Part shown: positions 1-64,000 of the stretch, piece by piece
How positions within the stretch are numbered: position 1 is the first letter of the stretch
How the letters are laid out: every line of letters starts with the position of its first letter
From: Dimorphilus gyrociliatus
Taxonomy: Eukaryota > Animalia > Annelida
DNA: 64,000 nucleotides
Direction: 5' to 3'
Assembly: GCA_904063045.1 (NCBI GenBank)
Contig: CAJFCJ010000012.1
Span: 1,178,001 to 1,242,000 of the forward strand
Notes under the pieces: generated by a model
Seen by the model: the letters and a program-made list of their open reading frames with translations, nothing else
Databases searched by the model: none
What the model was told of the DNA's origin: nothing
Program-made: the position numbers and the translations under genes

Positions 1-1141
1 TACCATTCTCTCCACTATCCTTATCAGAGATTAATAGCAGTACTATGTTTCTGTCAGTTTCCGAATTTTCTCTAATTCTTACATTTCTTCCGTTGAGAAG
101 ATTAACGTTAACTGCTGGCTCGTTATCATTAATGTCTAGAACATCGATAATAGCTTTACAATGGCCCTCGTACTTAACATTGCCTTCGTCTGTTACTATA
201 ACGTCCAAAAGTATTTGTTTGGGATGTAAACTCTCATAGTCTAATTCTTCGGAACCAATTCGAATATCGCCTGAGCTTTTATCGATCGTAAAGTATTGCT
301 GATTGTTAGAATGAGCTGCGAACGAATAGCTTATTTTTCCGTTATTTCCCTCGTCCTTATCCGTAGCGGATATAGTAAGTACTCTAGTTCCAGTTCGGCT
401 ATTTTCAAGTATTGAGGTCTTAAATTCAGCCTGTGTACATGTTGGGCTATTGTCGTTTACATCCGTTACTTCAATTTTCACTTCCGTTTCTCCGATATTC
501 CCCTGTGTATCTTCGGCTCTGAGTTTAAATGAGTAAGAATTCTGCTTTTCTCTGTCTAAATCTTGGACAATTTCCAAGTAGATTTCATTAACATTTTCTT
601 GGACAAATTTATAGCTGGACGGTAAATTGACAACTGAGTATTTTTGTACCCCGAAATCAGGACTATCTTCATCTATTGCGAGATCAAGTTTAATCCTGGA
701 TTTACTGTCTTCTGGCACAGATTTGCGAATAGGATTCCTTGCAAAAGTCGGTGCATTGTCATTTTGGTCGTCAATTTGTATTTCTAATGAAACCTTAGTA
801 AAGCGTTGAAGGGGCGTTATGTGTACGTCTAAATTAACTATACATTTGACGAGATTAGGGCAAAGCTTTTCCCTGTCTATAGCTTTTGCAGTTGACAGTA
901 TTCCACTACTATTGCCAACCTTGAATAATTCGGTAGGCTCTATGTCAAACTCGTAAGGGAAGCCCTTTTTTAAACTATATTGTAAAGTTCTATATACTTC
1001 ATTTTCCTTCCATTCGTCTCCCAAATACTGCCCAATATTTGTTAAATTAGGATAGTCTTGTTCCTCCATTATTGATAGTCGTACACCGTTCGAAGGTACA
1101 CGGTGCAACAGTAGTAAAAAAAGAATTAACTTGGCTGACAT
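1..1141 (-). CDS. Protocadherin, N-terminal part (signal peptide + EC1-EC3 and start of EC4); 3' end lies outside the window
   Basis: Hand translation from ATG at 1141: MSAKLILFLLLLHRVPSNG (signal peptide), IDREKLCPNLVKC (protocadherin-type EC1 Cys pair), DDQNDNAPTF, LDRE, DVNDNSPTC, LDYE, DINDNEPAV cadherin Ca-binding motifs. Frame stays open to the window edge, so the ORF track omits it. Polypyrimidine + CAG acceptor at 1185-1186 implies an upstream 5'UTR exon. Confidence 0.92.
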   Translation of the reverse strand, partial: MSAKLILFLLLLHRVPSNGVRLSIMEEQDYPNLTNIGQYLGDEWKENEVYRTLQYSLKKGFPYEFDIEPTELFKVGNSSGILSTAKAIDREKLCPNLVKCIVNLDVHITPLQRFTKVSLEIQIDDQNDNAPTFARNPIRKSVPEDSKSRIKLDLAIDEDSPDFGVQKYSVVNLPSSYKFVQENVNEIYLEIVQDLDREKQNSYSFKLRAEDTQGNIGETEVKIEVTDVNDNSPTCTQAEFKTSILENSRTGTRVLTISATDKDEGNNGKISYSFAAHSNNQQYFTIDKSSGDIRIGSEELDYESLHPKQILLDVIVTDEGNVKYEGHCKAIIDVLDINDNEPAVNVNLLNGRNVRIRENSETDRNIVLLLISDKDSGENG

Positions 1142-4100
1142 GTTGGAATGAAAGCTGTCTGGTTTTTAATTAAAGGTGATTTGTCTGCAAAAAGAGAAGA
1201 AAAAAGGGAAAATGTATACAGTTTTCGGATATAAATAAAAGAAAGAGTACTTAATCAATTTTTTTTTGATGAATGCAATACAAATGTATAAAATATGCAA
1301 TATAGTTCAGTATGGATAGTGTTATACACGTTAATATAAAACCTTATATATTCTCTCAGTAAAGCCTAGGCATCTGACCCTATAAATCCTGTCAGACATT
1401 GAGCTGAAGGTAATGTTATGTTTTAGAAAACGATGCCTCAGGTCTGTATAGTTTACTGTCTGATAGAGTGTCAGGTTTATATTTGTGTTATTCTTGCACG
1501 GCTAACGGAACGCTGTGGAATCTCTTTCTCATTCTACCTTTCTCCTTTCACTCTCATTATTTAAACAGTAATGCAAAATTATTAGATAAACCGTAACCTT
1601 TCTCATAGTTATAGTATCGCAATGTTATGCCATTTTACGACATATATACAAGATGAAATAAGTAAATTTCCTTGTATACTATAATCTTTGAATTCTTGTG
1701 GAAAGATAATAAACCCTTTGGAAGTTTTTTGAATTCTTCCGCTATGTTGTTTATTTATTAATAGTTTGTTATTTACTTTTTTATGAAGTAGTAATTTATT
1801 TAAATAAAAATGATTAATGGTTTTTATTTTCATTTTGTAACACTATTAGGGGTGAAAGGTGTAAGCTTTCATCAAGAATTCTCTTCTATTTTTCGGTTGA
1901 GTAAAAAAGAGAAGAGGAAAAGGTGGAGGTTTCTATTCAAATTACATAGGAGAGGGAAAGAAAATTCTGTAATATCTAATAACTACTAAGACACTCCTAT
2001 ATAATAGTATATATAACTAGCGTAACGATGTAAATGTATAGCCTATTATTATCAGATTGAAATCGCAGTCGAACAATTGCATATTTGTCATTTTCTACTC
2101 TTCTACTCTTTTTTCAACATATTTTCGTTGAAAAAAAAATCAATAGCTCGAAGAGGAGAAGAGATTTTCCTTTCGTTAAAACTCTTCAGACACTTAGCTA
2201 CCTGCAGTTACAGGTAAACAAAAGGTCAGATGTCAAAGTAATCAAAGGTAAATCTGATCGGACAAAGATTAGTTCAGCCCCCATATAATTTATAGATCTG
2301 TTTATGGCTGTCTCTTTTCTTCATATATCTATTCTTCTCTCTTTGCCCTATTCAACAGGTTGGCCATAATCAACATTCGAAGAAGTTCTTTTAATAATCG
2401 AATTATATAGAATACAAATTGGAAACGGGAATTGAATTTTGGCGATTTGTTTGCACTAATACTAGAAAGAAAAGAAAGTTTATATAAAACGCATTGCTTC
2501 TCCTAATTGCCTATCATACCCTAGTGACTAATGAATGATTGGCGTGCGCCTACTTCTTCCTTTTTTCCTATTAATCGTTCTATCTAAAATAAACCAAAAC
2601 ACTCCAATCTGCCAAACTCTTACGTAAGCCTAATCACAGGGCTCAAAAAAACACGTGACTGGTGTTTCGATATGATCCCATTGTTCATTGATATTCTAAA
2701 TATACTCTATTTGTATCTACAAATACATATATATAAATTTATATATATATATACTGTATATATACTGTACCAGATTTTGGTGGAAGCACAATTGCCCTTT
2801 CCCACAATAATCAGGCTATATTCAGGGATATATGACAAGAGAAGAATGGAAATCTCATGTAGAATTTCACGGTTTTGCATATATATACTCTTTCTTTTCG
2901 TTTTAATATTCTATCCTGGTATATAAATACAATATACATACTTTAGATACAGAGATATATAAACAGTATATATATATATACACACTTGTATATTCAATAT
3001 TAAATAAAAAATAGCTTTTTTAATAACTAATATGAATAATATATCTTTATAGTACAACTTAAACTTTGCACCCTCTTTAATACTGTAGCGTCTTGTTCGC
3101 AATCAAAGTTTGATAATCAACCGCAAATATTCAAACAGCTTCCTACGCTGCACGCTACCGCACGCTAGAATTCAATTAAATATTAGGCGGTAAAATCTTT
3201 TGAAGATTTTTCTTTCATTCACAAACGAAAAATAAACTAATGTAAAGAAAATGTACTAATAGAGATAAACAAGTAGAAAGCTATTTAAAAATAGTTCTAC
3301 CTTAAAAACAACAGAGATAACTAGATAAAAATTTGTGAGGACATAAAGTAAAGAAAAGTGAGAAGAAGAGATATATTGTCAGGGATAGAAGAGGAAAGTA
3401 TTCTCTCTTGTTATTCAGGTAATAAATAAGTAAATATATATGCATATGAAAGTAAATAATAAAAGGAGAGGGGGAAAAAAGACAATAGCAGTGTAAATAT
3501 AAATAAACTCTACCTTTCTTTTATGTAAAATGTATCAATTCGAAAAAATACTTTGGATGAAATCTAATCCGTTAGTCACATGTTGCGCGTGAGAGTATTT
3601 GTTGCGTACTGCCACCGATCCCCTTTACGGCAGTTTCCGAAAAAAAAAGTGTGTGTACTAATAGTCACGTGGTCCAGAGAAGCGCGTAGGCGATTGGTCG
3701 ATTGTTTACCCAATGCGTTTTGATCGTTTCAGCTATTACTATACAATTGTCGAAATCGTTCTTTTTCCTTTTTTATTATTATTATTTTTATATTACTTTG
3801 CTATATTTTTTTTATTTATTGCTTGACTTTTGTTTCTTCGAATTCTTATTCTGGCTATTCCCCTATCTAGGGAATGAATTGAGGGAGTTGTTGGGAGGGG
3901 GAAATAACCGGAATAGGCCTATGGAAAAGGCGTTAGAAAAAGACACGAATTGTTATGGGAGCGAAGGGTTAATTCTCATGACAGTAGTCATTTAGAGTCC
4001 GGCTTATTACATCGGTTCTATTGACATTTTTTATTCGATTTTGTTTGCTACCCACTAGAGCTTTTGAAAACGGTGCTTTTTGATGTCGAAGAAACCGTTT

Positions 4101-5611
4101 TTGGCTAGTTTACTTAAAGCGTAACGTTTAATTGGTGATCTACAGAGATCGAGTACGCATTTTGTACATTTTTGTTCTAAACTTCCAAATATGCAGTTTT
4201 TAATGAAGCATCTTTTTTATTTTACTTTCTACCGATACATCCGTCTATTATGCCCTCAGCCTATATTACCCAAGCCTTTTGACTTTGACGTAAAGTGCGT
4301 GCCGGGTGCTACTTCCGACTACATTGCATCCTAGTTGCTTTTGTACTTTTGGCCTAGAGTTTTCATCATAAAATTTCGTATGAAACTAACTAGACGGCGT
4401 TTTAATCGATTAATAACAATAGATTAAGAAAGTAAACAGTACAAGTTGTTCTTTTTTCTGGCTGTATTTATTTTTTTATTGTTTTTTTTATTCCCATTGT
4501 TGATTAGAGATTTGAACAGGTACGACGCCAAAAAGTTGGGACGTTTCCTTTGTCGGCATGAAATACCGCTTTGTAATTATACTCGAGGAAAATCGGCTAT
4601 TGGCGCCCTTGTTAAAAATCGTTTTTAATGACCCATTGCCGATCCATCTGCTTTGTCGAGGATTCCTGCTGCGGTCGAACGTCAGATGGTTCTTAGTAAT
4701 CGGTAGACAATAAAGAAAGACGAACGGCACAAGACATTATAATTCAACGTAATTCTGTTTCTTTTCACACGCTACAACAATATGAATTATTTATTAGTCA
4801 CAGCTTCTAGACCACATTATATTCTGAACAAGGGTGTTGAAACTATTCAGGCCTATTTTCGGTACGAACCTATTAAACGGGTCATAACACAAAAGCTCAT
4901 GACTAGATAAATAAAGAATGTGGCAATTTCAATACGGGCTTTTGTGTATTCAACGGTAATTAGTATTCATAGATCGGTTATTGTCGATCTTATTTGCTTT
5001 AAAGTTTTTTAATTAGATTTACTGTTATTCCTGTATTAAATTCAAGTACTCTTACAGGCGTTAGAAAGAAACGAATCAGACGGTGAGCTGTTTGACACAT
5101 TGATTATTTAATGATTGATTAGATAATAAGCATTGACTTCATGTTTGTGATTAGTAGGGTCTAAATCTTCTTCATTAATTGACTGTAGGTAAATTTACCT
5201 TAGAACTCTATGTAGTTATTTATCGGCTGATTATACGGATATTATAATATCTAAATTGAAGTCTACTGTTCATTTATAGAGGCACTGGACAGGCATATAA
5301 TTAAGAACGGTGCCTGTAGGATTTAACCTTTTAATCCTACTACTATTTAAAAGATAGGCGATAAATGGTTAGACTTTGTAGACAACAAAAACTTCAGCAT
5401 TTCTCCTTAATTAGAGGGAACGTGTCATCTTTACACGCGTATGCTTATGTAAGATTACGTAAAGCGAGCATTCGCTGCAGTCAGCTGCAGTACTGCAATT
5501 GCAGTTCGAGCGATTAAGTGTTCTCGTCTCACTCGGTAAGCGAGTTCGAGTGCTTTTTCTATATAAAGGCCGGAACGAAACGAAGAATTCCTTTTTTTAT
5601 TTGTTTCTTTC

Positions 5612-5658
<47 letters not shown>
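5612..5658. repeat. (GTCT)n/(CT)n microsatellite
   Basis: Directly visible; explains spurious ORFs 5455..5697 and 5499..5987. Confidence 0.9.
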
Positions 5659-8600
5659 AGTCAAGTTTTTCTGTCTCTCTAATTCCCTCTCTCTCATTCA
5701 CTCACCCCTCCCCTTTCTTTTTATTCTATTTTTATTCTTCTAGTCTCTCTTTTTCCGGTTTATCATTTTCCGGATCGGAAGAACGGTTGAAAGACTATTC
5801 TGAACAGAAAATCTTCTTTATCTGTTTAATCTGGATGAAACGCTATACGGTTCTAATGTCCAACGATTTGTCGCAAGAAAGCACTGGCGGTTTTGTTCTG
5901 TTTGTATTTCGCGTACAGGATTTCATTTATCGAAGAACGAATATTTTGCCCTTTTCCTTTCAATTGTTCAATTTGGAAATTTTATAAAACCCGCAATAGC
6001 CACCGATTCTGTAATGCTACTTGAACTTTGCTACAGTTTTATAGAATCGAATCCCCCGCTGCGATCAGTACGCCATTTCGAACGCGTTCAGGATTAAAAG
6101 AGATAATCCTGCCCGCTTGAGATGACAAACCATAGGGACTGACGTTGATTTAATTGTTCGTCAAATGTTTTGAAAAGGTGCTAATGAAATAAATGTGTGT
6201 TGAAATAGTTACGTAATTTTCTTTCTTGAAAATAAAAAAAAAATCTCCTGCCAAATCTACCATTACGTGATGTAATGAAGAGATTAAATGCAACGTATTG
6301 GTTGGTGTAGAGAAAAATAAAGAATTTTCACATAGACCCTGTCTATCTTCCTCTTCTTTTCTCTTTTGTTTACTTCTCATTACCAGCAGCTGTCGACCCT
6401 TTACCGCCACCTTTCCTCTGTCGATTTGAACAGTTTCGATTGCCAACCAAGTGGCGAAAGTTTGTTATAGAAATAATTAGTCTTACATGTTCTATTCGCA
6501 TAAATTAGCATTAACACAAGGAATTCCTTGAACGTGTTCCTTACAATAAAAAACATGCGCGTTCCTCGCGTTCCGTATGCCCGATATGTCAATAAAAGGT
6601 TTGTTCATACTTGCTAATTCACTAGTAGATCAGTTTATACTTAGTTCGTACTGAAATGGTACAAGTAGTAGTCCTATATACCATTCCTAAAAGTACAAAG
6701 TTTATTGGAATTATAGCGAATTAAAGTGAAAAAAAATAGTGGGGCAATAAAAAAGTTTAAAAAGAGACGGAAAAAAGGAGAGAAAGGAATAAAAAAAACA
6801 AATATAAATAAAACAGAAAAGAAAATATGGTGGAAAATTTCCCAATTTTATCATGATACAATTTTCAAGTTGCTTTCTTTGTTTATCTTATTGATAAGGC
6901 GGAAAAGAAAAGTTGAAATCCTCTCTTTATATACGAGACGTTCGTGATTTAGGATAGTTCTGATGAAACTTTTCTTATTCGCTGCGGGTGGAATTGTAAG
7001 CTAATCGAAGAGAAATTAGTACGTTGTAATAGATGATAGTATCTGACAAGTATTGTGCTATTGATTTACAAACTTTCCAAAGTGAAACTGCCTTTATTAC
7101 CTCGCCGCGGGAAAGCAGGCTCACCAGCTGTTTCGAATATTGAGATGGCGCTAAAAACATTCGAATTTTAATTCGGTTTGACGCCTCTATACGAATAAAA
7201 ATATAGGGACGCTTTTTTGGTGAACGCCGATCAAAGATTCTTCAAAACAGTGGAACGCACTTAGCGAAATTATGACGTAATGTGATGTCATAAAAGGCAC
7301 GTGGCAGTCTTGTGATGAATTGACGATGAAGGGAACGCCGATACTTGGTCGGGAACCGTCAAAACAGCGAACAACGTTCATCTTCAGATGTTAGCGGAAT
7401 GATAAAAGCGACGCGTGCCAGGTGTTGTGAAGATGGTGTTCAGGCGAGATTTCAGGCGTCCTGTCGAGATTTTAGCTGGTTTTTGTTCATGTTGTGCATG
7501 CTCCCTAATTTAACCTTCTTTTTCCAACATCTGCTGCATTGTTTCAAATTAAAAACAGAGCCGTTTAACTAACTTTCTCTCTCTTTCGAAAATCTTTTGT
7601 TAATTCCAAACATACCGCCAGATGAAGTTAGTTTTGAGAAGCTAAAGCTTGTTGACCACTCTTGCGCCATCTATCGACGCAATTTCATCAAAGATAAGAA
7701 AAAACATGCAATTATTTAGGAAAATATATGTAAAATTGATAATTAATAATCCGAGAGTTCGTCTTGTAGTATATCGTTTGTTTGCATATATATATATATA
7801 CTATTATATACTCACACAGACAAACATACAAACACACACGCACAGTGTCACAGATTGATGTATCATATAATATTAAATATTTATTAATGATGGGAATAAA
7901 TTTGCGATAACTATAGCGTTAGCGAACAACTGAATTATTACCAGAAAAAGGAAGAAGACGCAATTAACCTTTCCTGATTTATTCTCATCTTACTTCATAT
8001 TTGAAAGATACAGAATTTTTATTCCTGGATAAATGTGAATATAATTTATCTTCGCTATTGGCAAGGATTTCAAATACTTCATTACAGCTTCTAAAATCCA
8101 CTGATGCCCGAATAGTCTTCCTCTTAAAGGAAGTTAGTGAAGCTACCATGTCCGTAACACCTCTTTGAAGAAGTCTTTTTTTATCTTAAGGCCAGCTAAT
8201 AATAAGCATATCCGTCAGGGTTATCAAGATTAATTTTTTTCACCTGTAGCTAAGATTTGGTATGCGATAGACAATCGTAAGTTGTATCGTGACAAAGACA
8301 TACTTACATTTAAGCTTCCTTAATATATCTTTTTATTAAAGCATGCTTTGGGGCTTTTCTTATAGTTCTTTCTATTCCTGATAAGGGTAATTAGTTCGTA
8401 ACTTTTCTGACAAAACCTTCAACTTTGTTTCTGGTGTTAAAACTATTCCCTCACATATTTTATTATCGTAATGCAATATTCATCTTGATTACCTAAAATT
8501 CTGGATACTACAGCATTTAGGGACTATATTTCTGTCAGATCTTCCACCTTCTGCCATAGCTGAAAATATCACCTCTTCAGTGAACTTTACTCCATTCATC

Positions 8601-11600
8601 ATTTTCCACAAACGTATAACCTTATCAATAAATAGTTATATCATTGTAAACAAAAGACATCTTTGTACTTTAAGGTAGTTTTATTGTCTGTAATAGAAAT
8701 CAATAATTCAGTTATCCTTCACCAACAAAAACAATTTATTTTATGCGGCCACAGTTTTCCCACCATTACATTATGTATAGTAACTATCTATTAAGATGAC
8801 ACAGAATAAATCGTATATTGATCTTATGGTATGGATATAAATCTAATAGATTCATATATATCATATATACATAGTACATAAATATAATCTTTTGTTAATG
8901 TATAACCTATAAGTACTATAAATCTTTAAAATCTCATTTAATGAATTGTAAACACCAGAAATAGGTTATCTGTACTGTATATACATGCACATTAAAAGAA
9001 CTGAATCAGTTGAGAATCTTTCATTGGATAAGCTATCTTTTATTATCATTTAATCCTGATTTTTGCTGATCCATACTTTGAAGTAAATAAAAACAGAGAG
9101 AAGAAAAACAAGAGATGAAGGAGAGATAAAGTAATTTTCTGTTGCAATTTTAAATACACATTTAAAACTCTTATTGCCACCACCAATCCACTGATTAGGT
9201 TACTAAATTTACACGATCTATTTAAACTAAGTCCCTTGTTTTTTGCATAAACAAATTCTGTTGCAAACTAACATGAATTAAAATTGAAGAAGAATATATC
9301 CCTCGAAAGTGTTTGATCTGTTAAAGGAACTTACAGGTTAAACTCTCTAGATTATACATTCAAAGTTTGGTTAATTATCTAGTATTCTAGTCCTCAGTAT
9401 AGTCTTTTTAAACGTAGCCTATAGAGAGAAAAGCAATTCGTGACAAAATTTTGTTATCGGATTCAGTTTATCGTATATGTAAAGAAATCGTCATAACGGA
9501 AGGAATATTCACTATTCTTTATGTAATAATTAGATAAAATAGTTGAAGGACTTCTGCTTCTCTTTCTCAAGCTACTACTTGTTTACTTTAATATTGTGTG
9601 CTGTTTGGACTTGTTAAAGTATAAATGCATTTGTTTATTAACCAATTTTTTAAAGTCTTTTTGTAATGAATATCTCTGATAATGTAATATAACAAAACGA
9701 AAAAAAATATCATGTGTTTGTTACAGAAAAGTTTTCAGATTTCAAAGGATCTGAGCGTCCTTTCACGTTTGGTATGAAAATTGAATCAGACCTGAAACAT
9801 ACCTGCTGGTAACGCTTATTACTTTAGAGTAAACTTGATTTATCTATTACAGAAACTTTCATATACGAGAAATATTTCTATCACTCCTGAAAATGCTTCT
9901 CGAATAAGAGAAGAGTAGACAATTTCATAGGGAAAACAATAACTAGTGCCACTCCGAACGTGATAAAACAAAGAATTTTTAAATATGGAAAAAGCGATAT
10001 TTAATCTATTAACATCATTATATTTTTATATATAACTTTTCTATAGAAATGGTATTTTTTGTTAATTATTTAATGGAACAACCAGATATTCAGTATCTAT
10101 TGTTCAATCACTAAAACAAATAACAACAAATAGATAACATAAAAGATTCATAAGAAATAGAAGATATTGACGCTGCTGATTTTGACCCTTTTTATATTTA
10201 AAAATTAGTTTAGTTATCCCAAAATACAGGCGATGATGGATTAAGAACACTAAAATTATTTGTTCTTACTGGATATGTAAACGTAAATGTTATATAAACT
10301 AAGGGAAGAAAAAGACGATTTACAGGATCATTATAATTAATTTCTGCAAAAAGAAACACGAACATATACGTAATTAATCTCATATTATCTTTGTATACTT
10401 ATATACAGTACATATATATATATACTGTATTTATATACATTGTAAAAATAACATGTATAATTACATGTTTGACATAAATATACAGTACAATATGTATTAA
10501 AAATAGAAACGTCTGGATGGAATTTAATCCATCTTCTCAAGCTCTACTTAAATGAATTAAAAGCTATAGTCACCAATAAAATGACTAAAAATATCGATTT
10601 GTGTTTCAAATAAACACTTTCACATTGCTTAATCTGGACTCTCTTACATAGCTAAATGGGCAAAAAAACTTACAATAATCATTTTTATTACATGTATCAT
10701 TTTCTTTGAAAAGAAAGAGAAGATTAATTTGATTTTCGTCCTGACTATAATATCCGTTAAAATACGAAACTCCTCTTTGAGTTCTTCTAAACTCTATTTA
10801 ATTAGTAAAAAAATAGTTTGGAATCAGGATAAAACAACTTATTGCTTAAGGTTTTGTCCTAGTTACAGGAAATTAACGCTATTTGGGACACTTTGGGAAT
10901 AAACTCTTGAAAAATATGTGATAAGTACTTGTAATTGTCATTGTGCTAAAAGAAATATTGTATTTTCCCTAGTTGACAAATCCATTTTGTCGTTTTAATA
11001 ATTTTGTTATATTTTAAAAGATGTTTAATCCGATTTTATTGAATTGATTATTCAGGACTTTTATATAAAATAAATTTTTACATGTCTTATTAGCTAAGAA
11101 TAGCAACAAAGTGTATCTTCTCTCATTGGCATCGTCTTTGATTATTTTGCAGCGATGTATAGACAAATTAGTTGTAGTACCTTTTCTACAGCATGTTTGT
11201 AGAAACCGGAAAAGTCTAAGGTCGTAAATAGACGTCAATCATAAGTTAGCATGTCAGAAAATTTCTTGTTAATCTATATTTTTCTGCTCCGCAATTCATA
11301 TTCATAAATTCTTTTTGACTAGATATAGCCTGAAAGTTTACTTACGCTGATTACTATTGAATCATTCGGAACTTCAAAAAGGAAAGCTTTACCAGAAGAT
11401 ACTAGAGCAAAGTATCTGTGAAGATTGTTCTCTTTATATGCAACGGTACCCGTGTGCCATAAGCTTATTTTTTGGCTTTGAGATTACTACTTAATTAGCC
11501 TAAAATATTAATCTGCCTGTAGTTTTAAATAGAGAATGATACATTTGAGAGGTAAAGTTCTATATTATATGAACATAAACATTATTAAATGTTTCTTTTT

Positions 11601-13158
11601 ATGAAAATTATTTGAAATTCATGCATCAGTATATTAAAAAATTTTGGTTTAAATCCAAGTAGCAAGTTCCTCTTTTGACTACACGTATAATTTAAAATTT
11701 TTACAATATGTCTCATTTATTTTCACGCTATCTCCTAATCAAAATAACACCAGAGGAAATATTTTCAGAATTAAGTCTGTTTCATCTCACTTTGCAGTAA
11801 AATCCTATTAATTACGCCTCATCCTATTCCCTACGTTAAAGAGAAATAGTAACTTCCTTTCTATTCAGAACGATTTCAATTTTTCTCTCTACGAAAAAAA
11901 TCAATGGTCTCTTTTAAATTGTATTCTTAAATATTATTAACAATATGAAATTCCAAATCTTACTGTATTTCATTAGCGAGATAAAAAATGATAAATAAGT
12001 TAACTAGAAATGCAAATAAATTGATTGTATTTGTTCTTTAGACAGAGCTTTTCTTTACTAGTAGTAGTTCATTGGGTTTAAGAATAGCTAATTTTAGACA
12101 ATATTTTTAAGATTAACGAGGAGAAAATTTGAAAAATGCCAAAATTTTGGAGACAGAGATGGTTTTTGGTCGATTTTTTTCTCTTTGGAGTAATATATCA
12201 ATATATAGTTTCGTTGAGTAGGCTGATAATGGAAGAGAGAGAGAGAGACAGAAAATAGATAAAGTAGAAACAGAAAAATAACAACTAATTCTGTGGATAA
12301 AAATTTTCTATAACAATTAAATAAAATATTAATGTATTTATAAAGAAAATCAGTGAAAGAAAAAGAAAATTTGTAGTATAGATAATCCTGGTTCTATGCC
12401 TAGATGCAGGGCTACTGAACGCAAACCATGGCCTAAGCCGTTTAATCGATATTACCTTTAGTAGATACTGTTTTCTCTGACAATTCAGGCAGCCTACTAA
12501 AACACTTTTATAATTTATTTTCTGATTAACACTGCTGCCCGATCACATGACTTTGGGTAGATCTAGAACCAAATATATATAAAACATGTGAAATAAATCT
12601 ATATACTGCATTTTTTTATGTAAAAATGAAATTTTTATTTGTAAAATTTTAACTGTAACAGTCTAAAAAACATTCTATTAATTTATTTATATTAAAATTA
12701 AATTGCTGTTTTTACCAAGGCGTCACTTCAATTTTGACAACAAAAGTTAGACCTTTATCAAACAAAGCCCTCAGGTGTACTGATATGGTAATTATTTTTT
12801 TCAAGGACACAATAATTTCTCTTACAGTTGGTAAACAAAATGGCGATGGCACAGGAAATGTAGATAGGTAAAAGAAATTGTAACAACTTCTTTTGTCTTA
12901 CACTCAAGACATCTTATTCTCTATCGAGTCGTCCATCTTCTCTGTAGGATCTGGCCTTTCAGGAATACTGTCCAGCGTATCGTAATATAATGAATATTTT
13001 TAAATTAAGGATTGTACTTTATTTTTTAATAATTTCGTTTCTCTGATTTTGTGACTCAGCTTTTAAATTAATAAACAAGCATAGGAGCCGTCCATCGACG
13101 TGTTTGTGGATATTGTTTCGATTTTTGTGTTTGGTTGTGAGTGTTGGATATATAAAGT

Positions 13159-16105
13159 TTATCTGAAAGCACTCAGCTCCCTCTTTAGGTCTATAGAAAT
13201 GGAATTCTTTTCCTCAATAAAATCTTGAATACGGCCATTTTCCTCTTGAACTTTTTTAGCCTTCATTGTCTCAAGATGCTCTCTTGAGATTGTCGATAAG
13301 TCGCAACGTTCTTTCAAGCGATTTAGGGAAATTTCCTTTTCCAATAGTTCGGTCAAGCTCTGTAAATTTTTACACGTTTCTGTTAGCGCTAAATCTGTAC
13401 TCGATTGATGCTCTGGAATTTCGAAATTCAAATGATGAAGAGGACCGTTTGCTACTGGAATAACCTTAACTCTATTAAGCGATTTATTATCCCAACTATC
13501 CGGTGTGGTGTCAACGCTTAATTGATTTTCTATTCCTCTATTGGATATACTTGAGACTTGATTCATAGATCCTTCTTCTAACCAGTGCTTTCTTTTAGTT
13601 TGCGTACTAATGGTCATACGATTTCGTGTCTTAGTATCATTTATTTTGAGAGTTCTTCCCGTTGATTTAATTCTTGATTCTATTAATTTAAACCCCGGTC
13701 TCTGATTGACAAAGAATTCATTTCTGCTATCAGATATACTAAGTTTCCTATTCCAATCACAAGAAAGATGAGGGATAGTAATTTCTTTGGAAGAATCTAT
13801 TAAGTTTCTTCTGGTACATTTTTCTAGATTCTCTTTACTAGGCTTTTTCTGGGCCTCTAAGCCAACAATTTTACTATCTATCTTTGCAGTTTTTGACTTG
13901 TTGCCAATTTGCTTATCATTGGTAAAATCTAAGTTTATGAGTTTAGGAAGTCCTGGATATATGCCAGAATATTTTTTCGCAAAATTTAATTGAGAATCTT
14001 TTAACTGGTCGTTTTTTATGTATATCTGAGTTTGGGGCGGGTTATTATAAGCTGGGGATTCATGCTGTTGAGCTGATGCTTTTCGATTAAAATTCGTTTG
14101 GTCCAGCTCTGGATTTGACGGACATAGTAAAGATGATTGATTTTCACCTTCAGCATCTTGTTCGGATGCAAAGAGCCTGTTTAAAAATGGCCCATCTCTT
14201 CGGGAAAAATTTGCTGAGTATGGCTCATATTCGTCTTTTATATAATCAAGGTCTGTTTCTTCGGCAAAGGCTCTCTTAGCATATAACTCCTTTGATCTGC
14301 TCTGTTTTATACTCTTTAATTTTTCTTCTTTCAATTGGTTGTTGAGTTGGTGATACTTTAACGGGCTTTCAGCCTCATTGATATATTTATCACAACTTAA
14401 TTCCAGAGAAGAATCAGTTCGTAATGAAGAACATTTTCCAGAGGACTGACAACGAGATTGAAGAGAATAACGTATGGTCTATATTAGGAGAAAACTCTAT
14501 TAGCTAGGTCTTAGGTTTTATTGTAGAAAGGTCATGCTATTCGAATAAATTAATGTCCAATACACATTATATTACTTACTTTATCCGTTAGTTGAGTAGA
14601 ACGAAATAATCTATCAGAGACAGTTTGGATATCTAAAAAGAAAGATATATAAATAGCTTTTATGAATAAATCAGATTTTTATTGCTTATAACAAGCCCGA
14701 TAAAATTCTCTTTAGGTTTCTAACCGATTTCGCAGCAATTTTCTTGAGGATTCCTTTCAACATTAGGATCCAAATACATGGAATATTGTCCTTGAAGAGG
14801 AGGAAGAGAGGAATTAGGTCGAGAAGACTGCTGATTAACATTTAGTGCACTCTTACTATTACTACTTTCTTCATCTGTCGTTTCAGCTATTGTTGCTAAT
14901 TTTTGTTTTAAAATTTCTTCATTCGCAAATAATCGTTCCCTATTTTCAGGATTTTCGCGATAATCAGATTTATTGGGTTTAAGGTTCTTTCCTTCCTCAC
15001 TGGAGCGGTTAATTATACAGAAAAATCGTTTAGCGTAGGAGAATAGAACGAAAAAGGAACAAATAAACAAGATAGCTATAAAAAGTAGGTATGCTATTAG
15101 GTCCAGCATTTTCTTATTCATTAGGCTTTTATGTGTAGCATGTAGATCGACATGAATTAGATCTCTTTTGTTGCTCTGTAGTGTTTTAATGCTATCATGT
15201 CCTCTAATAAATGAGCTGTTTATAGGGCAATTTTTCGTTTTAAAACATTGTTTATATTCTTCAATAGTTCCCATGCATACTTTACGACTATCTATATATT
15301 TAGGTAAATTACACTGCCTATGACGCTTACTAGATTCTACGTCACTATTTGAAGAACAGTTGCTCCAGGCTGTCCACTGCGACCACCCTAATTCTGGACG
15401 GCATTTCACCCTGGAGCATATTCTAACAACAGTCTGAAATCCCCTACAAGGAGGTCGATAACAGTGTCGTTTCCTTATTCTCTCACTACCATTACAAGAT
15501 TGAGAGCAAACCGACCACGAACTCCATTTTGACCAGACATTCAAGTACTTTTCCGTTTTCTTTCTTGCTCCTTTGTTATTAATAATTTCCGAGGCTTGAC
15601 AAAAAAAGGTATTGCACTCCCTAACTTCTGTCAGTTCTTTTCCTGAGCACTTATCAGGATTCCTACAAGACTTTCTCCTTATTTCAGTACCACCACCACA
15701 GTCGACAGAGCAACCCTCCCAAACGTTCCACTCACCCCAATCGAATTTATCCAAGAGCAATTTGTAGATTGAGTATCTCTCTTTACTACCACACCTCTCT
15801 TTATTCACGCATTGACTAGAGCATTCTACGTCTTTAACTGTGAGGCAGTTATCGAGCGTCTTTTTACTGATACAACTGCAATATCGTCCGTATGATATAG
15901 CTGCTAGAATTTTACCCGTTAAAGCACAAGATTGTAAGCAGTCGCTTAAACGAATAACATTATTATTCAATTTATTAGATAAATGTTGGAAGCTTCCGGA
16001 GCTACGCCCAACGCATACGAAGCATCCTATATATTGGGGGAAAGTTGGTGTTGCAACTGAAAGATTTGAAGTTAGTATAGTCAATATAGTAAATAGGCTT
16101 TTCAT
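13159..16105 (-). CDS. Type I membrane protein: signal peptide, WSC domain, 3 thrombospondin type-1 repeats, TM helix, long low-complexity/coiled-coil cytoplasmic tail (about 917 aa)
   Basis: Exons 14725-16105, 14580-14632, 13159-14478; phases match (1 then 0) with GTTAGA/GTAAGT donors and TTTAG/TATAG acceptors. MKSLFTILTILTSNLSVA signal; YIGCF...CLQSC...YCSC...CSSQC...RCG WSC pattern; three WxxWxxWxxCS TSP1 repeats; TM LIAYLLFIAILFICSFFVLFSYA. Joins track ORFs 14720..16162 and 13159..14334. Confidence 0.85.
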
Positions 16106-16478
16106 GCAGTAAAATTTTTCAAAAACTTTTATTCTGTCATAATTCAAAAAACAAATTGACAAGTAATATTCTTTCGGATTTTAAAGAAACCAAACGTGAA
16201 GTATAAATACTATGTAGATGATAAATCCAAAAGAAAAAGAGACAGAGCAATGTTGTTAAGAAGACTACTACTGAGAAATTAAAAATGCCTGATTAAAGAG
16301 ATCAAATTAAAACTTCCAGTCACTGATTGACTCACAAATCTATAGAAAATTTTAAAATTCTTTCACCATAAATTCTTGACATTTATCGTTCAGTCGAGTC
16401 TTATTAAATTTCCTCAAGTTGATTAAGAAGAGAAAGGTTGCTTCCATCATTTTGCGATATAATACATGAACTAGTCTA

Positions 16479-17561
16479 CTACTCTACTATATCATTAGTT
16501 TGAATTAACGGAGATTCGACTGGGTCGTTGGACTTTAGTACAACTCGATCCATTGCTATCGATTGCTGATTTCTTCGAGCTTGAACACTGTCCTGTGAAC
16601 TTCGGGGTTGAAAAAACGTAAAAAATTCCATATACTGCGCCTTATAATTGTCGTTCATATAACCATAAATTACTGGATTTATGCAAGATGTAGACATGGC
16701 TAAGATTTTGAGTAAACTATCCAATAAATGAATATACTTTGTAGGTACCAATGATGACAGAGAGAATTCAGTAGCTAATGAATTAATATGAAATGGTAAC
16801 CACGCTATTGCAAAGGTCGTCACTACTAAAAATAACATTTTGGTTGTTTTCGACCGTCTTTGAGAACCTGAGGAGTTTGCCGTTGTGCTAGCCACCATTC
16901 GATTTCCGAGTTTAATGTATATACGGTAATACAGTGCACCAATGGCAATCATAGGAAAAAAATATTGAAGACAGACGGAGGCGATTGAATAGAAATATTG
17001 AGCTTCAATATGATTCCAATTCTCTTGGCATAAGTACAACCATGTGCCGAGAATATTATGTTTACTAACTTCTGAAAATACTGCAATTGGTGATGAAAAA
17101 AAACATGATATTAGAAAGATTGAAAAGGATAGAGTGAAAGCCATTTTGATGCTCATCTTATTAACTGTGGGAGTTACTATAAGTCTATAACGGTCGGCTG
17201 CAATTGTCAACAGAAAAAGAGAACTGCTAAAGCAAACGGTTGCAAAATAGAAGGTAATAAATTTGCAAAGCAGCCTTCCAAACTTCTGATACTTGTTAAT
17301 TTGATAATACAAATTTAGTGGAAGATCAACAATACAGACAAAAGCATCGCTGGTTGCCAAACCACCAATAAATACATTGGTTGCAGTATGTAGCTGAGGA
17401 CTTTTAATTACTGTCACTACTACTAGGACGTTGCCCAAGAAACCGAAAATTATTACTATCGAGTATATAAGGATAACCACCCATTTCACATAGACATTTT
17501 GTATGATGTCAAATTCCTCTGCCCATGGATCTATATTGAAAATTTCTTGAGTGTTATTCAT
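16479..17561 (-). CDS. Class A neuropeptide GPCR, NPY/NPF/sNPF-PrRP receptor-like, intronless CDS (360 aa)
   Basis: Seven hydrophobic segments; GNxLV, TNVFIGGLATSD, IAADRY, CQENW, WLPFH, NPVIYGYMN motifs. Exact subfamily not resolvable by eye. Confidence 0.93.
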   Translation of the reverse strand: MNNTQEIFNIDPWAEEFDIIQNVYVKWVVILIYSIVIIFGFLGNVLVVVTVIKSPQLHTATNVFIGGLATSDAFVCIVDLPLNLYYQINKYQKFGRLLCKFITFYFATVCFSSSLFLLTIAADRYRLIVTPTVNKMSIKMAFTLSFSIFLISCFFSSPIAVFSEVSKHNILGTWLYLCQENWNHIEAQYFYSIASVCLQYFFPMIAIGALYYRIYIKLGNRMVASTTANSSGSQRRSKTTKMLFLVVTTFAIAWLPFHINSLATEFSLSSLVPTKYIHLLDSLLKILAMSTSCINPVIYGYMNDNYKAQYMEFFTFFQPRSSQDSVQARRNQQSIAMDRVVLKSNDPVESPLIQTNDIVE

Positions 17562-20199
17562 CGTTTTATCCGATTTTTAACAATTTCATGCTGCAACAAT
17601 AAATATCGAATAATAAACAAAGAAAAATCTATAATTACAATAATTTAATTTCCTTGTTGAAACTATACACTACAGACATATTATTACATGTTATTGAGGT
17701 TCTAAGGGTAATTTGTCGAAAGAAATATGACATCCAATCATTTGATGTGGAAAATATTTTTAAATTCCTTTAAATTATCACCGTAGCAAAATGCAGTCAG
17801 TAAAGAGTTAGGGTTTCAGTCTGAGTAACGATAAGAAGATTATGTTGTCGACTTAGTTGCTATATACTCAACATTTTCGAAAACTCTCCGCTTTCTTTGA
17901 ATAATAGAATAAGAAAGAAAAAAAAAGCATTTCTGGTAGAAAAAACTGTAATTTAAAAAAAGAAAAAAGACTGTCAAAAGAGATAAAAGGATAATTATAG
18001 TCAGCTGCTTCGAAATGCTTATAAAAGCGCCTGATATGGTATTTTGTCCTTGATAAAAATTCATGAAGCTTAAAACTTTACTTTTAATCTCTGATGTGAA
18101 TGTTCCCAATACATACGTGAGTTTTAGAAGAAAGAAAGTTTTATCAATCAATTAAATGAAACCATTGAAAATTTCATTCGTAAAGGTAATTAATTGAAAG
18201 AGCAAATCTCCTCTTACAGAGATAAAACATATCGTCACTTCATTAGAGATACATTTAATCAAATTTTTGTTGAAAGTACGAATGATTCTTTGCTTATAAA
18301 TGGCTTTAGAACGCATCGAAAATCGACATGGTTCCCTTGTTAAATCATTTAGATGGTCACTTTTTTTACAATACTTTAATCCAGAACCCTTAATAAATCA
18401 TCGAATAGGCTAATTCAAAACACAAATATAAACTATTCAATACGACACATGCTTTTTCCATTTAGTCGTATTTTTTTAATCCTTTTACGCTTGGAAAATA
18501 ACGCGAATTCTATTGAACGGAGAATAGAGAAGAACAAATCGGGAGATTTTACTTAGACAGAAGGGGATAGATAGATAACATTATTCTATGAAAATTTATA
18601 AATAACCTATTATTCTATCAATATAAGCAGTATTTGGAAAAACAAAAACAGTAGCGAAGGATAAAGATTTCGTAAATATTTATCTACAAAATATGTAGGC
18701 TAATAAAATTCCCTATTTAACTTAAATTACAACGAAGAGAACACCAGACTATTGACAATTTTTGATGACATATAAAATTACTTCACACCTACCTTTTATT
18801 CTCTAAAGCCGCAACAACTGCATAATCTCTACTGGAACTTGGAGACAACTGCAATGAGAGCATATTACCAACTGCACCAGCCAGCCAATCATTAAACTTT
18901 CTACAATGTAGGCCTAATCAGTAGCATTATTCGCTAATATAGACACTGTATAGTTTTACTTGCTTGATGATGGTTAACAAATTTTCAATTTGGGTATTTA
19001 TTTAAATGTGACGCCTTGTTTTGTCATAATACTTGTTTTAAAACAAAAAGATCTATATATTTTTTATACATATTTAATGCATACCTATAGAAGTCTTTGT
19101 AAATTTAATCTTCTTTTTTGATATTGTTAATTGAGTATAAATAAAACTATAGCAATTATATTAATTTAATAAAAAATTACATTTTATATTTCATTAAAAA
19201 CAGAATATTTTACAGTGCCATCTTTTATCAAAGATGATATATTTAAACGTTGAATAATACGTTGTTGTTGAATCTTCTTCCAAGAAGGAGTACGTTGTGA
19301 TTGCATCTATAGTTGGAGGTCGATATACTACCGGTAACATCATCTGTATATAGGAAAGAAAAATAAAAGTATTCGACCTATAAACGTATCATCTTCATCG
19401 GAAAAGTATAAATACTTTTTCATTTTTTTTCTTACCTCCTGGTTTTTAAATCTAAAGCACAAAAAAAAAACAAAAGACTAACTGATTTAGAAAACGCTGT
19501 CAACTGTGTCAATTTCCTTTCTAATTCTATACAGCTAACTATAAACCTTTAATTAACCTTTGCAAATCAATTTCAAAAGCAAACTACTCGAAAGATCAAA
19601 ATTAGAAAATAATTTTAGTATAATATTCCCTTTCACAGTGAAGATAACTTAGTACCTTTAGGCTTTTTTATTAGCTAAATTTAAATGACAATTAGGCTAG
19701 GAGCTAAAAATATTAACTAAAATAAAATATTTTTCGTCGACGCCTGCACATTCCAATCAAATATTTCTTTCCTTATTCTTTTTAGACTATTCATTGAGTA
19801 AACTATCTACGATAGACTGGTTACAGATTTTATAGGCCTCTTCAAATGAAAAAAAAGTTAAATTTAAGCGGAAAATCAAAATGATATAGAACCAGACGTA
19901 GGTCCGATCACGGCTATATCTGGATTGTGGTTGGGCGCGGCGATGCGCAAGCGCAAAAACCTACAATCTTTGCAGTATTTATAAACGAGGAGCTGGAAAA
20001 TATTTGCGATGTTTCCGCAGTGGCGATAATTTTCCAAGCCCCTATACCTTTAGAATCGAGTTGTGCGCATTTTAGAGCAACTTTTGCAAACTTTCAGAAG
20101 CCTTTCAAGCAAATATGAGCTCAAGTGAGAGGACAATTGTCAAGAAAACCTATAGGTTTGTAATTTGTCATTGTAGTACAGAGAGAACGTCGTGTAAAT

Positions 20200-23100
20200 A
20201 TGAAAGTCATACTTGAGAAAAAATATACGTACAGACCACATATATATATATATACCATTTGTACAGTGTATATAAAGGAAACTAAATTTCCCTACGGAAT
20301 GCTAGCTTAGAAAATAACCTTATTAAGCTCTATGATTAGTGTCTTAAAACTAATTAATGTAGTGTTTATTAAAAAAAAGGATGTTTTCGATGAAATGAAT
20401 AAAAAAAACGTCTTTAGAAACTTTATAAAGAAAAGCATCTTTCTCAATTAATAAACTATTTTATTCCGTCTTTCAAGTGTGAAATTAGATTTTTAACTTA
20501 TGAATACGCTTTCTTTCGAGAGTCTCTTCAGATTTAGCTATTTTCTAATCAGATTACGGATAGTGCGCTGTTCTAGGCGGAATGCCAGGAATTCTTAGCT
20601 TAGGCTTGTTGTATTTTTATAACATACAGGAAAAAAATTTCCAATTAACTTGCGTATATATATATATATATATATGTAAAGCTATATGTAAATGATTGTT
20701 TTGTTTTCAATAGGACCATCACGTCTTCCGGTGATGACTTGGACGATCATGTCACGAAGAGCGTCAACCGATATCAAGTTTATAGGGGTATGTCGCCCTC
20801 CTCCAGCAATCGCCTAGAGGTTAAACCTTTTACTCAATATTGTATACATAAATCATATTTATAAATAGATATATAATATTTATTTATATTTCCAAAAATT
20901 TCCTTCTAGTATAGATTTTATATATTTAGAAATGGTTTGCCGATCTACAGCCAAATTTATCGTTGCATTTTGACAGGTGTAGAACTAACTACGCTTAGGC
21001 CAAAGTTTGTACGGTGCAAGAATTTTTTACGAGGCCTATTTCTTGCCTGTATAAACTGCACCACACCCCATAGTACTTTTGCAGCCGACCTAAATATTCG
21101 CCCAAACAACAGCTTCGGATTACAATTAAACATTTTTTTATATACTGGAAAAAAAAACATCCTTATTTGGATGAGGCAGGCAAATCACTTAAATGTTTGT
21201 TTTTCTTGTATAGATTCGTCTTCGCGAACTTGAAGATGCTCTCGAAGCGGAGAGAGATGCTAGAATGCGGGTAACTAGATTACATATATATAACTCCTTT
21301 GCATGACTTAATTAAAATTTCTCTTTTATATTAGGCTGAGAAAATGGTCGCTGATCTGTCCTTTCAGCTTGAAAGCGTACAAGAACGAGTCGAAGAGTCC
21401 GAATCAGTGGCATCAGCGCAAGTAAGCTAGCGCCATCTCCTGCTAAATATATTTATATACAAATGACTATATTCTGATCTTATAATTTCTTTTTTCTTCT
21501 TAAAGACGGACATCAGCCGCAAAAGGGAATCGGAACTACAAAAGATAAAAAAGGACTTTGACCTTCTTTCGGCTCAACATGAGGCTAGTGAAGTTTCGCT
21601 CCGCAAACGCAACCAAGAGACATTAAACGATCTGAACGAGCAATTAGAATATGTAACCAGAACCAAAACAAAGTATGACGTTGATTAATTATTCACATAA
21701 AGGATTCTAGGTTGAGTAGTTTAAATAAAAGGAAGGATTTTCCCTTAGAACTGAAAAGGAAAAGCAGCAATTAATTCTGGAATTAGACAGCGTATCAACT
21801 CAGCTTGATGCTTCGAATAAAGCAAAGATGCACGCTGAAAGCAAACTGGATGCCCTGGAGGATCAAGTTCGACGCTTGAAGGCGCAAATTGACGATCTAA
21901 GCAGACAAAACAATGATCTAAATGGTCTAAAGGGTCGATTGACTCAAGAAAATTTCGAACTACAGAGACAGGTTCAAGACTTGGATGCCTCTACTTCAAC
22001 TTTGGCCAAAGCAAAATCACAGCTACAACATACTGTTGATGATCTGAAATCTCGATTGGACGAAGAAGTACGCAGTAGAAACCAATTGACAATCCAACTG
22101 ACCAACGCCCAAGTTGATTTGGACAATTTGTCAGCCAGATTTGATGAAGAGCAAGAGAGTGCATCTAATGCTAGAGCCCAAGCAGCTAGGCTGCAAAGCG
22201 AAATGCAGCAGCTTAAGTACGAAATTGCTTATCGAATTATTTTGCTGTCCATTTGTCAAATATTCTATTTTCCATTGACAGGTCGAAGTATGATAAAGAT
22301 CTATCGATGAAGACTCAGGAGATAGAAGATTTGAGAAGAAAACTAATGTCTCGTATCGCTGAATTGGAAGAAATTTCAGAGCATGCTAAGGCTAGAGCTT
22401 CTAAATTTGAGAAAGATAAAAACCGCCTATCCGTAGAGGTTAGGGAACTTTCGATCGAGTTGGAAACTGCAAACGCAAACGTAAACGATTTGCTGAAGAG
22501 ATTAAAGTCCGCCGAAGTTGCCAATGGCGAATTGCAGCGCAGGTGTGATGAACTTTCTCACGATCTCTCGTCGGCTAATAGTCAGAATACTACCTTACAA
22601 GCCGAAATCAATAAACTTCGTATGATGGTCAATGAACTTCAAGATAAGTATGATGGCTTAAATAGAGAAAACAAACAGCTCCACGATGCCCTTCGTGAGG
22701 CAAAGGATGGAAACAAAGAGCTATCAAGGCAGGTCAACGAATTAACTTCGATCAGAGTACAATTGGAAGGAGAAAGAGATCACTTGGCTTCTGAATTGGC
22801 TGACACGAAGGACGCTTTTAGAGATGTACAGAGTAAATTGGAATCGGCAAATAACTATTTGTCGACTTTAAAGAGTGAAATGGAACAGCGTCTAAGAGAA
22901 AAGGATGATGAATTGGAAAATGTTAAGAGGAGCGGTCAAAGGGCTTTGGATGAACTGCAGAAGACAATTTTAGAAATTGAGACCAAGTACAAGGCGGAAA
23001 TAAGCCGTTTAAAGAAAAAATATGAAGGAGAATTAAGGGAAATAGAGATACAATTGGAAACTGCTACCAGATCAAACAATGAGCTGGCTAAGAATAACAA

Positions 23101-23989
23101 GGTCCTAAGTGGGCGGGTCAAGGAATTAGAAATCGCCTTTGACGAAGAAAGACGAGCAGGAGATGACGCACGTCAAGCAGTTGCAGCTCTGGAGAGAAAG
23201 AGAATTGCCTTGACTACGGAATTGGAAGACGTCCGTGCTCTTTTGGAATCTGCTGAAAGGGCAAGAAAGAACGCAGAAAACGAATTGGGTGACGCTAGTT
23301 CTAGAATTAACGAACTGACAATCTCAATTACGAATCTGACATCGGATAAACGTCGAATGGAGGCAGATATTTCAGCTATGCATTCAGATTTGGATGACGC
23401 TATTAATGCAAAGAGAGCTGCCGAGGAGAGAGCTGATCGCCTTCAAGCAGAAGTTAATCGACTTGCTGATGAACTTAGGCAGGAAAGCGAAAACTATAAG
23501 AATGCTGAATCATTGAGAAAATCGCTGGAAGTTGAAATCCGCGAAATTACCGTCCGTTTAGAGGAAGCGGAAAGTCATGCTCAAAGAGAAGGAAAGAGGA
23601 TGGTAGCCAAACTACAAACTCGATTGCGTGAATTGGAAGCTGAATTCGAGATGGAACAACGACGTGCACGAGATTTTGCTGCCACAAACAGAAAGTTAGA
23701 AAGGCATTTGAATGAGCTAAGAATGCAGTCAGAAGAAGATAGGCGAGCTTGCTCTGAGCTGTCAGATCAAAACAATACGCTTCTTGTACGCGTCAAGACT
23801 CTTAAGAGGCAATTAGAAGAAGCGGAAGAAGTCGTAACTATCACGATGAACAAGTATAGAAAGGTACAAATGATGGTTGAAGAGGCAGAACACAGAGCTG
23901 ATATGGCCGAAAAGAATATGACACTTTTGAAAGGAAGAAATAGGTCCATGTCTGTCACCCGCGAAATCACCCGAGTTGTTCGTGTTTGA
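20200..23989 (+). CDS. Prm: Paramyosin (about 873 aa)
   Basis: Exons 20200-20228 (start exon tentative), 20714-20819, 21214-21270, 21335-21421, 21506-21672, 21749-22216, 22282-23989; all phases consistent, 2622 nt. YRGMSPSSSNRLE-IRLRELEDALEAERDARMRAEK N-terminus, continuous myosin-rod heptads with no motor domain, C-terminus RSMSVTREITRVVRV. Confidence 0.95.
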
Positions 23990-25480
23990 GAAGGAGGAAA
24001 AAAAGAAATTAAGAAAGATAGAAAAAGGTGAATTTGACCTTGAAAATTTCTATAATAAGTCAATCTTATGAAAAATGCACAATATGTATATTCATATTTA
24101 ACGTATCTTTTTTTCTTCAAACAGTTTCGATTTTTCTCTCTTCTCGACGCCGCATAAAAAGGAATCGTTATCCCGTATTCAAGCTTATTTTCGCACGACA
24201 CCTTGACCTTGGCCTGATTGCGGTAGCGATTTTTTTTTCCTTTGCAAAGCGAACAGCAAAAGTTGCTCTTACTCTCGTTTCGGTTGTGTCACTTTTATCG
24301 TGATGTGCCTTTTTCCTCCGCATTATAATCGAATTCTTTTCGGTCTGTAGGATAGAAGATAGGTAGTTATTAGCCACGTTTATGATTGATTGGATTAACG
24401 CTTGCTGCTCGCTCACCCGTCGGGCGATTTCGTTTTCTCATTTGTCGTTTTTTTTCTCTATTTTTCTTTTGGCGTTCGCTTGATATGAAGTGATAGGCTT
24501 CTAAAAATTAATAAATAATTTAAGATGTGACTTTTAAAAAATAAATAAATAAATAAATTAAAAGCGAATATATTTACATAAGATGCATCAATTAGCAGGT
24601 GAGAGCACTACAATTCGATTATTGGATAAGTTGGCCATATTCGTACAAAAAAAATCATACTCCCTTACGGCTACTTGAAGTGAATAATGTAAGAGGCCAA
24701 CGTCTACAGGAAATATACTTTCCGTTTATTATGGTCCTCTACACCATTCATCGGCCATCTAATTAAAGCCATTCCAGACAGCGCTGACAATGTCAGATAA
24801 GCCCGTATATACAGGCCGACTGTAAACAAGCTGTATAAAAAAAATCGATTGGCTACGACCTTTTTAAAAAATGCGTAAGAAACAATCCTCTTTAATCCAT
24901 TTTAAGCCTATAATTAGAATATAATTGTTCTAAAATGCAATATATAGCCTAATCAAATATAAAGCTGGACGGGTGTCGATAAGTATTCGATTTACGTGTC
25001 CAGGGTAAGTTCCATTCTTTCTTTCAATTTCATATAGTGATTACAACTGACCATCGATTCAATAAAAGAACATTCTCGTTTAAATTGCGATCGTCCACAG
25101 GGACGTTGACGAGTCACGAATGCCTATAATTAATGCGTTTTCACTAATTATATGGAGAATACAAAGCAAGAATTGCGACTTGGAGCTGCATTACAGTGGT
25201 AGGTAACGCTTACAATAAATTGCACTGAGTGGGAGGGAAAAGAAAAAAAAACACACGATTAGAAAGAGGTATTGACAGGAAGAAAGTGAAAGAGAGAGGG
25301 AGAGATTGAGAGATCCTCAGGAAAGAAATTACGATAGGGAGGGAAAGATTCATAAATATAGAAGAAAATCTATGCATATAAGGATTAAAAGAGAGTGAAA
25401 AAAGCTATGAGAGAAAGAGAGAGATAGATATAGAGAAACTAGATAGAATGAAGGACTAAGAGACAGACACTGAAAGAGAA

Positions 25481-25508
25481 GAGAGAGAGAGAGAGAGAGT
25501 GTGTGTGT
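25481..25508. repeat. (GA)n followed by (GT)n microsatellite
   Basis: Directly visible. Confidence 0.9.
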
Positions 25509-27169
25509 CAGTAAGAGACGAGAGGCTTTTCTCCCTTCTTTTCTTCTATTTTCTATTCAAATTATACATTGCATAGTCGACTTTTCTATGTTTATTGATT
25601 TGCATAAAGCGTAATAATATTGCTATTTCGACAAATCAATTCGTCTTCTCAGACCTCCAGAAAGTCGTATGATTTAATTTACAAAATCAATCTAATAATA
25701 GGGAAAGCTGCGCTTTCCCTCCTTTATAGTATAGTGTTCCTGTTACATACACTTACTAAATAAACTAACCACGTATTGCCTAATACAAACTCTATTGCAG
25801 TTAATGTATTAATTGGTAAAGCTAAGCCATTATATTAGAGTTGCAAGATTATACTTAACTCTTAGGCGTATACGTTTGTAACGAAGATATAGTAGTAGTT
25901 AATTCCATTATTAGCGACACGTTATTAAAAATAAAATTCCTATGGAAATCAATAATATGTAGAAACAAATGAAATTCGATCGACGCTTTTATATAGGCGT
26001 CGTATGAAACGTTTTTACCCTTTCCCTGAATAAAATGGGAGATAGAATAGAATAGTAAAGCTAATCTAGCGGTTCCGCATCAACGGTTGCATTTGAAACG
26101 CATTTTTACGGTTAATAAAATCCGTTCAATGAGAGTATATCTCGATTTAGGCGTCACCTAGCCCCATTATTTGCAGGAGTCTCGCATTACCCTATACATG
26201 AAAAAGCGTTAAAGATAATACATAAAAAATACTCGACGGTCCCTTGGTGACGTACGTGACTAAGCTTCGTTTTACCTGCCAGGTATCGAACAGTAGAGCA
26301 GACTGCAGAAATTTAATTCGTATATTTACTAAATTACATATGATACTTTATGGAAAGTTTCAAATGAATAGTAAAGCATCTTTTTTTGCGGTTGTCGTAT
26401 AAATAAAAGGCCGGCGCTCTTGTAGTGCTTTTCTAATTTATCACGTCCGCTCTAAGCAGGGTTGTTTATAATCTAAATAGGCCTACGCTAATGGTATCGG
26501 TTAAGAAGTTTTAGAAGCGTGGTTTGAAGATTTCAGTCCAACATTTGTCTCATATTGTAAAAATAGTCTAAACATTGGATGGACGGATAAGACATCTTTT
26601 AAGAATTTTCTCATGAGTTTATGTATTATTTATGATCTTGTATAGTGAAACATCGTGTTAATATTACAATTATTAGATCAAGTGCATATAAATGAAGAGA
26701 TAAGAGTTGTGGGAATAAAAAGGAAAATTGAGGGTTTAGAGCAACGGTGAAGAAAATGAAATATAAACAGATAAAATTAAGTAGCGGTTTTAGAGTATAT
26801 ATGGATAAATAAATAAATACACAAATAACTATATAAATAAATAAATAAGTATATATATATATATATATATATATATGGATATATATACTGTATATATACA
26901 GTATATATAACTTTATAGGTTTTTTTCATCATTTCTAGCAATGACAGAGAGAAAAATTTAGATTTTTTTTCTCTTTACTTTACCTAAAGACTAAGAAAAT
27001 GTTTATATGTACATAAGAAATAAAAAGCTTTTTCAACCACCGATGTCGGACTCTCAAACAAATTCGATTATTCGTTTGCATAATGTAGGGTTATATGCCT
27101 GAACAGTCGTTTTTTCTGGAAACACGTTCGGTGAGTTGTTGGAGCGCGGCACGGAGCTGGGTTTGTTGT

Positions 27170-27898
27170 CTAATTTCTGCAGAAAACGAACTCGTTGTAA
27201 TGGTTCCATTTGCATTCCTCTGAGTCGTTGCCTGGTTTTACTTCTCCAGCACTATTTGTACCAGAGCCACAAGAACCAACCATCTTAAAGCCACCCTCTT
27301 GCAGCATATCAAATGCTTGTTCTAAATAGGAATGTTTGAGAAAGAACCTCGAACTGTAGCGATCGTCTCCACCTCTATCGGGATCTCTCGATTCGTTAAG
27401 CGTATCGCCAAATATTTCACGGCACGCTGATACTCTACCGCAAATGAGAATTCTTGATAACTTTCGAAATTTGACATCAGCTAATCCATCTCGGCCAAAT
27501 GCAAATGTTCCACGATAACTGACCGTTATGTAGCCATTCGACTGTAATTGAGTGGAACCCCTAGAATTCTGTACGTATCTAACCATCGCAGGTATTTTAA
27601 AAAATTCCGCCTCATTCTTCAATCTCTCTCGTTCTTGGAAATTTTCAGGTAAAACTAATTTTCCGTTGCGAAGGAAGTCGAGTATATAGCGGAATAGGAC
27701 ACCATCTCGGTCCAAGAAATATTTTCCTTTGTTATCTTTAAGTATAATTGTCGAACCTTTATATTTTCCAGTAAATATTTGACCTAATAATGATTCTCCA
27801 TCTTTTGTTAAGGTGCTCAAGGCGGTTGTATAAAATACACCACCAACGTTAAGTTCCACAATAGGGGGAAAAGGTTCGCCGACGTTCTCTGACGCCAT
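27170..27898 (-). CDS. KCTD16: BTB/POZ (T1) domain protein of the KCTD8/12/16 family, intronless (242 aa)
   Basis: IVELNVGGVFYTT...YFLDRDGVLFRYILDFLR BTB domain plus H1 domain (GYITVSYRGTFAFGRDG..KFRKLSRILICG..TLNESRDPDR..YSSRFFLKH..LEQAFD..WNHYNEFVFCR) typical of GABA-B auxiliary KCTDs; symbol is a family-level label. Confidence 0.93.
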   Translation of the reverse strand: MASENVGEPFPPIVELNVGGVFYTTALSTLTKDGESLLGQIFTGKYKGSTIILKDNKGKYFLDRDGVLFRYILDFLRNGKLVLPENFQERERLKNEAEFFKIPAMVRYVQNSRGSTQLQSNGYITVSYRGTFAFGRDGLADVKFRKLSRILICGRVSACREIFGDTLNESRDPDRGGDDRYSSRFFLKHSYLEQAFDMLQEGGFKMVGSCGSGTNSAGEVKPGNDSEECKWNHYNEFVFCRN

Positions 27899-28006
27899 AA
27901 CCAGATGTGAAAGATAAAAGTACGCTCACAGCGACACCTACTGGTCACAGAGTTTCGACGCGAATCGATCGGTACAACGCCACTATTTTCTATAATAAAC
28001 TACTAC

Positions 28007-28014
28007 TGACGTCA
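28007..28014. promoter_or_regulatory. Full palindromic CRE (TGACGTCA) about 110 bp upstream of the KCTD ATG, next to a TATA-like element (about 27990-28000)
   Basis: Sequence match and position only; function inferred. Confidence 0.45.
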
Positions 28015-28398
28015 TTCCAAAGACTGTTTTATTATCTTGTTCTCAAGTAGATTATATTATGCAATTATATTGATCGTAAAACGAACAGCGAGAGAAACGA
28101 GAAAGGAGAGAAGGAAACAGAGAAAAGGTGAAAAGACATTACTATCAGAAACAGAGTCAAATTGAAAGAGAGGGAGTTAGATAGAGCGTGAGAGATAGGG
28201 AAAGAGATTTAGAGTTAGATATATATATATATACATATAGAATACATGTACTGTATGTATGCATATAGTATATACATATCTAATGTTATACCGTATATAG
28301 AATACATATTTATACTGAATATGCACTTCATATAGAGAAAAAGATTATGTGTATGTATGTGTTTCAGCAAAAGAGAAAAAAAGACAAATAAATATATA

Positions 28399-28432
<34 letters not shown>

Positions 28433-29530
28433 AAACTTAAATGTACGTCACAATTTCGTCAAAGAGAACAGACGCCCACGTACGCACTGTACGAATCTTA
28501 AAAATTAAACTTTCACAAATTAGAGAGACGTCTATTCTCCTATTATAAGCTACATTTTGGCAGAAACAAACAACTCGAAGGCTTGGGGAACGTTCTTCGA
28601 TAAAACTAGAAAAATGAGGTCTTATGCAAACCCGTTTGCATCCGAACTTTCGTTTAATTTTTACCAAACAGCAAAAAGTTAGATACAGCATTACCAGACT
28701 GATCATTTTGCACAAAACTATTTTATATTTCCTTTTTCTTTCTAATATCTTTTAGTGTATTAACAATATATGTATAACTATACATAAATACATACATAAC
28801 CGATGCACACCAAAGAGCATACACAGTATGCAGTAGAAATAAACTGCATAAACAATGTATAATGTCATTGTGTACTGTCATGTTGTATTCATATAATCAT
28901 ACATGTAGCTTTTTTAATCTTTTACCTTTTTCTTGCAATTGAATCAGCCTATGCACCATGTACACGATACATAAATATATATATGTATATATACATAAAC
29001 ATATACATATACATATATATATTTATACGAATTTTTTATTGCAAACTGGAAGAGAATTATGTGCTATAACTATGTACAATTAAGTAATCAACATTGTGAC
29101 TGTAGACTTGCGGATTACAGAGGAACATTGTGCTTAACGATTATTGCATGATATGCAAGTCTGTTTACAGTTGTTTTTTTCTGTCTATGTCATGTACATA
29201 TATACAGTAAAAAAATGGCATTAAGGACATTGCACATAAACAGAGTTAATGTTGACTATTATCTTATTTCTGTTTATATACATGTACACTTACATACGCT
29301 TATGTATAACATAAAACATCCTTTTACTCATATATGTATAATATATATATATACTAAGTTCAAATACTTTTAAATTGAGAGAGAATTAGAGAGAACTGTA
29401 CAAATCTGCAGACATAGTTCTTCATTTATCCTTATTTTTTCAACGCCTGTACAAAAACGTACAAGAAAACCTACAATCGTATAAAGGCTAAGGATAGATT
29501 GGTAAGAAATCAAACTTTTATAGGCCCTGT

Positions 29531-29570
<40 letters not shown>

Positions 29571-30046
29571 TTCTATAAATATATATATATACATACATAG
29601 TAGATGTATAAATGTTATTCTTACCCTATTCTTAGTTTTAAAAGACGAATAAAAAGAGAAAGAAAGTTAAAATGACAAATATCTTAAACTAATATCGGTA
29701 TTCACAAGGTTTTTATCAATCAGCCGAAATAGACAATTAATACACTCCCCTATTGACAAAAAACCATTAACGAGGAACAATGAAGAAGGGAATGGTATTT
29801 AGCAAACAATGATGCTTATTTGTTTTGGCATGTAAGATTTTGCAAATAAAACACGAAACAAGAGCAACTTAAACAGTTTGTATTTTGTTAAAAACTGGAA
29901 GGCAACAGCCAATCAGTGCAAAGACCAGAATAATCGGCAACCAGCAGCTAACAAGTAATGATTTTTGTTTGATCAGTTAGATGTATTCCAGCAGGTGGCC
30001 ATAGCTTTTCAATAATGAGGACGCCATCTATACTATGGTAACTTTT

Positions 30047-31631
30047 CTACTTGTTGTACATCATTTTAATAAATTCTGCACGGGGATAAGACAGGGAAAG
30101 GTAATGTAAAAAGGAATAGATGAATGATATAGTTTAGAAAAAAAGGTTTAAGCAAGGAAGACCTTTTTTTTTCTTAATATTTAGATACCTTCGTAATTAA
30201 TTTTTCCATCTCCGTCCTTATCTGCTGATTTAATCATTGCTTTAATGTCTTTTTCATTTAATTTTTCACCAAGATTGTTCATTGTGAGGCGTAATTCTTG
30301 GGCATCAATAACTCCATTACCATCAATATCGAATACTTTGAACGCCTGACGCATTTCAGCTTCCATTCGCCTTTTTTTAGCTTCTTCATTGTTGCCACTG
30401 CCAATCGTTGTGCGTGACATCATCCTCAGAAACTCGTTAAAGTCGATTGTTCCGTTACCTGTTATTGAACCCATGTTAAAAAGGGCATAGCATTTAATCA
30501 TAGTGTTTTCATAGGATATAGGAAGAGCACAGTGTCACAGAAACATGCAAATGTAACTTATTAATGTAAATAGTAAGCTAAAGCAGTAACGAGAGGAAGC
30601 AGAGAAACAACAACTTAATGCACTTTGCCAATGATTTTACTAATCCTTCCAGTTTTTTCTTGGAGTATATATCTTCTATAACGAGCTGTAAAATGTTGAA
30701 TTAGCTTACAAAAAACCGTAGATGGCGCTTTAATCAAGCATCTTCTTTTAGGCTAAATACGGAATCATAATACTATACCTGGGACTTTAATCTATCTACT
30801 TTCTACTTGATCACAACACCGTAAATCTGTACCCCAAAAAAAAAATCAATTCAACCATAATGCGATCAAAAGAGTGTGCATTACACGAAGAAAAAACGTT
30901 GAAAAAAATCGGGTCATCACAAAAATGGTGCATAAACACAAATCACTGCCCTCGGGCGTCAACTGACCGTCTATATCGACGTTTTTCACCATGGAATGAA
31001 GCTCTTTCGAACTAAACGGAAGACCTAATGTCCGCATAACGTTACCCAATTCTGAGGCCGCAATAACACCGTTTTTATCTTGGTCGAACATGTCGAACGC
31101 CTGTTTTATATCTGTACATATTGGAAAAAAAGCGTTCTGAAAATATCCAGACCGGTAACAATCAATATAGAGAAATGGCTACTCGGGACGCCAACAAAGC
31201 GTCAAATTATGGTAGGTTTTTGGCTGTGATTTTTTTCTATTCCATTTTAAGAGAACATCGTGTTGGAAGAAAAGCTTTTTAACGAAAGCGTATAGATTAT
31301 CGATAGAGCCTTTCTTTCGTCCTTTTTTTCTCTCTCGCTCAGAGATAAATTAAGGGCGATTCTGCCCAAGAAAAATTGAAAAACCTTCGAATAACAAGGA
31401 TTTCTTCATTTCTCTTTGCCTTTAAACTCTTGATTACATGAAACCCTGCAGAATGTAGCCAGAGAAAGTGAATTTAGCTAACGTACCTTCGATTGTATAG
31501 CCTTCGGGAATGGATGGTTGGTTAGGAGCCTTCGCCATTGCTGGTCTCGCACTATTTGACGTCGTTAGTGGCGCAATTCGAGCGTCTGTGATGACGTCAC
31601 TTTGGTTGGGGCTAGTAGCAGTTTGTGGGGG
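30047..31631 (-). CDS. Calmodulin-like module 5 (C-terminal)
   Basis: PEGYTIE|[25 protein letters not shown]|[31 protein letters not shown]|EFIKMMYNK*. Confidence 0.92.
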
Positions 31632-34600
31632 CTGCGTAAGGAAAAAAATATGAAAAAAGGGAGAAAATTTGCTGAAAGAAGTGATGTAAAAATTATTAAA
31701 TAAAAAATTCTGCCTAAATCAATTAAAATATTGATGAAATCTTGGATTTCAAGATAAATGCTACAAGAATATATATATAGAGTATGATATATTCAGTAAA
31801 TCTATATGAAATATGTATTAAAAATATCGATGTTTATATATATATATATTTACATATATATATATATAAATACATAATTTATATATACTATATACACTAT
31901 ATACAATTCATAGCGTAAACTGATAGTATAATTTTATATAATCGAGTTAATTCTATACTATTCAAAAGTTTTACTGTATTTATATAATTAATAATATTTA
32001 TAAAAAGTTGTTATTTTTAACAACCACTAATTATATTGCTCTTGTTTTTATTGTATCCAATTTATAGGCTAAATGTTTTTCCCGTCTTTTTTTATTCATT
32101 TAGAACAACTTTTTATCATATTAGTATATATATATATATATTTATATGCCATATTTTGATAGCATTCATTTCCAGATTGTAAATCTATAGATATATGCAT
32201 ATATAAGTTTATATATATGCGGATGTTAACGGTAATTGGTTAAGTCCTCCATCACACAATAATCCCTTTACAATAGGTGTTACTATTTTTAAGCAACAAG
32301 AGAGGCTAAAATATAATAAGGATTAATATCTATTAAGTTTTAACTTTAACTATAATAAAACAGTTTTACAATCATCTGCACTAAGATTAAGTAACGGCTT
32401 AAAATGTTTTCTCTTTAAGAGGGATAAATTTCGATTTGGTTTGGGGTCAGAGTGAAAATTCCCAAGATATTAATTAATAGCTTTATCTAGTACAAAACAC
32501 TTGATATTAGCATTCGTTATCAACGAAAATTTATACGTTGTTTTTATTAATTACTAATTTTAAACTATCGCTTTCACCTAATACCAGTAACATATACTCG
32601 CTCTACTGTATCCTATTGACCAAAATACTTTATATTGCTTTTACGATATATTAGATTCTATATAATAATAATAATAATAACTATCTAGAAAGTATAATAT
32701 GTACGGAATAGGATAAAAATATAAATATGTGTGTAAATAGATTAAAAAAGGAATATGTAATAAATATAATATATATGTATATATGCTAAACATGCTTAGG
32801 GGTCGATACTGCATCTGTCAAAGTAATCAATGCGCCAAGCACGTATAAAGGAACGGTGTAAGAGTGCAATGAAGACTAGGTAGTATTTGTGATAAGCTAT
32901 AAAAATCATTCAACAACGAAATTCGAAATAAAAAATATGTAGCATGCTTAATTGAATTTGAGCCGCGCCTGTTAATTTTCTAAACTCAATTACATAAAAA
33001 TGGCTGCGGCGATTGCGTTTCGAAACAAATTATTCGGCCATTGATTCGGTAGAGGGAGTTCAGTTAGTGGCGAAAATTCCCTCGTGAGTGTCAATTCGCT
33101 AAACTTATTAAGTTTATTTACTAGGTCGTCGGGACCGAACGTTGTGACCGAAGAGGAAAAAAACGTGCGCTTTTATGCATTCGCTCTAACGTAATTTTCG
33201 TCTCCGAGAGCACATTTGCGAAGGCCTTCTTTAAATAGAACTATAAACCAAGGTTCCTTTTGAAGGCTTTTCGCCATATATACAACAAAATCTACTACGG
33301 AAACAATACAAAGAGAGGAAATATATTTTGACCTACCAAATAAGGTTCTTCTTCCAGACAGGACTGGCATTATTTAATTTAAAATTTTTGATCAATTCAT
33401 GGTAGAAATAGGAGAATGTGAAGAAAAGTAAACAAAGTACAACATATATAGACTATTTTACCATCACCCCTTTTGCTAGTGTTTTGCTTCTCTCTCTCTC
33501 TTTCGCTCTTTCTCTCTCTTTCGCTCTCTCTCTCTCTTTCACTCTATTCACTCTCATTGCCCTCTTTCCCTCTTTCATAGACACACACACGTTTCTCGCT
33601 CTCTCATAACCTACTTCTCACTATCAAGATAAATAATTGTACTACGGGTTTACTATATACGTTAGCGTGACAAAATCAGAATTTGAGCCGTTTTCTCCGT
33701 ATCGAGCGTGCAGGAATAGCAACGCTTTACGACTTCGTTTCATCTCATTAGTGCCTAGTCCCTTTCATCTTTCAACCGGCTTCCAATTATTTCTCATCCA
33801 AAATTAAACATTAATAAATTCTTACCAATATAAATTAAAAGAGAGTGAGCAGTTGTAAGGAGTTGTGGACGAAGGAGATTTCAAAAAAGGCATATGAGAA
33901 GGGGAATAAGGGATAAAGCATTTTCTTTACGCTTTTTCGCCCGCACCCGAAGAGAATCGATTTAAAGTTTATCGTGAATAAAAATCGATCGTCTCCTACC
34001 CTCGATAGACAGCTAAGGACGCTGTAGCCTCTCCCCTCTATTCCTCCTTTCCACCCCCCGGGCAGGGTTATATAAAATATAAACAGGAGGAAACCAAAAG
34101 AAAACAATAAGATTGGTCTTTTTTTAAAAGTAGGATCTCCGAACCGAACACTGTCCATTCAGGCGTACAGTTCGTTTCGCTGAATAATTTCGACTTGCTT
34201 CCTTTCTTTCTTATTAATATTTCTCGCTCTTTTTATAATTCATTTTTTTTTTAATAAAAATTTTAGGTAAAAACAACGAACTACGAACACAAATGAACAT
34301 GCTCAGCCATTCGCACGCGCACGAATTTGAGGTATTTATGTATTATCTTACTTAATACATATATGCCTCGTACACGCCTAAATATACTGTTTATATTTAA
34401 TGTAATTAGCTTTTCGAGAAATAGATATGCTTACCGGAAGTGGTTCTAAGGTGATTGGTTTAAACTTCCCTTGAAACATTTGCGTAAATTCTGTTAGAAA
34501 GGAAAAGAAAAGAAAAATTATACTGTAGGGAAACGTATAAACGATTATTTATAAAGCTACGTTACGCCTATGAAAGCATTACTGACAAGTCTTTCCTGTC

Positions 34601-37600
34601 CTACAGCAATACTTTTGACTATGATAAGCGAAATTTATAGTATGTAACATGGTTAAGCTTTCATGTTGTTTAATATAAGTGCACTTCAAGCCAACTGCAT
34701 ATGCAATAATTGCTGTGCCAGTAACAATTCAAGTCAATAAGTAACTACAATTTAGCGTATTGTCGCGATTGTCATAACGTCAGTTTCTATTTTTCTACGT
34801 CGCACTGGTGAAGCCGGTTGTAGTACAAACATTCAACGTCTGCCAGTGCAAACAAGAGGAAAAATGCCAATAGAAGAGCAGTTATATATATGCTAGTTCG
34901 TCAATCGATGAAACATACGAAACGGCCCAGCGTAAGGTTGTCTTAAACCGCAACTCCGACGCCGCCACCAACAACAAATGCATAATATATTTTCAGTACC
35001 TTTATAATTAATTTTTCCATCGCCATCCTGATCGGCTTCCTTTATCATTAATTCAACATCATTAAGTGTTAATTCTATGCCTAGTTCCTTCATAGTTTGC
35101 CTAATTTCTTCAGCAGTTATATAACCCGATCTGTCTTTATCGAAAACCTGTCAAAAAACGTATTAGCAATTAATAGATATTTAAAATATACGGTAAGTGT
35201 ACTATTACACATTATGAAATAAACGCTGTCACGCTCTGGACAGACGCTGATAAGCTATAATATTATTAGAATCATAAATCATAATAGAAGCGTTAGTATA
35301 CAAACATCCGAGCATTGGTTTAATTGGTAGAGAGGGAAGAGAGGACAACACACGTAAATAAAAGAAACAATTTATAATAACCTTGAAAGCCCTCCAAGCC
35401 TCTGGTTCAGTTGGCCTTGTATCAGCAGATGAACTCGATTTCCGACGGTCTCTTTGAGACATCATATTGATAAACTCATCGAATTCAAGCATTCCATTTT
35501 CTAAATAGAGAGGATTAAAGTTATTTTCATTAATCAACTTAAAAAACTTGTTGCTATTTATATTCCCCTTCCATCCCCCGCAGTATAAAACACATACTGT
35601 CAAGGTCAAATTTTTTAATCATTCTATCGATTAGCTTCTCATCCTGAGATAATCCCAGAGTTCGCATCACAGAACGTAATTCTACACCAGAGATGGCGCC
35701 ATCCCCGTTTTTGTCGAACAACGCAAACGCCACCTTTAGCTCTGTAAGGAAATTATTAATATATAAGAAAACCTACTAAAGTTTAAATGAGAAGTTTAAT
35801 TGAAAAAATTAGTTTATAGCCGATAATACCTTGCATTTGACTATCACTTAAACTCCCTGACTCAGGAATAGGCTTAATTACCTATGGATAAAATGTGATG
35901 CGAAAGTATAATTAATCGGATTTTGAGAATGTGTGGCTGAAACACACCTGACCAAATACTATGCGAACAAATTCTTCGTAATAAATTCGACCCCCTTTTT
36001 TGACGCCCGCCGAAGCCATCATGGCGACAAGGTCATTCTCTGATAACTTCATTCCTAGCTCTTGCATTGTTACCCTTAGCTCCTTATCATCTATATAGCC
36101 ATTTTTGTCTTTATCGAATACTTTAAAGGCTGCTCGCATTTCTTCTTCTTCCGCCCTGTGGCAATAAATAACCTATAATGAAGAGTTTATAAAATGAACG
36201 AAGTAAATAGAGCAAGAAACCGTTCGACGTAATTGCATACATGCATAGAAACATGTTAGTACGAAAGAAAAAAAAAACTCATTTTCTACGTTCACTTAAA
36301 AGAAACAAACTAAACCAAACGTCCAAATAGACATGAAAAAAAGATATAGTAACAAAATGATGCACAAAAATATTTTTCTGTTTGTATCACAAGTACTGTG
36401 AGCCTTTTAGTGCATTTAGTTATTTTTTTGTCTTTTTTAGATATATTTTTTTTAATGGATGTCACATACTACCTCAGCTGTCGACGGCGTCGTATTGAAG
36501 ATCTGACAAAATGTTGTAAAAAAAAAAAAAAAAGAAAAAAAGAAAGAAATGGGTAACAAAAATTAATTAAACAGAGGATATTAAAAGAAATTGGAAAATA
36601 ATAGAATCCTTTAAAATCTTATTTTCTTTCTTTTATTATCTTCTTTTTTACATATTATAGTTAATAGTTTTAGTTCTTTTATAATTATTACTATTACAAT
36701 ATTTTTTATTTTCTTTTTTTTTTACTTATGAATAAAAGAAGAGTAAAAGTTTTTGGATTAAGCAATAGAAATAGATTATATATATATATGTTTATGTATA
36801 CGGGAAAATAGGCAAATAAATAATACTGAATCCGTTTTTTTTCTTCCCCCATTAAAAATTAAATAACAAACCTTCTTTCCTGACGAGTTATTGCTGCTAA
36901 TCCTTTTCTTTTCCTCATCATTCTCTTAAATTCTTCGAAATCAATGGAACCATTTCCATCTAAATCTACTTTTTTCATCATTCGTTGTATCTTTAATGAA
37001 GAGAAAATAATAATCTAATGCACTCTTTGTTTCTACTTATATATACTTGTTCTGTAGATGTATCCATGCCTAACTGCTTGAAAACTTGTAACAACTCTTG
37101 CGTATTAATTACTCCATCTGCATCTTTGTCAAACATCATAAAAGCTATCCGCAACTCTATTTAAATTGACGAAAAGCAGGTTAACGCTGTATAGTACACA
37201 TATAATAAAGTTAATTTTCTCACCTCTTACTTCCGGATCTTCATCTTGAGGCTCATCAATACTGTCTCTTGAAGTAGGATCTATATTTTCTAACGCCTTC
37301 CTTTGCATCTGAAAAGTCCAATACATTTTAGTCTGTAAAACTCACCTAGCTTTACCTAGATTGTTTAGACATACGTTTGAAAGGTTAAATTAAAATTAGA
37401 AGCCAGCTCTAGTCTGCTAGTGTTACTTTTTTATTCTTAAACAGCTATTTTATTAAGCGTAACGAAGAAAACAATTAGCCGCACTTCATTTGTTTGTAAG
37501 GACTTACTTTCCTGTGTTCTCTTCCGATTTTGCCACTCATCATCTTAACAAAATCTGTAGAGAAATAAGGTTAAATTTTAGTAAAGAGTCTATGATTTCC

Positions 37601-39000
37601 TGCTTCGTTATTTTTTAACATCTGGTAAAAGAATTACCGTTCCATCAAAAAAAAACATAATTTATAAAATGTCAAAAAGAGGACAATAAATTTCAACGAT
37701 TAACTGTAGCCAGAAAGTAAGAGCGTACTAAATACAAGCCAAACAAAAACCTAGCGGCGAACTTTACAGAGATGAGAGAGAGAGAGAGAGAGAGAAAGAG
37801 TGAAAAAAATGAGTAAGTGAGTGAGAGAGAAGGGGAGAGAGAGAAAGTAAGCTTCTTGCATTGCATCGAGATGGTGCAACATACACGAGCTCGTAATAGA
37901 ATTAAGGCAAATGTATGGTTCAAAAACGAATCAATTAATACACGTCGGAGGAAGTGCGATGGAAATTGCACTCGTGTCGGAGTCAATGACGGCATGATTA
38001 ATTGAATAAACAGGCTACCGTCAAAACTTCATACCTTCGTAATAAATTCTGCCGGATATTAGGACCCCAGCTTCTTTCATCATCTGCTTTACATCAGCAT
38101 CGGAAACAGGAGTACCCAGTTCTTGCATAGTTCGCTTGAGTTCTTTCGGGTCGATATATCCGTTCTGGTCATGATCGAATGCGGCAAACAGCTGCCGAAG
38201 TTCCGCTTCCTCCGGCCTCCGTTCTAATCGCTGTTCCATCATACGAACAAATTCTTCAAAGTCTATTAGGCCATTGCCTGCAAAATACCGAAGAAATTTT
38301 GTCATTAATTACCGAGCCTCATGAATCGATACTTTGTAGTTTACTCGTTCTATATAATTAACTCAGGCTGGTCTACAAAAATCGTTACAGGACGAGAAAA
38401 TATTGCCCAGGTACCAAAGAGGTGATTACCTGGGAAAAGTGAAGAAAATGAACAGATGTGATGCCGGCATAAAATAACACGCAGTAGATAGAAGCATACA
38501 GCCTTAAGTATTATATGATAACTCGGTACGTAATACTATGAAATGATCCGTTTAAAATAAATGTATAAAACTGTTAACCTCACCTTGTATAAAAAAAATA
38601 TCACATTATTGATAGTACACCGGAAACGTACTTTTTCCTTTTTAACGCAAGGACAATTGTGTCGTTTAGAAGAGTTACTAAATATAATATACAAGAACAG
38701 ACGTTTGTTAGCCGATGATTGGGCGAATTCTGCCGAGAAATCCCGTGCATAGGCGCGCCAGGGAAAATCCTTGAAGGTAATTACTATATATATATATATT
38801 TTTATATTTATTATATATATATATATTACATATTTTTATATTTATATATATGTTAGTTTATTTTCTTAGCTGCTGTATGATAGATTTTTTTTAACCGGGT
38901 ATATATAGATATACTGTTTATATATATATATATAAATCTGGTATTTATTTATATATTTATATATTTCCATTGATAATAATATAATTTCATCTAAAACAAG

Positions 39001-39042
<42 letters not shown>

Positions 39043-42000
39043 GTACATTACCAAAAAAAAAATTTGCAGTATATGACAGATTTTACAGTGCATTTGCTGT
39101 GTATTCATCTAAAAAGCGATTGTCTCATTTCTTACTAGAATTTGTATGTTTTATGGACGCCTCATTCTCTTCGTTGTTTTTTTTTTTTTGCACACTGCGG
39201 TATAGTGTATAGCATATTTTTCTGTACAAACAATAAGCCCAGAAGAGTGTCTAATAAGGCCGTACACCCCTAGGCGATCTCATCTCGAGCGGTCGAGCTT
39301 TCGTCAAAGTACTCAACCAACAGCCATTCGAATTCCTTTAGAACAAATGAGCTAAACTCAAAATACATTTTATATCGCCACCAGATCTGCATAGGATGAC
39401 GAAAGCAAATTGGCGAATTACGGTTAGTTGCGAACGGAATACATTTCGAGGCTGTTAGGCTTGCTAAGTCAACGTCGTTTACTTTATACATTAAGAATGA
39501 ATTCGTTGATACTTATACAATTGTACAAGATATGACTTACATCATTTCTTTCTATTAACGTGTACAAGTGCAACTTACCATCTAAATCTACTTGTTGAAA
39601 GACCTCGCTTAGCTTTTGATCAGTTATCGGTTGCCTCATAGCGTGCATAACAGTGCTAACTTCTTGCTTGCTGATGAAACCATCCCTATCCTTGTCAAAC
39701 AAGGAAAAAGCAAGTTTCAACTCTGTTGAAAATATAAAAAAAAGAAATAATTAATTTAACGTTATAACATAGATGGCAGCTCTGTAGCTTAATAACATAA
39801 ATTAGAGAGTAGAATTATCCTGAATGGTATAATAGGTTCGGCAAGAAAAACAGAATACAGAGTAACCATGTTTAAACTGAAGGATCAAATCTCGTGTAAT
39901 ATAATAACAGATAATAGATAAGCACACATACATGTACAAACAAACACATAGTAACAGGCATGCAAAGAGTGCTACAACCCTTATCAACGAGTAGCGTTCA
40001 ATATATTATACAAACTAATTACAAGCTACTAAGAATAACAATTAACATTTAAATATAGCATATAAGTGTAGTTATAAATTATTCATCAAGTTTTTTTCTT
40101 TAGCAATTGCTTACGCTTGTGGCATCGTCTGCCCTTTCTGACCATTTCTTCGTCCATGATTCAAACAGTCTTCTTAATAACATCTTAGGCAACTCGTTAA
40201 GTTCACTGCTAGGTAGCTACGGTTAGTTTAACACTGCATATGCAATGATACCCCCTTTACATTTAGAGTGTACGCTATGGTCGTATCAATCAATCGTGCG
40301 TGGACAACGCGTTTTACATAGAATCCACTAAGTCCCAGTAGAAGCTAAAAATTCGTCCGCTGTGGACCGGAACAAACTTTCCGCTCATTCACCTCCGCTG
40401 TATAACGTTAGTCAAATAGAAAAGGGAAATAAAGGCGCCAGAATTTACCGAATATATAAATATACAATGTACAGGACCTATTGTATATATTGTATATTTA
40501 TACAGCTTATATAATACATTTTTTGATATTCAGTAAATATAACGCATATAACGCATATAGTGATATATATATAGAGAGAGAGAGTGAATCTATATGATAT
40601 CTTTCTCAATATCCTCCTAATACATCGTCCGTTATTTATAAGCGTATTCTCTATATACTGTGTATATACGTATTTTTATACGCGGAAATATAAATATAGC
40701 TACAGCATCTGCAAGCCTTTAACCCAGAAACAGTCATGTGATAAAAAGAAAGTGCACTACTGATGTAAGAGTTGAATTCTAGGACTTAACAAGCTTCTTC
40801 TCCAATATTCTGAACATTAACTTAAAGAGAAGTAGAACGATCTTACCACGATAAAGCATCTTTTAATAGTAAAAAGAATCGTCCAGCTTATATTCTCACG
40901 CTAAATTTCACCTCACAGTGAGAGTGTAGTAGCTTTTAGTACTGCCGTATAGTTTACTGTGCTCAGTATAATGTGTTGGTTTTATAAAGATTTAATCATT
41001 ATATAGTATACATATTCACACATGTATATATATATAAATATCTGCTTGTGCTATATAATATTCTTTGCAGTCTCCATTTGTATTTTGCATTATTAATTAG
41101 CGCAAATTAATCCCTTCTAAAACTGCTTTCTATATTTAGTCAGTAGACCGTTCTTTGGCATCGATGCCCAATTGCAATGGAAGCAAATTTTCTGTATTAT
41201 CAACACGATTCCGGGGCATTTGGGTATTCGATTTCCGGATTTGTAGTTATGCTAATCCTAGCTTTCATTCTCACTCAACGTTACGAAAGAAAATTCGCGA
41301 CGGCATACTAACAATTAGTTATTCATTATTAAGTAGCAATAGTAATGAACGTGAGTTGAGCGGGGGTCTTTTCGCTTTTCCTTTTCATATTTGTTTGTAA
41401 TTTGAAAAATTTTAAATAAAAGGAGAAGCACGTGACAGAGCAGCTAGAGCATTGTTAAAACACAAAAAAATTTATAATGAGACGAAAAAGACAAAATAAA
41501 AACTGAGACTATGACTAGAACGGTAAACGTCAACGTAGCATCTCTATAATGAGAAATACGATATAGAGATAGAAAAGAAATAAAAAGACAGTTTTTATCT
41601 AAGGATTATTCAGCAAATGATGACACCAATCATCAATGCCGTGGGCGTATTTATACCGTTAAAAGATATAATTAACAAAAATGATAAAACGAGAATACTT
41701 ACCGGCTTTTTGAGTCTTCGAAAACTTATCGTTGCCCTGCGGAATAAATGAAATTATGCCTGCATTATTCATATAAACACTTTTATTTATTTAATTTCTT
41801 ACTATAACAAAATTAACAATAAGTTAAAACTACTCATATACTATCTTAGAACCTTGTACGTTTAAAGTCCCAACGAAACCCCTCCTATACAAATTATTCA
41901 TAAATCCATGACGCAAGGATATAGCTGTATACACACGCTCAATATATGTATATTGTACTCTATATATAAATTTATATATATATAAATGTATACATATATA

Positions 42001-45000
42001 CGTATATACCCAGTCAATGTACAGGCAAGATTTATTAAAAGTTATTAATTTTCTGTTTACAAAATATGCTGATTATTACGCTTAAGCAAGTTTTAGCCCT
42101 CCATGGTGCGATGTAACAGATTACGTCTGACAAATATTCTCACGAGATACTGCTTGTGACAAACTACGTTAACACTGACGTCATAAAGACTCGCAACTTG
42201 ATATGTCATCGTTTTCTTCAACGAAAGCGTGAACAATACAAAAGAAAAATTTTTCCCTTTACTGTCAACTAAGAAAATTGTAACAAAACACTGTCATTTC
42301 TAATCGCCTTATCCGCTTAGGCTTAAATGTTTTCAGTTACTCAGAAAGTTCCAGTCGAAGCACACATACATTATTAAGAAAAAAGATGACCTTGGCTGCA
42401 AGCCACCTAAATGTCCTTAAAACATAAAATTCAAAGAGAAGACGGAAAGCTGGAGAAGTAGAAAGGATAAGAGGGCGTATATATGTGTGTGAGGCAGAGC
42501 GATAGAGATAAAGAGAAAAAGAGAAGAGGTAGGCAGGGTGGCACAAAAAGAAGGAAGAAATAGAAAGAGATAAATAAAAAAAGGTGGAAAGGGTATGTGA
42601 TGAGAGAAGAAAAAGATGAGAAAAGAATTTATTTTCGTTTTCCTTTTTTCTTCTTTTAAAACTCATTTTCTTCCTATCAAAAAAATATTCCACCAATCGG
42701 AAGCGCCCGACATTTACCCGAAGCGATAACTTCCAACGTTGTCGGTGTTTTTTAGCAGTAGTGAAAGAACACATATTTTCTTATGTAAGAGTAGAAGGAA
42801 TGGGAGAGAAAGAATATTTATACATATCGCTGTTTATATATATATATATATACTGTATATAAGTATATATATATGAATAGATAGAAATGAGACCATTTCT
42901 ATATTCTGTTTATTCGTTGTATGGAGCGGATTTCGTGCTTTTTTATGCTAGTAGTCAATAAATACAAAACAGCTCTTAAATGTTGTCCTTAAAGATTAAC
43001 TTTTTTCAGCTGATTATAAAGAACGAAAAAGAAAAAATAGAACCTCTTTATAAACGTCATCGAAATATATAGATATAAATATATATACCACTTATAAAGT
43101 GTTAAAATTCTGCCCAAATCTGATTTTCACCAGATAGGCTACCAACGCTTCCAGCTATAATGTCGCTTTACTAGGGCAAGTTCCCCATTATAGAAATTAT
43201 CCGAAACTTCATCTACGACCTAGATGTTAACGTTTTAGAGAAAAAAAGTGAAAAAAAAAAAAAGATTTCCAATAGCTGTGTAGCTCTCTAATTTAATTAT
43301 GGGTAAATCGACCGGGTATTTAACACACATTTTACTTAATTCAAAGACGAGGATGTACTTTAATCTAATAATACTTCCGAACAGTTCCTGTCTGTGGTCA
43401 AATAAGATAGAGCGTATACAATTAAAAATTAATTATACAACTACTAGTGCAAAAATTTCACGCAACGAAAACTCCTACTTACATAACATCCAACTTAAAA
43501 TTGATTATACTTACTAAAGTATCGTTATCCAATGTCTGCGAGAATCGATCCCTCATCATTCTCATGAACTCTGAAAAAAAAGGGAGAAAATCACATGATT
43601 CTGTCGTCGGAGCGTCTACATTGTGCGAATACCGATCAATAGATGCATCTAGAGGGCATTACTGTATACTATCTTGCCAAATATCATTTATGGTACGGAC
43701 TCTTAGTAAACATAGTTTATAATTAAGACAGCGGCACAAACCACCTTTAATCATTTAACTGAGAGTGCTTGTAGATAAAGGTATATTTTTTGGTTGACTA
43801 TTAATAAATGTGACAAATAAGGCACCTATACAGTAACACCATAACGGATTAAGAAGAAGACACGAACGTAACTATTTTCAGATAATTATCAGAGTGCTTA
43901 TTGATTATAGAAACCAAAGTAACCATAGCTAACTTAGTATTTCGGCTTCGAACAAGAATGGGTTGATACTCTTCAGAAATACAATAATAATTTACATATA
44001 ATATATTAAAACAGTTATGAAAACAAAAAGTTTACTTTTCGCTATATTGCAACGATACACTTAATAAAGGAGTCTCTATAAACTTGCACAGTAGAGACAT
44101 CTGCAAGGATTGTAAAGCATCCCTCAAAAAATAATCTTGGTCAGTAAAAAAAGAAACGAAAGGGCATTGATTCGTATCCAGGGCAGCAATTTCTATCTTA
44201 TAAAAATTAATATACAAAAGAGTTGTAGAAGAGGCGTATGAATAAAAAGACAAAATTTTAGATACTACTTTGGCTGGTGAGAAAATCAGTCAGGACGTCG
44301 AAGCCTGTTATTTATTTGTATTCTGATTGCGAATTCGTTTGGCGTCAATTTGCAACCCTAGCGTCTAAATATAGCTGAGAAAAGACTATATAGTTACCGG
44401 TATAGATTTGAATAGCAATAAAATAAAACGACTCCGTTAGGGCATAATACAATAACCAGAAGTAAATCAATTTAACGCTCAAACCTCTTATGAGTCAGAA
44501 GTCAAGCAAACGCAATTGAATCATCCTTGCAATTCGTAATGGCGTACCACAAGAGCTACTCTTGTAATTTCAAGAAAAGATTACAACAATCTATGAAGAT
44601 GCTAACTATTCCTTCCTCCAAAGCAAGTAAATTCGACTAATACTATCAGGAAAGACATAAGGAAAAATAAATAAGTAAAAATCAGACCACCCGCTACTAG
44701 ATCCTCATTTCCAAACAAAAATCTACAACTAAAAAGTTAGAATAATACAAGAACAAAAACAATATGAAAGTGAGCAAAGGTTTTTCTTACATCAAGCTGG
44801 TTAAGTATAAAATATATGAAAATACGCAATTATTTAGTATATATGTAGATGATGATATATATCTGTATAAATTTTATATTGCATATATATATATATTACC
44901 CATTCTATATATATATATATATGCAGAATATATATACATTTAGGATTGCGGGAGGCAGTATGCACATATATACATATATATATATTTGCCGCTTGTTCCA

Positions 45001-48000
45001 CATATTGTATATATATTTATTATAAACAAAAATATGCTTGTGCATTAACGTATGCACTCTCAGTTCCGGTGTAAACTCAACGGGAAAATTTTATTTCATG
45101 TTTATATTATCATAGACCTAAATATCCTGAGTATAATTATCATTTTTCCACTGTCTCCTTAAGAAGATTGGGATTAAATTTTATATTAGTAGGAAGAATT
45201 TCTTTAGACAGTCATCCAAAACCTAAAATCGTTGAAATAGAGCTACTTAACGGGTAAGCGGTTTCATCGATGAGGATCAACTTAAAGGGTAACTACATCA
45301 AAATATGCCATTACGATTGCGCATTTTTTTATTACGATTACTTCTCCAGTAAAAAGCGTAATACTCCGTACATAATTGCAAATTCATATACCGATTATTC
45401 ATTTAACGCAACAGCTCGTTAAGGTTGAAATAAGCCAACTAACTACGGCATAGGAAATAATTGCTTATTCCTAATTCGTTAAGTGGCGGTAAAGGGTTTT
45501 AGGAAAACAAGAGTACAGACAAACAATATCAATTGCCATATTCCGTAAGGCAGTGAAATCAATAAGTGAGCTTAGAATCTTTAGATATTGGACAATGATT
45601 GTAGTATGAAAAGCAATAGAAAACCCTACAAATTCTCGCTATTTGCATTGGCTAACATTTAGAGTGAGGAAAAAAAATGACAATAGAATTAAAACAAACA
45701 CGTTTTAGGCAAATTGGCGAGATAGAAACGAGGGGTAGGAGGGGTTTTGAAATTAGGTGCAGGGATCCAGGGGAGCAGAAGAGGGTAAAGATAAAAAAAA
45801 ACCTCTCTTGGGAGTCTTAGGTGTACTCTTTGGAGTATTCTTCGGAGTATTTTTTGCGCTCCTCTTCGGTGAAGCATCCTTTCGACGAGCTGGAGAAACA
45901 GCTCTGAGTAATCCGCACAAAGCCATAGACTGGCATGAACTGATTGGTGTCAGCAGCGCGTTTGCTGCTTCTTCTAAATGCCTCTAGCTTTACACGGGGC
46001 GGCGCTTTGCACGCTTTTACTTTTTCCAGCGCCTTGCGTAATTCTTTCCTCTTGATAGGAAATCGGTTGAATGATAAAAAATGACGAATTAGATAAATGA
46101 GAAACAACCAAATTTCCCTAATAAATTTTCAATGCAGTATGGAAAGACGGGTAAAAAGGGAAACACTGTAGTAAAGAACGATCGAAGAAAAGGAGAGAGA
46201 AGAAAGAAATGATTGTGGCTCCCCCCGCCCCATTCTCTATTAACTACCCAAGCAGCGCTATAGGCCGTTTATTTTTAGACCTTATTTCTTTCATCCCTCG
46301 TCCTATAAAACTTTCACTCGTCTACAGAAATATTTCCAATAATTAAACTGATCAAATGATTTGTTAAGATGGCTGCTGCCGTCACGTGATTAGATCGATG
46401 AATGATGCTATCCCAACTATAAAATAACGTTTAAATATGAAAAGGCTGAAAGATGCAGCGCTACCTACGGGGAAGACAGGTGCAACTCTAATAGGGTAAG
46501 CAAGTCAATTATTCACGAAGAAAGTGACTCCTTGATTTGCACGCCATAAAAATCACTGGACATATTGTGACCTGAAGGGTTTGTTTTGGACTTGCAAAAG
46601 CAACCACAATTATGGCAAGCCGGCGTTATTTCATCCTGTTTCAGAATCGATAGGGCAAATAACGCTTCAATATTTATTTCGTATCGTTTTGCAGTTGATT
46701 TCCTCTAAATATCTCGTGTAAATATTACGCACGCGACCTACATGCATACGAAATTGCGGATTGGTCGTTTTCGGACGGTTTAATAGGCCTATAAATTTCA
46801 ACTGGCGCTGACGGGCAGCAGTTTGTTTTCCCTTCTACTATCTAGGATTTTTACTGCCTTTGACAGAAGCGCGATTTTTATGTCAAGTGTTCTGTTTTAA
46901 ACCGTAGGTATAATATATCCGACATTTTTAGAGTGTGGCGTGCTTACAATGAAGTAATTTGCATCCTGTGCATCACATTGACAAAAAAATATACATACAA
47001 AGATTTCATTCTCAAGTTGTCATCATCTCCAAAATTGTTTTCCGCCCTTCGTTTGTTGATATCATATTCTGTTTTATACTATTAATTTGGCCTACCTAGA
47101 TATACACAGAAGTTTTTCATATACTTATATATATGGTAAATATATGCACACACACACTAAGTATACAATGTATATACTGTATTTTATATATCTATATCTA
47201 TAAAGCTTGTATTGTTGATTTATTTATAAGATATTTATAAAATTTATGAATTTTTCCACCTTGATAATTCCCTTTTATATTTTCACCTAATATTCACTAT
47301 TATCGTATCTCTAACTAGATAACTGTTATTTTTTGGTAGTAATATTTTACACAGCGGCGATTTAGACTGTTAGTGGTCCGTTTAAGGCAATTTATCAACG
47401 CTTCACCAAATTTAAATTCCCAAACGCTGCTTTAATCATACGACATCAATAATTAAACTCCAAACGATTTTATCTCGCAACAATCAACACATTTCTCTAC
47501 TATTTATCGAACTGCTCGCCTCATTCCACTGTTCGATATTCATTAACGAACGTGAAACGCTTATAAAAGCCATTCGAAAAGGGATATACAGTTAAAATAA
47601 AAACTGTCAATAACAGTCTACTACAATCTAATAACATCCGGTTTTGCATCGACATTATACAGATATTCAATGTCATTTGCATATCGACGGTGAAAACTGT
47701 CGCAAAACCGATCCGTAAACATACAGCATGTTGGACGAATAACAGCAACACAAAGCTGTATAGTATTTTAGCGCTGTCCTATGAAACGTTCCTTTGCGCA
47801 CGTGCCTATATTGACAAACTACACAAAACGAAAATTGATGCAAACTCTAGCCAGAGTGTGAACAATATAGTCAACTACAAAATCCTCTAACTTTTACGGA
47901 GGATAATTGAAGAACAAGACTTTCTTTTTCTTCTAAAGCAATCACCACTCACCTCCGTAATTAATTTTTCCATCGCCATTCAAATCGGCTTCCTTCACCA

Positions 48001-48885
48001 TTATATCAACTTCTGCCTTTGTTAACTCCTCACCTAGCCCTTTCATTGTTGTAAGAATATCGTCCCCATTAATATAGCCATCCCCATCTTTGTCGAAGGC
48101 ACGGAATGCTTGAAGCCATTCGTCCTCAGCCGATTGCATCAACCTCAAATCTTCCATTATTTCCAGAAATTCACTTAGTGTAATTACTCCGTCTCCTGAG
48201 CGAGTTAGGTCAATGCCAAATTTTCAGGGTGCAATAAGTGTGTTTCGTTTTTTTTTTTGTTTTTGTTTTTTTTAGATTTGTTTAGTTTGATTAGAATAAA
48301 AAATAGTGAGAGATACAAAGCATGCATATAGAGAGTATTTAGCAAATTCAGTTGGGGTTAGAAGGCAGTCATGAAAGAAAAAATGGCAATTTTCAGCTTC
48401 ATAGCAGAATGAAAGTTATATAATGAAACAAATACCGTCTACATCCACTAGATCAATCATTTGCTTTATATCTTCCTCTGAAAAGTCTTGACGTAAACCG
48501 TGCACGACGGTACTAAGTTCATCAGTGGTAATTTGCCCATTGCCGTCTTTATCAAATACGTTAAACGCTTCCCTTAGCTCTGTAGGCGCAAAAAAAAAAC
48601 ATAAAAGCTGAGAAGAAAACGTCTGGCGTGGCCCGTGGCTAAAAAAGAGACGCTATAAGAAGAAATATTGTCTTTTTAGACGCTTCGTTACTCATTTCCT
48701 GTTTTCTCCTAAACACGATTCAGACGGAAGACTCAATCCTGTTAGATTGTTGCAAACTATCCTAACCCTAATGATTGAGCAGTTGTAGCCAGGATAAAAA
48801 ACCTTACCAGTGCCTGGATTTGTAATATAAACTTGCACAAACCTTTAATTTCAGCTTCGGTAAATGCGTTACGAATGATATCATC
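30047..48885 (-). CDS. Multi-EF-hand protein made of five tandem calmodulin-like modules (at least 870 aa; start exon not pinned down)
   Basis: 22 exons, every junction GT-AG and in phase: 48843-48885, 48436-48579, 47953-48195, 43515-43570, 41703-41736, 39579-39722, 38035-38277, 37508-37554, 37224-37308, 37047-37156, 36872-36990, 36473-36502, 35948-36155, 35830-35881, 35598-35741, 35382-35500, 35000-35147, 34435-34490, 31487-31631, 30968-31111, 30189-30458, 30047-30075 (2613 nt, TAG at 30047-30049). Only module 5 is followed by a stop on this path. Confidence 0.85.
33337..33370 (-). CDS. Candidate alternative first coding exon giving a single-module (158 aa) isoform
   Basis: [14 protein letters not shown]+G|GTAGGT, 34 nt, phase 1, compatible with the acceptor at 31111; flanked by a CT/GA-rich tract. 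Confidence 0.5.
34435..35881 (-). CDS. Calmodulin-like module 4
   Basis: SLSDSQMQE|[24 protein letters not shown]|[11 protein letters not shown]|[25 protein letters not shown]|[19 protein letters not shown]|. Confidence 0.9.
35948..37308 (-). CDS. Calmodulin-like module 3
   Basis: DPEVRE|[43 protein letters not shown] (30-nt microexon 36473-36502)..[33 protein letters not shown]|. Confidence 0.9.
37508..41736 (-). CDS. Calmodulin-like module 2
   Basis: [12 protein letters not shown]|[24 protein letters not shown]|[32 protein letters not shown]|[16 protein letters not shown]| with phase-0 donor. Confidence 0.9.
37638..37658 (-). CDS. Candidate alternative first exon giving a three-module isoform
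   Basis: MFFFDGT|GTAATT, phase 0, compatible with exon 37308 (which itself starts with ATG); GA/CT tract at about 37770-37845 upstream. Confidence 0.4.
39010..39040. repeat. (TA)n microsatellite (one of many, e.g. about 20654-20675, 26852-26876, 28403-28427, 29537-29566)
   Basis: Directly visible. Confidence 0.9.
40115..40157 (-). CDS. Alternative first coding exon giving a four-module (711 aa) isoform
   Basis: [14 protein letters not shown]+C|GTAAGC, phase 1, compatible with acceptor 39722; an in-frame TGA two codons upstream of the ATG shows it cannot be an internal exon. Confidence 0.6.
42176..42183. promoter_or_regulatory. Full CRE (TGACGTCA) upstream of the internal start exon at 40157
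   Basis: Sequence match only. Confidence 0.35.
43515..48885 (-). CDS. Calmodulin-like module 1 of the penta-calmodulin gene
   Basis: FTEAEIKE|[24 protein letters not shown]|[31 protein letters not shown]|[19 protein letters not shown]| followed by a GTAAGT donor, not a stop. Confidence 0.9.
45753..45926 (-). other. GC-rich intronic small ORF or possible exon encoding S/T-P-K repeats ([42 protein letters not shown]...)
   Basis: Open frame with 9-12 nt tandem repeats; only a weak donor (G|GTTTTT at 45802). Coding status unproven. Confidence 0.3.
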
Positions 48886-49956
48886 CTGTTAAGAAAATAA
48901 TAAAATAAACTTGATTTAATTACCTAAACGATTTACGGGGAGTAAGCATATAGTAGCACATACAAATTCTATAAATATAGTATAAAGCCACTACGTAAAT
49001 TAAATTAAAGCTATAAATGCGTATACTGAAATTTAAATGTACAGGTATGGGACTTTTTCTTTTTCTGCATATTGCATGAATTATTTATAAGTGAGTTTTT
49101 AAAGAATCGAATAAGAACTAATAAATGTACCGTATATATATATTTGTATACAATATCTGTCATTTTGAAAACAAGACGAAGAAAAAGTCTATGAAAACGA
49201 CATCTATTGTACTTTTCTCTTTTTTGTCTTAATTAGTGTACGAAAATCTCATAGAACAAGGACACATTTTATTGCTTCAGCCAAAAAGACTTTGACTAAT
49301 TTAATCTTATATGACAAGTGAAAATTAATATATATATATAGGCTGTACAAGATGTTTGTTATATAATATTATTGGTAAGAGCAGAATGGAAATCAATTGT
49401 TGCAATCAGTAGAAACACTGTAGTCGCATTAATATCGATAGCATCTAATCAGATTTGTAGAAAGTGCAAAAATAAAAAAAAAAATTCATATATAAAAAAA
49501 AATATGCATGCTTTTGAAAGAAAAAGCGTTAAAAAACAGCAAAAAGATTATGCTGTACCAGCAGCAAAACATTTTTAAAAATAGTAATGCTGTAATCAGG
49601 AGAAATTCCTTTACATTTCAATCAATTTTGCGGTTAAGAATAATAATCAAGGAATATAAAAACGAGAAGCATAATTGAAGATAGCAATTCTTTTTCTCTT
49701 TACGATCGTGAAATCATCATTAATATACCTCTAAAACATCAACTAATTTCTCCGTCATTTCTTATTTAAATATATATTGTTAATTATATCTTTTATTGAA
49801 ATACGAAATTATGCCTGTGTAAAAAAGAACGATAGCAAGTTTATCAGAGAACGATTAAAGATTAAATAAATAAAACAAAAAAAATACCAATATTTGGCCT
49901 GTGTACGATATACATTCAATATTAATAACTGTTCACTCTCTTAAAATAGTACCGTT

Positions 49957-49964
49957 TGACGTCA
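49957..49964. promoter_or_regulatory. Full CRE (TGACGTCA) upstream of module 1
   Basis: Sequence match; lies about 40 bp upstream of a candidate start exon 49888-49915 (MYIVHRPNI+G|GTATTT, phase 1). Confidence 0.35.
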
Positions 49965-50800
49965 TAACCTTTATACAAGCTCTCCCCTTACAAATAAATG
50001 CAGGCCTTGAATAATAGTTCTTATAAGAAATTTCTCATAATGGCCCAAAAATCATGGGTTTATACTCGATAGTAATTATATTTATTATGCAATAAAGTCT
50101 ATTAATGCGTTCAGTTACCTTAAATATACGAAATCGAAACTGCAATTGCAAGTTATTTCGTTTGAATCTACTCCCAAAGTGCAACTCGCTGGTACGATTG
50201 CCCATTATTCACTGAAAAAAAAATTACAATGGTTATACTACTCTGTAAAAGGCTATGTAGTTTATTATCTAAGAGAAATTTAGTTCAATTTAGCACATGC
50301 CTCATGTCTATGGATTTTTTTCATGTGTGTAATGTTTCTGATGTGTCTGTAAATAAGTTCATATTATCGTGTTACAATACATTTTTAGCAATCATTAGGA
50401 CTACTTATATATGCATTAAAGAATCCCAATTGTCCAATACACGTACAGGAAAACTTTACTGACTATCAACAAATATTTATAAGCTTTTAGGACTTTATAA
50501 ATTACAAAATAAAAAAGCTATAAAAGTCATACTCTAAGCATGCTCGCTCTAAGTAAGGTTCTTAGCACTTTATTTAACTTAGAAGCTAAACGAATGAACG
50601 TGGAAAAGGTACCAGTCTTTTTTCAGTAGCATGGTCAAATGTTCAGTTGCTACTTGAAAAATTCGTATTATGGAAGAGGAGTCTTACCTTCCAATTATTG
50701 AAACATTAATAATAATCAGCTTGCTAACCAGTCGTATTTTAAGAAGTCGTGTTTAATAGTTGGCTTTTTAAATTCTTTACTACGAGAATAACCAAGTAAA

Positions 50801-51526
50801 ATGGCGGAAATTGCGCGGGAATCAGACTGGGAAGAAAGGGGGAATTTAAGTGAGAGAAGAGACGATTCAGAAACAAATAATGATGAAATTTCAACCAGGA
50901 AAGAGACGTTGAAAAGGTGCCGGAAAATTTTGAAAAACCTATGCGAATGCACTCAAAAAACTAATCGAATCGATATAATAGGAAATGGTTCTGTACCAAT
51001 GATTTACGAATTATTATCAAAATGCTTAATATCTAAGAAATTGAGTGCCAACGAAGAGGAGGGAAATAGCATAAATTGCTTCGTTTTTGATACAAAAATC
51101 CATTTTCGCTTCGAAAGATTACTGGAGACCATTAAAGAAAAGGTGGACAAAAGCGAGACAAATAAAATCTCTTCTCTTCTTGAGAAAATAACTTATTTAG
51201 AACAAGTCGTTACGGAACAATGGATTATAGGCTTTCATGGATGTAAAGAAAAAATTTACATGGACGAAACTATTGGTCTATTGATCATTTATTCTATTCA
51301 TCCATTCTTCAAATACATTGATTGCATATCGGATATACTCGATGAGATTGCTGAATTCATACCAGTTATTTGTATGTTAGATTACGAAATGCCACCCTCT
51401 TGGTCATTACCGTCCAGTTTATTCCATATTAAGGTTGATTGTAATTCAAACTTAGAAATAGAATGTAAAAGTTGTAATAAAATTAAAAAATATCAGAGTA
51501 CTAGCAAAACAGCAATACACTTTTGA
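50801..51526 (+). CDS. XRCC2: Divergent RAD51 paralog, XRCC2-like, intronless (241 aa)
   Basis: By-eye alignment to XRCC2 as I recall it: [14 protein letters not shown] ~ [37 protein letters not shown] ~ [41 protein letters not shown] ~ SLCLLILDSLSAFYWID. Good start context (AAAATGGCG). Needs HMM confirmation. Confidence 0.62.
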   Translation: [241 protein letters not shown]

Positions 51527-51590
51527 ATTGCAGACGACGGAAACTAGTGTTTTATTTACTAACTCCACAGATACGGCTATCGATTAAGAT

Positions 51591-52349
51591 ATGGAAGCAA
51601 GATTACTAGAAGCTAGTGAACATGGTGATCTAAATACAGTGATTAAACTCTTAAAAAAGTTACCTTTAGTTCAAGTAAATTCTCAAGATGCTTCTGGTGA
51701 TACCGCATTAATAAAAGCTTGTCGAGGCACGTTAAGTTGCTCTTTCTCTAATATATTCATATGTGTAAGAAATTTGTCATGAACATGAAATATAAACCAT
51801 ATGCGATTTTATTTCAGGGGGACATTTTGATATTGTGAATGAACTTTTAGACGCCGACGCCCTTGTCTCAAGTAAAAATAAAACTTCAACAACAGCCCTT
51901 CATATCGCTAGTTATAGTTAGTATAAAAAATTTAAAAAAAGCGAAAATATTTTTAATAATTGTTTATCAATGAAAAACTATGTGCTTCTTATCTATTAAG
52001 ATGACGATCGGAATCTTGTATCGAAGCTGATTTTAGCCGGTGCTGACCTAAATGCTAAGAATAAAAGCGGTTTTCGACCACTTGATTTATCCGGCTTTAA
52101 TAGCAACAGTCGGACGGTTTTATATAACGCAGACAGGTTAAAACCATATCTCTTCCGATTTAAGAACAGTTTTAATTTCTAAGCCATTCCCTCTCTACTG
52201 ATATAAACAGAGGTATTAAACCCGTGTTGCCAGAACCGATACAAGAGGTTCCATCTATCCCAAGCCACGCCTTAATCCCAAAGAAAAAGAAGAAAAAAGG
52301 TAAAACAAAAGGTAAGAAATCAAAGAAAGGAAAAAAGAAAAAGAAGTAA
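51591..52349 (+). CDS. Small ankyrin-repeat protein with poly-lysine C-terminal tail (169 aa)
   Basis: Exons 51591-51726, 51818-51916, 52001-52136, 52211-52349; GDTALIKACRG|GHFDIVNELL, TTALHIASY, GADLNAKNKSGFRPLDL ankyrin motifs; tail PKKKKKKGKTKGKKSKKGKKKKK*. First intron is best modelled as GC-AG. Confidence 0.88.
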
Positions 52350-53929
52350 ATGGAAAAACCGCATTAAACGTGCATCATAAAATTACTTTTGAATGGATAT
52401 TGCTTTTAGTTAAACAAGAATTATTAATAACTTTTCATATCTAAGAAATTGCCTCTTAAAGTCGTTTTAATCGGTTTGAGTTTAAACAGACATTTGTTGT
52501 TTGTAAGGATATTTTTCAAGATTGACTACCGAAAAGAAAACGTTTCACTCTTATCTTAAAACGTTTTCTCTATGTTCTCCTTAACCTTAATAAACATCTC
52601 TTTTTGTTAAACTCATAATCAAATGGAAAAGGTCAAGTTTTTTAAGAATAAAACATCAACTAAACAATTTGCTATTTTGATGTAATTTCGCATCTGTTCA
52701 GTACATTTTTTTAGTGTAAATATTGAGAAATTTCTCATAAAGAAAACATAAAAATTCCTTCTATGAACTTCGTTTTTTATTTCATTTTTTTTAATATAAA
52801 TATGTATACTGTGTATTGTATATGTATAATATTACAATTAAAAAAAGAAATAAAACTGCAATGTCGTTTTTAACCGCAAGATGACGCCCTAGTCTTTCAT
52901 TTAGGCTAGTTCGAATTATTAAATTCAATCATTTAGTGTGCTTTATTATCTACTTATTTACAATCCCTTTTTCTAATTTTGCATTAATTAATGAATTACA
53001 CAGTAATTGAAAATATATATATGAAATATTATTTATGGGATGATTATTATTAAATATCACCCAAAATCCAATACAAATAGGGGTGGGGGGTGGGGAATTT
53101 ATGTTATTAATATCTTTGCGAACAATAAGAATCCGATCGAGTAAGCCTCCTAAAGCTATCGAATGCAATTCTTAGAAACGCTAAAAAAAAGCTCAGGATT
53201 TATATTTTTTTTACTCTTTGGAGGAGACAAGAGGGAAGATATTTGTAAATCCCTACAGCTGTCTATCTTCTTAAGGGAGATTCGTTAGGAGTGTACATCT
53301 CCTTGTCGTAGTAAGGAATTAGAACTTAACTGTTCGCCTTAAGTACTTTACATGCCTAAAGTTATTTAATACCGTTGTAAAATTTGACAATTGCTAAAGT
53401 CGAACATTCAATTGTTTCATTTAGATAAATATCGTTTATATTTGAATGAAAAACATTAAACACATGTTCTTCTTTGTCCCTTCCATCCTTTGTTGTATAT
53501 ATTTAAATATATCTTTTATAATAAATTGCGTAATTCTTCGAAAATGCACAAAATTTCAATATGTTCATGTGAATTTTCATCTGAACTTTGTAAATATTCA
53601 TTATACTGTATATAATATATATATTTCATATTTCTTTTTTGAATAAAAATTAATGAACGCAAAAGATGTTAACTTGAGAAAAAAAGAAAAAGGAGTCAAG
53701 AGAAGAAAAAACTACAAACACAAAGAAGAAAAGGGAAAAAATAGCTGTTTAAAAAATATCAATAAAAATACAAACTTTTCCATAATTCATTATCCAATAA
53801 TGGATTATTAAGTTTATGTACGCAATATTTAATCAACGTTTTGTAGAAAAGGAAAAATTTAACCATAAACACGTACGCTAGTAATACCAATTTAATTATT
53901 GTGAGCATAATATTTGTACTAATTTTTAA

Positions 53930-55931
53930 TTAGCAGCAATTGTTATTTTTCGATCTCGGTAAATTACGTGATGGTGGCTTTCCATCAAGCACTATTTGGT
54001 CCCCGTAGCCGTGATCTTGTCCATATTCCATAGCGCTATCATTTTGTAGAATCTAGAAGAAAAATGATAAAAATTGTTTTTAAGGTAAACCCTTTGAAGA
54101 TCAACTTAGTGTATAATTAATATATACTTTAGTAACTAGACACCGAGCAGCTTCGTCAATATTAATATTTTCCTTTGCTGATGTTTCAAACCAATTTGCA
54201 AAACCTCTCTCTCTGCAATACTCTTCCATAGCGTCGTGATCGTTCACAATGCCATCTCTTGAATTTTGATCGCACTATTATATTGAAAACAATCATAAAT
54301 TAATTCTCAAGAAATCAGCTTTATTTCCTTATTATACTAATTAATTAATTAATTAATTAATTAAAAATCTATTTATTTAAGGTAATTCTAATATATTTAC
54401 TTTATTCGCCAAAAGAACGCATGGTAGAGGACTTCCATCTGGTAGCTGAACCTTTGAATCCAAATCACTTTTCCATTTTTGGACGGCTTCAAAAGTAGAT
54501 GCCCTAGTAATATCAAATACAACAAAAGCACCAACAGCTTCTTTATAATAAACTCTTGTCATATTCCCAAATCTCTCTTGACCTAGAAAAATGCACGCAA
54601 AGATTACGTAATCAAATGAAATAGAAAAAGAATTTTGTAAATAAATTGAAAATAAATTTCATAATTAAATTTTGATGAAAGTATAAACATAAATAATTTC
54701 AAGTAGTAGGTAAAAGATAGGAACAGCGAGGGGTGATACAAATGAAGAGTGGAAAGATAACACATGGAGAGAGAGGGGATTTGATCACGAGGACTATTGT
54801 AACCCGTGCGAATTGAACGTTTGTTAAACAGTATGCCTATGGTCAGATTGTTTATTTGTGGAAAACAATCGAATCTTATCTGTGAATATACGAAACAATA
54901 AGCTATCGAATGTTTTTAACAACTTGTATGCGTGTGTGGCGACTTTTATACAGTTTTTACATTTAAAAAAAAGACAAAAAGCATCTAAAAATGGAAACTT
55001 TAACGTTGAAAAAATAAATAAAACTATATTAATGCTACTTCTTTTTTTTGTATAAATGTTCATCGTATCTTGAATACCTTTTTAGCACAGCTACTTTCAA
55101 GTTAAAGAATAAATACTGTGAGTACATATTTATCAGTTTAGAAAGATAAGGGAACTTAGAAGGTACTTTTGACCTGTTAAACGCATATAAAGAAGGGAGG
55201 GAGATTGAAGAAGAAAAAAAAAAGATATTGTGTAATACCTGCTATATCCCACAATTGTAACCTAATAACGGTATCTGCATCCCAATTGATCACCTTCAGA
55301 GCAAAGTCTACACCGATCCAAATAGATTTAAGGAAGATTCTATTTAAAACTATAATAAATTCCCAGACTATTGATACTTTAAAGAATAGAATCTTTCAAA
55401 TAAAATATTAGTCTAAAAGAAACTAGAATATTATAAAAACTGTATCGATATTTAATTTCTTGGTTTTCTATATTATTGAAAAGGATACTGTAGCCCTGTA
55501 ATGTTGAGAGAAGAATTGGTGAACGTATCGTTTAATAATAGAAGTTTTCCCTGATCCCAATTCGCCTATAACTAGAACTTTGTATAAATGCTCCTTTTGT
55601 TCTCCATTTGTAAGTGTGGCAGTCTGTAAAAAAGAATAAGGAAATTAATCTCATAAAAATGTTTTAATGAATGCAGTGTATTAATAAGATGGATATTTGC
55701 CCTCCAGACTTATTTAATATACTAATAATATCAACAAGTATAAAAGATAAGCGTTTAATCGGTATTATCGTTCAAATTTTTTATCATTTGATTTAGCAGC
55801 CACATGAAGTGAGACAACTTTTTTTTTTACATAGCGTGCTTAGCAAACAAAGATGCTTCTAAGAACACGATTAAAAGTAAAGAATTTTTAACGGCTAAAG
55901 TGGAAGCAAGCGTAATTTCTCTACCTACCAT
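53930..55931 (-). CDS. RAB32: Rab32/38 family small GTPase (222 aa)
   Basis: Exons 55929-55931 (ATG|GTAGGT), 55489-55623, 55239-55317, 54401-54582, 54128-54274, 53930-54052. EHLYKVLVIGELGSGKTS, YRATIGVDFALK, WDIAGQERFGNMTRVYYK (Rab32/38 signature with I), NKCD, ETSAK, terminal CC prenylation motif. Confidence 0.94.
54338..54364. repeat. (TAAT)n tandem repeat in a Rab32 intron
   Basis: Directly visible. Confidence 0.9.
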
Positions 55932-57623
55932 GATTAGCGTTTTTATAGCGGAAATAATGGCCTAATCAATCAATTTCAAAGTTCAAAGCATTCTTCTTTC
56001 ATTACTGGATTCAACTAAAAGCTCACATGATTACTATAGATACTTTCGCTAGATGGCGCTATTTTAATTCCCAAGTAAAAAAGATTCTCGTAATGAATAA
56101 GTAGTCGTCCTGCGGATAATATTACCAGGGTACATAATTTCGTAGTTTTTGCTGTAATCAGTTCCATGGGATTCTTAGGGGGGAGCTTAATCAAGGTAAT
56201 AATTCACCACTTAATAATATTGATGGTGACGTTTACTTCTTTAGAGTGATTCTTTAGGACCGAAGGGAATCCCGTGACATTCAGGAGACCGCGACTTTTT
56301 TCCTGATCTTGTTAGGAAGTTTACTATAATTATAGGATTTGGAAAGTTGATACTCTTATAAAATAAACATCAAATCATTTTTGCCATAGTTAATTTGTGT
56401 TTTTGTCCTACTTGCTTCTTTCTTATCAAATTTTAATTTAAATATGCAATTCTGGGAAATACATGCCAGTTTAAATAACGTATTAGTTGCATCATTAAAC
56501 TTTACGTATTATACATGTTTTATGCTCAATAATTCGTGACTAACAACCAATAGTTATATCTGTATATTAGCTATTTATAAACTATATGTATAAATAGTAG
56601 TAGTATTTAATAAGTACTTTTAGCTTATGTAATTATAAATTAAATCATAAATTTATAAAAAGAAGTACTATATGGCTCTTTTCCTTCTTCCCGATGGGTA
56701 TATTAGATAAGGGAAGTTGCAAATCGACGCTTTTAAGAGTAATTGAAGGAACTGCCCTACGCCACGTTCGAATTTCGACGCCCGTCTAAAAAAAAACCAG
56801 ATTTTTATCGTACTTTGAAAAAAAAAGTACAAATAGGGGCGCTTCAGTCAAACTCTTCTTTTCAGAGAGGACAAACGCTTAATCCTTTATCGACGTTGTA
56901 TCAGCTAAACAGATGGAATATACTTTGCAAGAGGACGAATGAGGATATAAAGTTAAAATTTAAAGAATGACTCCTTCTTTGTAAAGTAACCGCCTGGGAA
57001 AGTATAAAATTTTTTATTTTCATTTAAACTATGCAAATGCGGAGCTTTCTTTCTTTTTTTTTTTAGCAAGTTACTTAATTGTAAAAGTAATGCCACAGTA
57101 TCTACATTCTCTGCCTTTTGTCCTAAGAATAAAAAGTAAACGAGTAAATTATTCATATAATCTTTGTTCGTCAAATATTACTATCTAACTTGATTTATTT
57201 ATTAACAAACGATGCGTGCTTACATGGTCTATGTCTTAATTTTTTAATGACACGATAGTAAAAAAACACGAACAGTTATGTAGAGATAAAAGAGCTTCGA
57301 AAGGCGGCGTCACTCGTCAATATTTGATCGTTGTTCTTTTGAAGTCAATTCAAAGTGGTGGCGCGTCTTTTGCTACAGGCTATTTGCTAACGGTTACTAG
57401 CTTATGAAGTCCCAGTGTCCGATTTGTAAATTGTTTTTCAGAATTTAAGGAGAAAGAGTTTTCATTTACATGCCAAGTTTTAGTTCATATATCAATATAC
57501 AGTATATACATAAATTTTTAACTATCGTTTCTAATATTCTCCTTTATTCTACAAAAATTTATAGCCATTTTATACATTTTGCAGAAACGGAAACAACCAC
57601 GCAATGCAGATCAAGAAAAGAGA

Positions 57624-60600
57624 ATGAATATATCGTTCAGAATGCTTCGCTTTATACCGATACATCATTTCCTAGGACAAATACCATTTGTGTTTTTAGC
57701 GATAACTATTTTAGGTAAGCTTCTCTATAATTAAATTAGTAATTATATAAATGCATTACAAATATTAATGATCAAACGAAGTCGAAAATCCTTCTTCATC
57801 AAATGCATTATAAACTACAAATGAATATTACATCTGCTTGAAATATGGACTATTGAATTTTCATTTCGCTGTAGCATTACTGACCATAGTCAAATACAAA
57901 TTATCGTTTTTTCTTTTTTAATATCAAAATCTCTTCATTTCTTTACCATAGAGGATTGGATTAGGGGAATTATCAATTGTAAACAATTAATAGCGTGACT
58001 GTTAGCAACTTGAAATTTGTCACTCGGAAAAAGTACTCAAGCCAGTTTTGTATAAGCTAATCCCCTTTGTAGAGGATGCAGTTCCCTCTCTCATGAAATA
58101 AGCACATATTTATTTACAGGAAACCTTAGGTCTCTTAGGATGGAACAGCTGGCTAAGTAGCAAGGACGGTACTTTTAAGTATAAATGCAAATTAATAGTA
58201 CTTTAACCTATTGGGATAGTTGAAAAGTGTCTAAAGCACTATTCAAGTTATAAAAATCTTAAATCATAGTATCTTTAAAGAGAGAGATTTGTAGACATTA
58301 TCAGTAAATCCTCAAAGAATATAAAAAAGAATCCGTACTAAATAAACTACGTAACGTCTATACACATTAGTATATTAACTATTTGTAATTAAATTTGTTA
58401 TTAGTTTATCCTTTATAGGAACAATTTTCTCATCTTACAAAAGCTGTAACCGTGCATGTGTTCACCTAATTTTCCTATAATTTTATCAATTTCTTATATT
58501 TTTAGAAAACTCTCTGCAGTACAATATATTTAATTTACATTGTACAGCAATAACATATAACTAAATTAACTTTTGTCATAAAACAGAACGCTTCCTTTTA
58601 TGTAATTTTTAACCTTCATTTATTCTTTGCTTTCAATTTTAGTCTCTTCCTGTATATAGTATACCTCTCCTTCCAGTCCGCCTTCTTCGCCCCTTTCATC
58701 CTCTTGCCTTTTTTTTGTAGATTACTAAAAGTAATAATATTTTTCTATGCGTATTTAATTTTGCAATTGATAAAATGTCTTGTTTGCTTTAAAATAATTC
58801 GTTAAGTTGAACGTTTAGCCTAAATGTAAAAGAGAAAGAGAAAGAGAAAGAAGATAACGATTGATTGCTTGATAGGATTGGTAGCACTCTATTATTTAAA
58901 TAATGTCTTTCCCTATTCTGTTTTTTTAAATTTTATTTTATGGTAGCTTTAAAAGAAAAGACAAAACTAAGTCGGCAAAGCCATCTTAAAGCGTCTAAAC
59001 TCGTTTGTCTTTACTATAAATAGCCAGTTGAAGTTGTAACCGTCCCATCAGTTATCATCCTTAAATTAAGCTAAAAATTCGATTAGAAAGGACTTGTTTC
59101 TTCTCAGAATATATATAAATTTATATACATATATAAATATATCTAAAATTTACATATTGAATAAAAAGAATAAAAATTACTGAGATTATTATCTTGAATT
59201 GTTCTAAAATTCCATTTGGGATATCAATATTCCTACTCCATACACCCAAACAACAAAAATCTTATTTTGCTGCCTGAAGGACCTTAGTTTAATTCAGCTG
59301 TCACCATATTTGTTTATACTGGCAATATTGAGAATAAATCTAGCGTTCCATTTTTATTGTTTTGTTTTTTTTTGTATTCTTGTTTTTTACATTTATTATA
59401 AAAGTTATATTAGACAAAAATTGTAAAATTAGCGTAGGAAACAAGGTATCTAATTTAAAGAGAGAAAAACAAATTACTGTAATCATTTCCATAGTCTTTA
59501 AACGATTTTATTTTCTATTAGAAAATGAAGAAAAACAAGATAAATTCCCATTTAAATATCCTTTTTTTTTTGGAGTATAGTTTTGCCATTCCAATTGTCT
59601 TTTCCTACTAATCTACAGGGCTTCGATGATGCCACCAAAGTACCATAAAATCGCACTGAGCCATTATATCAAAGTCATCTCAGGCCTTACTTGCTTTTCC
59701 TCCTTTTAATAGAAATTAAGTAACGTTCTAACAAATATAGCGCAAACGGTCGGAAAGAGTTACTTGACGCTCTTAGAATTTGTTGTAAATAGGCAATAGA
59801 AAAAAGCAAGAAAAACGCTCCATTCTCACCTCATCTTTTTATTTTGCAGCAACACGTACAGGTTCGGCTAAACAACCTCGTCCACACCTCAGAGTGACAA
59901 CCATTTTAGTAAGTTTGTTTGCGATTTTGCGGTTGTTTGACATTTTAGAGAGGCGTTTGACAACTGAGTCAGTTGATTGCTGTCGGAAGCTCGTGGCTTC
60001 CCTAAATGCCTTCTGGGCGTAAAAGAAAATATACGTATGTTAAATCAAGTGCGATGCTTTTTTCTATTCTATCATACCATTTTTGGGGCAGACTGCAATT
60101 GGGAATTTCCCGAAGTTTACAGACTAATTTTAGGCGCGTGATAAGATTTATTTCGTTTCTTCTTTACGATTTTTCTGCTACTTTTTTAAAGAAATAAATC
60201 ATCCTATTGACCTCGATCGTTTTTTACTATTCTGTTATAGAATCACCCTTATGTGATGCTCAAGCATGGTTCAACTGATGAATATATAGGTTTCATTCCT
60301 GACTTGTTGAGTAAATTGGCAGATAGGATGATGCTTGATTATACCTTAAAAGTTGCGCCAGACTCAAAATATGGTGTTAGAAATCGATTAACAGGGAATT
60401 GGGACGGTATGATAGGACAAGTTTACCGTAATGAAGCAGATGTTGCTGCATCTTCAATTTTCTATACAAAACAAAGGGACAATTATGTTGATTTTACAAT
60501 ACCATTTTTAAATGTTTCGGCAAGCATAATATATAAAAAGTCCGAATACGCTCAAAAGATAAGAATAACTAAAGCCAGTGACCTATTAAACCAAGACTTT

Positions 60601-61125
60601 TATAAGTTTGGAACTTTGTCACGGGGACCAATAAAAATTGCTTTCAAACGGACCAATAACTCCGTCTATAGGGATTTGTGGAGAAAAATGGATAGGTTTT
60701 ATCCCCATGTATTTTATGCTACCAACGACGATGCTTTACAGAGAGTTCGCAGCGATCCACGTTATGCTTTTATCCTGCCGAAACCAATAGCTGATTATAT
60801 AGTTGGTAGGAAACCTTGCGAGCTATTACAAGCCGATTCATTTCTACTTAATCAACGATATTGTCTGGTCTTGAAAGAGAACAGTACATATTTGTGGCGC
60901 TTTAATTATCATTTGAAAGAATTAACTAAAAATGGTTTTCTAGCATCGATGTATAGAAAATGGTGGATAAATTCGGCCGAATGTTCACACCATACTGCAG
61001 GTGGCAGTAGTAGTTTCAGTGCTGAAGTTGGCAATGGAACAGGAGTATCAAAATGTAGCTTGTACTTCAGAAAAGTCTTCATTATCCTTATTTTACATTT
61101 GTTTACTTTCCATATACATATATGA
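57624..61125 (+). CDS. Secreted/GPI-anchored iGluR-type ligand-binding domain protein (S1-S2 fused; no ATD, no M1-M3 pore), 344 aa
   Basis: Exons 57624-57714 (MNISFRMLRFIPIHHFLGQIPFVFLAITIL, signal-like; AG|GTAAGC), 59850-59908 (..PHLRVTTIL|GTAAGT), 60241-61125 (NHPYVM..YIGFIPDLL..KYG..WDGMIGQV..ADVA..R..VDFTIPF..IIYKK then directly S2: SDLLNQ..FGTL..LWRKM..YAFI..KPCEL..Y..KELTKNGFL..KWW..EC). Phases 1 and 0 match. Confidence 0.87.
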
Positions 61126-62528
61126 ATTTTACTGCTTACTTATTCTCAAATTTAATAAAAGCCATTTCTTTTTGTCTATGCTATAGATACTGCAAATGAA
61201 CCATAAAAACCTAAACATACTGTACTGTATAAATAATTATTATAAAATCGAGTAGGCCTAGGTATATTGATATATAAATGTATAATAACAATATTAATAA
61301 AGATATATCAAGTTCAAATCGACAAACTACCCTACTAACCAATATGCATGTTAATGCGAATACATTTCTACAAGTGGAGAATCTGAGGCATCTGTATTTA
61401 CAAAAAGGAATGAGATTGCATGAAATTCTTTATCCCAGTTTTCATTACGTTTCTTTTTCTTTGATTTTCGATAGAAAGTTTGTTGGGAGTTACAAAAACA
61501 GCTGATAAGTACAGGTGCTAGAGGGAATATTAGATATTTAGTAAGTTAACATTATATTTAGTTAGGAATGGACCAATGCCTAAAATATAGATGGTAGAAT
61601 GTTAAAAAAATCATCCGTTAAGAGATTAGATATTGGGTTTATTCTTAAATACATTAAAAAATAAAAATGGAGCATGTAACACTGACAATATTACTGTTAC
61701 TCAATAGTTAATGGGTTACAATGTGCTATTAAGATATATAAAATATTTAAAGGAAGTAACCGAAAATGGTAATTACACCTCTCGTTGGAAGAAGAGGAAA
61801 TAATCATAATCTCATGGGACCTGTAAATGCATAAGTTAAATTAAGAGAAAACTGAAGAAGCTCATTGTCTATTAAGTGAACTTTTTTCAGTCTGTTCCTA
61901 TCTTGAGTTTGAAGAGCTTCTTAAAGGTTAAATAAATAACAAATTTATATAAGGATTATTCGATAATTTACGGCCAAAATGATTTTAAAAGTTCAATAAC
62001 TTTATGTTGAATTCTATAGAATGCAAATTGTTTTGTATTTTTAACGTATAAATTCCATAAAGTCGATTATCAAGTTGAAATGCAAACTTTATTAGTATAG
62101 AGATCTAACGTGAAGTATGTAAACTTTCTTTTTGCGGCAGCAGCATCTAAAGAAAAACAATAATTTTTTTCCATCGCCTTTTTTCATATTATTGTTGGAA
62201 AAAAAACTTCCAAAACTACGACTTTTTATTAAGAGAACTGGTGAGAATACAACCGTTAAATCCTGGGGGAGCGATAAAAGCGGCCAGTAATACAACGGAA
62301 TAAATCGCCGTGTCATACTAACTGCATTTGGTAACCATGGACTTTAAAAGATCTTTTAAATTTTAGATAATATAATCGGAAGTTTCCTGGTTTAAGTTTT
62401 TATTATACAATTTTTATTAAACGTTAAACCAACTATTTTTTTGTATATACAAATACAAAATGCACCATTTTAATAACTAGCAAGGAAAACGTGTATCACA
62501 GAAAAATACGTTATAAATTTAATTCTTC

Positions 62529-63943
62529 TTAAACGTTGCTGTCCAAATCTTCAGATTGTTCTCTTATAGCTAATTGAGGTGATACTGGGACAGCTGATGC
62601 GGGACTTGTAAAAAATGCCATTCGTTCTCTGAAGAATAATATTAATTACTTGATAACTATTGAAATTTTGTATATTCATCAATATTACTTAAATAATGCA
62701 GCGTTAGGTTCCTTTTGAGCTCTTCTTAACTTATTTATTTCGTGGGTTGCCTTTTTTAATTTCTTTTCGGCCAGATCTTCTACTTTCGAATCTTTGGTAC
62801 AAGATTTTTCTCTCTCATTCTAATGATTTAATTAAGAGAATCGTTAGTAAAATTTTACAAATATTTATGATCATACCAATTTTTCTGCTCTATTTAGAAT
62901 TGATTGGCATCCATCATCTCTCATCCATTCAGGTAATTCACCTTCTTTACCCCGTTTAATCTTTTCTAACTCCTCTTTGACTAGAGTTAATCGAAGAATA
63001 TCTTCTTCTTCCTGCTCAACTCTCTGTTTGGAAGCCTGAAGCGCCAATTCCAAATCCAAAGAGGTAGGGGCCTGAGTTGTTGATTTTGCCTTCTTAACGT
63101 TCACAATTGGGGCTTTAGATAGTCGAATACTTCTTCTTTCAGATGCATAGCGTTGAAAAGGTGATTTTCTTTGATATTTTGGGAGAGTTGAATCGCTATC
63201 ACTTCTGTTTAACTGAAAAAAAATTATCCAATGTATATGCGGCGCCATCTATGTATTTAATAGGATACTAACTCTGTATATATTATGATCGTCGAAGTTC
63301 AAATCGGAATGAGCAGGAGAAAATGTTTTTGATCGTCGTATGAGTTTAGCATCTTCGGAAGCTGTTACCATCAATTTAGATGGAGGATTGCAAACGGCTG
63401 CTTCAGTATTGGTTTCAGCGTCTCGTTTCACTAGTCTTACAGTATCACATGGCGATAATTCTTCTTCAATCGCATATGTTTCCTCCTCAATCTCCAAAGG
63501 TGAACTCTCTCGAGTATCGACAAGATTTTGAACAGAACTTGGATCAAGATTCCTCGACAGTGTAGAAGGCTGAGAGGCAATAATTGTTGATTCGTCACTA
63601 CTCTCTTCACAAACACTTGATCCTCGAGTAAGTTCACGTGCTCTATGAGAATATTGATAAGTTTTAAAGAATAAAAAAACCTGAAATGAAACCCTTTACA
63701 AGAGGGTATTCATCAACGAGTATAGGAACTATTTTAGGAATGGTGCCACATACAATACTCAAATTCTAAAGGCCTATTATAAAGTTTATTGACATAGGGC
63801 GTCTTTATAATGTGAATTTGAATATTAGGATATAAAACCATTTTAGTATTAAAAAATATGACTCACTTTGAATTTCGTGGAGATTCAATTCGTAATCTGT
63901 GATCTGATGTGTCGAGTAGTTCTTTAACTTTATCGGCTCCTTC
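62529..63943 (-). CDS. KIBRA: KIBRA/WWC family protein, C-terminal exons (5' part beyond the right edge)
   Basis: Exons 63867-63943, 63273-63642, 62877-63212, 62689-62819, 62529-62628, all in phase. Hallmarks EESSDESTII, RRSKTFSP, RLNRSDSDST, SERRSIR, TSLDLELALQA, ELPEWM, FKERMAFFT. Confidence 0.92.
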
Positions 63944-64000
63944 CTACAATTAGAAATTATTTTCAGAATGTTTTCACAAATTCAAGTACTCAATTTTTTA

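What the first reader, a model, noticed from the sequence alone, without database searches (positions are those of the whole stretch)
30047..48885. Penta-calmodulin: five complete calmodulin-like modules concatenated in one reading frame (20 EF-hand positions)
Seen: what looks in the ORF track like scattered calmodulin fragments chains into 22 in-phase exons. The exons completing modules 1, 2 and 4 (EFMRMM.., DFVKMM.., EFTQMF..) end in strong GTAAGT/GTAAGC donors instead of stops; module 3 ends at a GTGTGT donor. Dedicated linker exons each finish with a mimic of calmodulin's LTEEQIAE (FSKTQKAE, DPEVRE, LSDSQMQE, GYTIE/D). The modules are highly diverged from each other, so this is an old, maintained concatemer and not an assembly collapse. 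Inference: a multivalent Ca2+ sensor/scaffold or high-capacity buffer able to cross-link several targets.
Basis: partly seen in the sequence, partly recalled or inferred. Interest (0 to 1): 0.87.

Follow-up and report, generated by a model that had tools for sequence, protein, structure and literature searches.

The report
Five-calmodulin fusion gene, annelid family
A marine worm gene strings five calmodulin-like calcium sensors into one protein of about 100 kDa; RNA data confirm three of the four joins between units, and other annelids carry the same uncharacterised gene.

Summary
On the minus strand, 21 GT-AG exons (48885 to 30047) join into one open 860-codon frame. It encodes five calmodulin-like modules that are 40-51% identical to each other. 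Eighteen EF-hand loops are canonical and two are degenerate.

RNA contigs from public runs carry three inter-module splice junctions: 37508|37308, 35948|35881 and 34435|31631. One 1859-nt contig runs across several modules. Differences between those RNAs and the window are 16 synonymous to 2 non-synonymous in this frame.

It rests on a linker conserved in the Owenia and Lamellibrachia orthologues. The ATG-bearing 5' exon was not found.

The gene is not unique. It belongs to an annelid family of 5-6-module proteins, two of them read from intron-free mRNA contigs. Modules 2, 4 and 5 group with the same-position modules of the other species, so the fusion is old. Scallop and amphioxus multi-calmodulins look like independent fusions.

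Conserved calmodulin methionine pockets favour a multivalent Ca2+ sensor. That function is inference. I found no paper on such proteins.

The parts
48843..48885 (-). Exon 1 of the known part: N-terminal piece of module 1 (..AFTEAEIK). It starts at an acceptor and has no ATG.
   Evidence: AG/GT sites and phase. Not covered by the reads call.
48436..48579 (-). Module 1, EF1 to the first half of EF2 (144 nt)
   Evidence: EF-hand loop found.
47953..48195 (-). Module 1, second half of EF2 to the first part of EF4
   Evidence: Pfam EF-hand_7 E=1.6e-17.
43515..43570 (-). Module 1 tail exon ([19 protein letters not shown]), donor GTAAGT
   Evidence: The tail is conserved in Owenia and Lamellibrachia. 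The junction to the next exon was not tested by reads.
41703..41736 (-). Linker exon 1 ([11 protein letters not shown])
   Evidence: Conserved as NGKFSPEQ in Owenia and NGAFTPHQK in Lamellibrachia.
39579..39722 (-). Module 2, EF1 to the first half of EF2 (144 nt)
   Evidence: Its sequence appears as the loose end at 36971 in RNA runs X5, X7 and X10.
38035..38277 (-). Module 2, second half of EF2, EF3 and degenerate EF4
   Evidence: The X10 loose end at 37556 reads into this exon's 3' end.
37508..37554 (-). Module 2 tail exon ([16 protein letters not shown]), donor GTAAGT
   Evidence: Joint 37308|37508 in X5 and X7, and with one changed letter in X10.
37224..37308 (-). Linker exon 2 ([15 protein letters not shown])
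   Evidence: Joints 37308|37508 and 37156|37224.
37047..37156 (-). Module 3, EF1
   Evidence: Joints 37156|37224 and 36990|37047 in X5, X7 and X10.
36872..36990 (-). Module 3, EF2 and central linker
   Evidence: Joints 36990|37047 and 36154|36871 (the cut can also sit one place on).
35948..36155 (-). Module 3, EF3, degenerate EF4 and tail (..[10 protein letters not shown]), donor GTGTGT
   Evidence: Joint 35879|35946 (cut +2) in X5 and X7.
35830..35881 (-). Linker exon 3 ([17 protein letters not shown])
   Evidence: Joints 35879|35946 and 35741|35830.
35598..35741 (-). Module 4, EF1 to the first half of EF2 (144 nt)
   Evidence: Joints 35741|35830 and 35500|35598.
35382..35500 (-). Module 4, second half of EF2 and Ser-rich central linker
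   Evidence: Joints 35500|35598 and 35144|35379 (cut +3).
35000..35147 (-). Module 4, EF3 to the first part of EF4
   Evidence: Joints 35144|35379 and 34490|35000.
34435..34490 (-). Module 4 tail exon ([19 protein letters not shown]), donor GTAAGC
   Evidence: Joint 31631|34435 in X5 and X7.
31487..31631 (-). Linker exon 4 (48 codons, Pro/Ser/Thr-rich, ends GYTIE)
   Evidence: Joint 31631|34435. RNA depth stops exactly at 31631.
30968..31111 (-). Module 5, EF1 to the first half of EF2 (144 nt)
   Evidence: The length of X7 contig 21 fits its inclusion.
30189..30458 (-). Module 5, second half of EF2 to the first part of EF4
   Evidence: Best solved relatives are calmodulins, E about 1e-30.
30047..30075 (-). 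Last exon (EFIKMMYNK, stop TAG). This is the only calmodulin-like C-terminus in the gene.
   Evidence: The C-terminus is conserved (EEFIQMMYAK) in P0153.

Best explanation
This is one minus-strand gene. Its known part has 21 coding exons (48885 to 30047), and at least one unfound 5' exon lies above them. It encodes a protein of at least 860 residues made of five calmodulin-like four-EF-hand modules joined by 13-56-residue linkers. It belongs to an annelid family of 5-6-module calmodulin-like proteins. I infer that it arose from a tandem array of calmodulin-type genes. Modules 1, 2, 4 and 5 keep the same intron positions, including an identical 144-nt exon. I read each linker exon as the former N-terminal exon of the next unit. 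It is now reached from a donor that replaced the previous unit's stop. The likely function is also inferred. Each module binds 3-4 Ca2+ and opens methionine-lined pockets as calmodulin does. One molecule could then hold up to five targets, or one repetitive target, in a Ca2+-dependent way.
For: The exon chain is open and all sites are GT-AG. RNA contigs show joints 37308|37508, 35879|35946 and 31631|34435, plus all intra-module joints between them, with CT..AC ends. These are seen in X5 and X7, and the first also in X10. X7 contig 21 (1859 nt) runs through modules 3 and 4 and past both ends of the laid stretch. RNA depth in each bin equals the exon share exactly, so the contigs show no unspliced signal. 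Window versus RNA differences are 16 synonymous to 2 non-synonymous in this frame, for each of two lineages. The gaps between modules 2, 3 and 4 are only 199 and 66 nt, too small for separate promoters and 3' ends. Only module 5 ends like calmodulin. Among homologues, P0153 and P0154 (1029 and 1032 aa) align end to end with the model at 41.5% identity. The P0153 contig is an intron-free mRNA with upstream stops. Lamellibrachia P0156 and Owenia P0008 share linker 1, and P0235 shares linker 2. Module clades by position have ultrafast bootstrap / SH-aLRT support of 100/97 (m5), 98/92 (m4) and 98/93 (m2). Calmodulin's pocket methionine positions are kept at 33 of 45.
Against: An ATG lies in frame 36 nt upstream of linker exon 1. 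A four-module protein plus a separate module 1 gene is therefore not excluded. The start codon and 5' exon are unknown, and a candidate at 50205-50119 is not held by any RNA run. The RNA runs come from relatives or strains whose laid contigs mostly match the window at 90-99%, not from the assembled individual. Contigs drop rare isoforms, so internal-start or early-terminated forms cannot be ruled out. No protein-level or Ca2+-binding data exist. The m1 (81/40) and m3 (92/67) clades are weakly supported.
Confidence: 0.85

Rival explanations
1. Module 1 is a separate single-calmodulin-like gene ending ..[16 protein letters not shown]. The fusion gene then starts at ATG 41772 ([18 protein letters not shown]..) and has four modules.
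For: An in-frame ATG lies 36 nt upstream of linker exon 1, and a read-through stop lies 11 codons after the 43515 donor. The junction was not covered by the reads call. The X7 contig length (480 nt beyond 37554) fits either model.
Against: Linker 1 residues on both sides of the proposed junction are conserved in Owenia and Lamellibrachia, whereas the read-through tail and the MNNAG extension are not. The donor is a perfect GTAAGT and the acceptor has a pyrimidine tract. X5 contig 17 runs 1042 nt beyond 37554. That fits modules 2 and 1 plus about 135 nt. The alternative is an unlikely 5' UTR of about 650 nt (my arithmetic).
Confidence: 0.1
2. This is a tandem cluster of five independently transcribed calmodulin-like genes, and the in-phase donors are coincidental.
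For: In-frame ATGs lie in or just upstream of every linker exon. Read-through stops follow within 11-17 codons of the four inter-module donors.
Against: Three inter-module splice junctions are present in RNA contigs of two to three runs, and those contigs show no intron signal. The gaps of 66 and 199 nt leave no room for promoters. Orthologous mRNAs encode the fused protein. PolyA-like hexamers occur only at background frequency.
Confidence: 0.02
3. The fused protein is real but acts mainly as a high-capacity cytosolic Ca2+ buffer or store (about 18 sites per molecule), not as a target-binding sensor.
For: It has 18 canonical loops, is acidic (pI 4.75, 168 Asp+Glu) and shows fairly high k-mer depth in X5.
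Against: Calmodulin's target-pocket methionine positions are kept at 33 of 45, and the positions matching Met72, 109 and 124 are kept in all five modules. Conserved position-specific module identities and two conserved non-binding EF4 sites are not expected for a plain buffer.
Confidence: 0.25
4. It is a polyprotein precursor, as polyubiquitin is, cleaved at the linkers into five different calmodulin-like proteins.
For: The repeats are head to tail. Linker 2 holds basic clusters (REHRKMQRK).
Against: No cleavage motif is shared among the four linkers. The linkers differ in length (13-56 residues) and in sequence. No known protease acts on calmodulin fusions in this way. No data speak for processing.
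Confidence: 0.05

Closest known systems
Calmodulin (CALM/CMD-1; solved structures such as 1cll)
   Same: Each module has four EF-hands in two lobes and is 41-52% identical to a calmodulin-type protein (P0315). The best solved relatives are calmodulins (E about 1e-30). Most pocket methionine positions are kept. I recall the 144-nt EF1-EF2a exon and the intron before the EF1 helix as matching calmodulin genes. That point is from memory and was not tested.
   Different: There are five modules in one chain of at least 860 residues instead of one module of about 149. EF4 of modules 2 and 3 has lost its Ca2+ ligands. The central linkers of modules 3-5 are 8-9 residues longer.
Annelid 5-6-module calmodulin-like proteins: Lamellibrachia satsuma 'putative calmodulin-like protein 2' (P0156), Owenia fusiformis unnamed protein (P0008), and mRNA-derived P0153/P0154, P0152, P0002, P0151
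   Same: The modules are colinear. Module clades by position are well supported for m2, m4 and m5. These proteins share linkers 1 and 2, the degenerate EF4 motif (AGV..RIYYEDF) and the C-terminus.
   Different: P0153 and P0154 have six modules. Their first two are copies of the type-2 and type-3 modules and they lack the window's type-1 module. Owenia has a 306-residue non-EF N-terminal region and its model breaks off in module 3. The Lamellibrachia model carries a repetitive insert that looks like a prediction artefact.
Multi-calmodulin proteins of other phyla: scallop Ylistrum balloti LOC132543579 (818 aa), Mytilus galloprovincialis (850 aa), amphioxus and sponge three-module proteins
   Same: They are head-to-tail calmodulin-like modules in one predicted chain. 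The scallop protein aligns over its whole length with the model at 34% identity.
   Different: In the careful tree the scallop and amphioxus modules fall outside the annelid clade, beside single calmodulins. In the quick tree the Mytilus, Haliotis and sponge modules do the same. They look like independent fusions.
Sea-urchin LpS1/Spec proteins (eight EF-hands from an internal duplication; from memory, not tested here)
   Same: They set a precedent for doubling a four-EF-hand unit within one polypeptide.
   Different: They have two units, not five. I made no sequence comparison, and a paper search for LpS1 returned nothing relevant.

Membership tests
Calmodulin / calmodulin-like EF-hand proteins | EF-hand pair domains recognised by profiles | tested here: met
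   PF13499 EF-hand_7 scores E 1.6e-17 to 6e-13 on exons of modules 1-5.
Calmodulin / calmodulin-like EF-hand proteins | Canonical 12-residue Ca2+ loops in all four EF-hands | tested here: inconclusive
   18 of 20 loops are canonical. EF4 of modules 2 and 3 lacks the ligands. EF3 of module 1 ends in Asp instead of Glu.
Calmodulin / calmodulin-like EF-hand proteins | One four-EF-hand unit of about 150 residues ending just after EF4 | tested here: not met
   Five units lie in one 860-codon frame and only module 5 ends ..MMYNK*. RNA joints link the units.
Calmodulin / calmodulin-like EF-hand proteins | Methionine-rich target-binding pockets | tested here: met
   33 of 45 calmodulin Met positions are kept, and the positions of Met72, 109 and 124 are kept in all modules.
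Calmodulin / calmodulin-like EF-hand proteins | Ca2+-dependent binding of target peptides | not testable with these tools
   This needs biochemistry.
Annelid 5-6-module calmodulin-like family (unnamed) | Colinear alignment over all modules | tested here: met
   Model residues 12-860 align with P0153 residues 169-1029 as one HSP at 41.5% identity. Multiple alignment.
Annelid 5-6-module calmodulin-like family (unnamed) | Each module groups with the same-position module of other species | tested here: met
   Support is m5 100/97, m4 98/92 and m2 98/93, weaker for m3 (92/67) and m1 (81/40).
Annelid 5-6-module calmodulin-like family (unnamed) | Conserved linkers and conserved degenerate EF4 | tested here: met
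   Linker 1 is shared with Owenia and Lamellibrachia. Linker 2 ([12 protein letters not shown]) matches P0235 (MMTGKIGRTHRK). The AGV..RI(Y/F)YEDF motif is shared.
Annelid 5-6-module calmodulin-like family (unnamed) | All modules on one mRNA | tested here: inconclusive
   Shown for modules 2-5. The module 1 to 2 junction was not covered by reads.
Tandem array of separate calmodulin-like genes | No splice junctions between units; each unit ends at its own stop | tested here: not met
   Three inter-unit joints with GT..AG ends are present in RNA contigs.
Penta-EF-hand (PEF) proteins (sorcin, ALG-2, calpain domain VI) | Five EF-hands in one compact domain | tested here: not met
   This gene has five units of four EF-hands each. 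Only the word 'penta' is shared.
LpS1/Spec eight-EF-hand proteins | Sequence kinship with sea-urchin Spec/LpS1 | not tested
   No LpS1 sequence was fetched. Only a database label 'LPS1-alpha-like' appeared, on a fish protein (P0160).

The most novel reading that the evidence does not exclude
Annelids as distant as Owenia and Lamellibrachia share a family of 5-6-module calmodulins, which I could not find described. Each position has its own conserved identity, and two positions have a conserved Ca2+-blind EF4. Such a protein could work as a multivalent Ca2+-switched cross-linker that brings up to five targets together. That mode of calmodulin signalling has no studied counterpart.
Probability: 0.4. 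Interest if true: 0.65.

Novelty: new member of a known kind. Interest (0 to 1): 0.5.

Why it matters
Predicted multi-EF-hand proteins could be taken for gene models that wrongly merge tandem calmodulin-like genes. Here splice junctions in RNA, tiny inter-module gaps, purifying selection and position-specific orthology show that a five-module calmodulin is a real and long-kept gene in annelids. That gives a natural test case for how valency changes calmodulin signalling, such as cooperative target clustering or scaffolding. It also documents how a tandem gene array can become one gene by swapping stops for splice donors. In addition, it supports the orthologous models in Owenia and Lamellibrachia as real fusions, although both look imperfect.

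Tried and rejected
1. I tried to find same-species or near-strain transcript proteins that would show the 1 to 2 junction and the N-terminus. The attempts were three word-indexed searches and one exhaustive search. They returned only a 75-residue genomic ORF fragment (P0006).
2. Two degenerate DNA patterns, one across the 43515|41736 junction and one for the module 2 EF3 loop, found nothing in JGI metagenome contigs.
3. I looked for the first coding exon. Candidates are 50205-50119 (MGNRTS..) and 49758-49729. No RNA run holds the first. The N-terminal regions of the orthologues have no match upstream of 48885, so there is no sixth module in the window.
4. PolyA hexamers after each module occur at background frequency and are uninformative.
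5. The loose end at 36971 at first looked like a module 2/3 chimera. I now read it as the module 2 mRNA cross-matching a 22-nt paralogous stretch of module 3.
6. Four paper searches for multi-calmodulin proteins found nothing relevant.
7. The ESM Atlas look-up added only generic EF-hand clusters.
8. Rfam and tRNA scans of the window were empty.
9. I did not fold the protein. The spliced sequence has no reference, and the tool returns no inter-domain error map that could show how the modules pack.
Full report
**What is in the sequence**

The window is AT-rich eukaryotic DNA, 27-42% G+C over 2-kb windows. Between 48885 and 30047 the minus strand carries many calmodulin-like ORF fragments. A loop search found 12 complete EF-hand loops there.

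I read the minus strand in three frames around every fragment and set boundaries on AG/GT. This gave 21 exons that join in phase into one open frame of 860 codons, ending at TAG 30049-30047. All 20 introns are GT..AG.

The protein divides into five modules of 142-150 residues. Linkers of 17, 33, 13 and 56 residues lie between them.
- Pairwise module identity is 40-51%, and identity to a calmodulin-type protein is 41-52%.
- Eighteen loops are canonical.
- EF4 of modules 2 and 3 reads [12 protein letters not shown] and [12 protein letters not shown] and has lost the Ca2+ ligands.
- The known part weighs 98 kDa, has pI 4.75 and contains no cysteine.

I count 21 exons rather than 22.

**Why sequence alone was not enough**

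- An in-frame ATG lies in linker exons 2, 3 and 4. For linker exon 1 it lies 36 nt upstream of the acceptor.
- Each module-terminal exon, if left unspliced, reaches a stop within 11-17 codons.

A tight cluster of five genes was therefore a fair rival. Two features argued against it. The gaps between modules 2-3 and 3-4 are only 199 and 66 nt. Only module 5 ends as calmodulin does (..[10 protein letters not shown]).

**RNA evidence**

Twelve public runs hold parts of 34400-38350.

Joints found:

| Joint (+ strand places) | Modules joined | Runs |
|---|---|---|
| 37308\|37508 | 2 to 3 | X5, X7; X10 with one changed letter |
| 35879\|35946 (cut can sit 2 places on) | 3 to 4 | X5, X7 |
| 31631\|34435 | 4 to 5 | X5, X7 |

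- Every intra-module junction in between was also seen. All have CT..AC ends on the + strand, which is GT..AG on the coding strand.
- X7 contig 21 is one 1859-nt record that crosses modules 3 and 4 and runs past both ends of the stretch.
- The depth in each bin equals the exon share of that bin times the contig depth. For example, X5 shows 84.0 for the 85-nt exon in a 200-nt bin at depth 197.6. The contigs therefore carry no intron or upstream-of-acceptor sequence.
- X10's loose end at 37556 reads into the end of the large module 2 exon.
- The loose end at 36971 in three runs is the module 2 EF1 exon.

The RNA comes from close relatives or strains; most laid contigs match the window at 90-99%. 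Of the listed differences, 16 are synonymous and 2 are not, in each of two lineages. The replacements lie mostly in linker exons. This is purifying selection in exactly this frame.

**What remains open**

The module 1 to 2 junction (43515|41736) lies outside the laid stretch. Support for it is indirect:
- The donor is a perfect GTAAGT and the acceptor is good.
- Residues on both sides of the junction are conserved. The window reads [15 protein letters not shown]|[13 protein letters not shown]. Owenia reads MMSRRF-SHSLDYTE-NGKFSPEQVADL. Lamellibrachia reads MQHRFIKSGQVLDS-NGAFTPHQKGEL. The unspliced alternatives have no counterpart in those proteins.
- X5 contig 17 extends 1042 nt beyond 37554. 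That fits modules 2 and 1 (907 nt) plus about 135 nt.

I put this junction at about 0.85.

The first known exon begins at an acceptor with a stop two codons upstream, so a 5' exon with the ATG is missing. Two candidates exist. The more interesting one is 50205-50119, which begins MGNRTS, a myristoylation-like start. No RNA run holds it. No further module lies upstream.

**Relatives**

An exhaustive profile search with the module 2 exon found 12258 EF-hand proteins. Many-stretch proteins ranked at the top. Follow-up searches and alignments define a family:
- P0153 and P0154 (1029 and 1032 aa)
- P0152, P0002 and P0151 (818-886 aa)
- P0235 (894 aa)
- Lamellibrachia satsuma 'putative calmodulin-like protein 2' (P0156)
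- an unnamed Owenia fusiformis protein (P0008)

P0153 comes from a 3363-nt contig with an uninterrupted ORF at 85-3174 and upstream in-frame stops, so it is an mRNA.

In a tree of 44 modules, all modules of this family form one clade (91/98), apart from single calmodulins and from the scallop and amphioxus multi-calmodulins. Inside it, modules group by position:

| Window module | Groups with | Ultrafast bootstrap / SH-aLRT |
|---|---|---|
| 5 | the last modules of five other proteins | 100/97 |
| 4 | P0153 m5, Lamellibrachia m6 | 98/92 |
| 2 | six others | 98/93 |
| 3 | the type-3 clade | 92/67 |
| 1 | Lamellibrachia m1, Owenia m1 | 81/40 |

The concatemer therefore predates the split of these annelids. 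By published phylogenies, which I did not test here, Owenia is an early-branching annelid.

P0153 has six modules. Its first two are extra copies of types 2 and 3. The degenerate EF4 motif (AGV..RI(Y/F)YEDF) is conserved across species.

**How it probably arose and works**

This section is inference.

Modules 1, 2, 4 and 5 share three intron positions and a 144-nt EF1-EF2a exon. This points to tandem duplication of a whole intron-bearing calmodulin-type gene. I read each linker exon as the former N-terminal exon of the next unit, with its in-frame ATG left over from that past. The stop of the preceding unit has been replaced functionally by a donor.

Pfam and solved-structure searches place every module with calmodulin. 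Calmodulin's pocket methionine positions are kept at 33 of 45. This favours Ca2+-dependent target binding by each module, and so a multivalent sensor or scaffold. A buffer role is possible and is not exclusive of that. I see no sign of polyprotein processing.

**Known or new**

Orthologues and analogous fusions already sit in public databases, labelled 'uncharacterized', 'unnamed' or 'calmodulin-like'. Four full-text searches found no paper on multi-calmodulin proteins.

I class the gene as a new member of a known kind, namely calmodulin-like EF-hand proteins in an existing but unstudied multi-module family. The value added here is the transcript proof of fusion and the position-specific orthology.

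Noticed in passing
window 50119-50205 (-): An ORF piece begins MGNRTSELHF.., a myristoylation-like MGxxxS start, and ends at a phase-0 AAG|GTAACT donor. It could be the missing first coding exon, which would make the protein membrane-anchored. Only X12, the run that also holds half the words of the gene stretch (probably DNA of the same species), holds it. No RNA run does.
   Followed up: partly
window 36128-36157, junction 36155|36872: In run X5 the contig downstream of this junction has twice the depth (387.7) of the upstream contig (197.6). In X7 a single contig covers both. This could reflect two haplotypes, 3' bias or a second upstream form.
   Followed up: no
window 36950-36971 versus 39579-39600: Modules 2 and 3 share a 22-nt stretch with one mismatch (AAGTAGATTTAGATGG.AATGG) at the EF2 loop. 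This makes module 2 mRNA contigs cross-match module 3 as 'loose ends' in three runs.
   Followed up: partly
window 54101-54562 (-): Exons of a small GTPase (..YYKEAVGAFVVFDITRASTFEAVQKWKSDLDSKV.. and ..FETSAKENINIDEAARCLV) look like a Rab32/38/29-type gene, upstream of the calmodulin gene on the same strand.
   Followed up: no
window 50801-51782 (+): A 241-codon uninterrupted ORF is followed by a 63-codon ORF (..LLEASEHGDLNTVIKLLKK..). Both are on the opposite strand, about 600 nt from the candidate first exon, so a divergent promoter is possible.
   Followed up: no
window 22001-24000: This 2-kb stretch has the highest G+C in the window (0.418) and strong strand asymmetry (GC skew 0.19, AT skew 0.24).
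   Followed up: no
P0001 (Teleopsis dalmanni LOC119680298, 1219 aa): This stalk-eyed fly protein has about nine repeats of a calmodulin N-lobe-like half module followed by two full modules. It is a different kind of EF-hand concatemer.
   Followed up: no
P0156 (Lamellibrachia satsuma), about residues 455-630: The annotated protein holds a long run of GNGVIQFGVFGAVS-like repeats inside module 3. It looks like a tandem repeat or an intron read as coding sequence in the gene model.
   Followed up: no

Follow-up and report, generated by a model that had tools for sequence, protein, structure and literature searches.

The stretch of DNA analyzed here, a 64-kb window from Dimorphilus gyrociliatus, raises the question of whether an animal can encode the ligand-binding domain of an ionotropic glutamate receptor (iGluR) without its channel, as an earlier note had proposed. 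The product of window positions 57624–61125 (+) is identical to the database protein DgyrCDS8816, and its exons (57624–57714, 59850–59908, and 60241–61125) join in frame to 1035 nt, i.e., 344 amino acids and a stop codon, with both introns bounded by GT..AG. All sequence statements in the earlier note proved correct at their positions. The gene is syntenic with animal genes, being flanked by a Ras-family gene upstream and a WWC1-like gene downstream. Its features are collected in Table 1.

Table 1. Features of the DgyrCDS8816 locus, in window coordinates.
Feature	Position	Strand	Evidence
Exon 1: start codon plus the larger part of the signal-peptide-like N terminus (hydrophobic core ~residues 15–35)	57624..57714	+	gene model, transcript contig, hydropathy
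Intron 1, GT..AG, 2135 nt	57715..59849	+	transcript-contig joint 57712/57714 to 59848/59850
Exon 2: probable signal-peptidase region and first β-strand of lobe D1 (..LRVTTIL)	59850..59908	+	spliced on both sides in transcript contigs
Intron 2, GT..AG, 332 nt	59909..60240	+	joint 59908/60241
S1 segment, residues 51–150, including Y94, S122, F124, and the retained ligand Arg R129 (60475–60477)	60241..60540	+	Pfam, GluA4 S1S2 alignment
Natural S1-S2 linker, 13 residues, SEYAQKIRITKAS	60541..60579	+	mid uninterrupted exon and transcript contig
S2 segment, residues 164–298; P180/I181 for Ser-Thr, P230 for Glu705, disulfide pair C243/C298	60580..60984	+	alignments
Post-domain spacer, residues 299–328, rich in small residues, NGT sequon; candidate GPI omega sites N315/G316/G318	60985..61074	+	sequence
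C-terminal hydrophobic tail, 16 residues, then stop codon	61075..61125	+	hydropathy, M4-position alignment
AATAAA signal (61154–61159) and transcript contig end (61188)	61154..61188	+	sequence and transcript contigs

Both splices predicted by the earlier note (57714/59850 and 59908/60241) were observed in transcript contigs. One contig spans 57585–57712 and is then spliced to exon 2, while the joint between exons 2 and 3 was covered at a depth of 62.6 with a shorter side of 61 nt; contig depth was 0–5 in the introns versus 47–76 (about 62) on the exons. Exon 3 is unbroken in the contigs from 60241 to 61188, as expected from the claim of an uninterrupted S1-S2 exon, and a 2017 run from a study separate from the genome project contains exon 3 complete. 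No splicing onward from exon 3 was seen in the transcript contigs, which end at 61188, were assembled from one run, and are of a kind that loses rare isoforms. Intron 1 holds a conserved island (58963–59085), 88% identical to a relative as compared to ~78% around it; no RNA-fold signal was detected in this island (z −1.4), and Rfam and repeat scans of 56–62.5 kb of the window returned nothing relevant.

Exon 3 alone matched the Pfam families Lig_chan-Glu_bd (2.7e-27; 95.6 bits, cut-off 30) and SBP_bac_3 (4.1e-16; 59.4 bits, cut-off 26.4), with no match to the pore family Lig_chan even at E≤1. It aligned colinearly across the junction, in one stretch, with the GluA4, GluA2, and GluA3 S1S2 cores and Drosophila KaiR1D (E ~1e-38), whereas alignment to full-length receptors broke into two stretches; the best PDB matches were all iGluR cores. 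The linker occupies the place of pre-M1, M1, the M2 pore loop, M3, and the SYTANLAAF gate, and the entire junction (..IYKK / SEYAQKIRITKAS / DLL.., 60538–60582) lies within exon 3. At the same profile position, the insert measures 0 residues in DgyrCDS8816 versus 77–199 in 79 pore-bearing relatives. Because tblastn of DgyrCDS8816 found no other iGluR-like exon in the 64-kb window, neither an amino-terminal domain (ATD) nor M1–M3 is ascribed to the protein. Hydrophobic segments number only two (residues ~15–35 and 323–344), with none internally, the maximum 15-residue hydropathy between these ends being 1.48. Cysteines 243 and 298, which correspond to the receptor lobe-2 disulfide (GluA2 C718–C773), are conserved in every one of the 40 aligned family members.

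Structure prediction, a check suggested by the earlier note, yielded a confident AF2 model when built on a 40-sequence alignment (mean pLDDT 88.4, and >90 over residues 41–300; a single-sequence model with pLDDT 38 was discarded). The model is a bilobed clamshell that superposes on the GluA2 S1S2J core with a TM score of 0.93 and an rmsd of 1.7 Å; together with the colinear alignment across the junction, this agrees with the likeness to the engineered GluA2 S1S2 construct that had been claimed. DgyrCDS8816 has the attributes of an iGluR-superfamily ligand-binding domain, namely matches to the S1 family and the type-3 substrate-binding protein (SBP) fold, the clamshell, and the disulfide, and does not have those of a functional channel subunit, i.e., a pore module with gate, a full M4, and a cytosolic C-terminal domain. 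In architecture, DgyrCDS8816 is a naturally occurring S1-S2 fusion that lacks both ATD and pore, as originally claimed and as borne out by transcripts, a syntenic ortholog, annelid homologs, and the model.

The syntenic ortholog, from a related species, is 78% identical at the amino acid level and shares with DgyrCDS8816 its three-exon structure, its junction, and its tail. The GT donor of exon 1 is the same in the ortholog, and 19 of the 20 residues encoded by exon 2 are identical. Comparison of the pair gave an overall dN/dS of 0.161 (bootstrap 0.103–0.234), with values of 0.111 for the domain, 0.05 for S1, 0.18 for S2, and 0.62 for the tail, and identities by codon position of 85/89/63%. 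Judged by these substitution patterns, DgyrCDS8816 is under purifying selection.

Pore-less sequences are routinely taken for fragments in receptor surveys (in PMC6307864, for instance, those without SYTANLAAF were discarded), and DgyrCDS8816 might likewise be a remnant in decay, an assembly error, or a piece of a full-length receptor gene that was annotated wrongly. This is very improbable given that 294 codons would remain open by chance at ~1e-9 (given how often stop codons occur in the flanking introns), that the transcripts are spliced, that dN/dS is 0.16, that tblastn returned no further receptor exons in the window, and that the fusion has the same structure in three independent assemblies of a related species and a junction within one exon or ORF in Capitella and another genome. 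A pseudogene or an assembly deletion is ruled out by the open frame, the low dN/dS, the transcripts, and the related-species assemblies; a truncated isoform was also rejected. The fold shared with SBP_bac_3, and metagenome copies auto-named as ABC-type substrate-binding proteins, could point to a bacterial periplasmic binding-protein gene acquired by contamination or horizontal transfer, but the likelihood of this is close to nil: two spliceosomal introns are removed in RNA, the neighboring genes are animal, and AMPA/kainate domains of animals give the closest matches in both sequence and structure (TM ~0.9), as compared to TM 0.54–0.59 for bacterial clusters. A bacterial origin is thereby ruled out. 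Assembly deletion, onward splicing, lack of expression, and bacterial contamination, the scenarios that the earlier note had named against its own proposal, thus each fail.

DgyrCDS8816 is one member of a large family, and the ortholog search proposed in the earlier note recovered annelid homologs with the same junction. Natural S1-S2 fusions account for 64 of the 150 nearest protein clusters, and 31 of these 64 form one clade including DgyrCDS8816 (SH-aLRT 97), which is monophyletic in the tree obtained and whose named members are all annelids (Capitella, Helobdella, and Paralvinella). DgyrCDS8816 is placed inside this clade and carries its signature (no junction insert, Arg485, Pro705, and hydrophobic residues at 654/655); the branch leading to the Dimorphilus pair is long (0.78). 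Outside Dimorphilus, the closest homolog (P0003) is a single-ORF call of 873 nt. A word-indexed database search with exon 3 matched only its own protein and one ortholog, a query with the family alignment, which filled its ceiling of 8000 candidates, contributed no further members, and a Capitella query added one further named Paralvinella paralog and nothing else new; named fusion proteins outside annelids in these searches were one from a mite and one from a fly. The nearest pore-bearing neighbors of the fusion groups in the tree are ATD-less iGluRs. With respect to pore loss, parsimony calls for about 8 to 11 label changes, starred branches force at least 2, and a single clade of all 64 fusions was not rejected by the AU test (p 0.31). 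Family members stand in databases as “hypothetical” proteins, and several metagenome copies have been auto-named “ABC-type amino acid transport substrate-binding protein.” The earlier note knew of no characterized animal example. No description of channel-less, pore-less, LBD-only, soluble, or GPI-anchored iGluR-domain proteins, or of DgyrCDS8816, was found in the full-text literature outside subscription journals, nor was the annelid fusion family described there. The protein is not unique, belonging as it does to this large family in databases.

The ligand pocket of the clade departs from that of glutamate receptors. In DgyrCDS8816, Phe replaces Thr480 (GluA2 numbering), Pro-Ile replaces Ser654-Thr655, and Pro replaces Glu705, leaving only the Arg (R129) of the full glutamate-contact set (Arg485, Thr480, Ser654/Thr655, and Glu705). 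Across the clade, the Arg485 equivalent is kept in 31 of 31 clusters, all of which also have Pro at 705, hydrophobic residues at 654/655, and an aromatic or hydrophobic residue at 480. Among the 79 pore-bearing relatives, by comparison, Thr480 is present in 70, Ser654 in 71, Thr655 in 70, and Glu705 in 70. From these replacements, the clade pocket is judged no longer to fit glutamate. With Phe, Pro-Ile, and Pro in place of these contacts, its ligand would probably be a small anionic compound of largely hydrophobic character, for instance an organic or fatty acid, rather than an α-amino acid. The invariant Pro and hydrophobic pocket could also indicate a ligand-free domain with a purely structural or adhesive role.

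The two ends of the protein bear on its location. The N terminus is signal-peptide-like, from which we infer entry into the secretory pathway. At the C terminus, the candidate sites N315/G316/G318 are followed by a spacer of 10 residues and a hydrophobic end of 16, a GPI-like pattern that the ortholog and many family members show as well; the hydrophobic end is 13 residues long in the ortholog, and a hydrophobic 12-mer concludes the sequence in 24 of the 31 clade members. Spacer and tail evolve fast, and AF2 assigned a pLDDT of ~50 to the spacer. That the ortholog and most of the clade (24 of 31) have kept a hydrophobic end argues for membrane tethering, and the predicted mode is most likely a GPI anchor in place of a shortened M4 tail. 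The tail may instead be a short transmembrane anchor, given that it is by position an M4 remnant, contains three His residues, and is modeled by AF2 as a helix (residues 321–343).

Two rival accounts concern the nature of the product. If the tail were a shortened-M4 anchor, DgyrCDS8816 could be a type I membrane protein that docks on pore-forming iGluR or IR subunits as an extra or substitute binding module, which would make it a split or auxiliary subunit of a receptor. The tail can be aligned to the beginning of M4 in pore-bearing relatives and is reached by Foldseek alignments to full-length receptors (to residue ~340), the modeled helix coincides with it, and M4 in iGluR tetramers packs on M1/M3 of the neighboring subunit. 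We nonetheless regard this account as unlikely, since the hydrophobic run measures 16 residues (13 in the ortholog) and lacks any cytosolic segment behind it, which is little for a stable membrane span, and since the poor conservation of the tail sequence (dN/dS 0.62) is unlike that of a specific helix–helix interface. It is quite unlikely that the protein is secreted in soluble form as a decoy or buffer of an amino-acid transmitter such as glutamate; in this account it would be a counterpart of the acetylcholine-binding protein (AChBP), and its tail would be irrelevant or cleaved. Its layout equals that of the soluble engineered S1S2 core, and all glutamate contacts do persist in other fusion groups (e.g., a Bradysia protein and relatives), some of which have no hydrophobic tail. 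However, DgyrCDS8816 and all 31 clusters of its clade have other residues where Glu705 would hold the α-amino group and Ser654/Thr655 the distal carboxylate, and the hydrophobic end is kept in most of them. With these contacts lost, a glutamate decoy, of the neurotransmitter kind that had originally been considered, is unlikely for this clade.

Several known systems resemble DgyrCDS8816 in part. Engineered S1S2 cores of GluA2, GluA3, GluA4, and KaiR1D (1ftj, 3fas, 5dtb) share its topology of S1, short linker, and S2 without a pore, and are colinear with it (E ~1e-38; TM 0.93; rmsd 1.7–1.9 Å over ~260 residues; 32% identity). In contrast to these constructs, DgyrCDS8816 is natural, spliced, and selected, has a linker of 13 residues rather than a Gly-Thr dipeptide, carries a signal-peptide-like N terminus and a hydrophobic tail, and has four glutamate-contacting positions replaced. 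AChBP of molluscs and Capitella is reminiscent in concept only, as the ligand-binding domain of a channel family without the channel. It has the unrelated Cys-loop fold and is a soluble secreted pentamer with the transmitter site kept, whereas the pocket of DgyrCDS8816 is altered and the protein apparently tethered. Acid-sensing IRs retain the ligand Arg. Variant ionotropic receptors (IRs) of protostomes have a divergent iGluR binding domain in which some glutamate-contacting residues are absent (PMC2924276), so that a divergent pocket is common to IRs and DgyrCDS8816; IRs, however, keep M1–M3 and M4 and act as channels, while DgyrCDS8816 has no channel domain. Bacterial type-3 SBPs (Pfam match 4e-16) are stand-alone bilobed binding proteins that serve a membrane partner, lipid-anchored in Gram-positives; unlike them, DgyrCDS8816 derives from an animal receptor, with the iGluR-specific S1 family, the receptor disulfide, and a tail at the M4 position. 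ATD-less iGluRs of ~465–496 amino acids (Owenia, Tubulanus, Ptychodera) and vertebrate kainate-binding proteins also do without an amino-terminal domain, but retain a 100–125-residue M1–M3 insert and a full M4.

Taken together, we consider it fairly probable that DgyrCDS8816 is a functional gene that encodes solely an extracellular, membrane-tethered bilobed binding domain of the iGluR type. Most likely, judging from pocket and tail, the product would be a surface-tethered channel-less binding protein for an anionic, non-amino-acid ligand. It derives from an AMPA/kainate-like receptor that cleanly lost the stretch from pre-M1 to M3; receptor ancestry is supported by the match to the S1 Pfam family specific to iGluRs, by the receptor disulfide, and by animal AMPA/kainate-type domains as nearest relatives. 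The N-terminal signal would direct the protein into the secretory pathway, where the C243–C298 disulfide and the N-glycan sites would be used, and the shortened M4 tail would, most likely, be exchanged for a GPI anchor. The clamshell would close on its ligand via the retained Arg129. Since there is no pore, the output would have to come from capturing the ligand or presenting it on the cell surface, in the manner of a tethered co-receptor or buffer, as substrate-binding proteins serve membrane partners. A further-reaching and rather unlikely reading would make the Arg/Pro-pocket clade an unrecognized chemoreceptor component: a clamshell tethered by GPI or an M4 stub that catches an environmental or metabolic non-amino-acid carboxylate and docks on a separate membrane partner (an iGluR/IR pore or another receptor). 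If true, this would constitute a naturally “split” ligand-gated receptor and an animal re-invention of the bacterial logic of binding protein plus transducer.

For 25 years, studies of the ligand-binding domains of iGluRs have used hand-made S1S2 constructs. The existence of a conserved family with exactly this layout in nature shows that the binding domain is evolutionarily separable from the pore, as AChBP showed for Cys-loop receptors and Hv1/VSP for voltage sensors. As the fusion proteins are naturally the size of a soluble domain, they are ready-made for ligand screening and crystallography, and the invariant Arg-plus-Pro pocket provides a testable ligand hypothesis. Because surveys requiring SYTANLAAF removed such sequences (PMC6307864), the chemosensory and signaling repertoire of annelids is probably under-counted, and the same may hold for mites and flies.

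Joined, the three exons of DgyrCDS8816, a gene of the annelid Dimorphilus gyrociliatus, with GT..AG at every splice site, encode a 344-residue product identical to the database entry of that name. Exon 3 matched the Pfam families Lig_chan-Glu_bd (2.7e-27) and SBP_bac_3 (4.1e-16), and no match to the pore family Lig_chan was detected in it, even at E ≤ 1. The top PDB matches of exon 3 were engineered soluble S1S2 cores (GluA4, GluA2, GluA3 and Drosophila KaiR1D; E ~1e-38), which gave a single colinear alignment spanning the S1-S2 junction; alignments to full-length receptors broke into two stretches. The natural linker stands in place of a 77–199-residue insert in pore-bearing relatives, consisting of pre-M1, M1, the pore loop, M3 and the SYTANLAAF gate. 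No other receptor-like exon was found in the whole 64-kb window by tblastn with the DgyrCDS8816 protein, and there is therefore no amino-terminal domain (ATD) and no hidden pore exon. Hydropathy revealed two hydrophobic segments only (residues ~15–35 and 323–344). The Pfam, PDB and tblastn results thus bear out the earlier note, which had proposed a natural S1-S2 fusion lacking pore and ATD. The structure prediction it had called for, an AlphaFold2 model built on a 40-sequence alignment, yielded a confident clamshell (mean pLDDT 88.4; >90 across residues 41–300) matching GluA2 S1S2J cores (TM 0.93, rmsd 1.7–1.9 Å).

Features of the DgyrCDS8816 locus, with positions in the window and in the ortholog locus of the related species (L001)
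Feature	Window	L001	Strand	Description
Ras-family small GTPase gene	~53800-55600		-	Exon ORFs with GSGKTSIIKRYVHQ.. and ..LQLWDIAG motifs
DgyrCDS8816 exon 1	57624-57714		+	Coding exon
Noncoding island in intron 1	58963-59085	5239-5362		88% identical to related species
DgyrCDS8816 exon 2	59850-59908		+	Coding exon
DgyrCDS8816 exon 3	60241-61125		+	294 codons, S1 start through stop codon
Natural S1-S2 linker	60541-60579		+	13 residues
Conserved coding ORFs	62871-63497 (region 61838-63946)	8397-12593	-	Extend past the window

Transcript contigs from a 2017 run, belonging to a study separate from the genome project, contained both predicted joints (57714/59850 and 59908/60241, GT..AG each), with a depth of ~47–76 over exons versus 0–5 in introns. 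A continuous 1009-nt contig began at the exon 2 joint, crossed 60241 and ended at 61188, 29 nt beyond the AATAAA at 61154. Exon 3 and its S1-S2 junction are unbroken in it, and no onward splicing past exon 3 was seen in these contigs. The gene is thus expressed and spliced as predicted, with no transcript contig joining it to M-segment exons. The ortholog, from a related species represented by independent assemblies of three runs, lies in a matching neighborhood, flanked on the opposite strand by a Ras-family exon (upstream) and a WWC1-like gene (downstream), and keeps the three exons, splice sites, junction and hydrophobic end. DNA identity between the two was 79% (85/89/63% by codon position), and dN/dS was 0.161 overall (bootstrap 0.103–0.234) and 0.111 (0.068–0.170) over the domain, with regional values of 0.05 for S1, 0.18 for S2 and 0.62 for the tail. 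The chance expectation of an open frame as long as exon 3, computed from stop-codon density in the flanking introns, was ~1e-9. DgyrCDS8816 is a real, working gene.

The exon 2 product is identical at 19/20 residues between the two species, whereas exon 1, which encodes the putative signal peptide, reaches only ~37%; constraint at the N-terminus of the mature protein is unusually strong. The island in intron 1 lies in surroundings of ~75–80% identity, introns and even exons, and its motif CTATAAATAG occurs in Dimorphilus only. No Rfam match, RNA-fold signal (z −1.4) or transcript depth was found for the island, which may be a regulatory element. The Ras-family gene is syntenic with a Pfam Ras match in L001, and its motifs look Rab32/38-like. 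The minus-strand ORFs beyond DgyrCDS8816 probably form the 3′ portion of a KIBRA/WWC-like gene, since WWC1 and WW domains are encoded by the next upstream ORFs in L001.

Across 1.84 billion cluster representatives, exhaustive HMMER searching retrieved 3167 relatives, the best 150 of which were sorted by presence or absence of an insert at the junction. These 150 comprised 79 pore-bearing clusters, 42 complete natural S1-S2 fusions, 22 fusions starting mid-S1, one excluded crystallography construct and six other fragments too short to sort, which were omitted from trees. The mid-S1 fusions start at the profile position of an exon boundary in Capitella and are most likely last-exon ORFs. The construct (P0028) is a non-natural S1S2 protein with a Gly-Thr linker; synthetic sequences occur in the protein library and need screening out before natural fusions are counted. 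Named fusions, labeled “hypothetical” or loosely “kainate-like” throughout, come from Capitella teleta (three genes), Helobdella robusta, Paralvinella palmiformis (two genes), Owenia fusiformis, the mite Sarcoptes scabiei and the fly Bradysia coprophila. Homologs with the same channel-less junction, a search for which had been proposed as a check, exist beyond the related-species ortholog: the junction lies within one exon in Capitella too, and a single 873-nt ORF holds the whole domain and tail in another genome. Structure search identified a second such protein in the D. gyrociliatus genome, DgyrCDS1714 (AlphaFold DB A0A7I8V891).

In a tree of 143 domains (LG+C20 PMSF), DgyrCDS8816 and 30 other fusion clusters formed one clade (SH-aLRT 97) whose named members are all annelids; Annelida is also the most frequent source of the 147 such proteins grouped in one ESM-Atlas cluster. 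On the number of pore losses, parsimony called for 8–11 changes, with at least two required by the starred branches, and a single clade of all fusions was not rejected by the AU test (p 0.31). The closest pore-bearing neighbors of the fusions are ATD-less receptors of 465–496 aa (P0055, P0072 and P0127, from the annelid Owenia, the nemertean Tubulanus and the hemichordate Ptychodera), which may represent the ancestral state.

Downstream of the conserved Cys298, a 30-residue spacer with abundant small residues and an NGT sequon leads into a 16-residue hydrophobic run, which ends at the stop codon. Because this run coincides exactly with the M4 start of aligned pore-bearing relatives, and full-receptor Foldseek alignments reach into it, the tail is read as historically a shortened M4. 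The tail also resembles a GPI signal: it is short (13 residues in the ortholog), lacks subsequent cytosolic residues, as the earlier note had observed, has small residues ~10 positions upstream, and evolves fast yet remains hydrophobic. The same kind of end is present in 24/31 clade members. From this pattern, GPI anchoring is the mildly favored reading.

At the ligand pocket (GluA2 numbering), Arg485, equivalent to Arg129 of DgyrCDS8816, is retained in 31/31 clade clusters and 79/79 pore-bearing relatives. In contrast, Glu705 is Pro in 31/31 (Glu in 70/79 pore-bearing relatives), Ser654 and Thr655 are each hydrophobic in 31/31 (Ser in 71/79, Thr in 70/79), and Thr480 is aromatic or hydrophobic in 31/31 (Thr in 70/79). 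Arg and a hydrophobic pocket are thus invariant throughout the clade. This signature confirms the companion suggestion to the earlier note that the pocket is rewired, and shows the rewiring to be old and conserved, not decay. Other fusion groups mostly keep the canonical pocket (T480 28/33, T655 26/33, E705 27/33 plus five Asp), with S654 in just 15/33. One separate group (P0016, P0021, P0037, P0065, P0067, P0097, P0140 and P0147; one from B. coprophila, many from environmental transcript-sized contigs) retains the entire glutamate-contact set (Thr, Arg, Ser-Thr, Glu), with signal peptides and no hydrophobic tail. This group offers stronger candidates for a genuinely soluble protein that binds glutamate.

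DgyrCDS8816 would enter the secretory pathway and be tethered on the outer face of the cell, where the clamshell would shut on an anionic ligand via Arg129. With the contacts to the alpha-amino group and the distal carboxylate lost, neither glutamate nor any other alpha-amino acid would be the ligand. More likely is an organic or fatty acid; the ligand's assignment as a non-amino-acid carboxylate is evenly balanced. Loss of these contacts across the clade makes a neurotransmitter decoy, among the roles first suggested, unlikely if the transmitter is glutamate. As the pore is absent, the protein could act solely by sequestering its ligand, presenting it or docking onto a partner.

DgyrCDS8816 is very probably a genuine binding domain without a channel, either secreted or at the cell surface. 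It is spliced, selected and pore-less, its clamshell model is confident, and the receptor disulfide is conserved. Domain, fold and disulfide place it in the iGluR superfamily, while it qualifies neither as a channel subunit nor as a glutamate site, nor as an IR, since IRs possess a channel. In operation it resembles the engineered S1S2 core and, at the level of concept, AChBP or a lipid-tethered bacterial binding protein. No description of channel-less iGluR binding-domain proteins was found in full-text literature outside subscription journals. A major receptor survey discarded sequences without SYTANLAAF (PMC6307864), a filter which would account for such proteins having been overlooked. DgyrCDS8816 belongs to an architectural variant within the iGluR superfamily that apparently has no earlier description.
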